Shown piece after piece: positions 1 to 64,000 of a stretch of DNA of 64,000 nt. The stretch is from Planctomycetota bacterium. Lineage in GTDB: Bacteria > Planctomycetota > MHYJ01 > JACPRB01. A program made the position numbers and the translations under genes. The DNA lies in the NCBI GenBank assembly GCA_016190175.1, contig JACPRC010000202.1, positions 11,750-75,749 on the forward strand, given 5' to 3'. Every line of letters begins with the position of its first letter. Position 1 is the first letter of the stretch. The notes beneath the pieces were generated by a model. It saw only the letters and a list, made by a program, of their open reading frames with translations, searched no databases and was not told where the DNA came from.

Positions 1-1
1 G

Positions 2-307
2 GCGCTGGAGCGGCTGGCGGGCTACGCCTGGCCCGGGAACGTACGCGAGCTGCAGAACGTCCTGGAGCGGCTCGTCGTCCTCTCGGGCGGAGGCGTCATC
101 ACGGCGGAAGAGACGGCGGCCTGCCTCCCGGCCGGCGCAACCGCCCCCGCCGGCGGCGGCCTCGGCTCCGCCCGCGCCGAGGCGGAGCGCCACGCGATCG
201 AGCGCGCCCTCCGGGAGACCGACGGCAACCGCACCCGCGCCGCGAAACTCCTCGGCGTCAGCCGCCGCACGCTGCACAACAAGCTCAACGAATACGGCAT
301 CGAATGA
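2..307 (+). CDS. Sigma-54-dependent transcriptional activator, C-terminal fragment (gene begins upstream of the window)
   Basis: Translation ALERLAGYAWPGNVRELQNVLERLVVLSGG...RAAKLLGVSRRTLHNKLNEYGIE*. GAFTGA-like WPGNVRELxN is the end of the sigma-54 interaction domain, followed by a Fis-type HTH. Confidence 0.8.
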   Translation, partial: ALERLAGYAWPGNVRELQNVLERLVVLSGGGVITAEETAACLPAGATAPAGGGLGSARAEAERHAIERALRETDGNRTRAAKLLGVSRRTLHNKLNEYGIE

Positions 308-318
308 AGGCGAGCTTT

Positions 319-402
319 CAGCCATCAGCGATCAGCCCTCAGCAAGACCGACGAAACGCCCTTCTTGCTGATAGCTGATAGCTGATTGCTGACGGCTGAT
401 CG
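319..402. repeat. REP-like imperfect inverted-repeat element (copy A of the GCTGAT/CAGCC family) between convergent genes; probable bidirectional terminator
   Basis: cagcgatcagccctcagcaag ... cttgctgatagctgatagctgattgctgacggctgatcgcttg. Both arms are complementary. Related copies at about 19186 and 29478 share catcagcc..tcag and gacggctga cores. Confidence 0.5.
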
Positions 403-414
403 CTTGCACGGCGG

Positions 415-2286
415 TCATTTCCCTTCCAGCGCCTTGAGCGCCTTCTCGATGTCGATGCCGGGACCGAGGGGGGCGTCGTCGCCGAGCCCGCCCCCGAACA
501 TCATCCGCAGGAGTTCCTTCGGCTTCATCCCGAGGGCCGGAAGCGCCTGACGGAGGTTGGCTGCGACCTCGGGCGCGAAGATCGTGTCGAGCACGAAATC
601 CCCCGAGTCGTCCACCCCGAGGTCCTCGTCCCCGTGCGTCTCCTCGAACCAGCGGCGGAAGACCGCCTTCGCGCCGATCGCCTCGGTCCATTCCCGGGGA
701 GAGACGAGGCGGAAGCGGAACCGCGCGACCGCTTCGCGGATCGCCCCGTGCAGTCGCCCGTCGCCGAGCGACTTCCGGAGTTCGACGTAGGCGTAGGGGG
801 CCTTTCCGTAGACGAGTCCCGCGTACTCGATCGGCGAACGGAACGTCGCGGCATCGCGCAGGACCGGCCGGTCCGGACCGTCGAGAAGGCGGTAGAGCGC
901 ATAGTTCAGCTTCACGTTCATGTCCATCAGCGCCCGCGCCGCGGCCGCGCCGTGACGGTCCTCCATCGCCAGACCCGCCGCGTACTGCGCGAGCGGCTCG
1001 TCCAACGCGGGGCCGCGCCGGCTGTCCCCGCCGACGATGCCCGCGAAGTACTGGTGCGCCACCTCGTGCGCGACCGTGAACTCCAGCGCCGGATCCAGCG
1101 AGACCGCCGGCTTGTCCGAGTCGCCCGATGGCCCCAGCAGCTTCGCCAGCCCGCCCCACATCTTGAGGAGCGTCGCGAGCGGGCTCGTCGACTCTTCCGG
1201 CGGCCGATACAGCATCCCGGCGATCAGCACCATGGAGCAGAACTCCACCCCGCCCGCGCCGCCGACGAGCGAGGCTTCGACCACATCGAGTTCCGTGTAG
1301 GGATACGGGCCGAACCGCTTCTCGAACGACGCCAGCGCGGACGTCGCCGCGTCCAGCGCGGCCTTCCCGCCCCGCGCGTCCCGCTTCCGGAAGACGCTCG
1401 TCACGCGCGTCTCTCCGACCGTCCGGGACGCCCGTTCCAGGTCCCGGCCCGCGACGAGCACGAGGTCGCGAACCAGGGCGCCGGCGGACTCCGTCACCCT
1501 CGTCCCCTCCGGGCCGTCCGCAGGCGCGCCGTCGACGAGGTTGGTGACGATCGACAGGCCCGCGGGAACGGCGGTCCTGACGCGGAAGATCGCCACGCCG
1601 TTGTACGCGAGGTCGCCCACCCGCGCGGGAAGCCCCGTGTCGAACTCCCCGTCGCGGTACGGCGCGGCCATCGGGTACGCGCTCGCCATCGTGAGGAGGC
1701 CGTCCCCCTTCGCAAGCAGGCCATAGTCCGCGACGCCGACGGACCCGAGCGAACCCAGCGAGGCCATGCCCTGCGCGTACGGGTCGTTCGCGTTCGCCTG
1801 CAGCACGCGGAAGCGACCCGAGTAGCGCACGGCGAGCGTCACGCGTTCGCCGGGGGCGACCGGCTTCCCGAATCCCACGAGGACCATGCCCGGCCGGGCC
1901 GCCTCCCACCGGGACGCGGGCCCCTCGAGCGTCTCCACGGAGGACACGGCCATCGCGCCCGCTCCGGGCTGCGCCGAACCGAGATCGGCCGCGTCGTTCG
2001 GGTGGAGCAGGAGCGGCAGCTTCTCGATCGGTCGTCCGGTGAGATTCGCGTACCGCAACGTCATCCGGGCGGAGAAGGTCCCCGTCACGTCGTCCACCGC
2101 CTGGCGGATGTCGTAGAGCGGCAGGTCTTCGAGGCGGCGGATTCCGAGATGCCGTTCGATTCCGTCCCGAGCCTCGGGCCGCAAGAGTTCCAGGCCCGGC
2201 ACCTCGTCCGTCGCGGGCGGCGCCGGCGGGCGCGGGAGCGCGCATCCGATCGTCAGGGAAAGCGCCAGCAGGGCCGCATTTCGCAT
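415..2286 (-). CDS. Lipoprotein zinc metallopeptidase (HEXXH gluzincin, M1-like aminopeptidase family)
   Basis: Start at MRNAALLALSLTIGC (signal peptide plus LTIGC lipobox; M115 of ORF 415..2628). Contains the HEVAHQYF zinc-binding motif. The ORF N-terminal extension overlaps the divergent gene and is rejected. Confidence 0.6.
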   Translation of the reverse strand: MRNAALLALSLTIGCALPRPPAPPATDEVPGLELLRPEARDGIERHLGIRRLEDLPLYDIRQAVDDVTGTFSARMTLRYANLTGRPIEKLPLLLHPNDAADLGSAQPGAGAMAVSSVETLEGPASRWEAARPGMVLVGFGKPVAPGERVTLAVRYSGRFRVLQANANDPYAQGMASLGSLGSVGVADYGLLAKGDGLLTMASAYPMAAPYRDGEFDTGLPARVGDLAYNGVAIFRVRTAVPAGLSIVTNLVDGAPADGPEGTRVTESAGALVRDLVLVAGRDLERASRTVGETRVTSVFRKRDARGGKAALDAATSALASFEKRFGPYPYTELDVVEASLVGGAGGVEFCSMVLIAGMLYRPPEESTSPLATLLKMWGGLAKLLGPSGDSDKPAVSLDPALEFTVAHEVAHQYFAGIVGGDSRRGPALDEPLAQYAAGLAMEDRHGAAAARALMDMNVKLNYALYRLLDGPDRPVLRDAATFRSPIEYAGLVYGKAPYAYVELRKSLGDGRLHGAIREAVARFRFRLVSPREWTEAIGAKAVFRRWFEETHGDEDLGVDDSGDFVLDTIFAPEVAANLRQALPALGMKPKELLRMMFGGGLGDDAPLGPGIDIEKALKALEGK

Positions 2287-2395
2287 GGGTCTTCCTCCAA
2301 TCGGGATGTTGGACGCTCCCGGCCGCCCGCGGGTTCCCGGAACGGATGCGCCGCGCCGCGTGTTACAGTTCCGTGTTCGATTCGGAGGGCCGACG

Positions 2396-4771
2396 ATGCG
2401 CGCGTTCTCGCTTCTTCTGTTGCTCGGTTCGACTTTCGTCCCCGTCCCGGCCGCGGGAGGCCCCGACCTCGTCTCCGACGCCTCGCAGTACGACGGCCAG
2501 CCCGCGCTCGCCGTCGACGCCGCCGGCGCGCCGTGGGTCGCGTGGGTCGGGTTCGCGAAGGACAAGGGCGACCAGGTCTTCTGCGCCCGGCGCGCGGACT
2601 CCGGCTGGTCCCGCCCCGTCGCCGTCACGACGAAACCCGGGAACTACGTCCGCCCCGCGATCGCCTGCTCGGGCGAGACGGCGCACGTCTTCTGGACCGC
2701 CACGACCGAGGAGAAGACCTCGATCTGGATGTCGCGCTGCGCGGCGGGGAAATGGTCCGAGCCCGCGCGCGTGTCGCCCGCCGACGGCTATCACCAGAAC
2801 CCCGAGGCCTGCGTCGATCCGCAAGGGCGGGTCTGGCTCACGTGGCAAGGGTTCGTTCGCGGCAACTACGACATCTTCCTCGCCTCGTTCGACGGCGCGC
2901 GGTGGTCCGATCCCGCGACCGTGACCGCCGATCCCGGCAACGACTGGGACCCCGCGATCGTGTGCGACTCGACGGGCAAGATCACCGTTGCGTGGTGCTC
3001 GTTCCGGGAGGCGGACTACGACCTCTACCTGGCGTCGTACGCCGACGGGAAGCTGTCCGGCGAGACGCGCCTGAGCGATCACGGCGGCTATGACCTCCAC
3101 CCGTGGCTCGCGGTGGACGCGAAGGACCGCGTCTGGTGCGCGTGGGACCGCATCGCCATGCCGTACCACGGCGACTCCGGCGGCACGATGGAGGACCGCG
3201 ACCGGAGCGGCGAGCGCAAGGAGCGGCCGAAGGCGGAGATCGTCCTACGCTGCTTCGACGGATCGAAGTTGCTGCGTCCCGTGCGGGCGCTCCCGGATCT
3301 CCCGAAGGGCTACACGCTCCAGCACTGCGGTTACCCGAAGATCGCGGTCGATCGCGCCGGGACCGTGTTGCTCTTCCATCGCGCCCTGATGCACGAGGCG
3401 GGAGGGAAACCGAGGGAGCGGCGCGGGACGGGCTACTGGTGGGACGTGATCGCGACGCGACTCGACGGCGACCGCTGGAGCGCGCCCCTCGTGCTGGAGA
3501 AGAGCGACGGCTATCTCGAGGAACCCGCCGTCGGCCTCGGCGCCGACTCCGTCTGGATCGCGTACCAGATGGAGCACCGCGGCCTGCCGGACGACGACGA
3601 CGACGGGGACCACCACGTCGGGATGAGGCCGCTCGGCGAGAACGGCGACATCTACGTCACGAAGCTCGCCGCCGGGCGCGCCGCGGAACCCGCGCTGGAG
3701 GCCGCGCCCGCGCTCTCGAAGGAGCCGAGCGCGCTCTCGAGGCGATTCGTCCCCCGCAGCGCGGCGAAATACGAGATCGAGTACGGCGGCACGAAGTACG
3801 CCGCCCTCTTCGGCGACCTCCACAAGCACTCGAACATCTCGCGCTGCTCGTCGGGCACCGAACCGTCGCTCGACGACCACTACCGCTACTCGCACGACGT
3901 GTGCCGCTACGACTTCATGATGATGTCGGACCACTCGCAGCACACGACGGACTTCAACTGGTGGAAGCTCCAGAAGAGCGCGGACCTCTACTACATCCCC
4001 GACTACTTCGTGACGCTGTTCGGTTACGAGGCGTCGAACCGCCACCCGATCGGCCACCGCAACATCGTCTTCCCGGCGCGGCCCGCGCCCATCATCCGCA
4101 GCACGCTCGACGGCGGCCGGACGGGCCGCGAGATCTGGAAGGCCCTCGACGGCGTGCGCGCGATCACGATCCCGCACACGTCGGCCGACCCGGGCATGGG
4201 CACGGACTGGCGCGAGCACGACCCGAAGTTCGAGCGGCTCGTCGAGATCTTCCAGGCCTGCCGCGGCTCCTACGAGTCCGACGGCTGCCCCCGGCAGCAC
4301 TCGAAGGCCACCGCGAAGGGCGGCTTCGTGCAGGACGCGCTCGCGAAAGGCTACAAGCTCGGCATCATCTCCTCGACCGACCACGGCTACGGCGTCTCGT
4401 ACGCGATCGTCTACGCGAAGAGCGCAACGCGCGAGGACGTCTTCGACGCGCTCTACAACCGGCGGTGCTACGCCTCGACGGCGTACGGGATCGTCCTCGA
4501 CTTCCGCGCGGACGGGCACCTCATGGGCGAGGAGATCGCGACGGACAAGGACGTCGCGCTGTCGGTCTTCGCGCGCGGCTACGCGAAGATCCGGAGCGTC
4601 GAGATCATCCGCGACGGCAAGGTCGCGCACTCGTGGAAGCCGGAGCGGGCGGAGGCGAAGTTGGAGTGCCGCGACGACGCGGCGAAGGGCGCGCACTACT
4701 ACTACGCGCGCGTCATTCTCGAGGACGGCGAGATCGCGTGGTCGAGCCCGGTGTGGGTGGACGTCAAATAG
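2396..4771 (+). CDS. Secreted protein: Asp-box (BNR-like) β-propeller N-domain plus C-terminal PHP-domain-like metal-dependent phosphoesterase
   Basis: Start MRAFSLLLLLGSTFVPVPAAG (signal peptide; M38 of the ORF). Repeated xDGxRWSxP Asp-box-like motifs (ADSGWSRP, AAGKWSEP, DGARWSDP, DGDRWSAP). C-terminus has GDLHKHSNISRCSSG...DFMMMSDHSQH, resembling the PHP DLHxHS motif. Confidence 0.5.
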   Translation: MRAFSLLLLLGSTFVPVPAAGGPDLVSDASQYDGQPALAVDAAGAPWVAWVGFAKDKGDQVFCARRADSGWSRPVAVTTKPGNYVRPAIACSGETAHVFWTATTEEKTSIWMSRCAAGKWSEPARVSPADGYHQNPEACVDPQGRVWLTWQGFVRGNYDIFLASFDGARWSDPATVTADPGNDWDPAIVCDSTGKITVAWCSFREADYDLYLASYADGKLSGETRLSDHGGYDLHPWLAVDAKDRVWCAWDRIAMPYHGDSGGTMEDRDRSGERKERPKAEIVLRCFDGSKLLRPVRALPDLPKGYTLQHCGYPKIAVDRAGTVLLFHRALMHEAGGKPRERRGTGYWWDVIATRLDGDRWSAPLVLEKSDGYLEEPAVGLGADSVWIAYQMEHRGLPDDDDDGDHHVGMRPLGENGDIYVTKLAAGRAAEPALEAAPALSKEPSALSRRFVPRSAAKYEIEYGGTKYAALFGDLHKHSNISRCSSGTEPSLDDHYRYSHDVCRYDFMMMSDHSQHTTDFNWWKLQKSADLYYIPDYFVTLFGYEASNRHPIGHRNIVFPARPAPIIRSTLDGGRTGREIWKALDGVRAITIPHTSADPGMGTDWREHDPKFERLVEIFQACRGSYESDGCPRQHSKATAKGGFVQDALAKGYKLGIISSTDHGYGVSYAIVYAKSATREDVFDALYNRRCYASTAYGIVLDFRADGHLMGEEIATDKDVALSVFARGYAKIRSVEIIRDGKVAHSWKPERAEAKLECRDDAAKGAHYYYARVILEDGEIAWSSPVWVDVK

Positions 4772-4848
4772 ACCCCCAGCGCCATTCCTGAACCGCGGAT
4801 TCAGCGGCGAGAATCCAGCGGAGGCCGGAGCGGGTCGGCGCTAACCCG

Positions 4849-5068
4849 GCCTATTCAGGGAGGTTCTCGGCCGCAGGCCGAGAACTCGTGAATAGGCCGC
4901 CCGCGGCGCCACCCTGACGAGCAATAGTGCGCCGCGGGCCGCCCGTCGCGCGAGACACGGAGTGTCGAGCGCGATGGAGCGGGGTTGTCCAGCGGAATCG
5001 GCCCGCGGGGCCGATGGAACTGCCCGGAGGGTGCCTTATTCATCCGGGCGGCGGAGCCCGGATGAATA
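4849..5068. terminator. Two GC-rich stem-loops between convergent genes (candidate bidirectional terminators)
   Basis: 4849-4900: gcctattcagggaggttctcggcc/ggccgagaactcgtgaataggc, about a 20-bp stem. 5038-5068: cttattcatccgggc-ggcgga-gcccggatgaataag, a perfect 15-bp stem. No U-tract, as expected at this GC content. Confidence 0.4.
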
Positions 5069-5075
5069 AGTCAGG

Positions 5076-6662
5076 CTAACCGCACCCCTCCGGGAGTTCC
5101 AGACGCGCGAGCGGAATGGGAGGATCGTCGCGGTGGCGCCACTCCGCGGTATGGAGATCCTGCGCGTAGTCCGCCGCCCACCGCCGCCAGTTCTCGGCGA
5201 TGTCGGGGACCGCCCGGAGGAGAACGCCGAAGTCCTCCTCGCTCACCGTGGGCCCGAGCGTGATCCGGACCCAGCCCGGCTTCGCCGCGGCCTCGCCGCG
5301 ATCGAGCGCCCGGCGGATGGCCTCCGATTCCTCGCGCTCGATCCCCAGGAGATCATGCCCATAGGTGCCCGCGCACATGCAGCCTCCGCGCACCTGGATG
5401 CCGTAGAGGTCGCTCAAGAGGCGCACCGCGAGATGGTGGTGCACGCGACCGCCGTCCAGGATGACCGAGAGGATGGCGAGGCGCTCGGCTTCGAGGGAGC
5501 CCAGGATGCGGATCTTCGGATGGTCTCGCCAGGCGGCGATGGCGCGCGCGACGTAGTCCTTCTCGATCGCCTGGATCCGGGAGACTCCGACGGCGCGCTT
5601 GAGATCGAATACGAGCCCCGCCCGGATGATCTGCACGATCGGCGGCGTCCCCCCTTCCTCGCGATGCTGGAGATCGTCGAGGTAGCGGTATTCCCATGGC
5701 GACGTGTAGAGAACCGTGCCTCCGCCGGGTTCGACCGGCGCGCGGTTCTGGAAGAGGGCGCGATTGACGAGGAGAAGGCCGGGGGTCTGCGGACCTCCCA
5801 GAAACTTGTGCATGGAGAGGAAGACCGCGTCTTTCCGAAGCCGGTCGTCGGGATCGGGCGGGTGAAGGTCCACGTCGACGTAGGGCGCCGCGGCGGCGAA
5901 ATCGAAACAGGCGTAGCCCCCGTGCTCGTGCATGACGCGGGCGAGGGCGTCGCAATCCGATCGGATGCCGGTCACGTTGGAGGCCGCGCTGAACGTGCCG
6001 ATCTTGAGCGGCCGATCGCGGCAGGACGGGAGCGAGAGCAGACGATCGAGGTCCCGCCAGTCGGGTCGGCCGTGCGCGTCGTAGCCGATCGTCTGGTTTT
6101 CGGCGATCGTCTCGCGCCACGGAAGATCGTTCGAGTGATGCTCCATGCGCGTGCGCACGACGAGCGGCCGCTTCTCGGGCGGGATGCGCTCGTCGAGACG
6201 AAGTTCCTTCGCCAGGGCATCGGCCACGCGAAGCCCGAGGATGCCGATGAACTTGTTCACCGCGCCCGTCGCGCCCGATCCGGTGAAAATGACGACGTCG
6301 TCCTCGCGGGCGTTCACCGCCTCCCGCGCCTTGCGGTGGGCCTCGTCCACCTGGGCGGTCATGAAGCGGCCCGTCGCGCTCGCCTCGGTATGCGTGTTCG
6401 CCATCATCGGGAGGATCGCGCCCCGGATGATATCTTCGATCGGGCCGAAGGGCAGGCCGGAGGCGGTCTGGTCGAAGTATCGCTTGCGCTGAGGGCCGTA
6501 GGGCGTGACGAAGCCGGTGTCGCGACCGATCACGTGATCGCGCATCCACCGGAGCACCGCATCCTTCGCGAGATCGAACGCCATCGGCCCGTCACTATAG
6601 TGGAATTCGCCCCTCCCGACAATCTCGAGTCCGCCGCAAAAAGTCTCTTCCTTTTCCCGCAT
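5076..6662 (-). CDS. Aminotransferase class V fold PLP-dependent enzyme (cysteine desulfurase-like)
   Basis: Start MREKEETF... The SMHKFLGGPQTPGLL PLP-lysine motif and overall length fit class V aminotransferases or cysteine desulfurases. The ORF-track extension to 8318 is antisense to the kinase gene and is rejected. Confidence 0.7.
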   Translation of the reverse strand: MREKEETFCGGLEIVGRGEFHYSDGPMAFDLAKDAVLRWMRDHVIGRDTGFVTPYGPQRKRYFDQTASGLPFGPIEDIIRGAILPMMANTHTEASATGRFMTAQVDEAHRKAREAVNAREDDVVIFTGSGATGAVNKFIGILGLRVADALAKELRLDERIPPEKRPLVVRTRMEHHSNDLPWRETIAENQTIGYDAHGRPDWRDLDRLLSLPSCRDRPLKIGTFSAASNVTGIRSDCDALARVMHEHGGYACFDFAAAAPYVDVDLHPPDPDDRLRKDAVFLSMHKFLGGPQTPGLLLVNRALFQNRAPVEPGGGTVLYTSPWEYRYLDDLQHREEGGTPPIVQIIRAGLVFDLKRAVGVSRIQAIEKDYVARAIAAWRDHPKIRILGSLEAERLAILSVILDGGRVHHHLAVRLLSDLYGIQVRGGCMCAGTYGHDLLGIEREESEAIRRALDRGEAAAKPGWVRITLGPTVSEEDFGVLLRAVPDIAENWRRWAADYAQDLHTAEWRHRDDPPIPLARLELPEGCG

Positions 6663-6725
6663 CGGGCCCTCCGCGGCGCGCATTCGCACCCACCCCCCCG
6701 CAGTCTTGGGATACAATCCTGCCGC

Positions 6726-9676
6726 ATGGACACGCCCGAGGACTCCGACCTCCTCTTCGGTCGGCTCGTCGTCGAGCAGAAGCTCGTCCGGCCGGAACAC
6801 GTCCGGGAGTGCCTGGGCGTGCAGGCCGCGCTCGCCGCGCAGGGCGCCTCCCCCCTCCCGCGGTTGGGCGAGCTGCTCGTCCAGCGGGGCTACCTCACGC
6901 CCGCCCAGTTCGGGCAGACGATGGGCGCTTCCGGAGCCGCCCCCTCCTCCTCCCCGCCTTCGGACACCCCCGAGGGCGAGCGCTTCGGCAAGTACGTCAA
7001 GACGAGGAGGCTCGGCGAAGGCGGGATGGGCGAGGTATGGAAAGCGTGGGACGGCGGCCTTCGCCGTTGGGTCGCCCTCAAGCTCCTCAAGAACGACGAC
7101 GCCAGCGACATCGCCCGCTTCAAACGGGAGGCCCAGACCGCCGGCGCCCTCAACCACCCGAACATCGCGGCGGTCTACGAAGTCGGCGAGGTCGCCGGCA
7201 AGCACTTCATCGCGATGCAGTTCGTCGAGGGGCAAACTCTCTGCGACTACCCGCGCCGCGACCGGCGGCGGCTCGTCGGGTTCATCCGCGACGCGGCCCT
7301 GGCGGTCCACGCGGCGCACCGGCAGGGAATCCTCCACCGGGACCTCAAGCCGGCCAACCTGATGGTGGGCGAGCCGGGCCGCCGGGTCTACGTGATGGAC
7401 TTCGGGCTCGCCAAATCCATGGACCTCCACAGCCCTCTCTCCGTCTCCGGAGCCGTCGTCGGCACGCCCGACTACATGAGCCCCGAGCAGGCGCGCGGGC
7501 TGGTCCACCGGCTCGATGCGCGCTGCGACGTCTACTCGCTCGGCGCGACCCTGTACGAGCTCCCGGCGAACCGCAAGCCGTTCGACGAGTCCGACGTCTT
7601 CGAGCTTCTTCGGAAGGTGGTCGACGTGGACCCCGAGCCGGTGCGGCGGGTCGAGCCGAAGATCGATCGCGATCTCGAGACGGTCGTGATGAAGTGCATG
7701 GAGAAGGACCCCGCGCGGCGATACGCGACGGCGCTGGAGCTGGCGAAGGACCTGACGCGGTACATCGACGGCCGCCCCATCCTTGCCCATCCGCCGTCGG
7801 TGACCTACCGGGTTTCGAAGTTCCTCGCGCGAAGGAAGGGGATCGTGGCGGCGGGCGCCGTGGCGTGCGCGGGGCTCCTCTTTGCCGCAGGCTATTGGCT
7901 GGCCCTCCGGCGCCAGGCGCAGGGCTGGGCGCGTGAGGGGGAGGCGAAGGCGCGGGCCGGAGAGTATGAGGAGGCGAAGCGCCTCTTCGACCGGGCGAGC
8001 GCGCGCATCGCGGTGAACGAGGACCTCTACCGGCAATGCGAGGCAAAGCTCTCGGAGCGCCGCGCCCAGGCGGAGGCGAAGAGACGCGAGGACGCGATCC
8101 TCGGGCCCCTCCGCGCGCGTCTGGCGCAGCTCCCCGAGAGTCCGGACGGATGGAGTCGCGGGCTCCGACTGCTGGAGCAGGCCCTGAGGGAGTTCGACGG
8201 CTCCAGCGAAACCTGGATGCTCAAGGGCACGCTTCACCAGAGGCTCTTCGAGTGGGACGACGCCTTGGAATCGTACCGGCGGGCCCTGGCGCTGAATCCG
8301 CGTCTCGGTGCGGCGCATTACCGGAGAGGGATGATCCTGCTCGAGGCGAAGGAGCGCCGGGATGAGGCCCTCGTGGAATTCGAGCGGGCGCAGGAAGTGG
8401 AGCCCGATAACGAGTACGCGATGGCCGGGCGCGCGCGCGTCGCGAATCTCAGGGGCGATCCTGCGGGGGCACTGAAGCTGTGCGACGAGGCGGTGCGGGG
8501 GGGGGACGGGCCGCCGATCTCTACTTCATTCGGGGGTGGACGTACGGGGACCCGGCCTGCCGGTTCTTCGATCCGGACCGCGCGATCGCCTGTTACACGA
8601 AGGTGCTCGATCTCGCGCCGCACTTTTGGGCGGCCCGGTACAATCGCGGCAAGGTCCGTCACAGAAAGGCGGAACGTCTCGTCGCCGCGGGACGGACCCG
8701 GGAGGCGGCCGCCGAGTGGGACGCCGCGCTGTCGGATTACGCGGAGATCCTGAAGTCGCTTCCGCGCAATGCCCAGGTCATCGCCGCCGCAGGAGAGGCG
8801 CGACTCGCCAGAGGAGATCCGAAGGGCGCCATCGACGCCTTCACGGCCGCCATCACGGTGGGCCCCGCTCCGGCCCTCCTCTACGTCTTTCGCGGCAACG
8901 CCCAGTACGCCGCGGGCGACTATGATGCGGCCCTGGCGGACTACGGGAAAGCGGTCCAGATCGACCCGGCCTGCACCGAAGCCCTCGTGGGCCGCGGGAA
9001 CGCCCGCTACATGAAACGCGACTACGACGGCGCCGTCGCCGACTACACGAAGGCGATCGCGCTCGCCCCACGCTACGCGAGGGCCTACGCGGGCCGGGCA
9101 CTCGCCTTCAACCGGAAGCGGGACTTCGACGCGGCCCACGCCGACTTCACCCGCGCGATCGAGATCGAGCCGCGCCACCCGCGCGCGCACTTCAACCGCG
9201 GCGTCGTGAGCGCCAACAGGGGCGACCTCGCCGGCGCCATCGAGGACTACACCAGGGCGATCGAGATCGAGCCTCGCGACGCCGATGCCTACATCAATCG
9301 CGCCCAGGCGCGCAAGACGCGGGGCGATATTCCGCGCGCGATCGACGACTACACCGGGACGATCATGATCCGCCCGCGCTTCGCCGAGGCGTACAACAAC
9401 CGGGCCGAGGCGCGCCTGACCGCGGGCGACCTGCGCGGATCGCTCCGGGATTGCGTGGAAGCGATCGGGATCAACCCCCGAATGCCGGAGGCGCATGCGC
9501 TGCGGGGCCTCGTTCGCGAAGCCCTGGCCCGCCGGGAATCGTCCTGCAGACGCGAGCACCTGGTGAACGCGGCGGCCGATCTCGATACGGCCCTCCGGCT
9601 CGGGTCCCCGCGCTGGCACCTTCGCGTCCTGGCGGAGTCCGTGCTTCGGCGCGTGCGCGAGGAATCGCGGAAATGA
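6726..9676 (+). CDS. Ser/Thr protein kinase with N-terminal T2SSE_N-like helical repeats and C-terminal TPR array; frame interrupted by a -1 frameshift at a G9 homopolymer (about 8497-8505)
   Basis: Start MDTPEDSDLL. Kinase motifs GEGGMGEVWKA...VALK, HRDLKPANLMV, DFGLAK, TPDYMSPE. The kinase frame ends in Arg-rich junk after ...CDEAVRGG. With one fewer G it fuses to ...RAADLYFIRGWTYGDPAC and about 10 TPR repeats (ORF 8480..9676). Confidence 0.7.
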
Positions 9677-9686
9677 ACCTGCGGCG

Positions 9687-11126
9687 CTACGCTCCCTCCG
9701 GCCGCGCCACCCGGACGAGTTCGTCCGCAAACTCCTCGGCGGTCGCGTGCCGCTTCCGCGGGTCCTTCTCGAGTGCGCGCAGCACCAGGCGGTCGAACTC
9801 CGCCGGCAGCCCCGGCTGCCGCGAAGAGGGTCTCGGCGCCGGCGCGTTCACGATCTTCTGGTAGACCTCCATCGCCGTGGAGCCCGTGAACGGCACCTCT
9901 CCCGTCGCGACCTCGAACGCCATCACGCCCAGCGCGTAGATGTCGGAGCGCGGGCCGACCGTGGACGTGTTGCCCTCGACCTGTTCCGGGGACATGTAGA
10001 ACGGAGTGCCCAGAAAGGACCCCGTGCGCGTCAGCATGGTCGCGCCGCCCATCGTCTTCGCGAGTCCGAAGTCGAGGACGAATGCCCGCCCCGTGCGGTC
10101 GATCATGACGTTCCCCGGCTTCACGTCGCGGTGGACGATCGAGGCCTGGTGCGCGAAGTGGAGGGCGCGGGCCACCTGGCCCAGGATCCGCGCACCCTCG
10201 CGGAGACCGATCCGGTTCTGCCCGAGGAGCGCGTCCAGGCGCTCCCCCTCGATCCAGTCCATCGCGATGTAATGAAGTCCGCGCTCCACGCCGACGTCGT
10301 GGACGGCGACGATGTTCCCGTGCCGCAGCGAGGCGGCCGTCCGCGCCTCGCGGTAGAACCGCTTCACGCCGGTCTCGTCGGCCCCTTCCCCGCGGAGGAC
10401 CTTCACCGCCACGATCCGCCGGAGATCGCGATGGCGCGCCTTGAACACGACGCCCATCCCGCCGCGGCCGATCTCCTCGAGGATCTCGTACCGCCCGAGA
10501 ACCTCGCCCGGCTCGACCTGCGGAGCGGGGCCCGCCCCGAACGGCGTGACCGCCGGCTGCCCCTCCGCGCGCACGGTCGCCTCGATCTGCGTCGTGGTCA
10601 CGCCGAGCGGGCCGCCGCATACGGAACAACGGGGATCCTGGGGAGTCGCGCCCTCGTAACGCGTGCCGCATTTCTCGCACCGGAGGAGGGATCGTTCCTG
10701 CAGCTTCAGGATCTCGAGGAACCGCTCCGTCGACAGGTACCTCCGGCGCACGAGGATCTGTCCGATGGCGATCTTCGCCCCGCGCGCGGACGCCTCCTGC
10801 AGCTCGGCGATGCACTCGTCCAATTGGGCGGCGGTGATGTACCCGCGCGCGACCGCGAGCTGGCCGAAGAGATCGATCTTGCGCGCCGTCGTCACCCGGC
10901 CCGCCGGCCGCGACGGCGGCGGCGTCCATCCCCCCAATTCGAGGTACCGCTGCTTCTGCACCTCGATCACGCGGCTCACCTGCTCGAAGGTCATCGCCCC
11001 GCGCTCAAGGAACTGCTGCCCGAGCGGCTTGGACGATCCGGACCGCGCGCAGCCATCGATGTCCGCGGCCGTCACGAAGCCCAGCTCGACGGCGATCTCC
11101 GCGAACTGACGTTCTCTCGCGTCCAC
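9687..11126 (-). CDS. Ser/Thr protein kinase with N-terminal T2SSE_N-like repeats and a zinc ribbon
   Basis: GTG start (V42 of ORF 9687..11249) with aggacg SD. N-terminus has GFVTAADIDGC / GYITAAQLDEC helical repeats and a CEKC...CSVC zinc ribbon. Kinase motifs GRGGMGVVFKARH...VAVK, HRDVKPGNVMI, DFGLAK, TPFYMSPE. Convergent with the upstream kinase (10-bp gap). Confidence 0.7.
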   Translation of the reverse strand: MDARERQFAEIAVELGFVTAADIDGCARSGSSKPLGQQFLERGAMTFEQVSRVIEVQKQRYLELGGWTPPPSRPAGRVTTARKIDLFGQLAVARGYITAAQLDECIAELQEASARGAKIAIGQILVRRRYLSTERFLEILKLQERSLLRCEKCGTRYEGATPQDPRCSVCGGPLGVTTTQIEATVRAEGQPAVTPFGAGPAPQVEPGEVLGRYEILEEIGRGGMGVVFKARHRDLRRIVAVKVLRGEGADETGVKRFYREARTAASLRHGNIVAVHDVGVERGLHYIAMDWIEGERLDALLGQNRIGLREGARILGQVARALHFAHQASIVHRDVKPGNVMIDRTGRAFVLDFGLAKTMGGATMLTRTGSFLGTPFYMSPEQVEGNTSTVGPRSDIYALGVMAFEVATGEVPFTGSTAMEVYQKIVNAPAPRPSSRQPGLPAEFDRLVLRALEKDPRKRHATAEEFADELVRVARPEGA

Positions 11127-11230
11127 GTTGCGTCCTCGACCCGCGCATCCCGCCCTTCCTATTATAGCACGGGCCGCCGCGGCCGCATGGCTCCCGCCCC
11201 GTGGTTTCGGTCTCCCCCTCCCCCGTCCGC

Positions 11231-11263
11231 ACCAAAAGTTGACTGTCAACTTTTGGTGTGCTC
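11231..11263. promoter_or_regulatory. Near-perfect 33-bp AT-rich palindrome (candidate operator) in the divergent kinase / oxidoreductase intergenic region
   Basis: gcaccaaaagttgac-t-gtcaacttttggtgtgc. Flanked by CT-rich tracts (ctccccctctcc x2) and a TACAAT -10-like hexamer about 20 bp upstream of the korA-like ATG. Confidence 0.5.
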
Positions 11264-11320
11264 CCCCTCTCCTTGTCTCCCCCTCTCCCTTTCGGCTACA
11301 ATTCCCCCGTGCCCCTCTTC

Positions 11321-12406
11321 ATGGACGGCTGCGAGGCCGTCTCGCTCGGCGCCATCCACGCGGGCTGCACGTTCTTCGCGGGCTATCCCATCACCCCCGC
11401 CAGCAGCATCCTCCGCCGCATGATGGAGATGCTCCCCGCCGCGGGCGGCGTCGCCGTCCAGGGCGAAGACGAGATCGCCTCCATCGGCTTCTGCATCGGG
11501 GCCGCGATGACCGGCGCGAAGGCGATGACCGCGACGAGCGGGCCCGGCATGAGCCTCTACAGCGAGAACATCGGCCTCGCGATCATGGGCGAGGTGCCTC
11601 TCGTCATCGTGAACGTGCAGCGCATGGGCCCCGCGACGGGGGGCGCGACCACGACCGCCGAGGGCGACGTCCAGTTCTGCCGCTGGGTCACTTCGGGCGG
11701 CTACCCGCTCGTGGTCTATGCGGCGACGAACGTCGCGGACGCCTACCGCCTCACGATCGAAGCGTTCAACACCGCGGAGCGGCTGCGTACGCCCGTGATC
11801 CTCCTCAGTTCCAAGGACCTGGCGATGACGTGCGAGACCGCGGACACAGCCGAGTTCGTGCGGCCGGCCCGCGTCACGCGCACGAGCGGCGACGGGGTAC
11901 CGTATGCCTTCCGCGAGTCCACGGACGTCCCGGGGTTCCTCGCCGTCGGGGGCGACCGCCTCACGCGCTTCACCGGCTCGATCCACGACGGGCGCGGAGT
12001 GATCACGTCGGATCGGAAGAAGATCGATCGCAAGCTGACGCACCTCCGCGACAAGATCGAGTCGCGCGCGGACGAGCTCGCGATCGTCCGCGAGGATCTC
12101 CAGGAGGGCGCCGAAACGGTCGTGATCGCCTACGGAGCGGCCGCGCGGGCGGCGCGCGAGGCGGTCCGGGACGCGCGTCGCGATGGCAAGCGCGTGTCGC
12201 TCCTCGTCCTCTACACGCTCTGGCCCACGCCGGTCGCCGCGATCCGGCGCGCCCTCGGCGGCGCGAAGCGGGTCGTCGTCCCCGAACTCAACACGGGCCA
12301 GTACCTCTGCGAGATCGAACGCTTCGCGGCGGGCCGGGAACTCGTCCCGGTGCAGCGGATCGACGGCGGCCTCCTCACGCCCGCCGCGCTGGAGGCCGCT
12401 CTATGA
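11321..12406 (+). CDS. 2-oxoacid:ferredoxin oxidoreductase, alpha subunit
   Basis: Start MDGCEAVSLGAIHAGCTFFAGYPITPAS (M22 of the ORF). Conserved OFOR alpha N-terminal and TPP-proximal motifs. Stop overlaps the next start (ATGA). Confidence 0.7.
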   Translation: MDGCEAVSLGAIHAGCTFFAGYPITPASSILRRMMEMLPAAGGVAVQGEDEIASIGFCIGAAMTGAKAMTATSGPGMSLYSENIGLAIMGEVPLVIVNVQRMGPATGGATTTAEGDVQFCRWVTSGGYPLVVYAATNVADAYRLTIEAFNTAERLRTPVILLSSKDLAMTCETADTAEFVRPARVTRTSGDGVPYAFRESTDVPGFLAVGGDRLTRFTGSIHDGRGVITSDRKKIDRKLTHLRDKIESRADELAIVREDLQEGAETVVIAYGAAARAAREAVRDARRDGKRVSLLVLYTLWPTPVAAIRRALGGAKRVVVPELNTGQYLCEIERFAAGRELVPVQRIDGGLLTPAALEAAL

Positions 12407-13689
12407 ACCTGATCGACCCCGAAGAACTCCCCTACCCTTTCTGCCCCGGCTGCTCCCACGAGCTGATCTTCAAGTCCCTGGCGGCCGCGTTCGAGAAGAG
12501 CGGCCTCGACGCGCGGCGCGTCGTCGTCGTCAGCGACATCGGATGCCACGGCATTGCGGACCGGATGCTCCGGACGCACACGTTTCACGGTCTCCACGGG
12601 CGGTCGCTCACATACGCCGCCGGCATCAAGCTCGCGAACCCGTCGCTCAAGGTGGTCGTCCTCATCGGCGACGGCGGGTGCGGCATCGGCGGTGCGCACC
12701 TCGTGAACGCGGCGCGGCGCAACGCCGGGATCTGCGCCGTGGTCTTCAACAACTTCAACTTCGGGATGACGGGCGGGCAGCACTCGGTCACGACGCCCTG
12801 CGGCGGGCGCACCGCGACGACGCCGAAGGGGAACGCCGAGCGCGGGCTCGACCTGTGCCGCCTGGCCGACGCCTGCGGCGCGAACTTCGTGGCCCGCACG
12901 ACCGCCTTCGACCCCGCGCTCGTGGACGTCCTTGCCGACGGGATCGCCCACGACGGATTCGCGTTCCTCGACATCTGGGGGCTCTGCACGGCCTACTACA
13001 TGAAACGGAACGACCTCCGGAAGGCGGAGCTCGTCGACACGGCGAAGAACATGCCCGGATACGGCGTCCTGCGCCGCGAGTCGCAGCCCGAATGGGCCGC
13101 GTCGCAACCGAAAGGATCGGCGCCGGAGCCGCGACTCGACGCGAACGAGATCCCCGTGCTCTTCCGGGCGGAGCTGAAGGAACCGCTGCGGGTCGTCCTG
13201 GCGGGCAGCGCCGGGATGAAGGTGCGGACGGCGGCCTCCCTCCTCGCGAGCGCCGCGATCCTTTCCGGCCTGCGCGCCGCGCAGAAGGACACGTTCCCGG
13301 TCACCGTGACCAAGGGATTCTCCCTCTCCGAACTGATCGTCTCGCCCGAGCCGATCGAAGACCTCGAGATCGTCCTGCCGGACTGCCTCGTGATCTCTTC
13401 CGAGGACGGGCTCGACAAGACGAAAGCCCTCGTCCCGCTCGCGCGCCGGGTCGTCGCGAAGCGCGGGCTCGACGTCACACGCGATGATGCGACGCTCGTA
13501 GACCTGCCGGGCGTGCGCCCGGCCGAGCTGACGCTTGCGATGACCGCCCCGCTCCTGCGCGACGCGATCCCCGCGGAGGCGATGCGCGAGTCGGTGCTGC
13601 GGTTCGGCCACGTGGAAGAACGGGAGCGCCTTCTCGCGGCGGTCGGGAACCCGGCCGCCGCGGAGGGCGTCACAAGGAGGACAACATGA
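12403..13689 (+). CDS. 2-oxoacid:ferredoxin oxidoreductase beta (TPP-binding) subunit with a C-terminal gamma-like domain fused
   Basis: MNLIDPEELPYPFCPGCSHE...GDGGCGIGGAHLVNAARRNAGICAVVFNNFNFGMTGGQ (TPP-binding beta). C-terminal about 180 aa (LAGSAGMKVRTAASLLASAAILSGL...) resembles the OFOR gamma domain. ATGA overlap with the downstream gene. Confidence 0.65.
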   Translation: MNLIDPEELPYPFCPGCSHELIFKSLAAAFEKSGLDARRVVVVSDIGCHGIADRMLRTHTFHGLHGRSLTYAAGIKLANPSLKVVVLIGDGGCGIGGAHLVNAARRNAGICAVVFNNFNFGMTGGQHSVTTPCGGRTATTPKGNAERGLDLCRLADACGANFVARTTAFDPALVDVLADGIAHDGFAFLDIWGLCTAYYMKRNDLRKAELVDTAKNMPGYGVLRRESQPEWAASQPKGSAPEPRLDANEIPVLFRAELKEPLRVVLAGSAGMKVRTAASLLASAAILSGLRAAQKDTFPVTVTKGFSLSELIVSPEPIEDLEIVLPDCLVISSEDGLDKTKALVPLARRVVAKRGLDVTRDDATLVDLPGVRPAELTLAMTAPLLRDAIPAEAMRESVLRFGHVEERERLLAAVGNPAAAEGVTRRTT

Positions 13690-14603
13690 AATGGACGCTC
13701 GCCGCGGCCGCGACGCTCGCCGCCGCGGTGCTCTTCGTGCTCGGCGTGCGCGCGTGGCGGGCCCGCCGCCGTCCCGGATGGCGCGGCGAATTCGTCCTCG
13801 CCCTCTCGGCGGCGCTCGCGATGTTCGCCGGCGCCTCCGCAGGCGAACCGGCGAGACAGGAGGATCCCGCGGCGAAGGACCTCGAGACGCGCGTCAGGGA
13901 CGTGGAACGCGACTCCCGCTGGAAGCAGATGCGCAAGATCTTCCGCAAGCTGGCCGCGCAACTCGAGTCGAAGGATCCCGTCGCCGGCGATCCGACCGCG
14001 GAGACGAAGGAGCTCTCCGGGAAGATCACTCCCCTCGATCTGCGGGAGCCGCAGAAGGCGGACGCCCCGCTCCTCTCGCGCGAGGAGGCGCTCGGCGAGT
14101 GCCTCAAGTTCCTGGGCAGCGTCGCGTTCCACGTCCACCGCACGAAGGGCGAGGGCCGGCGCTGGACCTGCTACGACATGGCGATGCCCCGGTCGAGCGA
14201 GCACCTCCCGGCGCAGCAGGCGCTCCTCAAGAAGCAGTACGAGGAGGGCAAGGTCTCGAAGGAGGTCTACGAGCGCCTCACGAAGGTGTTCGGCGAAGTG
14301 ACGGGGATGCAATCGCTCCTGCCGTTCCTCAACGCCCGCAACACGGCGCTCGTCTTCCGCCTCATCCGCGACATGGCGGGGGCGCGGGCGATCGAGATCC
14401 CGAAGATCTCCCCCGAGGTCGAAAAGAAGATCGGCGATCTCATCGAGCAGCTCGGCGCCGACGAGATCGAGAGACGCGACGACGCGCACAAGGCGCTGAT
14501 CGAGATCGGCGAGGGAGCCATCCCGCAGCTCAAGAAGGCGCTGGAACACAAGAGCGCCGAGGTGCGGGCCCGCGCGAAGATGATCCTGGAAGAACTGGAG
14601 TGA
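13686..14603 (+). CDS. Membrane-anchored hypothetical protein with conserved Cys pair and C-terminal HEAT-like repeat (paralog 1 of a tandem pair)
   Basis: N-terminal transmembrane segment then RRRPGWRGEF. Conserved ALGECLKFLGSVAFHVHRTKGEGRRWTCYDM. C-terminal IGEGAIPQLKKALEHKSAEVRARAK (HEAT/PBS-like). About 65% identical to the next gene, with near-identical DNA stretches. Confidence 0.55.
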   Translation: MKWTLAAAATLAAAVLFVLGVRAWRARRRPGWRGEFVLALSAALAMFAGASAGEPARQEDPAAKDLETRVRDVERDSRWKQMRKIFRKLAAQLESKDPVAGDPTAETKELSGKITPLDLREPQKADAPLLSREEALGECLKFLGSVAFHVHRTKGEGRRWTCYDMAMPRSSEHLPAQQALLKKQYEEGKVSKEVYERLTKVFGEVTGMQSLLPFLNARNTALVFRLIRDMAGARAIEIPKISPEVEKKIGDLIEQLGADEIERRDDAHKALIEIGEGAIPQLKKALEHKSAEVRARAKMILEELE

Positions 14604-14607
14604 GACC

Positions 14608-15540
14608 ATGAAATCCGTGACGCTGACGATCGTCGTCGGCGCGGCCTTCGCCGCGGCGGCGCTGCTCCTCCTCTTCGGCATCCGCACGATGCGGCCGCGG
14701 CGCCGTCCCGGATGGCGCGGCGAGTTCCTCCTCGCGCCGACGGCGGCGCTCGGCTTCCTCTCGGGCGCCGGCGCGCCCGCGCGGATCGCGGCGCAGGAGG
14801 ACCCGGCGGAGAAGGACTTCGAGGCGCGCGTGAAGGAGGTCGAGAAGGACGCTCGATGGAAGAAGATGCGGAAGTTCTTCCGGGAGCTGGCCCGCGACTT
14901 CGCCGCAAAGGGGACGATCCAGCACGACCCGCAGGTCGCCGCCGAGGAGGCGACGTCCGGCATCAAGGTCGAAGCGATCAAGGAACAGCAGAAGGAGGAC
15001 GCGAAGCTCCTCGACAAGGAAGCCGCGCTCGGCGAGTGCGCGAAGTTCATCGGGGCCGCGGCCTATCACCTCTGGCGCACGAAGGGCGCCGGACGCGAGT
15101 GGACCTGCTACAAGATGGCGCTGCCCGAAAGGAACCCGCACGTCCCCGAGCAGCGGGCGCTCCTGAAGAAGCAGTACGAAGAGGGGAAGATCTCGCAGGA
15201 GGTCTACGAGCGCCTCACGCGGGTGCTGGACGAGATGGACCAGTTGCAGCGCGTGATGGCGATGCTGAACGCCCGCAACACCGCGCTCGTCTTCCGCCTG
15301 ATCCGCGACATGGCCGGCTCGCGCGCGGTCGACATCCCGAGAATCTCCCCCGAGGTCGAGAAGAAGATCGGCGAACTCATCGAGCAGCTCGGGGCGGAGG
15401 AGATCGAGAAGCGGGACGAGGCGCAGCACGCGATCCTCCAGATCGGCGAAGGCGCGATCCCGCAGCTCAAGAAGGCGCTGGAGCACAAGAGCGCCGAGGT
15501 GCGCGCGCGCGCGAAGCTGATCCTCGACGAGCTGGAGTAG
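14608..15540 (+). CDS. Membrane-anchored hypothetical protein, paralog 2 of the tandem pair
   Basis: Same architecture: RRRPGWRGEF, ALGECAKFIGAAAYHLWRTKGAGREWTCYKM, and a C-terminal IGEGAIPQLKKALEHKSAEVRARAKLILDELE identical to paralog 1. Starts 5 nt after the paralog 1 stop. Confidence 0.55.
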   Translation: MKSVTLTIVVGAAFAAAALLLLFGIRTMRPRRRPGWRGEFLLAPTAALGFLSGAGAPARIAAQEDPAEKDFEARVKEVEKDARWKKMRKFFRELARDFAAKGTIQHDPQVAAEEATSGIKVEAIKEQQKEDAKLLDKEAALGECAKFIGAAAYHLWRTKGAGREWTCYKMALPERNPHVPEQRALLKKQYEEGKISQEVYERLTRVLDEMDQLQRVMAMLNARNTALVFRLIRDMAGSRAVDIPRISPEVEKKIGELIEQLGAEEIEKRDEAQHAILQIGEGAIPQLKKALEHKSAEVRARAKLILDELE

Positions 15541-15542
15541 CC

Positions 15543-16652
15543 GTGACCGTCGTAGATCGCATCAAGCGGTGGCTCATCCCCGAGCGCCGCGAATCCCTCA
15601 TCGTCGAGGTCACGCCGCGCTGCAACCTCGAGTGCCTCTACTGCTACAACGTGTGGAAGGGGTCGCACCCGTATCCGAAGGGCGAGCTCGACACCGCGGC
15701 CATCTGCCGCCTCCTCGACAAGGTGATCCGCGAGACGCGCTGCCGCCACGTCACGCTCACCGGCGGGGAGCCGCTTATGCGCAAGGACCTCGCCGAGATC
15801 GTCCGCTTCGTGCGCGGGCGCGGCCCCGAGGTCAACGTCATCTCGAACGGCACGATGCTCACCGAGGCGCGCGCCGCGGAGCTCGTCGACGCGGGAGTCT
15901 CGCTCTTCGAACTGCCGATCCTGAGCGGCGACCGCGAGGTGCACGACGGGCTTGTCCTGCGGAAGGGCTCGTTCGATCGCGTGGTGGAAGCGATCTCGTG
16001 GATCAAGGTCCAGCGCGGCCGCGTGGTGTGCGTCTTCGTAGGGACGCGACGCAATCTCCCCGGTCTTGCGGGCGCGATCGAGCTCTCGATCGCCCTCGGC
16101 GCGGACGGCGTGATGCTCAACCGGTTCAACCCGGGAGGCGAGGGCGCGCGGCACCTGGAGGAGTTGCTCCCCGGCCGGGACGAACTGCGCACGGCGCTGG
16201 CGGAGGCGGACCGGCTCGTCGCTCGGTACGGCGTCCCGATCGCCTGCTCGATCCCGATCCAGCCGTGTCTCGTCGACCTCGCCGAGTTTCCGCATCTCGG
16301 GTTCGGCTTCTGCGCGGCGGGGACGGAGCGGGCGTACTACACGATCGATCCGCTCGGCAACCTGCGCGCGTGCAACCACACGCCGACGATCCTGGGGAAC
16401 CTCTTCGACGCGCCGTTCGACCGGCTCGCCCGCAGCCCCGGCGTGAGCGCGCTCGCGGACGGAGGTCCCGAGTCCTGCGCGGGCTGTTCGATGCGCCGCG
16501 TCTGCCGCGGCGGCTGTCCCGCGGCGGCGGAGGCGTGCGCGGGAAGCGCGACGTGCGCGGAGCCGTTCCTCGGGCGGCACGCGGGCGTACCGCGTCCCGC
16601 GCCGGAGGAACTGGCGCGGCGGACGGCGGGGGCGCGGCGCGGGGCGGATTGA
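15543..16652 (+). CDS. Radical SAM enzyme with C-terminal SPASM domain (peptide/protein-modifying maturase family)
   Basis: GTG start 3 nt after the upstream stop. Cx3Cx2C radical SAM cluster CNLECLYC. C-terminal Cys-rich SPASM-type motif CAGCSMRRVCRGGCP plus further Cys residues. Confidence 0.75.
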   Translation: MTVVDRIKRWLIPERRESLIVEVTPRCNLECLYCYNVWKGSHPYPKGELDTAAICRLLDKVIRETRCRHVTLTGGEPLMRKDLAEIVRFVRGRGPEVNVISNGTMLTEARAAELVDAGVSLFELPILSGDREVHDGLVLRKGSFDRVVEAISWIKVQRGRVVCVFVGTRRNLPGLAGAIELSIALGADGVMLNRFNPGGEGARHLEELLPGRDELRTALAEADRLVARYGVPIACSIPIQPCLVDLAEFPHLGFGFCAAGTERAYYTIDPLGNLRACNHTPTILGNLFDAPFDRLARSPGVSALADGGPESCAGCSMRRVCRGGCPAAAEACAGSATCAEPFLGRHAGVPRPAPEELARRTAGARRGAD

Positions 16653-16692
16653 GCTCCTTGTCGGCGCCCTGAGGTCGGTGTATCATCGTGCC

Positions 16693-16899
16693 ATGGAGTT
16701 CACGGTAGTCGTCACCCGCGAGGAAGGCGTGTACAACGTCTCGGTCCCGTCCCTCCCGGGCTGCCATACCTGGGGCAAGACGAAGCAGGCCGCGCTCAAG
16801 AACGCGAAGGAAGCGATCGAGTTGTACATCGAGTCCCTGACGGCCGCCGGCGAACCGATCCCCGCGGAGGAGAGTCTGCACAGGGTCCGCGTCGAGTGA
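16693..16899 (+). CDS. hicB: Type II toxin-antitoxin system HicB-family antitoxin
   Basis: MEFTVVVTREEGVYNVSVPSLPGCHTWGKTKQAALKNAKEAIELYIE: UPF0150/HicB fold signature. Alternative GTG start at 16678. Confidence 0.65.
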   Translation: MEFTVVVTREEGVYNVSVPSLPGCHTWGKTKQAALKNAKEAIELYIESLTAAGEPIPAEESLHRVRVE

Positions 16900-17114
16900 G
16901 GCCGAAGCCGTCTCGTCCGGCGGAGGTGGAGCACGTGGCTCGACGGCTCGGCTTCGTCTTCGAGCGATCCAAGGGTTCGCACAGGCTGTACCGCCATCCG
17001 GAGGGCCGGCGAGTCGTCATCGCGTTTCATCCCGGGACCATCCCCGTTCCGACGCTGAAGCGGATCATCGCCGACTTGGGGATCTCCGTCGAGGAGTTCA
17101 ATCGGACGGTGTGA
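16896..17114 (+). CDS. hicA: Type II toxin-antitoxin system HicA-family mRNA interferase toxin
   Basis: GTG start overlapping the hicB stop (GTGA). Sequence RSKGSHRLYRHPEGRRVVIAFH matches the HicA KGSH motif. Confidence 0.7.
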   Translation: MRPKPSRPAEVEHVARRLGFVFERSKGSHRLYRHPEGRRVVIAFHPGTIPVPTLKRIIADLGISVEEFNRTV

Positions 17115-17168
17115 GGGTCTCCCCATCGATTCCGTTCGCAGTCCCCGCTCCCCGATCTACCAAGGAGC

Positions 17169-18200
17169 GTGGAGCAGCGAACGCCGGTCGGCCGCGCGCG
17201 CGTCGCCGCGCAGCTCGCGCTGTACGTCGCCCTGGCCGCGCACGTCGGCGCCTGGTATCTCGGCGGCCGCCGCGAGGTCGGCACCGTCTCGGCCGCGAGC
17301 GTCTTCTATCTCCTCCAGGTCGGCCTCGTCAACGCGGGGGCGCTCCTCGTGGGCGCCGCCCTCCTCACCACGCCGCTCCTGGGCAACGCCTTCTGCGGAT
17401 GGGCGTGCCACTTCGGCGCGCTCCAGGACTTCGCCGGGTGGGCGCTGCGCAAGGTCGGCCTCCGGCCGCTCGGCTGGCACGTTCCGGCGCGCATCCGCGC
17501 GCTCCTCTTCGCGAAGCTCTTCGTCCTCAACACCGTCGCGGCGTGGTTCGCGCTCGGGAAGCTGCCGCGCCTCTTCGTGAACTGCGGCGCACCCGAGCCG
17601 CTGTTCGCGCTGGGGACCTGGCTCACCGTGGCGCTCGACGTGGGCGTCCTGGCGATCCTGTCCGTCTGGCTCTTCGGCCCGCGCGCGTTCTGCCGCGCCG
17701 CCTGCCCGGTGATCCTCGTCGCGCGGCTCGGCAATCTCGCGGCGCCGCTGCGCATGAAGCTCCGCGGGAATTGCATCGATTGCGGCGCCTGCGACCGCGC
17801 CTGCCCGATGGGGAACCCGGTCTCGCGGATGCTGAAGGAGGGAGGCTCCGTGGCGGCGCTCGACTGCGTCCGCTGCGGGCGATGCCTCGACGCGTGCCCG
17901 ACGGGCGCGATCGGCTTCGGCACCGCGCGCGGCGGGTCCTTCGCGGCGCCCGCACCCCGACGCGGCGGGGCCTGGGCGGCGCTCGCCGGAGGCGCGCTCG
18001 GCATCGTCCTGCACGAACTGCTGTTCCGCATGCGATCCGACGGCTCGCTCGCGGGCGCGTGGGTCGCCCACCTTCCCAACTGGGAACTCTTCTACGCGTT
18101 CCTCGGGCTCGCGCTCGGGGTCGCGATCCACCGTCTTCTTCGAGGAGGAAAACCATGCACGCTCTCGCCTTCGCGCTCGCGCTCGCCGCGGGCGGTCTGA
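17169..18200 (+). CDS. Polytopic membrane 4Fe-4S ferredoxin (NapH/MauN/NosR-like polyferredoxin)
   Basis: CGWACHFG and FCRAACP motifs typical of NapH-family N-terminal halves. Two ferredoxin motifs, CIDCGACDRACP and CVRCGRCLDACP. Several transmembrane segments. Confidence 0.6.
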   Translation: MEQRTPVGRARVAAQLALYVALAAHVGAWYLGGRREVGTVSAASVFYLLQVGLVNAGALLVGAALLTTPLLGNAFCGWACHFGALQDFAGWALRKVGLRPLGWHVPARIRALLFAKLFVLNTVAAWFALGKLPRLFVNCGAPEPLFALGTWLTVALDVGVLAILSVWLFGPRAFCRAACPVILVARLGNLAAPLRMKLRGNCIDCGACDRACPMGNPVSRMLKEGGSVAALDCVRCGRCLDACPTGAIGFGTARGGSFAAPAPRRGGAWAALAGGALGIVLHELLFRMRSDGSLAGAWVAHLPNWELFYAFLGLALGVAIHRLLRGGKPCTLSPSRSRSPRAV

Positions 18201-18871
18201 CGGACGCGGAGATCGACGCCATCGCGGCCGCGCATTCGTGGCCGTCCACGAGCGACCCCGACAAGATGCGCGGCTACATGCTCCACCGCGGCACGGTGCC
18301 GCGCGAGGCCGCCGCCGCGCTCGTAGCGGCGTTCATGGAGAAGCACGGGCTGCCCGCGTCGAAGGAGGCCGGCTTCGACTGGTACTGCGACGAGCTCGCG
18401 GCGGGATTCGTCTACGATCGCGGGGAGGAGAAGGTCGCCGCGTGGCGCCGCGCCGCGCGGTCGGCGGCCGTGCACTGGCGGTTGAGTGTCGAGATCGGCC
18501 GCGAGCCGGACTTCGTCGAGACGCGGCGGAGCGCCTTGCGACAGGTCGAGGCCGCGGTGGAGCGGTTCTACCTCGATCTGGCGAAGCAGTCCGCGGCGGA
18601 AAAGGTACCCCTGGACGATGTCGCGGCCGGCGTCGCCCGCGTGCGGCGCGCGCAGGAGGAGGCCGCCGCGAAGTGGTACCGCTATCGCGAGGCGCTGGAG
18701 AAGTGGATCGGGGATCCGTCGCAGGAGGAGAACGACGACCTGAAGGCGCTGCGGAAGGACCTCGACGCGGCGCGGCGCTCGCTGGCCGCGCGGCGGGAGG
18801 AGCTGCGCGCGCGCGTGACGAAGAAGGAGGAGGCGCGGCTGGTGCTGAGAGGGATTCTCGAACAGCCGTAG
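18155..18871 (+). CDS. Hypothetical secreted protein
   Basis: ggaggaaaacc SD before ATG. MHALAFALALAAGG signal-like N-terminus. No recognisable domain. Confidence 0.4.
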   Translation: MHALAFALALAAGGLTDAEIDAIAAAHSWPSTSDPDKMRGYMLHRGTVPREAAAALVAAFMEKHGLPASKEAGFDWYCDELAAGFVYDRGEEKVAAWRRAARSAAVHWRLSVEIGREPDFVETRRSALRQVEAAVERFYLDLAKQSAAEKVPLDDVAAGVARVRRAQEEAAAKWYRYREALEKWIGDPSQEENDDLKALRKDLDAARRSLAARREELRARVTKKEEARLVLRGILEQP

Positions 18872-18898
18872 CGCCCCGGAAGATGGCGCCATGGAGCG

Positions 18899-19150
18899 GG
18901 AACGCCCCGTTCACACTCGGGAACGTCCCGTTCCCGCTCGGGAATGTCCCGGTCGCACCCGGGAAGCCGGCGCATCGATCCGGGAGCCCCGCGTTCCGAG
19001 TCGGGAACGCGCCGTCCACACTCGGGAACGTCCCGTTCCCGGTCGGGAAGCCGCCGCATCGATCCGGGGACGCCGCGTTCCGAGTCGGGAACGCCCCGTT
19101 CGCACTCGGGCATCCCTTTCGCGGATCGGGCTGCGGCCCTGCCGAAAGAA
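18899..19150. repeat. Tandem array of about 12 copies of a 21-bp unit (GGGAACGNCCCGTTCNCNCTC), with a higher-order about 105-bp periodicity
   Basis: Units begin every 21 nt: gggaacgccccgttcacactc, gggaacgtcccgttcccgctc, gggaatgtcccggtcgcaccc, gggaagccggcgcatcgatcc, gggagccccgcgttccgagtc, then the set repeats. Many units contain the mini-palindrome GAACG-NCC-CGTTC. Open in all three forward frames (heptad GNxPFxL in one). Confidence 0.8.
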
Positions 19151-19185
19151 CAAAGAGCAAAGGTAACCGTTCACGGGTCGCCATC

Positions 19186-19270
19186 AGCCCTCAGAGGTCA
19201 GCTTTCAGCCGGGCCGGCGCGACTCCCATCTTGCCGAAGACTGATTGCGGACGGCTGAACGAGCAAAGAA
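19186..19270. repeat. REP-like element (copy B of the GCTGAT/CAGCC family), flanked by purine-rich GAACAAAGA direct repeats
   Basis: ccatcagccctcagaggtcagctttcagcc...gactgattgcggacggctgaacgagc. Flanks are gaaagaacaaagagcaaagg (19135) and gagcaaagaacgaagaagaaagc (19262). Confidence 0.45.
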
Positions 19271-19309
19271 CGAAGAAGAAAGCGGGCTATCGGCGAGCGG
19301 CGCATCCCC

Positions 19310-20281
19310 TCACCGCTGCACCATCCCCGTCGGGTTGATCGTGATCTCCTTCTCCTCCGCCGGGGACTTGATCTTGATCCGCAGCTGGTTCGAGTGCTTC
19401 CGCGGGTCCAGCCGCCCCTCGCCGTCGAAGTGGATCACGAATTCCGTCTGCTTCGGCGCGAGGTATCCCTGGGGCAGGTCGAACTTCGCCTCGCTCGGCA
19501 GCAGGTACCGCTCGCGCGCGAAGATGAGGCTCACGCGGAACTCGTCGAGGATCCCCTGGCAGCCGCCCTTCGACGCGCCGAGCACGAGCGCCTGCCCCTT
19601 CGTCCACTTCATCGTGACCGCTCCCGTCGCCAGGAGCGCGTCGTTGACGACGAGCTGCGCCTCGCGGCCGTTGAAGACGAGGTGGATCCGGTACCAGCGG
19701 TCCGAGCCGCGGAAGGTCACGCTCCCCGACGAGAGCGTGGCCGTGCCGATCCGCGCGACGAGCTGGCCGTTCGCCTCGATCGACATCTCGAGCTGCGGCC
19801 CGATCGCGCACAGCATCTGCCGCCGCGGCGCGTCGACACGATAGAACCAGAACTCGATCGCGACGCCCTGGTCCTCGGCGTACACCGGAAACTCCCCGCA
19901 GTCCACGGTCGTCGAGCCCGTCATCTGGAGCGCCGAGCCGACGCGGCCCGGCACGAGCACGCCGTTCGTGACGCGGCCGTTCTTCCCGAACGCCCCCGTC
20001 GTGACCGTGTCCTCGAAGTGCCACTCCCCCGCGGTCTCCTTGGTCATCGCGTAGACGGCGTTGCCGGCGACGTCGAGGACGACCCATGCGGGGCTGCGCG
20101 TGGCGCGCGCCTCGTCGCGCGCGGCGCGCAGCACGGCGACGAGATGTCCCGCGGCCGCGCGCACGCCGAGGTCGCGGTTCGCGTTGCGGTACAGGGCGAC
20201 GGAAAGCCCGAGGAGCAGGGAGATGATCACGATGACGACGACGACCTCGATGAGGGTGACGCCGGCCCGGTGGTTGGTCAT
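19310..20281 (-). CDS. Prepilin-type N-terminal cleavage/methylation domain protein (pseudopilin/type IV pilin-like)
   Basis: Start MTNHRAG|VTLIEVVVVIVIISLLLG: a short leader ending in G followed by the TLIE hydrophobic helix. The ORF-track extension upstream begins at a TTG inside the hairpin repeat. Confidence 0.65.
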   Translation of the reverse strand: MTNHRAGVTLIEVVVVIVIISLLLGLSVALYRNANRDLGVRAAAGHLVAVLRAARDEARATRSPAWVVLDVAGNAVYAMTKETAGEWHFEDTVTTGAFGKNGRVTNGVLVPGRVGSALQMTGSTTVDCGEFPVYAEDQGVAIEFWFYRVDAPRRQMLCAIGPQLEMSIEANGQLVARIGTATLSSGSVTFRGSDRWYRIHLVFNGREAQLVVNDALLATGAVTMKWTKGQALVLGASKGGCQGILDEFRVSLIFARERYLLPSEAKFDLPQGYLAPKQTEFVIHFDGEGRLDPRKHSNQLRIKIKSPAEEKEITINPTGMVQR

Positions 20282-20349
20282 TGGTGGTTGGTGGTTGGTG
20301 AAGAGGGCACGCACCCCGCACCAACCACTAACCACCAACCACCAACCAC
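20271..20349. repeat. Hairpin element E1 built from tandem heptamers (GGTTGGT)n / (ACCAACC)n
   Basis: ggtggttggtcattggtggttggtggttggtg-aagagggcacgcaccccg-caccaaccactaaccaccaaccaccaaccac. Lies between the pseudopilin-2 stop and the pseudopilin-1 start codon, and the ATG is inside one arm. Confidence 0.6.
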
Positions 20350-21056
20350 TAGAATTGCCGGAGATCGTCCTCGGTTCCGAGGATCCCGTCCGGTCCCGGG
20401 GAAACGAGCTGGTACTTGTCGGGCATCGCCCACGAGCTTCCCGCCCCCTTGAGCGGCTTGAAGGACTGCTCCTGGCCGCCCGCCGCGCCGAGGTAGGTCG
20501 TCAGGGGCGCGGGAGCCCGGGCGTAGTCGTTGTGGTGGAGATAGACCAGCGGGTTCCCGAAGAAGTCCGTGTACTCCAGGAGCGCGTACGCCCCCGACTC
20601 CGCGAGATAGGACTCCGTCGGGTTCTTGGGGAGATCGTCGCCGTCCGCGTTCGCGTACATCTCCTGCGTAGGCGGCTGGTACAGGATGCCGCCCTTCTGC
20701 TTGCTCGAGAGACTCGCGACGAGGGACTCGACTCCGTTGTTCGTGTTGTTCGGGACCTTCACCTTGTAGTCGGCGAGGGTGGACGGCGGGTAGTCGCGCC
20801 AGCGCGTGTGGTAGTTGTCGAGCGCGCCCTGCATCGTGGAGAGCATCGCCTGCGTGTTCGAGATCTTCGAGGTCTTGATCGCGTAGGTGACGCCCACCAG
20901 GGCGAGCGAGGCGAGGATGCCGATGATGACGATGACGACGAGGATCTCGAGCAGGGTGAAGCCGGCCCGGGGATACGGGGAGATGGGGGGATGAGGGGAT
21001 GGGGGGAGCGTCCGCCACTCCCCCCATCTCCCCATCTCCCGATCTCCCGATCTCAT
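20349..21056 (-). CDS. Prepilin-type N-terminal cleavage/methylation domain protein (GspG/PulG-like pseudopilin)
   Basis: ...PRAG|FTLLEILVVIVIIGILASLALVG: a canonical GspG-type N-terminus. Start is M1 (21056, overlapping the upstream stop) or M8 (21035). The leader coding region is made of GGGGATG-type heptamers. Confidence 0.65.
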   Translation of the reverse strand: MRSGDREMGRWGEWRTLPPSPHPPISPYPRAGFTLLEILVVIVIIGILASLALVGVTYAIKTSKISNTQAMLSTMQGALDNYHTRWRDYPPSTLADYKVKVPNNTNNGVESLVASLSSKQKGGILYQPPTQEMYANADGDDLPKNPTESYLAESGAYALLEYTDFFGNPLVYLHHNDYARAPAPLTTYLGAAGGQEQSFKPLKGAGSSWAMPDKYQLVSPGPDGILGTEDDLRQF

Positions 21057-21058
21057 TT
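20986..21058. repeat. Hairpin element E4 built from (GGGGATG/GGGAGAT)n heptamers and their complement
   Basis: ggggagatgggggatgaggggatgggggga-gcgtccgcc-actccccccatctccccatctcccgatctcccgatctc. Spans the junction between the TPR gene and pseudopilin-2, and contains both candidate start codons. Confidence 0.5.
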
Positions 21059-24013
21059 TCGCCTCTCGTATATCCTAACATCGTCGAGGGCCAGGGTGAA
21101 CCGGATCCTCCGCTCGCCGCGCGCCCAGAACGAGACCTTGAGCCCGCCCTTCCCCTGAAGGTTCGTGAAGGGCCACGGCATCTCGGCCACCTTCGCGTAG
21201 TCGCGCTTCGCGGGATCGTAGATCTGCACCTCGATCTGGGACGCATGCTCCTTCCTCCGGCGCTCGAGGCGCAGCCGGATCTCCTGCGGCGCGCGGTACT
21301 GCTGGTTCGCCGTCTGCCACTCCCCCTCCGTGATCTCGTGGCGGTCCTTCAGGAAGCGGTCGCTGGTCCAGGTGGAGACGCGCAGCCGCCGCGCCCGGTC
21401 GAACGCGAAGTGGAGCCCGGGCCGGGGGGCGTTCTCCTGGACGCGGGGCCCGTAGAGGGAGACCCCGAACTCGAACGAGACGGAGGGCTGCGCCTCCGGA
21501 TAGAACGTCGCCTCGAGCCTGGAGAACTTATCGATCGCCAGATTGTCCCGCTCCAGAAGGGAGGGCACCCAGTCGTCGCCCGGTTCCCCCGCGAACAGGC
21601 AGCGCTGGCCGGAGAGGACGATGGGAACGCGCGGCCGCTCGTCGACCTCGATCCACTGGTTCCGCCCGCGGCCCTGGATGCGGTCCGAATCCTCGCGGCT
21701 GAACGTCTCGTCCACGGCGTAGGAGGTGGCCGTCCACTCGTCGATCTTCTTCACCGTCTCCGCCGCCTCCTGGACGAACCGCAGGGAGACCGGATCCTCG
21801 TAGTCCTTGTCCTTGACCTCCGAAGCCGCCTTGAAGTACGACCGCGCCGCGGCCAGCCGCCCCGCGGCGTCTTCGCTCCCGAACAAGTAGTGCAGATAGC
21901 CGTAGGCGTACTCGACGATCGGGTCCGCCCGGAGGCTGGCGTCGCGCACGAGCTGCTTCGCGTGGTCGAGCCTCTTGCGCGCCGGCTCGGGCCGCCGCAG
22001 CAGCAGATCGGCGCAGGCGAGCGCGAGCTGGACGTTGATCCGGTTCTGGTCCTCGATCCGCCCGAACAGCGTGGATGCCCGGACCAGATCGGCCCGGGCC
22101 GACGCGCGCCAGGCGTCGGGGACGAGACGGATCTGGTCGCGCGCCGCCTCGCCCCACAGACGGCCCAGCGCGGGGAGCGACCGGTCCGCCGCCTCGCAGA
22201 GCGCCGCGAGGCGCGCGGCCTCCGCCGTCTGCGACTCCGCCAGCCGCAGGCACGACACGGCCACGCCCGAGCAGGCCGGCAGGAAGAGGGGCTCGCGGCG
22301 CAGCGCCTCGCGCGAACCCGCCAGCGCCGCGTCCAGGTTGCCGGACCGCAGCATCAGTTCGCCCCTGAGGTAGTTCGCGTACGCGTGGCCGGGATCGGCC
22401 GTGAGCGCCGCGTCGAGCCGCTTCGCGGCGTCCTCGCCGTTGCCCCCGAGCAGGAACGCGAGCGCCTGACAGGCGGGGACGTCGGCGTCGGCCGGGTCGC
22501 GCTCCGCGGCCTTCGCCAGCAGCGCGGCCGCCTCGGCCGGCTTGCCCGCGAGGAGGTACAGGTGCGCGAGGTTCGTCCACGCCTCGCCGGCGTACTGGTC
22601 CTGGAGGAGCGCCGCCGCGAACGCCGACGACGCGTCCTTCCAGCGGCCCTCGAACGCGTGGCAGCAGCCGAGCGCGTTCCACGCCTCGGCCGACTTCGCC
22701 TTGGACGCGGCATCCAGGTCGGGGAGCGCCTCCGCGAAGCGGCCGAGCGACAGGTGCGCGCGTCCCCGCGCCGTCAGCGCCGCCGTCCGCAGCTCCGGCG
22801 TGAAGTTCTTCTGGTCGTTCGAGTACTTCCCGAACATGTCCGTGACGATCTCCACCGTGCGGGCGGGGTCGCCCAGCTCCACGGACATCCTTGCCTGGCC
22901 GACCTTGCCGCGGAACGAGAGGGGCGAGAGCACGCTCTTCCCGTAGGCGTCGAGCGCCGACTCGAAGCAGCCCAGCTTCCGCAGGCCTTCGGCGACGCGC
23001 AGCCACAGCTCCTCGCGCATCGCGGGCGCCGCCTGAACGCACAGCTCGTAGTGCGCGAGCGCGGCGTCGAAGTCGCCCTGCTCCTCCAGGATCTCGCCGA
23101 GGAGCAGGATCGCGCGCGCATGGTCGCGCTTGAGTTCGAGCGCGCTCCGCAGATCCTGCGTCGCGGACTCGATCATCCCGCGCTGCCGGCACTCGTCCGG
23201 GGTCCCGTGGCAGAGGCGGTTCGCCTCCGCGTCGGCCTTCGGCTGGAGGGGCTCCGGTTCGTGGCACCACCTCGCGAGCTCCACGCGCCGGTCCGCCTCC
23301 TGCGGCGCGCCCGCGAGCTTCTTCCGGCGGTACGCGAGCTGCTCCGAGTTCTTCCAGCTATGCTGGATCTCCTTGATGGCGCTCTTCTTCCAGGTGTGAC
23401 TGCCCGCGCCGCCCTTCAGGCCCAGCACGAGGACGTCGGGCGCCTCCTCCTGGCGCGCGCAGCCGGCGACGCACTTCCCCTCGTCCGGCTGCTGCGCGCT
23501 GTTGAAGATCACGACGCAGAACTCGCGCTCCCGGTCGTCGCTCTGGTCCTTGAAGGGCGTGAGCGCAGGTTCCTCGATCTTCTTGAGCGCCTCCAACTGG
23601 TCGGCCGCCGGCAGGTCGGCCTCCGCGACCACGGCTCGCGTGCCCGGCGCGGGGTACTTCGCCTTCGCCTTCTCGTTGTAGATCCGCAGGGGCGGAGCAG
23701 GCCGGAAGAGCGGGACGACGGGGTTCTCGATCCGCGGCATGGGCGCGGCGATGGCCGGGACCGGCAGTTGCGTCGTGCTCTCCGTCAGGAAGACGTTGCG
23801 TCCGCCCCAGTACTTCTCGAAGTCCGCGTCCACCGGCCGGAACTGGAGCCCGGGCCAGGGGCGGTGCTCGCGGGCGCGGGACGCCGGGAAGGCGTCGTCT
23901 CCCGGGCCGCCGGGGCCGCCCGCCACGCCCGCGAGGAGCAGGACGGCCGCGACCGCGGCGCATGCGGCGAACGCGATCTGCTCGCGCGTGAGCGACTTGA
24001 GCCAGTCCTTCAT
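21053..24013 (-). CDS. Large TPR-repeat protein with N-terminal membrane anchor
   Basis: MKDWLKSLTREQIAFAACAAVAAVLLLAG transmembrane segment, then more than 20 TPR-like repeats over 986 aa. Confidence 0.7.
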   Translation of the reverse strand: MKDWLKSLTREQIAFAACAAVAAVLLLAGVAGGPGGPGDDAFPASRAREHRPWPGLQFRPVDADFEKYWGGRNVFLTESTTQLPVPAIAAPMPRIENPVVPLFRPAPPLRIYNEKAKAKYPAPGTRAVVAEADLPAADQLEALKKIEEPALTPFKDQSDDREREFCVVIFNSAQQPDEGKCVAGCARQEEAPDVLVLGLKGGAGSHTWKKSAIKEIQHSWKNSEQLAYRRKKLAGAPQEADRRVELARWCHEPEPLQPKADAEANRLCHGTPDECRQRGMIESATQDLRSALELKRDHARAILLLGEILEEQGDFDAALAHYELCVQAAPAMREELWLRVAEGLRKLGCFESALDAYGKSVLSPLSFRGKVGQARMSVELGDPARTVEIVTDMFGKYSNDQKNFTPELRTAALTARGRAHLSLGRFAEALPDLDAASKAKSAEAWNALGCCHAFEGRWKDASSAFAAALLQDQYAGEAWTNLAHLYLLAGKPAEAAALLAKAAERDPADADVPACQALAFLLGGNGEDAAKRLDAALTADPGHAYANYLRGELMLRSGNLDAALAGSREALRREPLFLPACSGVAVSCLRLAESQTAEAARLAALCEAADRSLPALGRLWGEAARDQIRLVPDAWRASARADLVRASTLFGRIEDQNRINVQLALACADLLLRRPEPARKRLDHAKQLVRDASLRADPIVEYAYGYLHYLFGSEDAAGRLAAARSYFKAASEVKDKDYEDPVSLRFVQEAAETVKKIDEWTATSYAVDETFSREDSDRIQGRGRNQWIEVDERPRVPIVLSGQRCLFAGEPGDDWVPSLLERDNLAIDKFSRLEATFYPEAQPSVSFEFGVSLYGPRVQENAPRPGLHFAFDRARRLRVSTWTSDRFLKDRHEITEGEWQTANQQYRAPQEIRLRLERRRKEHASQIEVQIYDPAKRDYAKVAEMPWPFTNLQGKGGLKVSFWARGERRIRFTLALDDVRIYERRK

Positions 24014-24032
24014 TCGACCACCAGGCTTGGTG

Positions 24033-24112
24033 GTTGGTGGTTGGTCGTTCGTGGTTGGTGAAGAGACTCTTCACCAACCACCAACCACGAACCACGAACC
24101 ACTCTCCTCATT
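24033..24112. repeat. Hairpin element E2, (GGTTGGT)n arms around a palindromic AAGAGACTCTT loop
   Basis: ggtggttggtggttggtcgttcgtggttggtg-aagagactctt-caccaaccaccaaccacgaaccacgaaccac. Fills the intergenic gap between the PilO-like stop and the TPR gene start. Confidence 0.6.
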
Positions 24113-24902
24113 CGACCGCCTTCCCCCCCTCGATGGGCTTCTCGGGATCCAGGACGAGCCCGCAGACGACGAAGTCCGCGTCGTAGTTCTCCTGTCCGCC
24201 CGTCGCCGCGCCGCCGATGGCTGCGGCGTCCACGCACAGGTACGGACTCTGCTGGAACGCGTGGGCAACCCGGAAGACGCCCTCCAGGCTCCCCGACACG
24301 CGGATGCGAACCGCCACCTTGCGGAGGAACCGCTCCCCTCCCGTCTCTTTCGGACCCTCGATCGAGATGTCGATATCGGCGAAGCGGTCCCCCGGTTTCA
24401 TCACGGCGATCGCGGAGCGCACGGCCGCATCGGCCACGGCCAGCCGGAGGAGGGCCTCCTCCGCCGCGACCTCGTCCCCCTGGATCCGCGAGATCACGCT
24501 CGCGAAGCCGAAGTCCTCCCGGAACTCCCCCAGCCCCGCCGAACCGTTCAGCGTCTTCAGCTCGTCCCGGACGTTGAGATACACGTCTTTGAAATGGTCC
24601 TCGTGCTTCCCCTTCCCCCGGAACCGGTCCGGCAGGGCGAAGCGGTGCGTCTTCACGGCGTCGCCGAGTTTCTGGCGCAGGTTCTTGAGCTCCGTGTCCG
24701 CCTGGGAGATCGCCGCGTCGCTCGGCACGCCGCCCGAGGACTGCGACCGGTAGTTCCGCTCCTTCGCCTCGCGCGTCTTCGCCTCCTTCGCGGCCCCCGC
24801 GCTGATCGGCCGATAGATCAGGACGAGATGGAGGATCACGCAGAGCGCGATCGCGCCCACGGCGATCAGGAACTTCCGGTTCTCCTTCAGCCAATACTCC
24901 AT
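24108..24902 (-). CDS. Membrane-anchored hypothetical protein, possibly a PilO-like pilus assembly component
   Basis: MEYWLKENRKFLIAVGAIALCVILHLVLIY transmembrane segment, then a coiled-coil/periplasmic domain. The PilO call rests only on its position after the PilM/N gene and its size/topology. Confidence 0.4.
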   Translation of the reverse strand: MEYWLKENRKFLIAVGAIALCVILHLVLIYRPISAGAAKEAKTREAKERNYRSQSSGGVPSDAAISQADTELKNLRQKLGDAVKTHRFALPDRFRGKGKHEDHFKDVYLNVRDELKTLNGSAGLGEFREDFGFASVISRIQGDEVAAEEALLRLAVADAAVRSAIAVMKPGDRFADIDISIEGPKETGGERFLRKVAVRIRVSGSLEGVFRVAHAFQQSPYLCVDAAAIGGAATGGQENYDADFVVCGLVLDPEKPIEGGKAVE

Positions 24903-24958
24903 GTTCTACGTTCTACGTTCTACGTTCTACGTTCCACGTTCCATGTTCTACGTTTCAC
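24903..24958. repeat. Tandem heptamer array (GTTCYAY x 8), the left arm of a long-range inverted repeat around the four-helix-bundle gene
   Basis: gttctacgttctacgttctacgttctacgttccacgttccatgttctacgtttcacg, immediately 5' of the PilO-like start codon on the minus strand. Confidence 0.75.
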
Positions 24959-25355
24959 GCTTTGATCGCGACGATCCACGATTGCGCGGATCCGGAGCAG
25001 ACGCGAGGTACCGAAGGAACCCTCCGATCAGCTCCTTGACCTTCCTGGCGTGCGAATAGAGCGAGTCGAACGACTCGCCGGAGATGTAATCCTGGTCCAT
25101 ACACAGGTACAGATGCGACTGGAGCTCGGAGGCGGACCTTCTGGCGAGCCGGAGGAAGCGAGCGAATTCGCGGTTGGAGCCCCCGTCGAAACCCTCCGCG
25201 ATGTTGGCCATGGCCGATACGGCGGCCCGACGCATCTGTCTGCGCAAGTCGGGGTCCGCGCGGAACGCGTCCGTACGGGTCGCTTCGTACACCGTCTTGG
25301 CCAGACTCCGTGCCTCCGTCCATGCCTCGATCTCCTCGAACTTCGTGATCGTCAT
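24948..25355 (-). CDS. Four-helix-bundle protein (TIGR02436 / 23S rRNA intervening-sequence protein family)
   Basis: MTITKFEEIEAWTEARSLAKTVYEATRTDAFRADPDLRRQMRRAAVSAMANIAEGFDGGSNREFARFLRLARRSASELQSHLYL: a canonical family signature (M15 of the ORF). Confidence 0.75.
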   Translation of the reverse strand: MTITKFEEIEAWTEARSLAKTVYEATRTDAFRADPDLRRQMRRAAVSAMANIAEGFDGGSNREFARFLRLARRSASELQSHLYLCMDQDYISGESFDSLYSHARKVKELIGGFLRYLASAPDPRNRGSSRSKRET

Positions 25356-25373
25356 GATCGCACGCCTCCCGTG

Positions 25374-25417
25374 ATCAGAACAGGGAACGTGGAACATGGA
25401 ACGTGGAACATGGAACG
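25374..25417. repeat. Tandem heptamer array (GAACRYG x 6), the right arm and reverse complement of the 24903-24958 array
   Basis: gaacagggaacgtggaacatggaacgtggaacatggaacgtc, between the PilM/N stop and the four-helix-bundle start. Confidence 0.75.
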
Positions 25418-25421
25418 TCCT

Positions 25422-27254
25422 TCATTCGTATCGCGCCTGGCAGATCACCGCGATCTCGAAGCGCCGCCATCCCGGACGGTCGGCGTCCGTCAGTCCGGAC
25501 GTCCGCGCGAGCTGCCCTCTCTGCTCCTTCGTCAGCCGCCGCTTGATCTCGTCGAGGATCCGGTTCGCCTTCCCCGGCGATTCGGCGCTCACCTCCCCCA
25601 CCACCAGGACGACGCGCGCGTCGCCCTCCCATTCGAGCAGGTCGGCGCAGTCCCCTTTCGGGAAGATGCGCGGTTCCGCCTGCGGGGGAAAGTCCATGCG
25701 GACCCGGAACGCATCTTCCGTGCGGTCCTCGATCTCGCCGATCACCAGCCCGGCCTCCGCGTGGCGGAAGAGGCAGCGCCGCCCGCCCTTCCCCTCGCGC
25801 GTGCGGTCCCCGGAGGGATCGACGATCTTCAGCTCGCGCAGCATGATCCCCTCCTCCTTGAGCGCGAACTGCCGCACCTCCGAATGGACGTCCAGAAGCG
25901 CGCGGGAGGCGAGGGTGGCCGTCGCGATCCGGTCGAGCCTGGCCGCGACCTCGCGCTGGTCCGCCTCGATCCGGTCGAGCTTCGCGATCCGATCGAGGTT
26001 CGCGGAGGACTGCTTTTCGAACCCCTCCCGGCGCGACGTCTGGGACGCGCGGCGCACGGCGGCGAAGCCGGTGATGACGAGGAGCGCGACGAGGAGGGCG
26101 GCCGCTCCCGCGGCGACGTAGGACCACGCCCGGAAGAAGTCGCGCCTCTTCTTGACCGCGTCCGGCAGGATCGAGAGCATGGCCTTGTCCGCCGGCAGGA
26201 GGGAGAGCTGCGCGAGACCCAGCGGCACGGCGAACTCCGTGGGAAGCGAGCGGAAGTCCTCCCCGCCCGCGGCCTCCACGCCCGAGGCGTCGACGCCGGC
26301 GATGAACGGGTCGAAGAGCTCGACGGGCACCTTGAGCGGGCTCTGCTGAAGGGAGCTCTGGAGATACTCGGGCAGCCCGCGCAACCGCGCGCCGCCGCCC
26401 GAAAGCAGGATGCGATCGACGGACAGCTCGCGGTCGCCGAGCTCCACGCGCGCGTGGTTGACGCAGGACTGGATGAAGCCGGAGAGCTGGCCCGCGGCCG
26501 TGCGGATCGCGGGCCGGATCTCCTCCTCCTTCGGATCCGCGTTGTCGGACGCGGGCAGGATGCTGCCGTAGCGGATCTTCAGCCACTCGGCCTCGTCGGG
26601 CCCCACGCCCGCGGCGGCCGCGATGTTCTGGTCGAAGATGCGGGCCCCCGTGGAGACGTTGCGCGCGTAGATGAGCTTCCCGCCCCGGACCAAGGCGACG
26701 TCCATGTTGTCCGCGCCCAGGTCCAGGACCATGTGCGTCCCGCCCGCATCGCCGTAGGCGGTCCGGAAGGCGGCGCACAGCGCGAAGGCGTTCGGCACGG
26801 CGTCCCGGACGTCCACCCCCGCCCGCCGCGCCACCTCGAGCCGCTCGTCCACGTAGGGCTTCTTGCCCACGCCCACCATGGCGAGATACTGTTTGAAGTA
26901 CGCGTCGGGCTCCCGCAGGGTGCAGAAGTCCGCATAAAGCTGCTCGTCCCCTTCGCGGCGCTGGTCCAATTCGTAGCCCATCATCGCCCGGTAGTTCGCC
27001 GGCTTCATGGCGGGCTGCTGCACGACCTGGAGGTTGATGTCGCGGCCGGAGAGTCCGACCACGCCGACGCGCCGGCCGCCCCCGTCGCCCAGCGCCTCGT
27101 GGAGGATCTTCATCAGCAGAGGCTTGCGCTCCTCGGGCTTGCCGACCCTCGGAATGCGGCGGCGGGCGACGCCGGTGACGACGAATCCACGGAGGCCGCG
27201 CTGGAGCGCGACCACCTTCACCGCGCTGTTGCCCAGATCGATCCCGAGTCCCAT
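25422..27254 (-). CDS. Type IV pilus assembly PilM-like actin-fold ATPase fused to a PilN-like transmembrane coiled-coil segment
   Basis: MGLGIDLGNSAVKVVAL (PilM N-terminal motif). Actin-like fold through about 350 aa, then a transmembrane helix (WSYVAAGAAALLVALLVITGF) and coiled coil. Confidence 0.6.
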   Translation of the reverse strand: MGLGIDLGNSAVKVVALQRGLRGFVVTGVARRRIPRVGKPEERKPLLMKILHEALGDGGGRRVGVVGLSGRDINLQVVQQPAMKPANYRAMMGYELDQRREGDEQLYADFCTLREPDAYFKQYLAMVGVGKKPYVDERLEVARRAGVDVRDAVPNAFALCAAFRTAYGDAGGTHMVLDLGADNMDVALVRGGKLIYARNVSTGARIFDQNIAAAAGVGPDEAEWLKIRYGSILPASDNADPKEEEIRPAIRTAAGQLSGFIQSCVNHARVELGDRELSVDRILLSGGGARLRGLPEYLQSSLQQSPLKVPVELFDPFIAGVDASGVEAAGGEDFRSLPTEFAVPLGLAQLSLLPADKAMLSILPDAVKKRRDFFRAWSYVAAGAAALLVALLVITGFAAVRRASQTSRREGFEKQSSANLDRIAKLDRIEADQREVAARLDRIATATLASRALLDVHSEVRQFALKEEGIMLRELKIVDPSGDRTREGKGGRRCLFRHAEAGLVIGEIEDRTEDAFRVRMDFPPQAEPRIFPKGDCADLLEWEGDARVVLVVGEVSAESPGKANRILDEIKRRLTKEQRGQLARTSGLTDADRPGWRRFEIAVICQARYE

Positions 27255-27257
27255 GTC

Positions 27258-29390
27258 CTATCCACCCGAACGGATCTGATCCAGCATCCTCCGCGCCTCC
27301 TCGCCCGTCTCCGTCGAGCCGTACGAAGCGACGATCCCGGCGAGGATCGCCTCCGCCAGCGCCTTCCGGCCCGCCTCCAGGCACTGCCGCGCCCGGTCCA
27401 GCAGTTTGCGCGGCCGGTCCGACCCACCGGGCACGGCCGTCACGTCCGCAATACGCTTGCGGAGCGTGCGGGCCTTCGAAAGGTACGGCTCCCCGGACCA
27501 GAGCCGCTCGTACCGGTCCACCTCGACACCCGCGGCCTCCAGTTCCGCCTGGAGGGCGACCAGTTCGGCGGCCAGGCCCCTCGACTCGGCGATGCGCCAG
27601 TCCTCCGACTCCCGCTGCTCCAGTTCCGAGATGAGGGCCGCGATCTCGCGCGCGGCCGACTCGTCGAGCGTCGAGTCGCCCTGCGCGGCCCGCAGAACCT
27701 GCAGCGCCCGGAACGGCTGGTCTTTCGTCAGATCCCGCGCCTCGGCCCTGGGGTCCTTCCTCGACGCGCGATCCGCCAGGCCGCGGAGGCGGAAGGCCGC
27801 CAGCACTTTCCCCTCGGTATCGGTGACGGCGAACGGCTGCACGAGACGGTTCCCTTCCCGCACCGCCGGCCGCAGGCGCCGGTCGACGTAGACGATCCGA
27901 TAGTCTTCGCCCGCCGTGAACTCCAATTGCGCAACCGGTTCCTCCGGCAAGCGCAGACGGTCCGCCCGCGGGACGACCGCCCAGAGATCGACCCGACCCA
28001 CTTGCGCCAGGTCGGACGCCTTGAATTCGTAGGCGATCCCGAGATCGTCCTTCGCGCTCCAGAAGATCGACATCTCGTACGGGACCGCGGCGCCGCTCAC
28101 CGGATGGGCCGCGGCACCCTGGACGACGATGCGTCCCTCCTCCCTCCGGACGGACGCGGGCGACAGGAGCTGGGAGGTCGCGCCCTCGAGATCGTTCTCG
28201 AGACGGAAGTGGAGGTCGGACATGACCGCGTGAGCCCCCCGGAGGATCGTGACCGCGCCGCCCCGGGCGACGAGGATGCGGAACGGCCCCGCCTCCATCT
28301 CCTCGCGCGCCTTCCCCGCGGGCTTCCCGACGATGCGCACGTCGTCGAAGTAGATGAGACCCGCGCGTCCCGCCGTCGCGAGCGCGAGTCTCAGTTCCCT
28401 CACGCCGGGCGGCACGTCGAACGTGTCGCGGATCGCGATCCAGTCGGCCCCCTTGGAGACCGGCGCGGAGAACTCCTCGAAGAGGACCGCCCCGTCGCGG
28501 AGCCACGCGACCTTCACCGCGGCGGAGCCGGCGAAGTCGCCCCACTTGGCCCATGCCGACACTTCGAAGGACTTGTGCGACCCGACGGCGATCCTCTCGG
28601 AGTACTCTACTTCCGACTGCGTCTCCGCGGGCGCGGGCCCCTTCCGCAGTTCCAGGGCCCTCTTCCCCGTGCGCGCCGCCGCCTCCGTGACGGACACGGA
28701 AGAGGAGCCCGGAGGATGAAGGGCCCAGTTCGTCGGCTTTCCGGGCGCGGCCCACTCGAAGCCTCCTTCGTCGCGCAGGAGGTTCTCTTTGTCTTCTCCG
28801 CCCCTGGTGCCGCGGCCGGGCAGAACGAGCGCGAGGACGGTCAGGCCGACGAGAGCGACGGCGACGGAGACGGCGATCAGCAGGCGCCGCAGGTTCAGGC
28901 CCGACGAGGTCCAGGCCCCGATGTCCTTCACGAGAGCGGCCGCCGTCCTGCGTGCCTCCGTCTTTTTCGGGGCGGGGGGGACCGCCGGTTGCGCGGAGCC
29001 CGACGCGGGTTTCGACCCCGAGGCTGGGGCTTCCGCCGGAGGGGCCGTCATTCGCTCCGTCTTGACTTTCGTGTCGCCGGCCGACTTCCTCGCGGCGCCG
29101 CTGTCCCGCTTCACCTCGAACCAGATGTAGGTCTGGCCGATGTGGATGCGGTCGCCCGGTTCGAGCCTGCGCTCCCAGACGCGCCCGCCGTTGAGGAGCG
29201 TACCGTTCATGCTGCCCCTGTCCACGAGCGTCACGACGCCGTTCGCCAGCACGACCTCGCAATGCTCGCGGGAGATGTTGGCGTCGCCGACGGGGACCTG
29301 GCACTTGGAGGAACGGCCGATGACGTTGGGACCTTCGCGGAGCTCGACAGTCCACTCCCGGTCCAGGTGCTGGATGATCAGCTTCGGCAT
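27258..29390 (-). CDS. FHA-domain membrane protein
   Basis: N-terminal FHA: VIGRSSKCQVPVGDANISREHCEV...DRGSMNGTLLNG...GDRIHIG. Central transmembrane helix (LLIAVSVAVALVGLTVLALVL) and a large extracytoplasmic domain. Stop is 1 nt from the PilM/N start. Confidence 0.7.
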   Translation of the reverse strand: MPKLIIQHLDREWTVELREGPNVIGRSSKCQVPVGDANISREHCEVVLANGVVTLVDRGSMNGTLLNGGRVWERRLEPGDRIHIGQTYIWFEVKRDSGAARKSAGDTKVKTERMTAPPAEAPASGSKPASGSAQPAVPPAPKKTEARRTAAALVKDIGAWTSSGLNLRRLLIAVSVAVALVGLTVLALVLPGRGTRGGEDKENLLRDEGGFEWAAPGKPTNWALHPPGSSSVSVTEAAARTGKRALELRKGPAPAETQSEVEYSERIAVGSHKSFEVSAWAKWGDFAGSAAVKVAWLRDGAVLFEEFSAPVSKGADWIAIRDTFDVPPGVRELRLALATAGRAGLIYFDDVRIVGKPAGKAREEMEAGPFRILVARGGAVTILRGAHAVMSDLHFRLENDLEGATSQLLSPASVRREEGRIVVQGAAAHPVSGAAVPYEMSIFWSAKDDLGIAYEFKASDLAQVGRVDLWAVVPRADRLRLPEEPVAQLEFTAGEDYRIVYVDRRLRPAVREGNRLVQPFAVTDTEGKVLAAFRLRGLADRASRKDPRAEARDLTKDQPFRALQVLRAAQGDSTLDESAAREIAALISELEQRESEDWRIAESRGLAAELVALQAELEAAGVEVDRYERLWSGEPYLSKARTLRKRIADVTAVPGGSDRPRKLLDRARQCLEAGRKALAEAILAGIVASYGSTETGEEARRMLDQIRSGG

Positions 29391-29477
29391 GAAAGGGCCG
29401 GAATCCCCTTGTGGTCCGCCGTCCGCTCCAACGGTCTCTGTACCTTATTCGCGCAAGGGCGGGGGGTCAAGGAAAAG

Positions 29478-29560
29478 CCTCGCGGCCGCCAATCAGCCTC
29501 TAGCCTTTGGCCATTAGCCGGAGGCCACTCGCGTCCAGCTAACGGCTGACAGCTAAGGGC
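29478..29560. repeat. REP-like element (copy C of the GCTGAT/CAGCC family)
   Basis: aatcagcctctagcctttggccattagccggagg...cagctaacggctgacagctaagggctaatcc. Confidence 0.45.
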
Positions 29561-29605
29561 TAATCCTTCCGGCTCGGAGCCTCCGCGGCCAGGCGACGAA
29601 ACCGC

Positions 29606-29633
29606 TTGACATAATCCATACGTCTACTAGAAT
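29606..29633 (+). promoter_or_regulatory. Sigma-70-like promoter candidate upstream of rny (about 300-nt leader)
   Basis: TTGACA-16 nt-TAGAAT (cgcTTGACAtaatccatacgtctacTAGAATcc). Confidence 0.35.
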
Positions 29634-29927
29634 CCGGTCAGACGTACCCGGTCCCCTTCCGCATGAGGTCCCTGTACGGCGGAAGGTTTAAGATAGATTG
29701 CGGTGGCGCGAACCCGGCCAGCGGTTGAGCAGACAGATCCGACCCCACTGGGGATGTGGAGATGGTGGGAGATACACGGACGTTCCGCGTTTCCCGTGGG
29801 GGTTTGATTTCGGGCGATCACGGCGGACGTTTCGGGGACTGAACCGCTCCGCCTCCTCGCCGTCCCGGACCGGGTGCACTTCCCGCGATCGTGGACCGGC
29901 ACTCTTCCAGCATGGGGGTGCTGAGCC

Positions 29928-31466
<1,539 letters not shown>

Positions 31467-31562
31467 GTCCCGCCAGACTCTGCACGGCGAAGTCCGCGCG
31501 GTGCCCCATGGCCGCCCGGTCTGTCTCGGAGCGTTTCCGGCGGACCGGAGGAGTCTGACGGG

Positions 31563-32363
31563 ATGAAGCTGCAGATCCTGGCCATCGGCGACGTCGTCGG
31601 AAAACCCGGGCGGGAGCTCGTGAAGCGCCGGCTCCCCGAGTTCTGCCGCCGCGAACACATCGACTTCGTCGTGGCGAACGGCGAGAATCTCTCGGACGGC
31701 GCGGGGATCATGCCCGCGGAGGCCGACGATCTCTTCGCCGCGGGCGCGCACGTCGTGACCGGCGGCGACCACGTCTGGAACCGCAAGGAGATCATCCCGT
31801 ACATCGCCCAGAAACCGACGCTCCTGCGTCCCGCGAACTACCCCGAGGAGCAGCCGGGCCGGGGCGCGACCGTCGTGGAGCTGCCGATCGGCATCAAGGT
31901 CGCGGTCGTCCATCTGCTGGGCCGCGTCTTCATGAACACGCCGGCCGCCTGCCCCTTCCGGACGGCGAAGCAGCTCGTCGACAAGCTCCGCGACGAGGCG
32001 CGGGTCATCGTCGTGGACATGCACTGCGAGGCGACGAGCGAGAAGATCGCGATGGGCTGGTGGCTCGACGGACAGGTCAGCTTCGTCTTCGGCACGCACA
32101 CCCACATCCAGACGGCCGACGAGCGCGTGCTCCCGAAGGGGACCGCCTACATCACGGACTGCGGGATGACGGGCCCGTACGAAAGCGTCATCGGCAGGCG
32201 CACCGACCGCGTGCTGCACCGGTTCACGACGGGCATGCCCGCACGCTTCGAGGTGGCCACCGGCGACGTGCGCCTCTGCGGCGCGATCGCCACCGTGGAT
32301 TCGGCGACGGGACTGGCCGAGTCGGTCCGGCGGGTCGTGCTCCGCGCCGACGACGCCCCGTGA
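31563..32363 (+). CDS. YmdB-family (TIGR00282) metallophosphoesterase
   Basis: MKLQILAIGDVVGKPGR...DFVVANGENLSDGAGI...VVTGGDHVWN...VDMHCEATSEKIAMGWWLDGQVSFVFGTHTHIQTADERVLP. Conserved synteny immediately downstream of rny. Confidence 0.8.
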   Translation: MKLQILAIGDVVGKPGRELVKRRLPEFCRREHIDFVVANGENLSDGAGIMPAEADDLFAAGAHVVTGGDHVWNRKEIIPYIAQKPTLLRPANYPEEQPGRGATVVELPIGIKVAVVHLLGRVFMNTPAACPFRTAKQLVDKLRDEARVIVVDMHCEATSEKIAMGWWLDGQVSFVFGTHTHIQTADERVLPKGTAYITDCGMTGPYESVIGRRTDRVLHRFTTGMPARFEVATGDVRLCGAIATVDSATGLAESVRRVVLRADDAP

Positions 32364-32432
32364 TCGAATCCGGATCGCCCGAAACTCATCACGGGGTATA
32401 CTCCTGAGGAACTTCTACCGGGGGACCCGACC

Positions 32433-32645
32433 ATGAAGACCGCATTCCTGCTGGCCACCCTGATCCTGCCGGCACAGGACTCCGATCTGGAGAGGGTCCG
32501 CAAGAAGATCTCGGAGCAGGTGGAGAGGAGCCTGGATTCGTTGCGCAGCTTCTCCAGGGACGCCCAGCGCTGGTGGAAGGACGCCGTCGATTCGATCCTC
32601 CAGAAGTTCGGCGGAAAGAAGAAACCGTACGGGGACGGCGGCTGA
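32433..32645 (+). CDS. Small hypothetical secreted protein
   Basis: MKTAFLLATLILPAQD signal peptide; 70 aa. Ends at a TGA that is in frame with the next ORF. Confidence 0.35.
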   Translation: MKTAFLLATLILPAQDSDLERVRKKISEQVERSLDSLRSFSRDAQRWWKDAVDSILQKFGGKKKPYGDGG

Positions 32646-32672
32646 AAGCCCCCGGCGGACAAACCCCGGCGC

Positions 32673-33185
32673 GTGGCGCCGGACGAGAAACCCGTGGAGC
32701 CGCCGAAGAGGATCGAGGACTTCCGCTACGACGCGTGGGATTCGTGGAACTCGTTCGCTCCGGGAGCCTCCGTCGAGTTCGAGATGGAGGCCGGCGGTTC
32801 GAAGATGCGGCAGGTGAAGACGCTCGACTCGAAGAGGCCGGACGCGATCACGGTCAAGTCCGTGATGATCCTCAAGATCGGCGACGACGAGAACAGGACC
32901 GAATCGGACGAGACGTTCCTGAAGTCGCGGGGCGGCCCGGCGCAGTGTCCGTCCTGCAAGAAGCCCGTGTCCTCGCACGATCCGGGGACGTTCAGCCGCG
33001 AGCGCCTCAAGATCGGCGACCGCGACCTGGACTGCGTCGTGTGGAAATCGCCCGCGCGCGATTGCTCCGGAAAAGCGACGACGCCGGTGCGGATGTGGTA
33101 CTGCAAGGACGTCCCCGGCGGGAACGTGAAGACGGAGAGCGAGCACTGGAAGATGACCGCGACGCGCTTCGATCCGAAGAAATAA
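32673..33185 (+). CDS. Hypothetical protein (Cys-containing, no signal peptide)
   Basis: GTG start. CPSCKK...CVVWKSPARDC. Same frame as the upstream small ORF, separated by a single TGA. Confidence 0.4.
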   Translation: MAPDEKPVEPPKRIEDFRYDAWDSWNSFAPGASVEFEMEAGGSKMRQVKTLDSKRPDAITVKSVMILKIGDDENRTESDETFLKSRGGPAQCPSCKKPVSSHDPGTFSRERLKIGDRDLDCVVWKSPARDCSGKATTPVRMWYCKDVPGGNVKTESEHWKMTATRFDPKK

Positions 33186-33224
33186 GTTCGCCGAACCGCT
33201 CCTTGGTTATTTCCCCCACCCCGG

Positions 33225-33252
33225 TTGCCTTTCCCGTTTTTCGGTGTATAAT
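33225..33252 (+). promoter_or_regulatory. Sigma-70-like promoter candidate for the TPR kinase gene
   Basis: TTGCCT-16 nt-TATAAT (ggTTGCCTttcccgtttttcggtgTATAATtcat), about 40 nt upstream of ATG 33289. Confidence 0.4.
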
Positions 33253-33288
33253 TCATACAATAATAGAGGAAGGGACCGGCTGGGGAGC

Positions 33289-35850
<2,562 letters not shown>

Positions 35851-35946
35851 ACCCCGTTATACTTCCATGGGTTCTCGCCGATAGCGTCCGGAAGACGGCC
35901 GCGAGGAAGGGACAAATGCGCAGGCATCCCATAGGAGTCTGACGGG

Positions 35947-37305
35947 GTGAAACGGAACTCGGGACGACGTCTGGCGCTCGGGGCCGTGTGCCTCGGCCTC
36001 CTGGGGCTGGGGAGCTGCCTCGTCGTGCGCGCGATCCTGGCGCGGAAGATCCCGCCGCCCGCGACCGACGTCACCGGCACCGGCAAGCTGCCCCTCGTCG
36101 TCCTCTCCGTCCGCGGGCGCGTCGAGGTGCTCGACCCGGGCACGCAGCAGTGGACGCGCATCCGGCCGGGGATGGTGCTCGAGGAGGGCATGATCGTCAA
36201 CGTCGGGCAGGACGGGGGCGTCACGGTCTTCTCCTCGGGCGCTTTCAGCCTCTCCGCGAGCGAGAAGTCCGTCTTCGCGATCGACCGGCTGCGCCGGCGC
36301 GGGGAACATCTCGACGTCGCGCTCGGCCTGCGGAGCGGCCGACTCGCCGCGCGGACCTCGTCCGACGTGTCCCTCGCCGTCTCGACCGACTTCGGCACCT
36401 ACACCGTCGACGGGAGCGCCGCGATCGGCACGGGCGTCCATTCCGACGACGTCGTAGTGGGGAGCGGCTCCGTGCTCGCCGATTCCGGGGACGGTTCCAC
36501 GCGCCGGCTCGGCTCCGGCAGCCGGGTGCGGCTCGGTATGGGCCGCGACGGCGACATGCAGGAGACCGCGCTCTCCGGTTCCACGGAGGGAGGACAGGCG
36601 CTGGCGGTCCATCTCAACACCGTGGGCGACACGACCGGCGAGGCGGCGGGGCGGCCGATCGACTTCGAGGCGGAGCGCCGCAGGATCGAGGACCTCATCT
36701 ACTGGGGCCTGGAGAAGCTGCGGGGCCGGCAGTTCGACCAGCTCATCGGCCATCTCGCGGGCAACTTCACGCTCCAGGGGATGCCGACGACGCCGGGCGC
36801 CTTCGGCACCGTCGTCACGAACTTCGACACGGTCCACCAGGTCCTGACCACGACGCCCGTAGGCGAGCCGAGCGTCACCATCGCGGGCGGCACCACGACA
36901 TCGACGACGACGGCGAGCACCACGACGACGACCACGACGACCTCGCCCCCGCCGGACACGAGCACTGCCGGGGGCACGACCTCGTCGTCCTCGGGCGGTA
37001 CGGGAGGGGATTCCGGTAGCGGCGGAACGACGACGCCTTCGGGGGACACAGGCGGCGGGACGGGCACCCCGACAAGCGGGACGGCGGCGACATCGCAGGA
37101 CCTCACGGCGACGGCGACGGTGACGGCGGGAGTCCTGGCCACGGAGCAGGAACCGCCGCCCCCGACCCCGGAACCTCAGCCGGAGCCGCAGCCCGAGCCG
37201 CCTCCGACGTGCGTCCTAAGCGGAACGGTGCAGTATGTCTTCACCCTGCAGTACGTGAACGGCACGTGGCAGATCGTGTCGCTGGAGGTGATTGCGAACC
37301 CATGA
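35947..37305 (+). CDS. Secreted FecR-domain protein with Thr/Gly-rich linker and Pro-rich segment
   Basis: Signal peptide MKRNSGRRLALGAVCLGLLGLGSC. FecR-like GRVEVLDPGTQQWTRIRPGMVLEEGMIVNVGQDGGVTVFSSGAFSLSASEKSVFAI. TTTSTTTASTTTTTTTTSPPP linker and PEPQPEPQPEPPP. Confidence 0.55.
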   Translation: MKRNSGRRLALGAVCLGLLGLGSCLVVRAILARKIPPPATDVTGTGKLPLVVLSVRGRVEVLDPGTQQWTRIRPGMVLEEGMIVNVGQDGGVTVFSSGAFSLSASEKSVFAIDRLRRRGEHLDVALGLRSGRLAARTSSDVSLAVSTDFGTYTVDGSAAIGTGVHSDDVVVGSGSVLADSGDGSTRRLGSGSRVRLGMGRDGDMQETALSGSTEGGQALAVHLNTVGDTTGEAAGRPIDFEAERRRIEDLIYWGLEKLRGRQFDQLIGHLAGNFTLQGMPTTPGAFGTVVTNFDTVHQVLTTTPVGEPSVTIAGGTTTSTTTASTTTTTTTTSPPPDTSTAGGTTSSSSGGTGGDSGSGGTTTPSGDTGGGTGTPTSGTAATSQDLTATATVTAGVLATEQEPPPPTPEPQPEPQPEPPPTCVLSGTVQYVFTLQYVNGTWQIVSLEVIANP

Positions 37306-38729
37306 CCACCGGAAAGAACAAAGAACAGAGAACAAAGAAGAGAGAGGGCGGGGGAAGGATCCCCCGCACCCCCTCTGCCGCCCGGGCCTTGCGAAGAGGA
37401 GGGGGCTCGGGGGAGACTTCCCGCGGCCCTTTGTTCTTCGTTCTCTGTTCTGTGTTCTTTCCGCTCTCGGCATGCGAAACCGCGGCGCCTCCCCCCCGGC
37501 GCCGCGACGCGGAACCTCCCGATCGTCCGCCCGTACGCGAAACGCGCCGCCCGCCCGCGCCCACGCAGGAGAAGACGTTCGAGGACGTCGAGCGCGAGCT
37601 CGGCCTCGCTTCGGGCACCCTCAAGGCGGACCTCGAGGCCGAGTACCAGGCGGAGACGGGCGACCTCCTGGCCGTCACCTGCCTCAGCCACAAGAGCCTC
37701 ACGCAGGAGGCCGCCGTCTCGCCGGACGGGAAGCTCGTCCTGACGGGGATCGGGAGCGTCGTCGTGCGCGGGCTGACGCTGGCGCAGGCGGAGACGGCGA
37801 TCACGGAGGCGGCCGCCGCCGCGGGCGTGCGCAAGCCGCGCTTCGCGGTCTCCGTGAAGACCCTCGGAAAGAAGTACGTCACGCTCGTCGGGCCGCAGAT
37901 GACCGGAGGCCGGCTGGAGATCCACGGCCGCGGCACGATTCTCGAGACGCTCGCCGGCGCGGGCTGGAAGCCGGACCGCCGCTCCGTCCGCCGCCTCGCC
38001 CTCGTGCGCCGCGAACGCACGAGCGTGCTCGACCTCGAGCAGATCGCCGGCACCGCCCGCGTCTCGCTCAACCTCAAGCTCCGCGCCAACGACATCCTCA
38101 TCGTCGTGGAAAAGGACCCCGTGGACGTCAAGGGGAGCGTCCAGTTCCCCGGCACCTACGCCGTGCCGCCCACCGGCGTGCTCGAGGTCCGCGACGCGAT
38201 CGCGCTCGCCGGCGGGCTGAAGTACCCGGTGGACGTGCGGACCGTGCGCGTCCTCCACGCGGACGGCCGCTCGGCCACCTTCGACCTCAACGACTACCTG
38301 TTCCGCCCGGGCGCCGCGCCGTCCTGCGTCCTCCGTCCGGGAGACACCGTCTTTTTCCCGCAGCAGCGCGAGTTCAGCGTCTTCGTGCTCGGGATGGTGA
38401 AGAAGCCCGGTCAGGTCAAGGTGCCGGGCCCGATCACCGTGAGCCGCGCTCTCGCCATGGCGGACCACGAGCGCTTCGGCGCGGTGCTCTCGCACTGCAG
38501 CCTGGTCCGCGGCTATCCCGATAAACCCGAGGTGATCGGGATCGACTTCAACGCCCTCTTCCGGGGCGACACGCGGTTCGACCTCGTGATGAACGACGGC
38601 GACGTGCTCTACGTGCCGGAGAGCGCGCTTTCGAACGTGCTGGACCTGGTGGAGCGGATCCTCCGGCCGTTCGCCGGAGCGACCCCGACGGCGGTGCAGA
38701 TCTACACGGCGACGCAGATTGGAAAGTGA
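37302..38729 (+). CDS. Polysaccharide export lipoprotein (Wza-like, SLBB-domain family)
   Basis: ATGA overlap with the upstream gene. Long basic n-region then LFFVLCSVFFPLSAC (lipobox). Polysaccharide-export and SLBB-like segments (GDLLAVTC..., ...VRPGDTVFFPQ, ...GDVLYVPES). Confidence 0.6.
   Translation: MTTGKNKEQRTKKREGGGRIPRTPSAARALRRGGGSGETSRGPLFFVLCSVFFPLSACETAAPPPRRRDAEPPDRPPVRETRRPPAPTQEKTFEDVERELGLASGTLKADLEAEYQAETGDLLAVTCLSHKSLTQEAAVSPDGKLVLTGIGSVVVRGLTLAQAETAITEAAAAAGVRKPRFAVSVKTLGKKYVTLVGPQMTGGRLEIHGRGTILETLAGAGWKPDRRSVRRLALVRRERTSVLDLEQIAGTARVSLNLKLRANDILIVVEKDPVDVKGSVQFPGTYAVPPTGVLEVRDAIALAGGLKYPVDVRTVRVLHADGRSATFDLNDYLFRPGAAPSCVLRPGDTVFFPQQREFSVFVLGMVKKPGQVKVPGPITVSRALAMADHERFGAVLSHCSLVRGYPDKPEVIGIDFNALFRGDTRFDLVMNDGDVLYVPESALSNVLDLVERILRPFAGATPTAVQIYTATQIGK
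37312..37465. repeat. About 36-nt inverted repeat (GAAAGAACAAAGAACAGAGAACAAAGAAG ... complement) around a GC-rich core, inside the Wza-like signal-peptide coding region
   Basis: Left arm ggaaagaacaaagaacagagaacaaagaagagagaggg encodes KNKEQRTKKRE. Right arm ccctttgttcttcgttctctgttctgtgttctttcc encodes LFFVLCSVFF. About 32/36 complementary. The same GAACAAAGA motif flanks REP copy B at 19.1-19.3 kb. Confidence 0.5.
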
Positions 38730-38812
38730 TTGGTGGTTTGTGGTTGGTGGTTTGTGAAGAGACAGTATCCTCTTTCTTCACTGACCACTAACCACCAACT
38801 ACGAACCACCAG
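38728..38812. repeat. Hairpin element E3, (GGTTKGT)n arms, between the Wza-like and Wzc-like genes
   Basis: gattggtggtttgtggttggtggtttgtg-aagagacagtatcctctttcttcac-tgaccactaaccaccaactacgaaccacc. Confidence 0.6.
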
Positions 38813-38823
38813 GTTGAGTTGAC

Positions 38824-40758
38824 GTGCACGGTTTCGGCCTGGTCCTGTCGGTCCTGAAGCGGCGCGCGAAGGCGGGCGCGGCGGCCTTCGTCGTCACGAC
38901 CGCCGCGGGCCTCAGCCTGCTCTGGGTGCTGCCGAAGCAGTATCACGCGACGTTCGAGATCGAGGTGCTCCAGTCCGAGCCGGGCGCAAACGAGATCGAG
39001 CGGGTCAAGAACATGCTCGGCGTCGCCAAGGGCGCCGGCGAGGTCGACGAGTTCTCGACCCTCGTCCGGAGCCACGCCGTCGTGGACTCGGCGCTCGAGA
39101 TGTCGGGGGTCGTCGACCGGGACACGCCGCCCGGGCTGCGGGACTACTACGTGTACAAGCTGCGCAACGACATCACGGTCCAGCGCGAGGGGAGCTCGAA
39201 CGTCGTCCGCATCTTCGTCCCCGCCTCGGATGCCGCGCTGGCCCACGCGCTCGCCCGGGGCCTCATGCACTCGCTCGAAAGCCACGAGAAGGAGTCTCGC
39301 ATCCACCGGCTCCGCGAAAGCCGGGACAACCTCGAGAAACTGCTGCGGGGCGTCGAAAACCGGATCCGCGAGATGCGGCTCATGCGCGACGCGTACGCGA
39401 AGGTCGCCGAGCAGGAGCGGAAGATCGCCGAGACCCAGGCGAAGATCCGGACGATCCGCGACGAGACCCAGCGCGAGATCCTCGTCCTCAAGCGCCAGCG
39501 GGAATCGCTCCTGGAACAGTACACGGCGGACTGGCACGAAGTCCGGGACATCGACGAGAAGCTCGCCTTCCTCACGAGCTTCGACGACCCGAAGGCGAAG
39601 GCGCCGGTCTCGAGCCCGGTCGTCGTGCCCTACCGGGACAAGCGGGACACGTATCTCGTCCTCCTCGACGAGGAGGCGAAGTTCCTGGAGGACTTCGACG
39701 AGATGATCCTCTCCGTGTGGAAGCGATACGCGGTCCACGACTCCGTCGCGGCGGTGGATGAGGAGCTGAAGCGGCTCCTGGAGAACGCGGAGGCGGTTCG
39801 GCGCGACATCACGCGGTACGCGACGGCGATGGAAAGCAGCCCGGCGCGCCACCGGGTGACGAAGCAGCCCGTCCGGCCGGAGTATCCCTCTTCCCCGGAC
39901 AAGCAGAAGGTCATCCTGCTGTCCATCCTCGCGGCGCTGGCGATCGCAGGGCTCGTCGTCTATTCGCTCGAGGGCTTCGACGCGTCGCTCCGGACGCCCG
40001 AGGCCGTGCAGCACTTCGCCAAGGTCGAGTCGCTCGGGACGATCCCGCATATGAACGGGTCCATCCGCAAGCGCGCGGACCATCCGATCGCGTTCGGGAC
40101 CGAGGGCGAGCTCTCGCCGTACATCGAGTCGTTCCGCGCCCTGAAGACGAACGTCCTCTACGCGATCCCGCAGGTCGTGAGCCCCGTCGTGCTCGTCACC
40201 TCCACGGACCGCGAGGAGGGGAAGTCGACGGTGGCGTCCAACCTCGCGCTCGCGTTCGCGGAGGACCGCCGGGTGCTCGTGATCGCGGCGAACCTGCGGC
40301 GGCCGACGATGCACGCGATCCTCGACGCCCCGGACGACGCCGGGCTCGTGCAGGTGCTCGAGGGAGACCTCCCGTGGACGCAGGCGGTGAGGCCGACGAA
40401 ATACCGGAACCTCTCGGTCATCACGCACGGCCGGATCGCGCCGAACTCGTCGGTGCTCCTCGGGCGCCCCGCGTTCGCGAAGATGCTCGCGGAGGCGCGC
40501 GAGCAGTACGACCTGGTCCTCATCGACTCGCCGCCGATGCTCCTCATCGTGGACGCGGCGATCGTCGCGCCGAAGGCGGACGCGACGGTGCTGGTCTATT
40601 CGCTGGGCGAGACGGAGAAGGAGTCGCTGGCGCGCGCGCTGGCGATCCTCAAGCGCGTGAAGGCGAGCTACGTGGGGATCGCGTCGAACCAGAAGCATCA
40701 GGAGGTGATGGAGCGGCGGCGGAAGCGCTACTACCAGCAGGAGGAGGAGAAGAAGTGA
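38824..40758 (+). CDS. Polysaccharide co-polymerase / BY-kinase (Wzc/EpsG-like tyrosine autokinase with N-terminal chain-length determinant domain)
   Basis: GTG start. N-terminal transmembrane segment, long coiled coil, second transmembrane segment. C-terminal Walker A (VLVTSTDREEGKSTVASNLALAFA), A' (VLVIAANLRRP) and B (LVLIDSPPML). Ends in RRRKRYYQQEEEKK. Confidence 0.7.
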   Translation: MHGFGLVLSVLKRRAKAGAAAFVVTTAAGLSLLWVLPKQYHATFEIEVLQSEPGANEIERVKNMLGVAKGAGEVDEFSTLVRSHAVVDSALEMSGVVDRDTPPGLRDYYVYKLRNDITVQREGSSNVVRIFVPASDAALAHALARGLMHSLESHEKESRIHRLRESRDNLEKLLRGVENRIREMRLMRDAYAKVAEQERKIAETQAKIRTIRDETQREILVLKRQRESLLEQYTADWHEVRDIDEKLAFLTSFDDPKAKAPVSSPVVVPYRDKRDTYLVLLDEEAKFLEDFDEMILSVWKRYAVHDSVAAVDEELKRLLENAEAVRRDITRYATAMESSPARHRVTKQPVRPEYPSSPDKQKVILLSILAALAIAGLVVYSLEGFDASLRTPEAVQHFAKVESLGTIPHMNGSIRKRADHPIAFGTEGELSPYIESFRALKTNVLYAIPQVVSPVVLVTSTDREEGKSTVASNLALAFAEDRRVLVIAANLRRPTMHAILDAPDDAGLVQVLEGDLPWTQAVRPTKYRNLSVITHGRIAPNSSVLLGRPAFAKMLAEAREQYDLVLIDSPPMLLIVDAAIVAPKADATVLVYSLGETEKESLARALAILKRVKASYVGIASNQKHQEVMERRRKRYYQQEEEKK

Positions 40759-41390
40759 CCCCCCTGCGTCGCTTCTTCCTCGCCTTCGCGCTCTCGGCGG
40801 CCGCGCTCGGCGCGATCGTCGCCGTCGCGGGCCCTGCGGTCGACGCGGCGGTGTCGCGGGCGATGGCGTTCTCGGCCGCGGCGGTCCTCGGGGGCCGGGC
40901 GGAGGGCGCGGAGGTTAGGCTGGAGGACCGCGCCGTCACCGTCGGGGCCGGCTGCACCTCGACGCACTTCGCCGCGATCTTCCTGTGCGCGCTGGCGGCG
41001 TGGCCGGCGACCTGGAGGCGGCGGCTCGCGGCGGTCGGAGCGGCGTTCGCGGTCCTCTTTCTCATGGACGTCGTGCGCGTGACCGCGCTGGTGCGGCTCG
41101 CGGGCACGCCCGCCTTCGACGCGGCGCACGTCTTCTCGGGCGCGGGCTACGTGGGCGTGCTGCTTGTCGCGTGGCTGGGTTGGATGCGCTGGTCCGGCCC
41201 GCGCGTGCGCCTCCCCCGCCTTCCGCTCGCGGGCGCCGCGGCGCTGGCGTTCGTGTTTGCGGCGGGCGAGCTCGCGCTCGCGCAGGGACCGCCCCCCCCG
41301 CCGCCGCTCGAAGTTCCGCTCGGCGGCGCGGCCTTCGCGCTGGCGGGCGTCGTCGCGTCCGCGTGGGAGCTCTTGCGGAGGCGGGCATGA
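40755..41390 (+). CDS. Polytopic membrane protein, candidate exosortase/archaeosortase-family (EpsH-like) protein
   Basis: GTGA overlap with the Wzc-like gene. About 7 transmembrane segments. VGAGCTSTHF (candidate active-site Cys) and DVVRVTALVRLAG (Arg motif). Positioned as epsH is after the tyrosine kinase in EPS loci. Short for a canonical exosortase. Confidence 0.4.
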   Translation: MTPLRRFFLAFALSAAALGAIVAVAGPAVDAAVSRAMAFSAAAVLGGRAEGAEVRLEDRAVTVGAGCTSTHFAAIFLCALAAWPATWRRRLAAVGAAFAVLFLMDVVRVTALVRLAGTPAFDAAHVFSGAGYVGVLLVAWLGWMRWSGPRVRLPRLPLAGAAALAFVFAAGELALAQGPPPPPPLEVPLGGAAFALAGVVASAWELLRRRA

Positions 41391-42100
41391 ACGGCGTGCT
41401 CATCGAACCTCCGGCGACGCGCGTGACGCAGGCGGCGCCTGTCTCGCTCTCCAGGTGCGCGCCCGTCGCCCTCCTCCTGCTCGCGACGGTGACGATCGCG
41501 CGACCCGTTCTCGATCCGATCCTCGTGCGCGTCGCCGCCGCGCTGAGCGGGAGCGGCGCCGCGATCGATCCCGCGCATCCGGACACGGTGATCACGCCGC
41601 TGCCCGGCGGGCGCGTCGCCTCGGAGCGGATGGGGTTCCGCTGGGCCGGCGGCTATTTCCTCATTCTGGTCGCCGCGGTGTGGGCGGCGGCCCGGCGACA
41701 TCCCGCCTTCTTCGCGTGTGCCGCGGCCGCGTTCGTGGCGCTCATGGCGGCGCAGATCGCGCTCATCTCGAGCGCCTCGCCGGCGGTGCGCCTCTTCGTG
41801 CGCGCGGCGGTGCCGTATCCCCACATCCTGGCCGGCGCGGCGGCGACGGTGTTCCTCGCACGGGTGCTGCGGCTGCCGTGGGTCGTCGTTCCGCTCTTCC
41901 TGATCGCGGTGCGGTTCCTGCCGGCGGAGGCGTCGGTGTGCCTGCTGCTCTTGGGCGCGGCGGCGGGCTGTCGACCTTCCGGCCTGGATGAGGCATCGAA
42001 GGGCGTCGCAGGAACCTCCGACACTTCAGCGGGCTGGAGCGATGCTCGATCGCGGTCCCGGATTCGCGATCCGCGGCCCTTACGCTCGCGCGACGCGTAG
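41387..42100 (+). CDS. Polytopic membrane protein of unknown function (co-transcribed with the exosortase-like gene)
   Basis: ATGA overlap. MNGVLIEPPATR... followed by about 5 hydrophobic helices. Confidence 0.4.
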   Translation: MNGVLIEPPATRVTQAAPVSLSRCAPVALLLLATVTIARPVLDPILVRVAAALSGSGAAIDPAHPDTVITPLPGGRVASERMGFRWAGGYFLILVAAVWAAARRHPAFFACAAAAFVALMAAQIALISSASPAVRLFVRAAVPYPHILAGAAATVFLARVLRLPWVVVPLFLIAVRFLPAEASVCLLLLGAAAGCRPSGLDEASKGVAGTSDTSAGWSDARSRSRIRDPRPLRSRDA

Positions 42101-42382
42101 GGGACGACGTTCCGTGTTCTCCATGTCCCGCAGGACCCGGGCGACAAAGGCGACGTGCCCCTTGACGGTCCGCTCAATGAGCGAGAGGTTTTCCCGGAAG
42201 GTCGCGGGTCCGCGCCGCAGGTTCGCGTGGAGTCTGCGGGAGAGCCGCTCTCTCTCCTTGTCCCGCCGCCGACAGAGTCGCTGGAAGGACTTGCTGCAAT
42301 AGCGGCGAACTTCCGCGTCGACTTCGGCTTCGCGCATGGCCTGGATGTCGCGTATTCGGCGGAGCGTCGCATTCGCGGTCAT
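42080..42382 (-). CDS. Hypothetical protein
   Basis: MTANATLRRIRDIQAMREAEVDAEVRRYCSKSFQRLCRRRDKERERL..., immediately downstream of the coiled-coil gene. Lower-GC region. Confidence 0.3.
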   Translation of the reverse strand: MTANATLRRIRDIQAMREAEVDAEVRRYCSKSFQRLCRRRDKERERLSRRLHANLRRGPATFRENLSLIERTVKGHVAFVARVLRDMENTERRPLRVARA

Positions 42383-42383
42383 G

Positions 42384-42860
42384 TCACGCCTCGGGAGCGG
42401 CGGGGCACCGCTCCTCGAGCCGGCGGAGACGCTCGCCATGAAGGTCGAGGTTCCTGCCAATCTTCTCGGAAGTGCTCGCCAGGTGATCGAGCGTCTCCGT
42501 GACGCGGCTGATGTCGTCCTTGGTTGCCATCGTCTCGCGCATCCGTGCCGTCTCCTGCTGGAGATCCACGATCGCCCGCGCGTGGGGCTTCAGGGCCTCC
42601 AGGAGGTTCGCCTTGGTGGGGTAGTTTGCGAGCGCGGCCTGGAGGTCCTCCTTGGTGGGGTAGTTTGCGAGCGCGGCCTTGAGATCCTCCCTTAGATCCT
42701 TTCTCAGATCCTTTCTCAGATCCTTCCTGAGATTCTTCCTCAGATCCTTGCTGAAGTCCCCCAGGAGTTCCTTGATCTCCTTCCGGAGACCCTCCCGGAG
42801 TTCCGCCATCTCGCTTCCGAGTTCGGCGCGGGTGACAGGGCGGCCGTTGTTCTTCTCCAC
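42384..42860 (-). CDS. Coiled-coil hypothetical protein with internal 12-bp and 42-bp tandem repeats
   Basis: DLRKNLRKDLRKDLRKDLREDL from agatccttTCtc x about 6. LQAALANYPTKEDLQAALANYPTKANL from an exact 42-bp duplication (ggcctggaggtcctccttggtggggtagtttgcgagcgcggcc). Confidence 0.4.
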   Translation of the reverse strand: MEKNNGRPVTRAELGSEMAELREGLRKEIKELLGDFSKDLRKNLRKDLRKDLRKDLREDLKAALANYPTKEDLQAALANYPTKANLLEALKPHARAIVDLQQETARMRETMATKDDISRVTETLDHLASTSEKIGRNLDLHGERLRRLEERCPAAPEA

Positions 42861-43177
42861 GGCGCGGCATCGTAGGCTCGCGCGGATGCGGCGTCAAGTT
42901 CGAATATGCGTTCAGGCATAGTTGGGCCCCCTGGAAACGCAGAGGACGCCGAGACCGCGGAGAACGGGGCCCCCGCGGGCCCCTGAGCCCCCCCCTCTCG
43001 TCCTTGGCGGCTCTCTCGGCGGGCTTCGCGGCCTCTGCGTTGAATTTCTCCCGGCGGACACCTCAACGCTTACAAGTTCGATTTCGCGTCCCGCTGCGTT
43101 CCGTCGGGGTTATACTTCATGCATCGCGAGAAACAGGGGTGGGGAGCGCCGCGCCCGCACGAATCGGAGGGAAGACC

Positions 43178-46099
43178 ATGTCCAACTACGCTCGCTGCCT
43201 GATCGCCGTCGCGGTCCTGTGCGTCGCGCCGCCCGCGGGAGCCGCGCAGGAGGGCAGCGACGACGTCTTCGTGAGGACGAAGAACTCGGCCGCCGCGGAC
43301 ACGGCGCGGCTGCGCGTGACGCGTTCGACCGCGGCGCCGGACATCGGGGGCGTGTACGTCGACAACGCGCGTCTGCGGCTGGGGTCGGCGGGGTATCTCA
43401 ACATCGCCTCATCGGCGGCCGCGACGCCGGTGGCGGGGGACGTGATGTACAACGCCGGCACGCTCCAGTACTACGACGGCGCGTGGAAGACGGTGGCGGT
43501 GGCGAGCCCGTCGGGGGCGTACGCCTGGTTCGCGCCGTCGAGCGCGCAGACGGACTCGAGCGCGAACGCGAGCATTTTCATCAACGACACCGCGGGGGGA
43601 AACCTGCTGCAACTTCAGTCCGGAGGAACCAACCGCCTCGTCGTTGGGAATGCAGGGGACGCCTCGGTCACCTACACGGCGAACCCCGCGATCGCGTCGA
43701 CCAACACGGGCCTCGCGGTTGCGATGATCGACGTCACCTCGACGCTGGCGAACACGAACCGCGGAATCTCGGGAACCGCGACCGACACGACGGTGGTGAC
43801 GACCGCGATCACCAAGACGACGCAGGGAGGCTATTTTTCGGCGAGCAAAACGGGCGCGTCGACGGCGGGGGCCTTCAACACATACGGCGTCTATGCAAGC
43901 GCGACGGGGGACGCGAACGGCGTCTCGACCGCGTACGGGATCTACGCGACGGCGAGCGGGGCGGATACGAACTGGGCGGGGTACTTCAGCGGGGCCGTCC
44001 GCGTCACCGGTCGCCTGCAGTACGGCAGCAGCGAGTATCTCGAAGATGGAGGGGCCAACACAACGACATTCGGCTTGACGAGCATCGTTCCATCGGCGGA
44101 TGCCTCGTACAGTCTCGGAGGGACGGCCAGTCGCTGGGCAAACCTGTATTTGAGCGGCGACGTCCTGACCAGCACGGGTTCCATCCGATATGTGCAGAAC
44201 CAAACCGCGGCCCTGCAAGCGGCGAGTTTCCGTGTCAGCGGAAGCGCGGAGGTCGACGGAACCGCGACGCCGCAGTTTCGTGCCGCGACGTCCAGCTCGA
44301 CGGCAGGGGCAACCGCGTTCCTAGGCTATGCGTCAAGTAGCACGGCCGGGACCGGATACGGATTGAACCAGTCCATCGCCGCCGTGAAGGGGGATCTCTG
44401 GTGGGGTGTCGCATATCACTTCGCCGTGGCCGGCTATCGGTATGACGATTCGGGCGGCCCGTCGGCCGGCGTCTTCGGCGCGGCGAGCAGAACCGACAAC
44501 CCGACCACTTGGGGAGCCCTCGGTTATCAGGACGGCGCCTCCGCCCAGTACGGCGTCTACGCGAGTTCGACCGCCAACAGCGACACGGCCTACGGATACC
44601 GCGGATACGCGAGCAGCAGCAGCGCCAAGCCGGCCTACGGACTCTGGTCGTCGGGCACAAACAGCAGCACCGGATTGGCCTACGGGACCTACTCCACCGC
44701 GGGCGCAAGCACCGGAGGCGCCTACGGAACGCTATCCACCGCAAGCGGGCCATGGGCCTATGGAACGTACTCCAGTGCAAGCACGTCTACCAGCACCGCC
44801 TTCGGAGCATACGGGTATGCCTACAGCGCGAGCGCGGGCGCGTATGGACTCTACGGCTACGGCTATTCCGGCTCGGCGACTTCGTCGGCGTACGGCCTTC
44901 GAACCTACGCGTTCAACAGCAGCGCGGGCACCTCATACGGGCTGTACTCCTCCGCGACCACAAGCAATACCTACGAAGTCGCCGCAGGCACGGGCGGAGG
45001 CACCTGGGGCGACGCCGCGACATGCAGCGGAGACAGCTACAACACGGGCTTCGACGATGCGAAGAGTCAGAGCATCTATCTCGCCTCCGACCTCACCGCA
45101 ATCGGCATGAGCGCCGGCACCATCACTTCGATCCAGTTGCGCTGCCGTCAGACCCCGGGGACCACCCTTTCCAACATCCGCATACGCATGAAGTTGACTA
45201 CCGATGCTACCCTGTCCGCCTTGGACAACACCGGACTCACCCTTGTGTACGGGCCGTTTTCCGTCTCGCCTTCCGCCGGGTTCTGGTGGAGCTTCGGCAC
45301 GTCGTTCTATTGGGACGGCACATCCAATCTCCTGATCGAGATCACGAGGGACGGCGCCTCGAGCGCGGCCAACGGCGGCATGTATGTGCGTACGGGCCTC
45401 GCCGCCGGACGCACGTGGGCCGGGTACGAGAACGCCGGGACGTATTCGGATACCTGGGCGATCGCCAATCAAGCGGGCTATGCCTTTGTCCCGGAAATGA
45501 GGTTCACCATGAGCGGGGTCGGCACCGCCTACGCCGGTTACTTCTCGGGCGACGTCACCGTGACGGGGACCCTCTCCAAGGGCGGCGGCACCTTCCTCAT
45601 AGACCATCCGCTCGACCCGACGAACAGGATCCTGCGCCATTCGTTCGTCGAAAGCCCGGAGATGATGAACATCTACAAGGGCCGCGCGAGGCTCGGCGGC
45701 GGCCGCGCCGTCATCGAACTTCCCCCCTACTTCGATGCGCTGAATGCGCCGGACGGACGGGAGATCTCGTTGACGTGCGTCGGGGGATTCTCGCCGCTGT
45801 ACGTCGACGGTCCGGTCGTGAAGAACCGCTTCACGGTGAGAACCGCGGAAGGCGGGCGGCCCGACCAGGAGTTCTCCTGGATCGTCTACGCCGTGCGCCA
45901 CGACCCCTACGCGCGGGCGCATCCCATCAAGGTCGAGGAGGAGAAAGGACGCGCGAACGGCTTCACGCGCGGGACGTACCTGCACCCGGATGCGTACGGC
46001 GTCGCCGCAGACAAGGCGGACCCGTCCGTTCGGCCGCGGGAAGAGGACCCGAAGGAGGGGCCGCATCCCCCGAACGAGAAGCCGGGAGGGAAGCGGTAG
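43178..46099 (+). CDS. Secreted Gly/Tyr/Ser/Ala/Thr-rich repeat protein (YG-repeat; fibre-like), function unknown
   Basis: ggaggg SD, signal peptide MSNYARCLIAVAVLCVAPPAGAAQ. Dozens of xYGxYxSA-type repeats. Distinct C-terminal about 150-aa domain (HPLDPTNRILRHSFVESPEMMNIYKGRARLGGGRAVIELP...). Confidence 0.55.
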   Translation: MSNYARCLIAVAVLCVAPPAGAAQEGSDDVFVRTKNSAAADTARLRVTRSTAAPDIGGVYVDNARLRLGSAGYLNIASSAAATPVAGDVMYNAGTLQYYDGAWKTVAVASPSGAYAWFAPSSAQTDSSANASIFINDTAGGNLLQLQSGGTNRLVVGNAGDASVTYTANPAIASTNTGLAVAMIDVTSTLANTNRGISGTATDTTVVTTAITKTTQGGYFSASKTGASTAGAFNTYGVYASATGDANGVSTAYGIYATASGADTNWAGYFSGAVRVTGRLQYGSSEYLEDGGANTTTFGLTSIVPSADASYSLGGTASRWANLYLSGDVLTSTGSIRYVQNQTAALQAASFRVSGSAEVDGTATPQFRAATSSSTAGATAFLGYASSSTAGTGYGLNQSIAAVKGDLWWGVAYHFAVAGYRYDDSGGPSAGVFGAASRTDNPTTWGALGYQDGASAQYGVYASSTANSDTAYGYRGYASSSSAKPAYGLWSSGTNSSTGLAYGTYSTAGASTGGAYGTLSTASGPWAYGTYSSASTSTSTAFGAYGYAYSASAGAYGLYGYGYSGSATSSAYGLRTYAFNSSAGTSYGLYSSATTSNTYEVAAGTGGGTWGDAATCSGDSYNTGFDDAKSQSIYLASDLTAIGMSAGTITSIQLRCRQTPGTTLSNIRIRMKLTTDATLSALDNTGLTLVYGPFSVSPSAGFWWSFGTSFYWDGTSNLLIEITRDGASSAANGGMYVRTGLAAGRTWAGYENAGTYSDTWAIANQAGYAFVPEMRFTMSGVGTAYAGYFSGDVTVTGTLSKGGGTFLIDHPLDPTNRILRHSFVESPEMMNIYKGRARLGGGRAVIELPPYFDALNAPDGREISLTCVGGFSPLYVDGPVVKNRFTVRTAEGGRPDQEFSWIVYAVRHDPYARAHPIKVEEEKGRANGFTRGTYLHPDAYGVAADKADPSVRPREEDPKEGPHPPNEKPGGKR

Positions 46100-46545
46100 C
46101 GGCGATCCCGCCGCGAGCTGCTCGTGGCTTCAGGACGGATTCCACCTCCTCATGGTAACGCCCGTGGGCCCCTGCGGCTGGCTTCGAGGTCGCGGAGACG
46201 AACGGCCGCACCGACGTGGAGTTCTCCTACATCGCGGTCGGGCGCCGCGTGGACGCCGGCGGCCGCCCGGCGCTCCCCGAGGCCATCGCCGCTCGGGACT
46301 TCGACGACAACCTGAAGGGCGTGACGTTCAACGAGAACAACCTCGAGCAGAGCGCGACGCCGATCTGGTGGGACGGGACGAAGCTGCGGTTCGACCAGGC
46401 GCCCGAACCGGCGTCGAGGGAGAAGAAGCAGGAACCTGAGCGTCCGCAACCCGGCCTCCGCACACGGCGCGCGCCGCCGGCGCGGAGCGGAACCGGGCTC
46501 TCTTTGATCTTCTCTCCCCCGCTTTCCACACGATATACTGAATCC

Positions 46546-46968
46546 ATGTTCGCACGCCCTCCCGCAAGGCCGTCTCTCGAGGCCGTGCGCAGCGCGGTCG
46601 AGTCCCGCGCCCCGCGCTACGGCCTGCGGCTCGCCGTCCTCTTCGGCTCCGCGGCTTCCGGCTCGGCCACGGAGCGGTCGGACCTGGATCTCGCCGTGCT
46701 TGCGGACGGCCCCATCGACTCGGACGGCCTCTACGGCGAACTCGCGGACGGTCTTGCGTACGATGCCGTCGACGTCGTGGACCTCTTCACCGCCTCGCCG
46801 CTGCTGGCCTTCAACGCGCTCCGCCGGTGCCGAGTCCTCTTCGAGGACCGTCCGGGTCGCTATCGCTCCTGCGCGTGCCTCGCCGCGCGGATGGCGGCCG
46901 ACACGGCGTGGCTCGACAAGTTCAAGGACGCCTACATCGGCCGCGTCCTGGAGAGGCTCCGCCCATGA
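46546..46968 (+). CDS. mntA: Nucleotidyltransferase-fold antitoxin (MntA-like)
   Basis: LAVLFGSAASGSATERSDLDLAV: a minimal NTase GS..D.D motif. ATGA overlap with the downstream HEPN gene. Confidence 0.65.
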   Translation: MFARPPARPSLEAVRSAVESRAPRYGLRLAVLFGSAASGSATERSDLDLAVLADGPIDSDGLYGELADGLAYDAVDVVDLFTASPLLAFNALRRCRVLFEDRPGRYRSCACLAARMAADTAWLDKFKDAYIGRVLERLRP

Positions 46969-47399
46969 GTCCGGTCGACCCGCGCACGATCCGCGACAAG
47001 CTCGCCCGGATGGCGAAGGAGCTGGACTTTCTGGCGGAGTACCGCGCCATCACGATCGAGGCGTACGTCGCGGACGGGAGGGCGCGCCGGGCGGCCGAGC
47101 GCGCGCTGGAGGTCATCATCGAAGCCGCGGTGGACATCAACCAGCACGTCGTCGTCGAGAGGGGTCTTCCGCCGCCGGGCGACTACCGTTCCAGCTTCGC
47201 CGAGGCGGCCCGGGCGGGGCTCATGGATCCGTCCCTGGCCGCCGCCCTGGCGCCCTCCGTCGGGCTCCGCCATCGGCTCGTCCACGAATACGCCGCGGTG
47301 GACGATCGCAAGGTCTTCGATGCGATCCACGAGGCGCTGCGGCTGTACGCGCAGTACGTCGCGCAAGTGCGGGAGTTCCTCGGGCAGGCCGGCGCGTAG
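46965..47399 (+). CDS. hepT: HEPN-domain toxin (HepT/DUF86-like)
   Basis: ...LRHRLVHEYAAVDDRKVF: R-x4-HxY HEPN motif. Size and pairing with the upstream NTase. Confidence 0.65.
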   Translation: MSPVDPRTIRDKLARMAKELDFLAEYRAITIEAYVADGRARRAAERALEVIIEAAVDINQHVVVERGLPPPGDYRSSFAEAARAGLMDPSLAAALAPSVGLRHRLVHEYAAVDDRKVFDAIHEALRLYAQYVAQVREFLGQAGA

Positions 47400-47611
47400 T
47401 TCCAAGGGGCGGCCTCGCCGGCTCGTCGCGGCCATGCCCGGAAACAGATCTCGGGTGCGATGATGACATTCACCGACCCCAGGGCGATGCGTCGTGTCAA
47501 GTGGTCGGAAGAGAAGCCGCAACGGCGAGCGAGTCGTCGTAGGGGGCGAAGGACAGCCGCCGATCTCCCGTCTTCATGAAGAGCGCCGACGCGTGGACGC
47601 AGGTGGACGCG

Positions 47612-48205
47612 TCACCGAGTTCCCCACTTCGCGAGAAGCTCCTCGATGCGCGCGGCCGTTCCCTGGATGCCCTGATCCTCCCAAAACCCGGCCCATTGCT
47701 TGAGGTAGGCGGCATCGAGGGTCGGGCCCATCCGGCGGAAGACCGCCTCAACGTCAAGCACGTCCTGGAGTCGTTGCGGGTTCGTCAGGGCGGAGATCGT
47801 CTTGTAGACGACGAGGTCTTCAGGCGATGCGATCTTCACCCGCCGTCCGAACAGCTCTACGTCGCGCCGGCGCTCGAAGGCGCTCCGATCGAAAGGCGAG
47901 TCGCCGAGCGTGACGTCGATGTGCCACGGCGAGTCTCTCGATTGCAGGGGGATGCGCGACCACCCGACAACCTGGATCTGCTGGATACAGAGGTCTTCTT
48001 CAACGCGGAATCCGTTCCGAGCGGCCGCGCGCAGAAAGCGGGGGAACTCCCGCTCATGGATGAAAAGGACGACGTCGACGTCCTCCGTGAAGCGGGGCTC
48101 TCCCCACACTCCGGCCGCGATCCCGCCGTAGAGCATGTAGTCCGAGCCCGCGTCGATGAGGGAGTCGATGGCCGCTCTGAAAAGGGCCTCGAGGCTATAG
48201 GACAT
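47612..48205 (-). CDS. Nucleotidyltransferase-family protein (Pol-beta superfamily; possible AbiEii-like toxin)
   Basis: YMLYGGIAAGVWGEPRFTEDVDVVLFI (GG...D.D). Confidence 0.45.
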   Translation of the reverse strand: MSYSLEALFRAAIDSLIDAGSDYMLYGGIAAGVWGEPRFTEDVDVVLFIHEREFPRFLRAAARNGFRVEEDLCIQQIQVVGWSRIPLQSRDSPWHIDVTLGDSPFDRSAFERRRDVELFGRRVKIASPEDLVVYKTISALTNPQRLQDVLDVEAVFRRMGPTLDAAYLKQWAGFWEDQGIQGTAARIEELLAKWGTR

Positions 48206-48436
48206 CTATCTCCCCGGCTTGGTGAGGCGTCCAAGGGAGACCTTGCGGGACGTGCCGGGCCCATCGCGCGGCGGGCGCGGGGGATAGGGCATGCTCCCGA
48301 GGATGCCCTCGACGAGCTCGACCGCCTGGCGGTGGGTGAGGGAGCGGAGTGCCCTGAGGCGCGCGGCCTCGTTCGCCTCGCCGAGCCGGATCAGCTTGTC
48401 TTTCCAGAGGCCCACGTCCGGATCATAGCACGCCAC
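48206..48436 (-). CDS. Small hypothetical protein directly upstream of the NTase (candidate partner/antitoxin)
   Basis: 76-aa ORF whose stop abuts the NTase start. No recognisable motif. Confidence 0.3.
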   Translation of the reverse strand: MACYDPDVGLWKDKLIRLGEANEAARLRALRSLTHRQAVELVEGILGSMPYPPRPPRDGPGTSRKVSLGRLTKPGR

Positions 48437-48551
48437 CGCAGAGGGGGCAACACGCGGCTGCGCGCTGCGGGCGGGTCATCCTGGATCCGCGGGCACTCCG
48501 GTCGAAGGCGGTCGGGCTGCGCGGTCCGCGGTCGTAGCGCGGCGCCCCCCG

Positions 48552-49151
48552 TCAGATCTCGACGCGGGTGGACGCGTCCTCGCGGTCTTCGACGATGAGG
48601 CGCGGTTTCTCGCCGGCCACGAGCCGGAAAGGGACGGCGAGGATCTCGGAGACGACCCACCCGTCCCGGTCCGCCGCGATCGCGAGGTACTGCGATCCCG
48701 CGAGGCGATAGACCTCGGGTTTCTTGGTGTCGCGATCGACGACGACGACCTCGCGGACGCCGAGAGCGGCGAAGAAAGGGAACTTCTCGTAGGTCTCGTC
48801 TTCGGGCGAGCGGATCTCGATCACCGCGTCCGGTCCGCCTCCGCGGATGCCGTCGGGGGCCATGATCCTCTCGCGCCCGGCCGCGACGAACGTGAGGTCG
48901 GGAATGCGATAGTCGGGCTCGAACGCGGCTTCGTTGAAGACGTTGATGCCCAATCGCAACGTGCCTCTCTTCTTGCCTCTCAGCAGCGCAAGGAGGAACG
49001 CGAACAGTTCGCCCGTCATTCTCTGATGCTCGTCCGCCGGCGCCGGACTCATGTGCAGCACCCCCTCCCACATCTCGTCCCAGCGATCGTGTCCGAGGCG
49101 CTTCCGTCGGGCGATCTCCTGTGGGCTGACTTCCCGCAGCACGGCTTTCAT
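48552..49151 (-). CDS. Uma2-family (DUF820) putative restriction-endonuclease-like protein
   Basis: MKAVLREVSPQEIARRK...GELFAFLLALLRG...YRIPDLTFV...PDAVIEIRSPEDETYEKFPFFAALGVREVVVVD: the Uma2 D...E.K core (M28 of the ORF). Confidence 0.65.
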   Translation of the reverse strand: MKAVLREVSPQEIARRKRLGHDRWDEMWEGVLHMSPAPADEHQRMTGELFAFLLALLRGKKRGTLRLGINVFNEAAFEPDYRIPDLTFVAAGRERIMAPDGIRGGGPDAVIEIRSPEDETYEKFPFFAALGVREVVVVDRDTKKPEVYRLAGSQYLAIAADRDGWVVSEILAVPFRLVAGEKPRLIVEDREDASTRVEI

Positions 49152-49273
49152 TGGTGCATTGTACCGCCCCGGTGAGGGCGGCGCAAGAAAGGGCCCGGCG
49201 CTCGCCGGAATTTCCTCTCCTGCCGCCCGCACCGCGGTATAATGTATGGGTCAGCCGTCGACGGATCGATACG

Positions 49274-52200
49274 ATGAAGACCGGCCTCCTCCCGGCCCTG
49301 GTCGCCGTTTGCGTTTGGCCCCTTGCGGCCGCGGCGCAGGGCATCAGCGCCGACAACGGCGCGCGCATCGAGGTGGCCAACGGCGCCGGCATCGAGGCCG
49401 TCTCGAGCGGCCTCTCCGCCGCCGGCGGAACCGTCGCCCTCACCGGCTCCGGCAGCACCCTGACGAGCGGAACCTCCACAATCGTCGACTCCTCCGGAAC
49501 GTTGTCGTTGTCGGGCGCCTGCACGCTCAAACCCGGCGCGTCCCTCTCGGTCGCGGGCGCCTTCTCCGCGGGCGGGACCGACCCGGACTTCCCGACGATC
49601 ACCTGGGACGGCGTCATCCGCTACGCCTTCACCCTGGGCGGCACGGTCGCCGTGGACGGCCTCCGCGTCTCCTACACCGACGCGGCCGGCATGAAGATCG
49701 ACACGACCGCGACCGTGAACGCGAACCGGCTCAAGAACGTCAAGTTCTCGAACGCCGCCAGTCCGGGCGTCTGGCTCAACTTCCGGGCCTCCGCCGCCGC
49801 CACGTACAGGGTCATCGACTGCGATTTCCCCACGGGGCTCGGCGCGGGTCAGTACAACGTTCGCACGCCGGCGGGATATCTCAATACGGTCAACGTGCGG
49901 GCGTTCACCGGCGGCTCCGCGGGCGAGACGAAGGAGGACGACACGGAGGTCGGGACGGTCTCGCCCGGCACGATCGTGTGGGCCGCCTCCTTCACGTGGA
50001 CCGGGGCCGTGAACACGAGCTGGACCACCGCCGGCAACTGGAGCCCGAGCGGTCCCCCCGGAGCGACCGACGACGCCGTCATCCCCGACGTCACGAACGA
50101 TCCCGTCATCAGCTCCGCGGTCTCGTGCAACTACTTGACGGTGCAGTCCGCGGCAGTCGTGACCCTCTCCTCCGGCGGGGCGCTGACGGTGAACGGAGAC
50201 CTGTCCAACAGCGGCACCTTCAGCTTCGCCGCGGGAACCTCGATCACCTTCGCCGGAACCGCCGCGCAGCTCTTCACGCCCGGCTCCACCAGCTACCTGA
50301 ACCTCGCCGTCAGCAAGTCGGCGGACGCCGTCACGCTCGCCGGAAACCTCACCGTGACGAACAACATGACCGTCTCGGCGGGCACGGTAACCCTGGGGAC
50401 CCGCACCGTCACTGTGAACGGGACGTTCGACGCCACCGGCGGGTCCGTGACCTTCACCGGCGCGGGCTATCTGACGCTCGGCGGCGCCGTCACGAGCCTC
50501 GGCACGTTCACCGCGTCCACGAGCACCGTCGACTATGCCTCCGCCTCCAGCCAGACCGTTCAGGACGTCATCTACTACAACCTTACGGTCAGCGGCGGGC
50601 AGACGGCAACGGCGGGGTTCAACATCACTCCCACGAAGCTCGGCGGCACGCTCACCATCTCCGGCGCCTCCATCCTGGACGTGAACGGCTCGTTCGACGC
50701 CACGGGCCGCGCCGTGACCTTCGGCGCGAACGGCACGCTCCGGCTCGGCGGCGCCGTCACGAGCCTCGGCGGCTTCACGGCGGGCACGGGGACCGTCATC
50801 TATGACGATACGGGAGCAAACCAGACGGTCGATCCGACGGCCTCCTACTACAACCTGACGATCGACAAGACGTCACGGACCGCCAACGTTCCCAACGGAG
50901 CCACGCTGACCCTGAGCAACGACCTCACGATCTTGAGCGGCACCCTCAGTGCCCCCAGCGCAGCCGCCATCAACGTCGGGCGAAACTGGACCAACAACGG
51001 CACCTTCTCCGCCGGAACGGTCGTCGTCACCCTGACCGGTACGGTCGCCGCCGCGATCACGGGCTCCTCGAACACGACGTTCAACGTCCTCAACATCGGC
51101 ACGACGCTGGGCGCCGGGGAGAGCAAGACCGTCGGCATCGGACACTCGACGCCTGCGTCGTCGCTCACGATCACCGCCAACGTCTTGACCATCGGTTCCA
51201 CGACGCAGACGACGGGCTCGACGCTCGTCTATCTCGGCAGCTACGGCGCCGGGAACAACTCCGTGGCCCAGACCCTGACCGTGAGCGGCAGCGTCACGAT
51301 CAACGTAGGCACCACGGGTGGCGGACAGCTTGCCTCCGTCGGCGCCCTCGCCCACGCCATCAACGTCGGCGGAACCTGGACGAACAACGGCTGGTTCGTT
51401 GCGGGCTCCAGCGTCACCACCTTCACTACGGCGGGGACCGCCGCCATCACCGGCTCCGCGAACACGACATTCAACATCCTCAACCTCGGGACGACGCTGG
51501 GCGCCGGCACCAAGATCGTCAACATCGGTCACTCGACCGCCGGCTCCGCGTTGACGATCACCGCCTCGACGCTGAACGTCGGCGCGACGACGGGCGGCAC
51601 CACAACCACCGTGAACCTCGGCAACAACGGCACCGCGGACAACACCGTTGCCCAGACCCTCACCGTCACGGGCGCGCTGACGATCAACGGTACGGGCACG
51701 AACACCCTGGCGGTCGGATCGAACGGCAGCCTCGCCCACGCGATCAACGTCGGGGGCAACTGGACCAAGAACGGCGCCTTCAGCCCCGGATCGGGCACCG
51801 TGACGTTCAACGGCGGTGCGCAGGCGATCCAGGGCTCGACGGCCACGGCCTTCTACAATGTCGCGATCGCGGCCTCCTCCACGACGACGCTCGGTCCGAG
51901 CATCGCCGCCAACACCCAGGTCGGCGGCTCGCTCACCGTAAGCGGCATCCTCCAGATCGGGGCCGCCAGCGGGCTCCTGGGCCAGGACTTGAGCGTCACG
52001 GGCGCGTTCACGATCAACACAGGCGGGACCGTGCAGCATACGAACGCGCAGAACCAGGTACACACCATCTGGATCAACGGAGATCTGGCGAACTCGGGAA
52101 CTCTCGACACCTATGCGGCCGCCAACCGCACGATCTGGCTGGAGTTCGTCGGAAGCGCGGGCACGACCATCACCGGGAACGGGACCTACGATCTGTGGAA

Positions 52201-55200
52201 GGTGGAGTTCGGCAAGGGCACCGCCGCCCTCACGGTAACGAACCAGTCGACGACCTTCTGGACGACCGGGGCATGGACCGACCCCTTGCCGGTCCGGTTC
52301 TATGCGGGCATCTACGTCCATGACAACTCCTCCACATGGGCCGCGACGAAGAATAACAGCGATTCCTTCGCGATGATCGAGAAAGACGCGGGCATCCGGG
52401 TCCTGCAAGGGACCGTCGCGTTTTCCACCCTGGGAACCCCGTCCATCCTCTACCTGCGCGGCAAACTCGAAATCCAAGGCGGCGCCGTCACGGTCGGCGA
52501 CGCCGCGGACGAGAGGATCCTCTACGACCTCACTACCGGCGCCACCCCCCAGTTCACGATCTCCTCCGGATCGCTGACGTGCGCCGGCAGGTTCTCGAGC
52601 AATGCGGGCACGGACACCGTCACCTGGAACCAGAGCGGCGGGACCGTCACGCTCGTCACGATCGGATCCACCAGTGCGACCGAAGCCGGCCTGAATATCG
52701 GCAACACCGGCTCCTCCTTCACCATGTCGGCCGGGACGATCGTTTTCCAGCGCGCGACGAGCAACGCGTCGGACGTCACGCTCCTCGCCGCGACCTCCAG
52801 CGTCACCGGCGGCACGTTCCAATTCGGCAACGCGAGCACGCCGAACGCGACGACGTTTCGCGTCAATTCCACCGTCCCGCTCCCGAACGCGGTCGTCAAC
52901 GGCACCGCGGCCGTGGGGACAAAACCCAAGCTCACGCCCGTCGCGGCCCTGAGCGTCAAGTACGACCTGACGATCCAGTCGGACTGCGAGCTCGCTTGGA
53001 ACAGCTACGCCATCGCCGTCGGCGGCAACTGGACGAACGACGGCACCTTCACCCCCGGGGCGACTGGCACGGTCACCTTCAACGGCACGACGCAGGCGAT
53101 CCAGGGCGCCGCGAGCACGGTCTTCCAGAACCTCACGATCGGCGGCACCTCCACGACGACGATCAACCCCGGCTCGGGCATCAACACGGACGTCCGCGGC
53201 ACTCTTTCGGTGAGCGGCGTGCTCGTCCTCGCGAATTCGAAGACCCTGCGGATTGGCAGGTCGATCGCCTCCGGCACCGCCTCGATCTCCGGCACCCTCC
53301 GCACGACCTCCGGCACCGGCCTCCGCCCCGCGATCGCCGCGGTCGACAGCGTGAACTGGCGCCACTCCTTCACCGTGACCGGCACCATCGACGTGAACGG
53401 GCTGGACTTCTCGGGGGCGGACGCGAACGGCCTCTACCTCAACGGGGCAACCATCACAAGCCTCCAGAACGTGATCTTCCGCGACGTCGCATCCGGGGGC
53501 ACCCACCTCCGCGTCTCGCTCGCCGCGGGCAACGCATCCTGCCGCGGCTGCTTCTTCGACACCCTCACCGGCGGCGCGAAGAACGTCACCGCCGCCGACT
53601 CCGGCGGAGCCTCCGACGTCTTCCTTCGTTTCGAACAGCACAACTCCAAGACATCCGCGTCCGACCTTTCCACCACGGCGGCAAGCGCGATCGTGACCTC
53701 AGCAACCGCCGCCTTCGTCACGAACGGCGTCGCGGCGGGCGATTCGCTCCTCATCGTCAGCGGGCAGAATCAAGGGCTCTACAGGATTTCGAGCGTGGAC
53801 AGCGCGACGCAGCTCACGCTGACGACGACCGTCGCGAACACGGCAGGCTCGCAGTACTTCCATGTCGCGACCGGCCCGCCCACCGGCCCCGGCGCGGGCG
53901 AGGCCAACGACGCGGACAACGACAACACGCCGCAGGACGGCGTCGCGGACGTGATCCCCGGCGCGGTCGTCCAGTGGATCTCCGGCGCGGGTGACGCGCT
54001 TCAGGGGACGCTCCAGGGCATCCCCACCGCGGCGTGCGATCCGGTGACTTGCGCCTACTACGCGACCTACGTCGTCACGCGCGACGCGGTCGCGGGGACC
54101 GACCGCATATGGGCACTCGACCGCCTCGGCCGGGTCCTCTACTCCTACGATGTCGCGAGCGGCTACGGCGACATCGTCGGCACCCCGGCATGGACGCGCA
54201 TCGGCAGCGACCACGTCGTCTTCTTCGGAACGACGGGCGGCTATCTCTTCTACCTGAAGGACACGGGAAGCGCGCTCGTGGACTTCAACGGCAGTTGGCC
54301 CTTCAAACCCGCCGCCGTCGACGAGGTGACCTCGCCGGTCGTCACCGACGGGACGAACCTCTACTTCGGAGGGTTGGAGCTGGGCACGCCGAAGCTGTTC
54401 GCCTACGCGATCTCCGACAAGGCGCAGGCGATGGCGCGCCTCTCGACGGGCGCGATTCGCGGTCGCCCCACGGTCTCCACGATCTCCGGCACGAAGTACG
54501 TCTTCGCCGCGACCGATTACACAGGTGTCAACGCGGTAGCGTGGCGCTTCGACGTCGTGACCCCAGCCAACGACGTCTCGAACACGGATTCCAAGCTGTA
54601 CCACATCCGCGCCGACACGCTTCTCGTCGCGGGCAAGCTCTACCTCGCCGACTGGGGCGGTCGCGTCCACATGATCGCCGCCGGCGGCACGTTTGCGGCC
54701 AACGATTGGAGCTACTACGACGCGATCCACGACCCGCCGGCAGCGAGTCCGGGGCCGGACAACGGGGCCATCTCCGCGCCGCCTTTCGTCAACGTCAACA
54801 ACGGCGACGTCTTCTTCGGCGACGCCGACGGCCACGTCTATCGGCTCACCTCCGCGGGCGGTTTCGGCTGGCGCGTATCGCCGGACGGGACCGCCATCAC
54901 GACCTGCCCCAAGCTCGTCGCGGGGAGTGTCTGGGTCGGCAGCTTCGGCGGGACGCTCTACCGCCTCAACATGGCCGACGGCGCCATCATCGAGAGGTGG
55001 AACCTCGGCACGACGCCGGTGTACGGCCTCGACTACCAGTCCTGCATCGGCAAGCTCTTCGCCTACGCGGGCGGCCGCGTCTACTCGTTCGACGTCGCCG
55101 CCAACAGCGCGCCCCTCGCTCCGACCGGACTGACGACGGAAGGCGCGATCAACCCTTCGGGCGTCACCGACGGGACCCCCGACTTTTCCGCGACGCACAA

Positions 55201-57613
55201 CGACCCGGACGGCGATGCCGCCATCGCCTACCGCATCCAGGTCTCGACGGACAACACGTTCGCGAGCGTGACCCACTGGGACTCGGAGCGCACCGACATC
55301 GCGCCGCTTCCGTCGGGAAGTCCCAAGGCGATCGTCTACGCCGGCTCCACGCTCTCCTGGTACACCACGTACTACTGGCGCATCCAGTTCTTCGATTCGT
55401 ACTGCCCCGAGGGGGCGTGGAGCGCCACGGCGCAGTTCACCACGGCGACGCCGTCCGCCGCGCTCCCCAACGAGGGTTCCGGCACCGACGGCTGGAACAT
55501 GATCGTCATGCCGACCGACACGCCGGTGTCGGCCGGCCAGCTCGCCGACGACATGCCGAGCTGGGTCGTGTACCAGTGGAACGAAGAGACGCGCAACTAC
55601 GAGTGGATGCCCTCCGGCGGAACCCTCCTGGCGGGCCGCGCCTACTTCGCATGGAACGACGCCGCGCCCGACACGGTCACGGTGGGAGCGGGCGTCGTGT
55701 CGATGAGGCAGCCCATCGACCGGCAGTACAACTACACGCGAAGCCAGTTCATCCTGCTCTCGAGCCAGATCGGCACGGGCATGGTCATCGACAAGATCCG
55801 CTTCGCCGAGAACAGCTCCCCCGGGGCCAACATCGACATCGACAACCTCCAGGTCCGGCTGAGACACACGAGCTCCGCGACCATTGCGTCCTTCGACACG
55901 TCGGGCGACCTCGTCTATAACGGCCCCTATACCCTCGTCGTCGGGACCGGAGTGGTGGAGATCGACATCACGAACTGGAGCTACAACGGCACGGACAACC
56001 TGGAGATCTATGTCTATTCGAGCGACCCCTGGGTCGCCGGCTATCCGACCTGGAATCTCACGGACACCGGCGCGAACCGCCACATCTACGCCTACGACGA
56101 CGTCGTGGACCCTCCTACGAACACGACCACGACGACCAACGTCCCCAACGTGACGCTCGTCTCCACCTTCGGCACCACGACCGTAGACCTGTCCACCGGC
56201 ACCGCGCGCAAGGGCGACTTCAGGATCAGCACATCCGCAAACGCCGTCGCCGGCGACAGCAATGCGACGTTCCCGCTCCGGTTCGACACGTACGGCGGGC
56301 CGATCGGGCCCTACGAATCCGCCGCGAATCAGTTCCGCGGCTGGCATCTCGTCGGCCATCCCTTCGCCGACACCGTGAGCTGGGACACCGGCGTGGCCCG
56401 CGTGAACGTGGACGCGACCTCCTACTACTGGGACGGGTCGATCCAGCAGTACCGCGGGTGGAACGCCGCGACGCACACGGCCTACAACGGCGGTACGGCA
56501 AACATGGGACCCTACGCCGGCCGCTGGATCCTCGTCTCCTCCGACACGAACTCGGTCACCTTCGCCGATCCCACGCTCTCGTCCGCCCCCGACCCGCTGC
56601 CGCCGCCGTTCGACGCGAACTGGTGGCTCCTCCGGATCAAGGTCGATTCCGGCGGCACCGGAGACTGGGGCAACGACGCCGGCGTCCACCCCGGGGCCGC
56701 CGACGCGTGGGACGAGCGCGACGCGCGCGACCCGGGCACGATGGCGAACCCGTGGGTCAAGGCGTACTTCCCCCACCCCGAGTGGGCGGATCCCCGCAAC
56801 GCGGACTACGCCATGGACGTGCGCAAGACGCCGTTCACGCAGGGCTCCGTCGTGACCTGGACCCTGCGCGTCGACACCAACACCGGCGCTCCGGTGACGC
56901 TCGCGTGGCCCAATCTCGGCGACCTCCCGCCGAACTGGACCTTCACGATCACCGACACCGCGACGGCCGTGACGATGCCGCTCACTCCGGGCGGCTCCTA
57001 CACCTACACCGCCGCGTCCCGCGACTTCACGATCGCGGCGACGCGCGACGACACCGCCGTGGGGATCCTGGAGATCAATGCCGTGCCCGTCCCGCACAGC
57101 ACGCTGCCGCCCGGCACGCCCGGCATGAAGATGCTCGAATTCACCACGAAGGCGTATCTCGAGGGCATCGCGATCTCGCAGGTCGCGATCCGCGGGAGCG
57201 GCTCCGGGAACGAGATGACCGTGGCCTCGGCCTACCTCATCCTCGACGCCGACGGGAACGGGACGTACGACCCCGGCGACCTCGTCGCGGGGACGGGCGT
57301 CTTCGCGGCGGACGACGGCACGGTCACCTTCGCGGTGAACGTCACGGTCCCCCTGGGCGAGACGAAGCACTGGTACGTCGTCTACGACTTCGGCTCGTCC
57401 GCGGGCACCTTCGTCGCGTCGCTCGATCCCGCCGACATCGCCGCGACGGGCACGTTGACCTCCCTGGCTCCGTCGAAGCTCGGCGCCGTCGTCACAGGCG
57501 GCACGAAGACCGTGCAGGCGCCGGACGAGCCCGAGGGCGGCGGCTGCGGCACGGTCGGTCTCGAGGCGCTCCTGCTCCTCGGAATCCTTGCGCTGCGCCG
57601 CCGCCGCAGGTAG
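49274..57613 (+). CDS. Giant (2779 aa) secreted β-helix / β-propeller surface protein with C-terminal PEP-CTERM sorting signal
   Basis: Signal peptide MKTGLLPALVAVCVWPLAAAAQG. Hundreds of residues of T/G/S/N-rich YNLT(V/I)-type β-helical repeats, a PQQ-like β-propeller stretch (about 54.0-55.1 kb) and an FN3-like module. C-terminus PDEPEGGGCGTVGLEALLLLGILALRRRRR* is a PEP-like motif, transmembrane helix and Arg cluster. Confidence 0.8.
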   Translation: MKTGLLPALVAVCVWPLAAAAQGISADNGARIEVANGAGIEAVSSGLSAAGGTVALTGSGSTLTSGTSTIVDSSGTLSLSGACTLKPGASLSVAGAFSAGGTDPDFPTITWDGVIRYAFTLGGTVAVDGLRVSYTDAAGMKIDTTATVNANRLKNVKFSNAASPGVWLNFRASAAATYRVIDCDFPTGLGAGQYNVRTPAGYLNTVNVRAFTGGSAGETKEDDTEVGTVSPGTIVWAASFTWTGAVNTSWTTAGNWSPSGPPGATDDAVIPDVTNDPVISSAVSCNYLTVQSAAVVTLSSGGALTVNGDLSNSGTFSFAAGTSITFAGTAAQLFTPGSTSYLNLAVSKSADAVTLAGNLTVTNNMTVSAGTVTLGTRTVTVNGTFDATGGSVTFTGAGYLTLGGAVTSLGTFTASTSTVDYASASSQTVQDVIYYNLTVSGGQTATAGFNITPTKLGGTLTISGASILDVNGSFDATGRAVTFGANGTLRLGGAVTSLGGFTAGTGTVIYDDTGANQTVDPTASYYNLTIDKTSRTANVPNGATLTLSNDLTILSGTLSAPSAAAINVGRNWTNNGTFSAGTVVVTLTGTVAAAITGSSNTTFNVLNIGTTLGAGESKTVGIGHSTPASSLTITANVLTIGSTTQTTGSTLVYLGSYGAGNNSVAQTLTVSGSVTINVGTTGGGQLASVGALAHAINVGGTWTNNGWFVAGSSVTTFTTAGTAAITGSANTTFNILNLGTTLGAGTKIVNIGHSTAGSALTITASTLNVGATTGGTTTTVNLGNNGTADNTVAQTLTVTGALTINGTGTNTLAVGSNGSLAHAINVGGNWTKNGAFSPGSGTVTFNGGAQAIQGSTATAFYNVAIAASSTTTLGPSIAANTQVGGSLTVSGILQIGAASGLLGQDLSVTGAFTINTGGTVQHTNAQNQVHTIWINGDLANSGTLDTYAAANRTIWLEFVGSAGTTITGNGTYDLWKVEFGKGTAALTVTNQSTTFWTTGAWTDPLPVRFYAGIYVHDNSSTWAATKNNSDSFAMIEKDAGIRVLQGTVAFSTLGTPSILYLRGKLEIQGGAVTVGDAADERILYDLTTGATPQFTISSGSLTCAGRFSSNAGTDTVTWNQSGGTVTLVTIGSTSATEAGLNIGNTGSSFTMSAGTIVFQRATSNASDVTLLAATSSVTGGTFQFGNASTPNATTFRVNSTVPLPNAVVNGTAAVGTKPKLTPVAALSVKYDLTIQSDCELAWNSYAIAVGGNWTNDGTFTPGATGTVTFNGTTQAIQGAASTVFQNLTIGGTSTTTINPGSGINTDVRGTLSVSGVLVLANSKTLRIGRSIASGTASISGTLRTTSGTGLRPAIAAVDSVNWRHSFTVTGTIDVNGLDFSGADANGLYLNGATITSLQNVIFRDVASGGTHLRVSLAAGNASCRGCFFDTLTGGAKNVTAADSGGASDVFLRFEQHNSKTSASDLSTTAASAIVTSATAAFVTNGVAAGDSLLIVSGQNQGLYRISSVDSATQLTLTTTVANTAGSQYFHVATGPPTGPGAGEANDADNDNTPQDGVADVIPGAVVQWISGAGDALQGTLQGIPTAACDPVTCAYYATYVVTRDAVAGTDRIWALDRLGRVLYSYDVASGYGDIVGTPAWTRIGSDHVVFFGTTGGYLFYLKDTGSALVDFNGSWPFKPAAVDEVTSPVVTDGTNLYFGGLELGTPKLFAYAISDKAQAMARLSTGAIRGRPTVSTISGTKYVFAATDYTGVNAVAWRFDVVTPANDVSNTDSKLYHIRADTLLVAGKLYLADWGGRVHMIAAGGTFAANDWSYYDAIHDPPAASPGPDNGAISAPPFVNVNNGDVFFGDADGHVYRLTSAGGFGWRVSPDGTAITTCPKLVAGSVWVGSFGGTLYRLNMADGAIIERWNLGTTPVYGLDYQSCIGKLFAYAGGRVYSFDVAANSAPLAPTGLTTEGAINPSGVTDGTPDFSATHNDPDGDAAIAYRIQVSTDNTFASVTHWDSERTDIAPLPSGSPKAIVYAGSTLSWYTTYYWRIQFFDSYCPEGAWSATAQFTTATPSAALPNEGSGTDGWNMIVMPTDTPVSAGQLADDMPSWVVYQWNEETRNYEWMPSGGTLLAGRAYFAWNDAAPDTVTVGAGVVSMRQPIDRQYNYTRSQFILLSSQIGTGMVIDKIRFAENSSPGANIDIDNLQVRLRHTSSATIASFDTSGDLVYNGPYTLVVGTGVVEIDITNWSYNGTDNLEIYVYSSDPWVAGYPTWNLTDTGANRHIYAYDDVVDPPTNTTTTTNVPNVTLVSTFGTTTVDLSTGTARKGDFRISTSANAVAGDSNATFPLRFDTYGGPIGPYESAANQFRGWHLVGHPFADTVSWDTGVARVNVDATSYYWDGSIQQYRGWNAATHTAYNGGTANMGPYAGRWILVSSDTNSVTFADPTLSSAPDPLPPPFDANWWLLRIKVDSGGTGDWGNDAGVHPGAADAWDERDARDPGTMANPWVKAYFPHPEWADPRNADYAMDVRKTPFTQGSVVTWTLRVDTNTGAPVTLAWPNLGDLPPNWTFTITDTATAVTMPLTPGGSYTYTAASRDFTIAATRDDTAVGILEINAVPVPHSTLPPGTPGMKMLEFTTKAYLEGIAISQVAIRGSGSGNEMTVASAYLILDADGNGTYDPGDLVAGTGVFAADDGTVTFAVNVTVPLGETKHWYVVYDFGSSAGTFVASLDPADIAATGTLTSLAPSKLGAVVTGGTKTVQAPDEPEGGGCGTVGLEALLLLGILALRRRRR

Positions 57614-57622
57614 GTTGCGATC

Positions 57623-58537
57623 GTGCGCCGCGAGGAGATGGAACTCTGCCGCCTGGCGATCGAACGGGGCTGGATCACGCCCCGCGAGATCGATGTCGTC
57701 CTGCGCGAACGGGACGTGGAGAGCGCCGCGACGCTGGGGACGCGCAACATCAAGCCGATGGGCATCCTCCTCGTGGCCCACGGCTTCCTCACGGACGTCC
57801 AGCTCCGCGAGCTCCAGGAGCAGCTCAGGAACCGCGGCGTGCGGCCGATCTTCGATCGCACGCTTCTGGGGCAACTCCTGCTCGAGGACAAGCTCATCAC
57901 GCGCGAGGCGCTCGACCAGGCGCTGGAAGCGCAGCGGAACCACGCGGCGCAGGGACGACGCAGGAGGATCGGCGAGATCCTCGTCGAGATGAAGTGCGTC
58001 GAGGCCTCCGCGGTCATCGCCGCCCTGCGGAAGCAGCGCAAGGAGATCCTCGAGTGCCCGGGATGCAGCGCGCGCTTCAACGTGTTCGACTACGCCTCCA
58101 CGGGCCGCTACGCGTGCCCCAAGTGCAACTCCCAACTGCGCGCCGGGACGATGCTGCTCGACGTGGACGATACGACCATCGGCATCAAGCCCGCGTCCGA
58201 GGCCGATCTCCCCGCGACCGTCGCGGCCCAGACCGGGCCGAAGGTCCATTTCGGGAAGTTCGTCGTGATGCGGGAGCTCTTCCGGTCCGCGGAGGGTCCG
58301 GTCCATCTCGGCTGGCAGAAAGACCAGGGCCGCTTCGTGGCGCTTCTCTTCCTGGCCGCCGATCCGCCCACCGGCTACGCGGGGAAGATCGCGGTGCGGT
58401 TCACCCACGAGGCGCAGTCCCACCAGGTCCGGCTGGCAGGCTTCCTCGAGTCGGGCGCCTACGAAGGGCGCCGCTACGTCTCCTGGGGCCTCCAGGAAGT
58501 TCCCGGCACCCAGGGCTCGGCCCCGACGTCGACATAG
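57623..58537 (+). CDS. Truncated paralog of the T2SSE_N-repeat Ser/Thr kinases: three helical repeats, a zinc ribbon and a degenerate kinase N-lobe stub
   Basis: LCRLAIERGWITPREIDVVLRE / AHGFLTDVQLRELQEQ / EDKLITREALDQALEAQ; CPGC...CPKC; then GKFVVMRELFRSAEGPVHLGWQKDQGRFVALLFL. No catalytic HRD/DFG motifs. Confidence 0.5.
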   Translation: MRREEMELCRLAIERGWITPREIDVVLRERDVESAATLGTRNIKPMGILLVAHGFLTDVQLRELQEQLRNRGVRPIFDRTLLGQLLLEDKLITREALDQALEAQRNHAAQGRRRRIGEILVEMKCVEASAVIAALRKQRKEILECPGCSARFNVFDYASTGRYACPKCNSQLRAGTMLLDVDDTTIGIKPASEADLPATVAAQTGPKVHFGKFVVMRELFRSAEGPVHLGWQKDQGRFVALLFLAADPPTGYAGKIAVRFTHEAQSHQVRLAGFLESGAYEGRRYVSWGLQEVPGTQGSAPTST

Positions 58538-58640
58538 CCTGCCCCCTCTTCCCCTCCCCCCCTCTCCCTATCCCCCTCGATTCCCCTTGAAGCCCCCCGC
58601 CTTCGCCGCTACTCTGTCGCACCTCTTCAGAAAGGACCCG

Positions 58641-59819
58641 ATGATCGCATCCTCCCTCGCGCTGCTCCTCGCCGCCCTCCAGGATGGCGCCACCGTCGTC
58701 GACGGACAACCCGACATGCTCGTCATCATGAATGCCGCGTCGGGCTTCTCCACCGGCCGGGGAAAGGCGACGATCCTCCTCTCGACGCCCGACGGACCTT
58801 CCGTCGCAGCCGTCCCCGCGGACACCGTCTCCGTGGCGGTCGTCGTGCGGGGCGAGGAACGGACCGTGGATCTCACCGGCGCCCCGCGCGCGAAGGAAGT
58901 CGACTCCCTCCCCGGCGTCACCGTCGCGACGTCCGGGGAGAAGCTCGTCGTCACCAATCGGGGCGAGCCGCTCGTCGCCGTCGTCTACGTCCGCAACGAG
59001 AGGAACCAGGACCGCTACATCGAGGCAACCGTCATCCGGAACGAGGCATCGTTCCCGCTCGCGGCGGACCGGCGGCTCCTGCTCGTCAGGACCGGTGCGG
59101 CGCCCCTCTGTCAGAGACTCTCCCTCGCCCCCCCGGCGTCGCGTCCCCCGGGCGACGATCCCCAGGGGTTCCGCTCCGTCTTCGACGGCTTCACTCTGCG
59201 CCCCGTCGGCCTGCGCATCGCCCCGAAGCTGTACTCGCTCTGGAACGCCGACCTGCGCGTCGACGAGATCGAGGCGACGGTACAGGACGAGATGTTCCCG
59301 AAGTCGACCCTCCAGTACACGGACCTCAAACGCCTCGGATTTCAACCCGGACTCGACCTGACGCTCGATCTCGGTTCGATCTCCTTCGGCGTGGAAGGGA
59401 CGATCGGGAGGTTCCAGGCCCGGGCCACGCAGACCCTCTTCTCCGGCTTCGTGCTCGGAGGCACGATCGAGAACGAGACCGAGATCGAGGGCAAGTCCCT
59501 CATGATCGCCGGTCACCTCGACCTCAATCTCGTCGACTACCTCGCGGGCGACTGGGACTTCGGCATCGCCGTAGGGGTCAAGGTCTCGTACGTTCGTCTC
59601 GAGCCCGACGAATCCGATCCCGACGCGTTCGCGTTTTCCGAGGATCTGAAGAAGGACCTCTCCCTCTGGTGGCTGGAGCCGCGCCTTTCGGGGAACGTCG
59701 AGTGGCGGGGCTGGACGTTCCCCATCGGCCTGGTCACGTCCGTCGGTTTCCCGATCGCCGGGGACGTCCGCGGGGGCGTGGACTGGCAGATCGACCTGGG
59801 AATCACGATCCGCTTTTGA
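58641..59819 (+). CDS. Hypothetical secreted protein, probable outer-membrane β-barrel (C-terminal F)
   Basis: aaagga SD. Signal peptide MIASSLALLLAALQDG. Alternating amphipathic β-strand pattern near the C-terminus, ending ...GITIRF*. Confidence 0.45.
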   Translation: MIASSLALLLAALQDGATVVDGQPDMLVIMNAASGFSTGRGKATILLSTPDGPSVAAVPADTVSVAVVVRGEERTVDLTGAPRAKEVDSLPGVTVATSGEKLVVTNRGEPLVAVVYVRNERNQDRYIEATVIRNEASFPLAADRRLLLVRTGAAPLCQRLSLAPPASRPPGDDPQGFRSVFDGFTLRPVGLRIAPKLYSLWNADLRVDEIEATVQDEMFPKSTLQYTDLKRLGFQPGLDLTLDLGSISFGVEGTIGRFQARATQTLFSGFVLGGTIENETEIEGKSLMIAGHLDLNLVDYLAGDWDFGIAVGVKVSYVRLEPDESDPDAFAFSEDLKKDLSLWWLEPRLSGNVEWRGWTFPIGLVTSVGFPIAGDVRGGVDWQIDLGITIRF

Positions 59820-59829
59820 CGAGGGCCCC

Positions 59830-61302
59830 ATGATTCTCCTGTTGGTCGCGCTGCTTCCGGCAAACGACGACGCCGTCTCCCGTTTCGCCGCGTGGCTCGA
59901 GGGCCTGACGCCCGACGAGTACGAGTTCGTCGAGGGGCGCGCGGTCAGGCAGGCCGGCGAGGCGGCCGCCGAGTTCGTCGATTCGGGCAAGGACCTCCTC
60001 GCCGCCGTGCGCGCCGCGTTTCGGACCGCGAGACGCCCGCACACGCAGGTCAACCTCGTGCGCCTCGCCTCCGTGATCGAGACGAAAGAGGCGTGGACGT
60101 TCGTCGCATCCAAGGCCGCCGACCGCAAGCTCGACACGAGCGTGCGCGTCGAGGCCGTGCGCGCGCTGGCGTCGGGCGGCTCGCCCGATTCCGCGCCGCT
60201 CCTGCGCACGTTCCTCGTGGACCCCTCGTGGCAGGTGCGCAAGAACGCCGCCTGCGGGCTCGCCCGCGAGGGCGGCCCCCAGGACGTCCGCATCCTGATC
60301 GCGAGCAAGGACCCCTTCCTGCGGTGGGGCGCCGCGCTCGGACTCGCGACCCGGAGCGGGCGCGCGTCCGACGACCTCGCCCCCCTTCTCCTGGAATGGT
60401 GCGTGCGCGAGACCGACCCGCAGGTGATCGCGTGGGTCCCCGCCGCGGCGCGGAACGTCGTCTCTGATCCGCGCTCGCTGGTCCATCCCTTCCTCAGCGC
60501 GCTCGCGCGGCGCGACACGGACGCCGAAAAGGCGTTCCACGTCCTCTCCGCCGCGTTCGACGTGGAGCCGTCCGTCGTCCTCGATGTCTTCGCGGCGTGC
60601 TACGAGAGAGGCACGAACGACGGGATCACGATCCCGACGGGCACCGTCCCTTGGGCGGCCGTGGCCGGGATCCTCGAACTCGCGGTCACGCCCGCGTGCG
60701 CCCGCGCGATCCGGTGCGTCCTCGACGACGACAGGCTCCTCGCGTGCGGCGCGACCCTGCCCGAGACCTCCGCGCCGAATTGGCTCCACGCGTCGCTGAA
60801 GTCGGCCGCCGCGCGCATCGTCGCGGTCCGCGGCAACGTCAAGGCGGCCGGGCTCCTCCGCCGGGAACTCGAAGACGGCGCTCCGGCGGGCCATGCCGCG
60901 GAAATCGTGGATCTCCTGCTCGCGCTCGTTCCCACCGCGGACTCGGCGGGCTTTCTCAAGGGGCTCGCCGCGGACGCCGCGCGTCCCGCGGAAGTCCGTA
61001 CGGCGGCGCTCGCCGGTTACGCCGCGGCGTCGCGCGAGGTGGGCCTCCCCGTCCTGACCGCGGCGTTGAAGGATCCGCGGGAGAAATTCCGGGAGCGCGC
61101 CGCGTCCCTCCTCGCGCTCTCGGCCTACTGCCTCGGCCGCGACGCCGAGGCCGTCCGCGCCCTCGAAGCCGCCCTCAAGACGGAATCCTCCGCTGAAACT
61201 CGGCGCGCGATCCAAAGATCCCTCGCGATGCTCCGTACGGTATCGAAGGAGGAGTCCGACCGCCGAGAGTACGCCGCCCGGTTCTTCGTGAAGCTGAGGT
61301 GA
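59830..61302 (+). CDS. HEAT/PBS-lyase-like repeat protein
   Basis: Repeated ...VRxxAxxALxxxGxxxAxxxL... units (for example DTSVRVEAVRALASGGSPDSAPLLRTFLVDPSWQVRKNAACGLAREGG) across the protein. Confidence 0.55.
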   Translation: MILLLVALLPANDDAVSRFAAWLEGLTPDEYEFVEGRAVRQAGEAAAEFVDSGKDLLAAVRAAFRTARRPHTQVNLVRLASVIETKEAWTFVASKAADRKLDTSVRVEAVRALASGGSPDSAPLLRTFLVDPSWQVRKNAACGLAREGGPQDVRILIASKDPFLRWGAALGLATRSGRASDDLAPLLLEWCVRETDPQVIAWVPAAARNVVSDPRSLVHPFLSALARRDTDAEKAFHVLSAAFDVEPSVVLDVFAACYERGTNDGITIPTGTVPWAAVAGILELAVTPACARAIRCVLDDDRLLACGATLPETSAPNWLHASLKSAAARIVAVRGNVKAAGLLRRELEDGAPAGHAAEIVDLLLALVPTADSAGFLKGLAADAARPAEVRTAALAGYAAASREVGLPVLTAALKDPREKFRERAASLLALSAYCLGRDAEAVRALEAALKTESSAETRRAIQRSLAMLRTVSKEESDRREYAARFFVKLR

Positions 61303-61306
61303 TCCG

Positions 61307-62638
61307 GTGAACACCGTTCTCGCGTGGTTCGTCGTCGCCTTCCTTGCGCCGGCCGACGACACGGCCGAGCGGCAGAGGGCGCTCCTCAAGAAGGCCCTGG
61401 AGAAGGCGGCCGAAAAGAACGCGAACCTCAAGGCGATGGAAGGAGACTTCGACAAGCTCATCGACCTCCTCGAGCCGCTCGCCAAGGGCGCCGACGGCCT
61501 CGACGACCTCAAGAAGGACCTCCTGAAGAACCCGGCGTACTGCGGCGATTTCAAGGAGAAACTCAAGAAGCTCCTGCCCAATCTCGACGCCCTCAAGGGC
61601 CTCGTCAACGCGCTTACGTCGGCGCTCGAGGAGATGACGCCCGAAGAGGCGGACAAGCCGGCGCACCAGGCGCTGCTGGACAAGTTCAAGTCGCTCCGGG
61701 ACGCGCTCGACACGTCGAAGCTCAAGATCAAGGAGAAGATCAAGCAGGCCGCCAAGCTGAAGCTCTACTGGATGGTCTTCTCCGGCATGCTGGACGACCT
61801 CTGCAAGGGGCTCCGCGTCGAGCCTCCCGCCGGCGGGCCGCCCGTGGCGCCCCCGAAGTCTCCCGACGCGAAGAACGAAGAGATGGGACAGCTCCCCCGG
61901 CGCAAGGTCGAGGACGGATTCAGGACCCTGCGCGATGCGCTGGCCAAGCAGGCCACGGATCTCACGCAAGGCCGCCTCGCCCCGATCGGACCCGGCACGG
62001 TCACGATCCCGCCGGGAAAGACCGCGGTCATCCGACTCGACGGCGCGATGTGCCTGCAGCCGGACGTCCCGCTGAAGAACGGCGAGTACGCGCTCCGCGG
62101 AGCGCCCTACTACCGCGCGAAGATCGTGGAACGCGGCGATGTCGGAAAGCCGGAGATTCACATCGCCAATCCCGGGGCCGATGCGATCCAGTTCCGAGGG
62201 AGCGACAAGCCGCACCTGATCGCGCCCGGAAAGGACGGCTTCGAGTTCGTCCCGCTGGAGAAGGTGGTCCCGGACCCCTCCATCCGACAGTTCACCGACC
62301 TTGCCGCGATGCGCGTGGAGCAGATCGTCCTCACCGATCCCGTGATGAGCCGCAATCCGGAGTACTTCCGCGCACTCATCAACCAGGCCATCCTCACGGC
62401 GAAGACCTACGCGCTCCCGAAGGACAAGCTGCAGGAGTATGTCCGCGCCCAGGTCGCGCTCCAGATCCCCAAGGAGACGAAGGACGCCGACAAGCTCGTC
62501 CAGAGGATCACCGCGATCGTCGTGGAGGCGGTGGACGAGACCTGCAAGGACGTCGAGAACGACCGCTTCGATCCGGACACGCTCGATGCGGTGCGGACGT
62601 TCGTGCCGGGGCGGAAGGCGAGGGTGGAGGTCAAGTAG
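61307..62638 (+). CDS. Hypothetical secreted protein
   Basis: GTG start. Hydrophobic N-terminus MNTVLAWFVVAFLAPA. Lys/Leu-rich coiled-coil N-half. No recognisable domain. Confidence 0.45.
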   Translation: MNTVLAWFVVAFLAPADDTAERQRALLKKALEKAAEKNANLKAMEGDFDKLIDLLEPLAKGADGLDDLKKDLLKNPAYCGDFKEKLKKLLPNLDALKGLVNALTSALEEMTPEEADKPAHQALLDKFKSLRDALDTSKLKIKEKIKQAAKLKLYWMVFSGMLDDLCKGLRVEPPAGGPPVAPPKSPDAKNEEMGQLPRRKVEDGFRTLRDALAKQATDLTQGRLAPIGPGTVTIPPGKTAVIRLDGAMCLQPDVPLKNGEYALRGAPYYRAKIVERGDVGKPEIHIANPGADAIQFRGSDKPHLIAPGKDGFEFVPLEKVVPDPSIRQFTDLAAMRVEQIVLTDPVMSRNPEYFRALINQAILTAKTYALPKDKLQEYVRAQVALQIPKETKDADKLVQRITAIVVEAVDETCKDVENDRFDPDTLDAVRTFVPGRKARVEVK

Positions 62639-62647
62639 GGCCGCGAC

Positions 62648-62692
62648 GTTACGTTTCGTAACATGCCGCGTTACCATTCGTAACATGCCCGA
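62648..62692. promoter_or_regulatory. Two adjacent palindromic sites (GTTACG-ttt-CGTAAC and GTTAC-cattc-GTAAC), a candidate operator
   Basis: cgacGTTACGtttCGTAACatgccgcGTTACcattcGTAACatgcc. This is a direct repeat of a 19-bp unit, each unit internally palindromic, in a lower-GC intergenic region. Confidence 0.4.
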
Positions 62693-63029
62693 CCCCGCGC
62701 GTTGGAAATGCACCGCGAACCCGCGTGGCCCGCGCCTTGCTCTATCCCCTCCGACTGCGGAGGGCGAAACCGCACGGCGCGGTCGTGGATTGACACTCCG
62801 TCGGTCGCCTGATGAAGGTGATGAGGTTCGACTCCTCCGCCCTCCGCCGTCATTGATTCGAGACGCGGATGTGCTATCCTATGGTCGAGTGTCATTCCGC
62901 GCGCAGCTTGACGCTGCGTTCGCCCCGGGCTCCGATCTGCGTCGGAGCCCGCTTTGTATCCGAGACCGCCGCCCGGCGACCGCGCCCACGTCTTGACGGG
63001 AACCCCCGGTGAGGGAGCGGGCGCGATCG

Positions 63030-63860
63030 CTACTTCCCGCGCAGGCGCTCCAGCTCGCGGTTGAGCTGCCGCTGCGCTTCGAGCATCCGCCGGACCGTGC
63101 GGACGACCTCCTGGTAGCCGGCCCACTTCTCGACCGTCCTGCGCGCCAGCAGAATGCGCGAGATCGACGTGCTCATGGCGTCGAGCGCGGCGCGGAGCCT
63201 CTTCGACCGGCCGGCCCTCCCCTCCGCGGACGCGGCGTCCCCGAGCGCCCGCATGGCCGCCGGCGCGGGGCCGAGCCGTCTGCGGTCTCCGACGAGCTCG
63301 TCGAGCATCCGCAAGGCGGCGCGGAGATCCGCCCCCGCTTCCTCGCTGAAGAGGCGGTTGGAGATCCCACGCCGCTGCGCGCGGGCGAGGTCGTCCCGTA
63401 CCGCCACCAGATTGTCGGCGATCTCTCCTTGCTCGATCCGCAGGCTGCGCAGGCGGGAGCGCTGGTCGGCGCTCAGCTCCTCGGCAGCGGCGAAGTCCCG
63501 CTCCAGGCGGCCGGCCAGCGCGTAGGCATGCTCCTGTTTCTTGGCAAGTTGGTCGAGGCTCCGGAGGACGCGCTCGATCTCGTCCTTCAGCGCGGCCTCG
63601 ATGCGGGAGAGCGAGAGGAGCGCGATGCGCACCGTCCGCGAGATCGCAACGTTCCGTCCGCCGACGTCCTTCCGGTCCGCGGCACGGAAACGCACCTCGA
63701 TCTCGTCTCCCGCGCGGAGCCCGAGGGCGCGCGGATCCAGGATCCAGGCGACCAGCACGCTGCGCGCGCCGATTTCCCCTTTCACGATCATCGAGGGCGT
63801 GACGGGGGCCGACCGCCATTCGCCGCCCCCGGTCCGGCGCTCGATGGCGACTTCGGACAC
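63030..63860 (-). CDS. Hypothetical protein (coiled-coil/Arg-rich)
   Basis: 276-aa ORF MSEVAIERRTGGGEWRSAPVTPSMIVKGE... with no recognisable domain. A further minus-strand gene probably continues beyond 63864 to the window edge. Confidence 0.45.
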   Translation of the reverse strand: MSEVAIERRTGGGEWRSAPVTPSMIVKGEIGARSVLVAWILDPRALGLRAGDEIEVRFRAADRKDVGGRNVAISRTVRIALLSLSRIEAALKDEIERVLRSLDQLAKKQEHAYALAGRLERDFAAAEELSADQRSRLRSLRIEQGEIADNLVAVRDDLARAQRRGISNRLFSEEAGADLRAALRMLDELVGDRRRLGPAPAAMRALGDAASAEGRAGRSKRLRAALDAMSTSISRILLARRTVEKWAGYQEVVRTVRRMLEAQRQLNRELERLRGK

Positions 63861-64000
63861 GCCGTGGTCGTCCTCGACCTCGGCGAGGAACGGCCGGATC
63901 CCGGACTCGGCGAGATCCTCGCTCTCCCCCGGGGGATCCCAGATGCGAAGCGCGGGCGCCGCATCCGCCTCACCCGCGATCGCGAAGCGGAGCGGTTCGC

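Follow-up and report, generated by a model that had tools for sequence, protein, structure and literature searches.

How does a gene of the 23S rRNA intervening-sequence (IVS) family come to lie between two genes of a pilus operon, closely bracketed by tandem heptanucleotides that are inverted relative to each other? The question arises from a stretch of 64,000 nucleotides of a Planctomycetota genome, called the window below. An earlier note on this DNA, made from its letters alone, had described the arrangement and offered two readings, a mobile hairpin-cassette that targets intergenic junctions and programmed RNase III processing of the pilus mRNA. We examined the anatomy of the locus, its protein, the predicted RNA fold, orthologous operons, and related loci in other phyla.

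Anatomy of the cassette

The cassette and its two host genes are all encoded on the minus strand. The upstream host gene encodes a PilM/N-like fusion of 610 aa (25422-27254, minus strand), with matches to PF11104 PilM_2 (E 1e-17), TIGR01175 pilM (E 7e-20) and the PilM-like Amuc_1101 family (E 9e-27). The downstream host gene encodes a PilO/GspM-like protein of 264 aa (24108-24902, minus strand; start codon, read as CAT on the forward strand, at 24900-24902). The earlier name of the site, a pilM/N-pilO junction, needs qualifying in its second half, as the GspM match of the downstream gene is weak (E 5e-5); its position after pilMN is kept in 11 syntenic loci. The neighbouring ORFs encode FHA, PilM/N, PilO-like, TPR and pilin proteins.

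In the mRNA sense, the cassette begins with a 5' arm of six tandem heptamers, GTTC-type on the coding strand (25378-25419, minus strand; ACGTTCC/ATGTTCC to CTGTTCT). It is followed by a Shine-Dalgarno sequence, GGGAGG (25365-25370, minus strand), 9 nt before the ATG of an intact cargo gene of 135 aa, which encodes a four-helix-bundle (4HB) protein of the S23p or 23S-rRNA-IVS family (24948-25355, minus strand). The 3' arm consists of eight tandem heptamers, GAAC-type on the coding strand (24903-24958, minus strand), and overlaps the last three codons and the TAG stop (24948-24950) of the cargo ORF. On the forward strand, this left array reads GTTCTAC four times and then GTTCCAC, GTTCCAT, GTTCTAC and GTTTCAC (TRF: 7.4 copies, 91% matches), while the right array reads GAACAGG, GAACGTG, GAACATG, GAACGTG, GAACATG and GAACGTC (TRF: period 14, 96% matches). 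The two are inverted repeats of 42-49 nt, 82-86% complementary and 399-436 nt apart. Four GTTC at a spacing of 7, with one mismatch allowed, occur 10 times in the window against 0.01 in shuffles; eight of these occurrences fall in the two cassette arrays and two in a hairpin at 37313-37458.

Direct reading and the profile matches given below therefore bear out that inverted heptamer arrays bracket a TIGR02436-type gene, with two corrections of detail. The arrays had been said to abut the codons of both host genes; the left array does touch the pilO-like start codon, while the right array stands 2 nt off the pilM/N stop (TGA on the coding strand, TCA on the forward strand, 25422-25424). They had also been said to flank the gene, which is true of the right array, whereas the left one extends over the final 11 bases of the ORF.

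The same gene and both arrays are present in an independent assembly made from raw reads, Logan SRR12113390 (L001), which ends within the downstream array. Arrays of this kind break short-read assemblies and give rise to spurious ORFs, for example through start codons within arrays of the window. A scan of 24000-27400 for sigma-70 promoters and intrinsic terminators found none, a scan of this type being uninformative for Planctomycetes. Rfam models run on 24000-25600 gave only sub-threshold microRNA-like matches, all to a GGTGGTT hairpin described below, so that no described RNA family fits this region.

Insertion into the pilus operon

The test that had been suggested, a search for empty sites in orthologous pilus operons, gave a clear outcome. 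Twelve of 12 syntenic FHA-pilMN-pilO-TPR operons from metagenomes have no 4HB gene. In the closest of them (L082, 64% amino acid identity in PilMN), the junction reads TGA-C-ATG with a spacer of 1 nt, and in most other syntenic loci the pilMN-pilO spacer is roughly 7-21 nt. With no 4HB gene in any of these operons, and a single nucleotide between the two codons in the closest, the comparison of sequences shows the cassette unit to be an insertion at the pilM/N-pilO junction. No target-site duplication was seen at the junction relative to the L082 empty site. A close copy of the cassette elsewhere was not found either, the nearest non-self relative of its protein among 5.8 billion proteins being 65% identical.

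These results bear on both readings of the earlier note. For the mobile cassette, the insertion, the integrity of the unit and the habit of settling at junctions all hold, whereas a catalytic domain, a target-site duplication and a close copy are missing. For programmed processing of the pilus mRNA, absence of the cassette from orthologous operons counts against a conserved role in pilus regulation.

The cargo protein

The cargo protein matches TIGR02436 with an E-value of 4e-28 (97.7 bits, cut-off 24) and PF05635 with an E-value of 1e-29 (103.3 bits, cut-off 33.8), the latter over profile positions 1-105 of 106. Its AF2 model has a pLDDT of 88.4 and shows four long helices. Using Foldseek, the model was matched to 2gsc (Xcc0516; TMt 0.88-0.90, rmsd 1.4-1.8 Å), to 2rld (BT_0352; TMt 0.78-0.88) and to 4dwl, the Avd protein of a diversity-generating retroelement (DGR; TMt 0.87, rmsd 1.7 Å). 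Sequence identity is 29-32% to Xcc0516 and 8-10% to Avd. Both 2gsc and 2rld contain five chains, and the cargo protein was modelled as a monomer. Twenty-two columns are invariant among 32 relatives, which indicates purifying selection on the protein. It has no recognisable catalytic domain and no transposase, integrase or nuclease domain; PADLOC and PHROGs gave no match, and the viral contigs scanned hold no relative.

Predicted pairing of the arms in RNA

The minus-strand RNA of 24890-25430 was folded, and both the minimum free energy and the centroid structure pair the two arrays with each other as the outermost stem (-238.9 kcal/mol, z = -4.96, equalled by 0 of 100 shuffles). This agrees with the earlier claim that the arrays can pair in RNA. 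The predicted outer stem has 42-49 bp, with about one non-complementary position per 7-nt unit. It sequesters the bases just 5' of the pilO ATG, and no Shine-Dalgarno sequence remains there. The cassette thus has the IVS-type trait of terminal inverted repeats that form a stem around an S23p ORF.

The same architecture in other phyla

Eighty loci were compared, covering the closest clade of the family, which is a part of PF05635; the 77 relatives scored for their flanks are 46-63% identical and come from more than 15 phyla. These include NC10, Chloroflexota, Verrucomicrobiota, Planctomycetota, Nitrospirota, Acidobacteriota, Bacteroidota, Desulfobacterota, Gammaproteobacteria and others. With a score threshold of at least 30, inverted-repeat flanks were found in 57 of 77 relatives (74%) compared with 11 of 1040 control windows from the same loci (1%). 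Gene and arrays behave as one unit, as the earlier note had supposed, in about three quarters of the relatives and across many phyla. Roughly a quarter have no clear inverted pair, and some carry GAAC-type arrays on both sides. Cultured carriers are Desulfoluna limicola ASN36, Prosthecobacter fluviatilis KACC 12649 and Thiohalocapsa marina DSM 19078.

The position of the arrays is regular. Array coverage peaks 10-80 nt before the start codon and 0-50 nt after the stop codon of the 4HB gene; the median distance to the start codon is 27 nt, and downstream arrays begin about 5 nt past the stop. Neighbours on both sides are co-oriented at 44 of 65 loci. Between array and neighbouring gene, the median gap is 9 nt on the upstream side, counted from the stop codon, and 16 nt on the downstream side, counted to the start codon. 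Examples of such junctions are ABC2_membrane-[4HB]-ABC_tran, PSD/PSCyt-[4HB]-HXXSHH and GNVR-[4HB]-Poly_export-[4HB]-Wzi. Ribosomal RNA was searched for by blastn with E. coli 23S and 16S sequences and was found in none of 80 loci.

The units themselves vary, with cores of GAAC at 39 loci, GGAC at 11, AACT at 6 and GACC at 2, and the median array has 5 units, arrays having been preselected for at least 4. Despite these different units, paired arms are complementary (1398 of 1653 columns are Watson-Crick). Mismatches within stems are spaced by exactly 7 in 13.3% of cases, an enrichment over the 5.6% under random placement. Among 46 stems, G-U and A-C mismatches are equally frequent (62 vs 57, p = 0.71), so selection on the sense RNA is not singled out over selection on the DNA; transversion mismatches number 125. 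The hairpins have a consistent chirality, with G and T prevailing in the 5' arm and GAAC-type units in the 3' arm (59:5 for the downstream arm). Arm polarity was also considered as a strand signal and was rejected, because an inverted repeat is identical on both strands and the bias is one of hairpin chirality. Entropy within arrays did not differ from a permuted control for a contiguous conserved core in the unit. Protein identity is 56.6% within a repeat-core class and 52.4% between classes (permutation p ~0.0005), a difference confounded by taxonomy, which hints that protein subfamilies may track the repeat core through co-inheritance. Two loci are more elaborate: in L098, the 5' arm can pair with a proximal or a distal GAAC arm, which allows alternative structures, and in L096 an inner cassette is nested within an outer GGACCAC hairpin.

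Gene-less array hairpins

Seven array pairs are present in the 64-kb window, all at gene junctions. Six of them enclose no gene; arrays are thus found outside the cassette as well, and at a ratio of 6:1 they may have a life independent of it. A hairpin of inverted GGTGGTT/AACCACC heptamers (24025-24102, no strand assigned, as for the next two) fills the pilO-TPR spacer, has a folding energy of -53.7 kcal/mol (z -5.7) and is missing from the L082 ortholog. The TPR-pilin junction holds inverted 8-mers, GGGGAGAT/ATCTCCCC (20968-21054), and another inverted GGTGGTT hairpin (20269-20349; z -7.1) lies directly after the pilin-like gene. The two GGTGGTT hairpins are 78% identical over 79 nt (20264-20342 in the second), and a third one at 38726-38809 has the loop-proximal motif GTGAAGAG in common with both; by this resemblance, the gene-less GGTGGTT hairpins are a dispersed family. 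Four successive junctions of the pilus operon thus carry hairpins, and the L082 ortholog carries none.

Units of the gene-less hairpins in the window (GGTGGTT, TCAGCNN, GGGGAGAT) are mostly unlike those of the cassette. In several other genomes, cassette arms and gene-less hairpins share a unit, for example GTTCTTG/CAAGAAC in L098, L045, L057 and L059, and three relatives (L086, L087, L090) have a gene-less array hairpin at the very same pilMN-pilO junction. A descent of the gene-less hairpins from cassettes by deletion was considered and found no support, as the family profile, searched against six-frame translations of loops of 40-320 nt, gave a best E-value of 0.33.

By loop size, inverted array pairs form two classes: loops of 8-292 nt, in which no cargo gene was identified, and loops of 374-600 nt. 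In the larger class, each of the 25 pairs at a reference 4HB gene contains that gene. Seven other pairs belong to this class: two contain additional 4HB relatives (E 9e-29 and 2e-14), two are copies in L096/L097 that flank an annotated PF05635 gene, two enclose genes of host type (an RfaH/NusG-like ORF in one, glycosyltransferase-like sequence in the other), and one has no assignment. The 4HB gene is therefore present in 29 of 32 pairs, 25 of which follow from the way the locus set was built, and is the sole recurrent gene in this class.

A probable hairpin gene cassette and its alternatives

The reading that we prefer, with a probability of about 60%, is that the locus is a hairpin gene cassette that insulates itself, of the type represented by 23S rRNA IVSs with an ORF, set within a protein-coding operon. 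About 520 bp were inserted into a former pilM/N-pilO spacer of roughly 1-21 nt, comprising six GTTC-type heptamers, the 4HB gene with its own Shine-Dalgarno sequence and eight GAAC-type heptamers. The cassette would be transcribed passively along with the pilus operon, and its arms would pair in the RNA in vivo, giving a stem of 42-49 bp from which the cargo ORF is looped out. Such a stem would restore the proximity of the pilM/N stop and the pilO start and, with it, the coupling of their translation; an insertion whose ends are rejoined in this manner would be structurally self-insulating and hence tolerated. RNase III, by cutting the stem as it does in rRNA IVSs, would set the cargo mRNA free and divide the transcript of the operon. 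The encoded protein would serve the cassette and not the pilus, most likely by binding the repeats of its own arms, in the transcript or in DNA, as predicted from its fold matches to pentameric Xcc0516 and to DGR Avd, which binds an RNA stem-loop.

A broader proposal is put forward only tentatively. S23p-family 4HB genes with inverted heptamer arms might form a widespread class of selfish cassettes, hitherto unrecognised, that colonise operon junctions in many bacterial phyla, the ORF-bearing rRNA IVSs being those members that landed in rRNA. The pentamer might recognise the arms, each pentamer engaging about five units and one base flipping out of every unit, as in Avd. It might thereby control how the cassette and its accompanying gene-less hairpins are processed, maintained or spread, in a RAYT-REP-like manner. 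Literature was covered mostly outside subscription journals and family descriptions, and within it no statement was found that these genes are generally bracketed by inverted heptamers; an earlier description could exist.

Several other explanations were weighed. The arrays may be generic intergenic hairpins, REP/BIME-like or similar to the Geobacter sites, that spread alone, with the 4HB gene a functionally unlinked passenger. The six gene-less hairpins of the window, the similarity of the two GGTGGTT copies expected for a dispersed family, the gene-less hairpins at the pilMN-pilO junction of three relatives and the nesting in L096 would all follow, and Geobacter metallireducens has paired inverted 7-9-mer arrays with no 4HB link (PMC2700814). 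We nevertheless regard this explanation as rather unlikely, given the large excess of inverted flanks at 4HB genes over control windows of the same loci, the fixed distances of the arrays from the start and stop codons of the gene, its recurrence in the larger loop class (mostly by construction, as stated) and the units common to cassette arms and gene-less hairpins in several genomes. Slightly less probable again is that the arms act as DNA, as iteron-like sites or cruciforms for a nucleoid protein or a replication or recombination protein, possibly the 4HB protein itself, with RNA pairing incidental. Against this, the arms are closely confined between the stop codon of one co-transcribed gene and the start codon of the next, the rRNA IVS precedent operates at the RNA level, and Avd, the sole studied relative of the protein, binds RNA. 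On the other hand, G-U mismatches are not in excess, transversion mismatches exceed the expectation of simple RNA-stem decay, and IHF or HU binding has been proposed for the similar Geobacter sites (PMC2700814). The hairpin chirality, which pairing alone does not require, could point to DNA as well, but could also stem from common descent.

A regulator of the pilus operon selected by the host, acting either by programmed processing or attenuation, so that expression of pilM/N is separated from that of pilO-TPR, or by heptamer slippage that tunes pilO translation, is improbable. The same cassette occurs between unrelated gene pairs in other phyla and in none of the 12 orthologous operons, and hairpins at four successive junctions, with none in L082, resemble colonisation and not design. 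Such a role would be consistent with the occlusion of the bases before the pilO ATG and the loss of a Shine-Dalgarno sequence there, with the heptamer copy numbers that differ among Coxiella strains and with the alternative structures of L098. Finally, it is very doubtful that the gene is an orphan avd left by a decayed DGR. Despite the close fold match to 4dwl and the fact that PF05635 is the Pfam family that matches DGR Avd-like proteins (PMC10053308), the large ORFs within ~4 kb are all pilus-operon genes with no reverse transcriptase among them, and no long diverged direct repeat of the TR/VR type was found in 19000-31000. The protein is also far closer in sequence to Xcc0516 than to Avd, and bracketing by arrays is itself a conserved architecture.

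Comparison with known systems

The hairpin cassette is best compared with the ORF-containing 23S rRNA IVSs of Leptospira, Coxiella burnetii and Brucella, which carry an S23p ORF. The role of rRNA IVSs and of this conserved ORF has been an open question since the early 1990s. Both kinds of element encode a PF05635/TIGR02436 protein, enclose the ORF in terminal inverted repeats that form a long stem, and are co-oriented with, and dependent on, host transcription. The Coxiella IVS has a 28-bp terminal stem whose 5' arm contains 3-4 tandem GACAGAT heptamers, a number that differs between strains, and RNase III cleaves this stem in vitro at the first repeat (PMC4990558). These features lend substance to the link to rRNA IVSs drawn in the earlier note. 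The Coxiella IVS sits in helix 45 of 23S rRNA, whereas the cassette sits between two coding genes of a pilus operon. Moreover, the Coxiella S23p ORF is apparently decaying and unexpressed, while the cassette protein is intact, strongly conserved and preceded by a good Shine-Dalgarno sequence.

We know of no assigned role within the large 4HB family besides that of DGR Avd, and of no avd genes bracketed by inverted heptamer arrays. Avd has the same four-helix-bundle fold as the cargo protein and is the only mechanistic precedent for it. It is a positively charged pentameric barrel that binds an RNA stem-loop with all five protomers, the flipped-out bases lying between protomers (bioRxiv 10.1101/2023.10.23.563531). 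A DGR differs from the cassette in having a reverse transcriptase and template and variable repeats, which were not found near the cassette.

REP/BIME elements and their RAYT genes offer a further parallel. They are short palindromes placed just after stop codons in operons, with a minority class in which a gene lies between inverted copies. The window resembles them in its repeated hairpins at gene junctions, including the two similar GGTGGTT copies, but a REP is a single palindrome while the cassette arms are tandem arrays of 7-9-mers, and the cargo protein has no HUH/Y1 or other catalytic motif. Tandem 7-9-mers in spacers, also inside operons, are in turn shared with the STRR-like intergenic repeats; with seven array pairs in 64 kb, the window has tandem 7-nt units in many intergenic copies, as the STRRs do. 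Heptanucleotide repeats of this type are the cyanobacterial STRR and the TAACTGA repeats of Beggiatoaceae, the latter mostly direct and not inverted (PMC4679880), and G. metallireducens has paired, inverted hepta- and octanucleotide sites whose spacing varies; one such pair lies between proB and proA (PMC2700814). These reports read the repeats as regulatory or protein-binding sites, and none ties them to a 4HB gene.

If gene and arms are one unit that inserts between genes transcribed together in many phyla, the question of IVS function would become a broader one, accessible in ordinary operons and in the cultured organisms that carry the cassette. The repeat arms would then be a concrete candidate ligand for an orphan protein family, and the heptamer arrays of cyanobacteria, Beggiatoaceae, Geobacter and others would gain a candidate partner protein. 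Seen in this company, rRNA IVSs appear to be one instance of a gene cassette with a much wider range of sites.

Anatomy of the cassette in the pilus operon

All genes of the cassette region lie on the minus strand of the window, whose G+C content is 69%. In order, they are an FHA-domain gene (27258-29390), a PilM/N-like fusion (25422-27254), the four-helix-bundle (4HB) ORF (24948-25355), a PilO/GspM-like gene of weak likeness (24108-24902), a TPR gene (21053-24013) and a pilin-like gene. The 135-aa 4HB ORF is a full-length member of PF05635 (E 1e-29) and TIGR02436 (E 4e-28), with a Shine-Dalgarno sequence, GGGAGG, 9 nt 5' of its ATG. TRF and direct reading place eight GTTCYAC-type heptamers on its low-coordinate side (24903-24958) and six GAACRYG heptamers on its high-coordinate side (25378-25419). 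The arrays are inverted repeats over 42-49 nt with 82-86% complementarity, and the window contains 10 instances of the spaced-GTTC pattern where shuffles predict 0.01. The identical protein is known from a MAG at NCBI under the label Planctomycetes bacterium, and an independent raw-read assembly (L001) carries the same gene and arrays; the bracketed gene at the pilM/N-pilO junction described in the earlier note is therefore real and no assembly artefact. The claim that both arrays abut the neighboring genes holds on the left, where the array directly adjoins the pilO-like ATG and covers the final three codons and TAG stop of the 4HB ORF, but not strictly on the right, where 2 nt separate the array from the pilM/N stop. 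When the sense RNA of 24890-25430 was folded, the arrays paired as the outermost stem in both MFE and centroid structures (z = -4.96), as had been proposed.

The L001 contig stops within the downstream array. Contigs with close relatives of the 4HB protein are mostly ~1 kb long; together with the L001 end, this is consistent with arrays breaking short-read assemblies, although the collection's median contig is likewise ~1 kb. ATG codons occur inside the arrays in some frames and therefore give spurious starts and extensions in mechanical ORF lists, namely 24901-25059 (+), 25396-26121 (+) and 24948-25397 (-). Examples include MFYVLRSTFYV... and a 149-aa version of the 4HB ORF with its start inside the array. 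Starts beside such arrays are likely mis-annotated by gene callers.

Comparison with empty sites

A metagenome scan with PilM/N yielded 13 loci, 12 of which retain the operon in synteny over the pilMN-pilO junction; the 4HB gene is present in 0/12. L082, the closest locus at 64% aa identity, has GAGTGA-C-ATGGAT at the junction, a spacer of 1 nt, and its pilO-TPR and TPR-pilin junctions are equally tight and free of hairpins. Spacers at the pilMN-pilO junction are ~7-21 nt in most other syntenic loci. By parsimony, the ~520-bp cassette is an insertion in the window's lineage. Three metagenome loci carry gene-less hairpins exactly at this junction, with units AGAATG x4 in L087 and GAATNNA x5 in L090, and an inverted repeat, ACACAAAGACAC, in L086, where tandem structure is not evident as it is in the other two. 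Either array hairpins have colonized the junction repeatedly, or a fast-diverging hairpin has done so.

Family-wide architecture

A genome scan that used an alignment of relatives found 80 loci, spread over at least 15 phyla and encoding proteins 46-63% identical; they represent the nearest clade of the family and not the whole family. The 250-nt flanks reached an inverted-repeat score of 30 or more at 57/77 testable loci (74%) versus 11/1040 controls (1%), which were same-size windows from the same loci; since these controls are drawn from array-rich genomes too, the contrast is conservative. Arrays stand on at least one side of the 4HB gene at 71/77 loci, compared with 18% of controls. Array coverage has one peak 10-80 nt 5' of the start codon, with a median gap of 27 nt that leaves space for a ribosome-binding site, and a second 0-50 nt 3' of the stop codon, with a median gap of 5 nt; the window cassette matches this layout. 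The units vary widely among loci (GTTCTTG, GTCCAAN, GAGTTGC, TGGTCTGA and others), and the arms within each locus stay complementary, with 1398/1653 aligned columns Watson-Crick.

The expected bracketing of other 4HB genes by inverted arrays was thus recovered, but not universally, as 26% of the 77 loci lack a simple inverted pair. Variants account for part of these. In locus L098 (1650-2190) the ORF stands between a proximal and a distal 3'-type arm, and the 5' arm precedes both, so that the 5' arm can form either a local hairpin or the long-range stem. In locus L096 (GCA_040961635.1, 3690-4860) an inner GTTCGAG 4HB cassette is nested in an outer GGACCAC/GTGGTCC hairpin, and in several loci of Verrucomicrobia and Pirellula long GAAC-type arrays flank the gene left and right. 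These variants show that the arrays are dynamic.

Operon junctions and cargo

By a crude ORF call, both neighbors are co-oriented with the 4HB gene in 44/65 loci. Crude neighbor calls also put a median of 9 nt between the upstream gene's stop and the upstream array's outer edge; in 39/50 loci the downstream array is followed, after a median of 16 nt, by the start of a co-oriented ORF at least 150 codons long. Annotated loci show cassettes dividing classic partners, as with ABC2_membrane and ABC_tran in L099; in L098 the cassette lies between PSD/PSCyt and HXXSHH, and in L096 two cassettes lie within one GNVR, Poly_export, Wzi operon. An annotation table for Flavobacterium columnare lists a 4HB gene 33-35 nt from gmk and nadD on either side (PMC5524665).

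Array pairs surveyed over 734 kb of sequence fall into three groups by loop size. No cargo gene was identified in loops of 8-292 nt, and loops of gene-less hairpins hold no trace of a decayed 4HB gene. Loops of 374-600 nt comprise 32 inverted pairs. Of these, 25 surround reference 4HB genes, and the two copies of L096/L097 enclose a gene annotated as PF05635. The pairs in L023 and L078 contain additional 4HB relatives (E 9e-29 and 2e-14). Host-type genes occupy two others, an RfaH/NusG-like ORF in L056 and, in L060, one resembling a glycosyltransferase; the pair in L033 is without assigned cargo. Loops above 680 nt run from the 3' arm of one junction element to the 5' arm of the following one and span host genes, such as glycosyltransferase-like and NAD-dependent epimerase-like ORFs assigned by eye.

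Arrays are not unique to the 4HB gene. TRF and direct reading found six further hairpins of inverted tandem 7- or 8-mers in the window, all gene-less: 318-404 (TCAGCNN); 20269-20349, 24025-24102 and 38726-38809 (GGTGGTT); 20968-21054 (GGGGAGAT); and 37313-37458 (AAAGAAC, loop 89 nt). All six fold strongly (z from -3.4 to -9.9), and the five that were placed by coordinates against ORF lists, those other than 318-404, each fill a stop-to-next-start spacer. The three GGTGGTT hairpins share a loop-proximal motif, GTGAAGAG; two are 78% identical over 79 nt and therefore form a dispersed family. Array hairpins occupy four successive pilus-operon junctions, with a gene in the loop only at pilMN-pilO.

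The loops of three GAAY-armed gene-less hairpins from different genomes (window 37346-37430; L087 2452-2500; L090 5825-5895) are rich in C5-7/G5-7 runs, e.g. ATCCCCC(T)GCG...GGGGG, and form an inner GC hairpin. The three may belong to a related element, or their likeness may be compositional only.

Other repeats are present in the window. About ten tandem 21-nt units at 18897-19110 (super-period 84 nt) each carry a palindrome, GGGAACG-N3-CGTTCCC; the unit is 3 x 7 nt and shares the GAAC/GTTC core with the cassette arms. A perfect 29-nt palindrome (CACCAAAAGTTGACTGTCAACTTTTGGTG) at 11230-11290 is followed by CT-rich 8-mer repeats (CTCCCCCT), which a C/T-rich array at 58542-58587 resembles. A 39-nt tandem duplication precedes a 12-nt x5.7 array (AGATCCTTCCTC) at 42602-42749, and a 22-nt unit containing the palindrome GTTACG..CGTAAC occurs twice at 62647-62689.

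Proposed mechanism

From this architecture we infer how the cassette might move, be cleaved by RNase III and employ its protein. No sigma-70-type promoter is recognizable in the cassette, a weak test for this phylum. As it is co-oriented with its hosts and has its own Shine-Dalgarno sequence, the cassette is probably transcribed with the pilus operon. In the predicted fold the stem base sets the pilM/N UGA beside the pilO AUG, which are 1 nt apart in the empty site, so the stem could preserve termination-reinitiation coupling and make the insertion almost neutral, just as it would hold the two 23S halves together in rRNA. With more than 40 bp and isolated mismatches, the cassette stem is a plausible RNase III substrate.

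The AF2 model of the 4HB protein (pLDDT 88) superposes on pentameric Xcc0516, BT_0352 and Avd, the accessory protein of diversity-generating retroelements (DGR), the last with a TMt of about 0.87 at 8-10% identity. All five protomers of Avd touch one RNA stem-loop in the DGR ribonucleoprotein, and flipped-out bases wedge between them (bioRxiv 10.1101/2023.10.23.563531). Non-complementary positions make up 15.4% of columns in the cassette stems, or about one per unit, and mismatches exactly 7 apart are enriched 2.4-fold relative to random placement; the median array has five units among arrays chosen for at least four. The fold, mismatch periodicity and five-unit arrays favor the hypothesis, by analogy with Avd, that the protein binds its own repeat arms. 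A purely RNA-level view calls for caution, given that G-U mismatches show no excess over A-C (62 vs 57) and the hairpins are markedly chiral, the 5' arm being of the GTTC type and the 3' arm of the GAAC type (59:5 for the downstream arm). Pairing alone does not demand this chirality, which may reflect common descent or sequence-specific recognition.

Relation to rRNA intervening sequences

[quoted passage not shown] We read this stem as four heptamers per arm (4 x 7 = 28), a reading that is ours and not the paper's. A 1993 proposal, as cited there, held that IVSs are mobile and that the ORF serves their mobility. General bracketing of the 4HB family by inverted heptamer arrays outside rRNA is stated neither there nor in papers on intergenic heptamer repeats (PMC4679880, PMC2700814) and the other full texts searched, and the family-wide tie to such arrays and to operon junctions appears undescribed in the searchable literature.

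The legend of Fig. 6B in PMC10910872 names '23S rRNA IVP' among domains newly linked to CRISPR adaptation modules. Alongside the pairing of Avd with a reverse transcriptase, this legend suggests the fold as a recurrent partner of nucleic-acid-inserting machines.

The hairpin-cassette reading is strongly supported by the comparative data. The rRNA location of a 23S IVS does not carry over, and 0/80 loci lie in rRNA; this defining IVS feature is absent, the S23p-family ORF enclosed by terminal inverted repeats able to form a stem is shared, and RNase III cleavage at that stem would be as well. We class the cassette as a variant of the 23S IVS, placed in a protein-coding operon.
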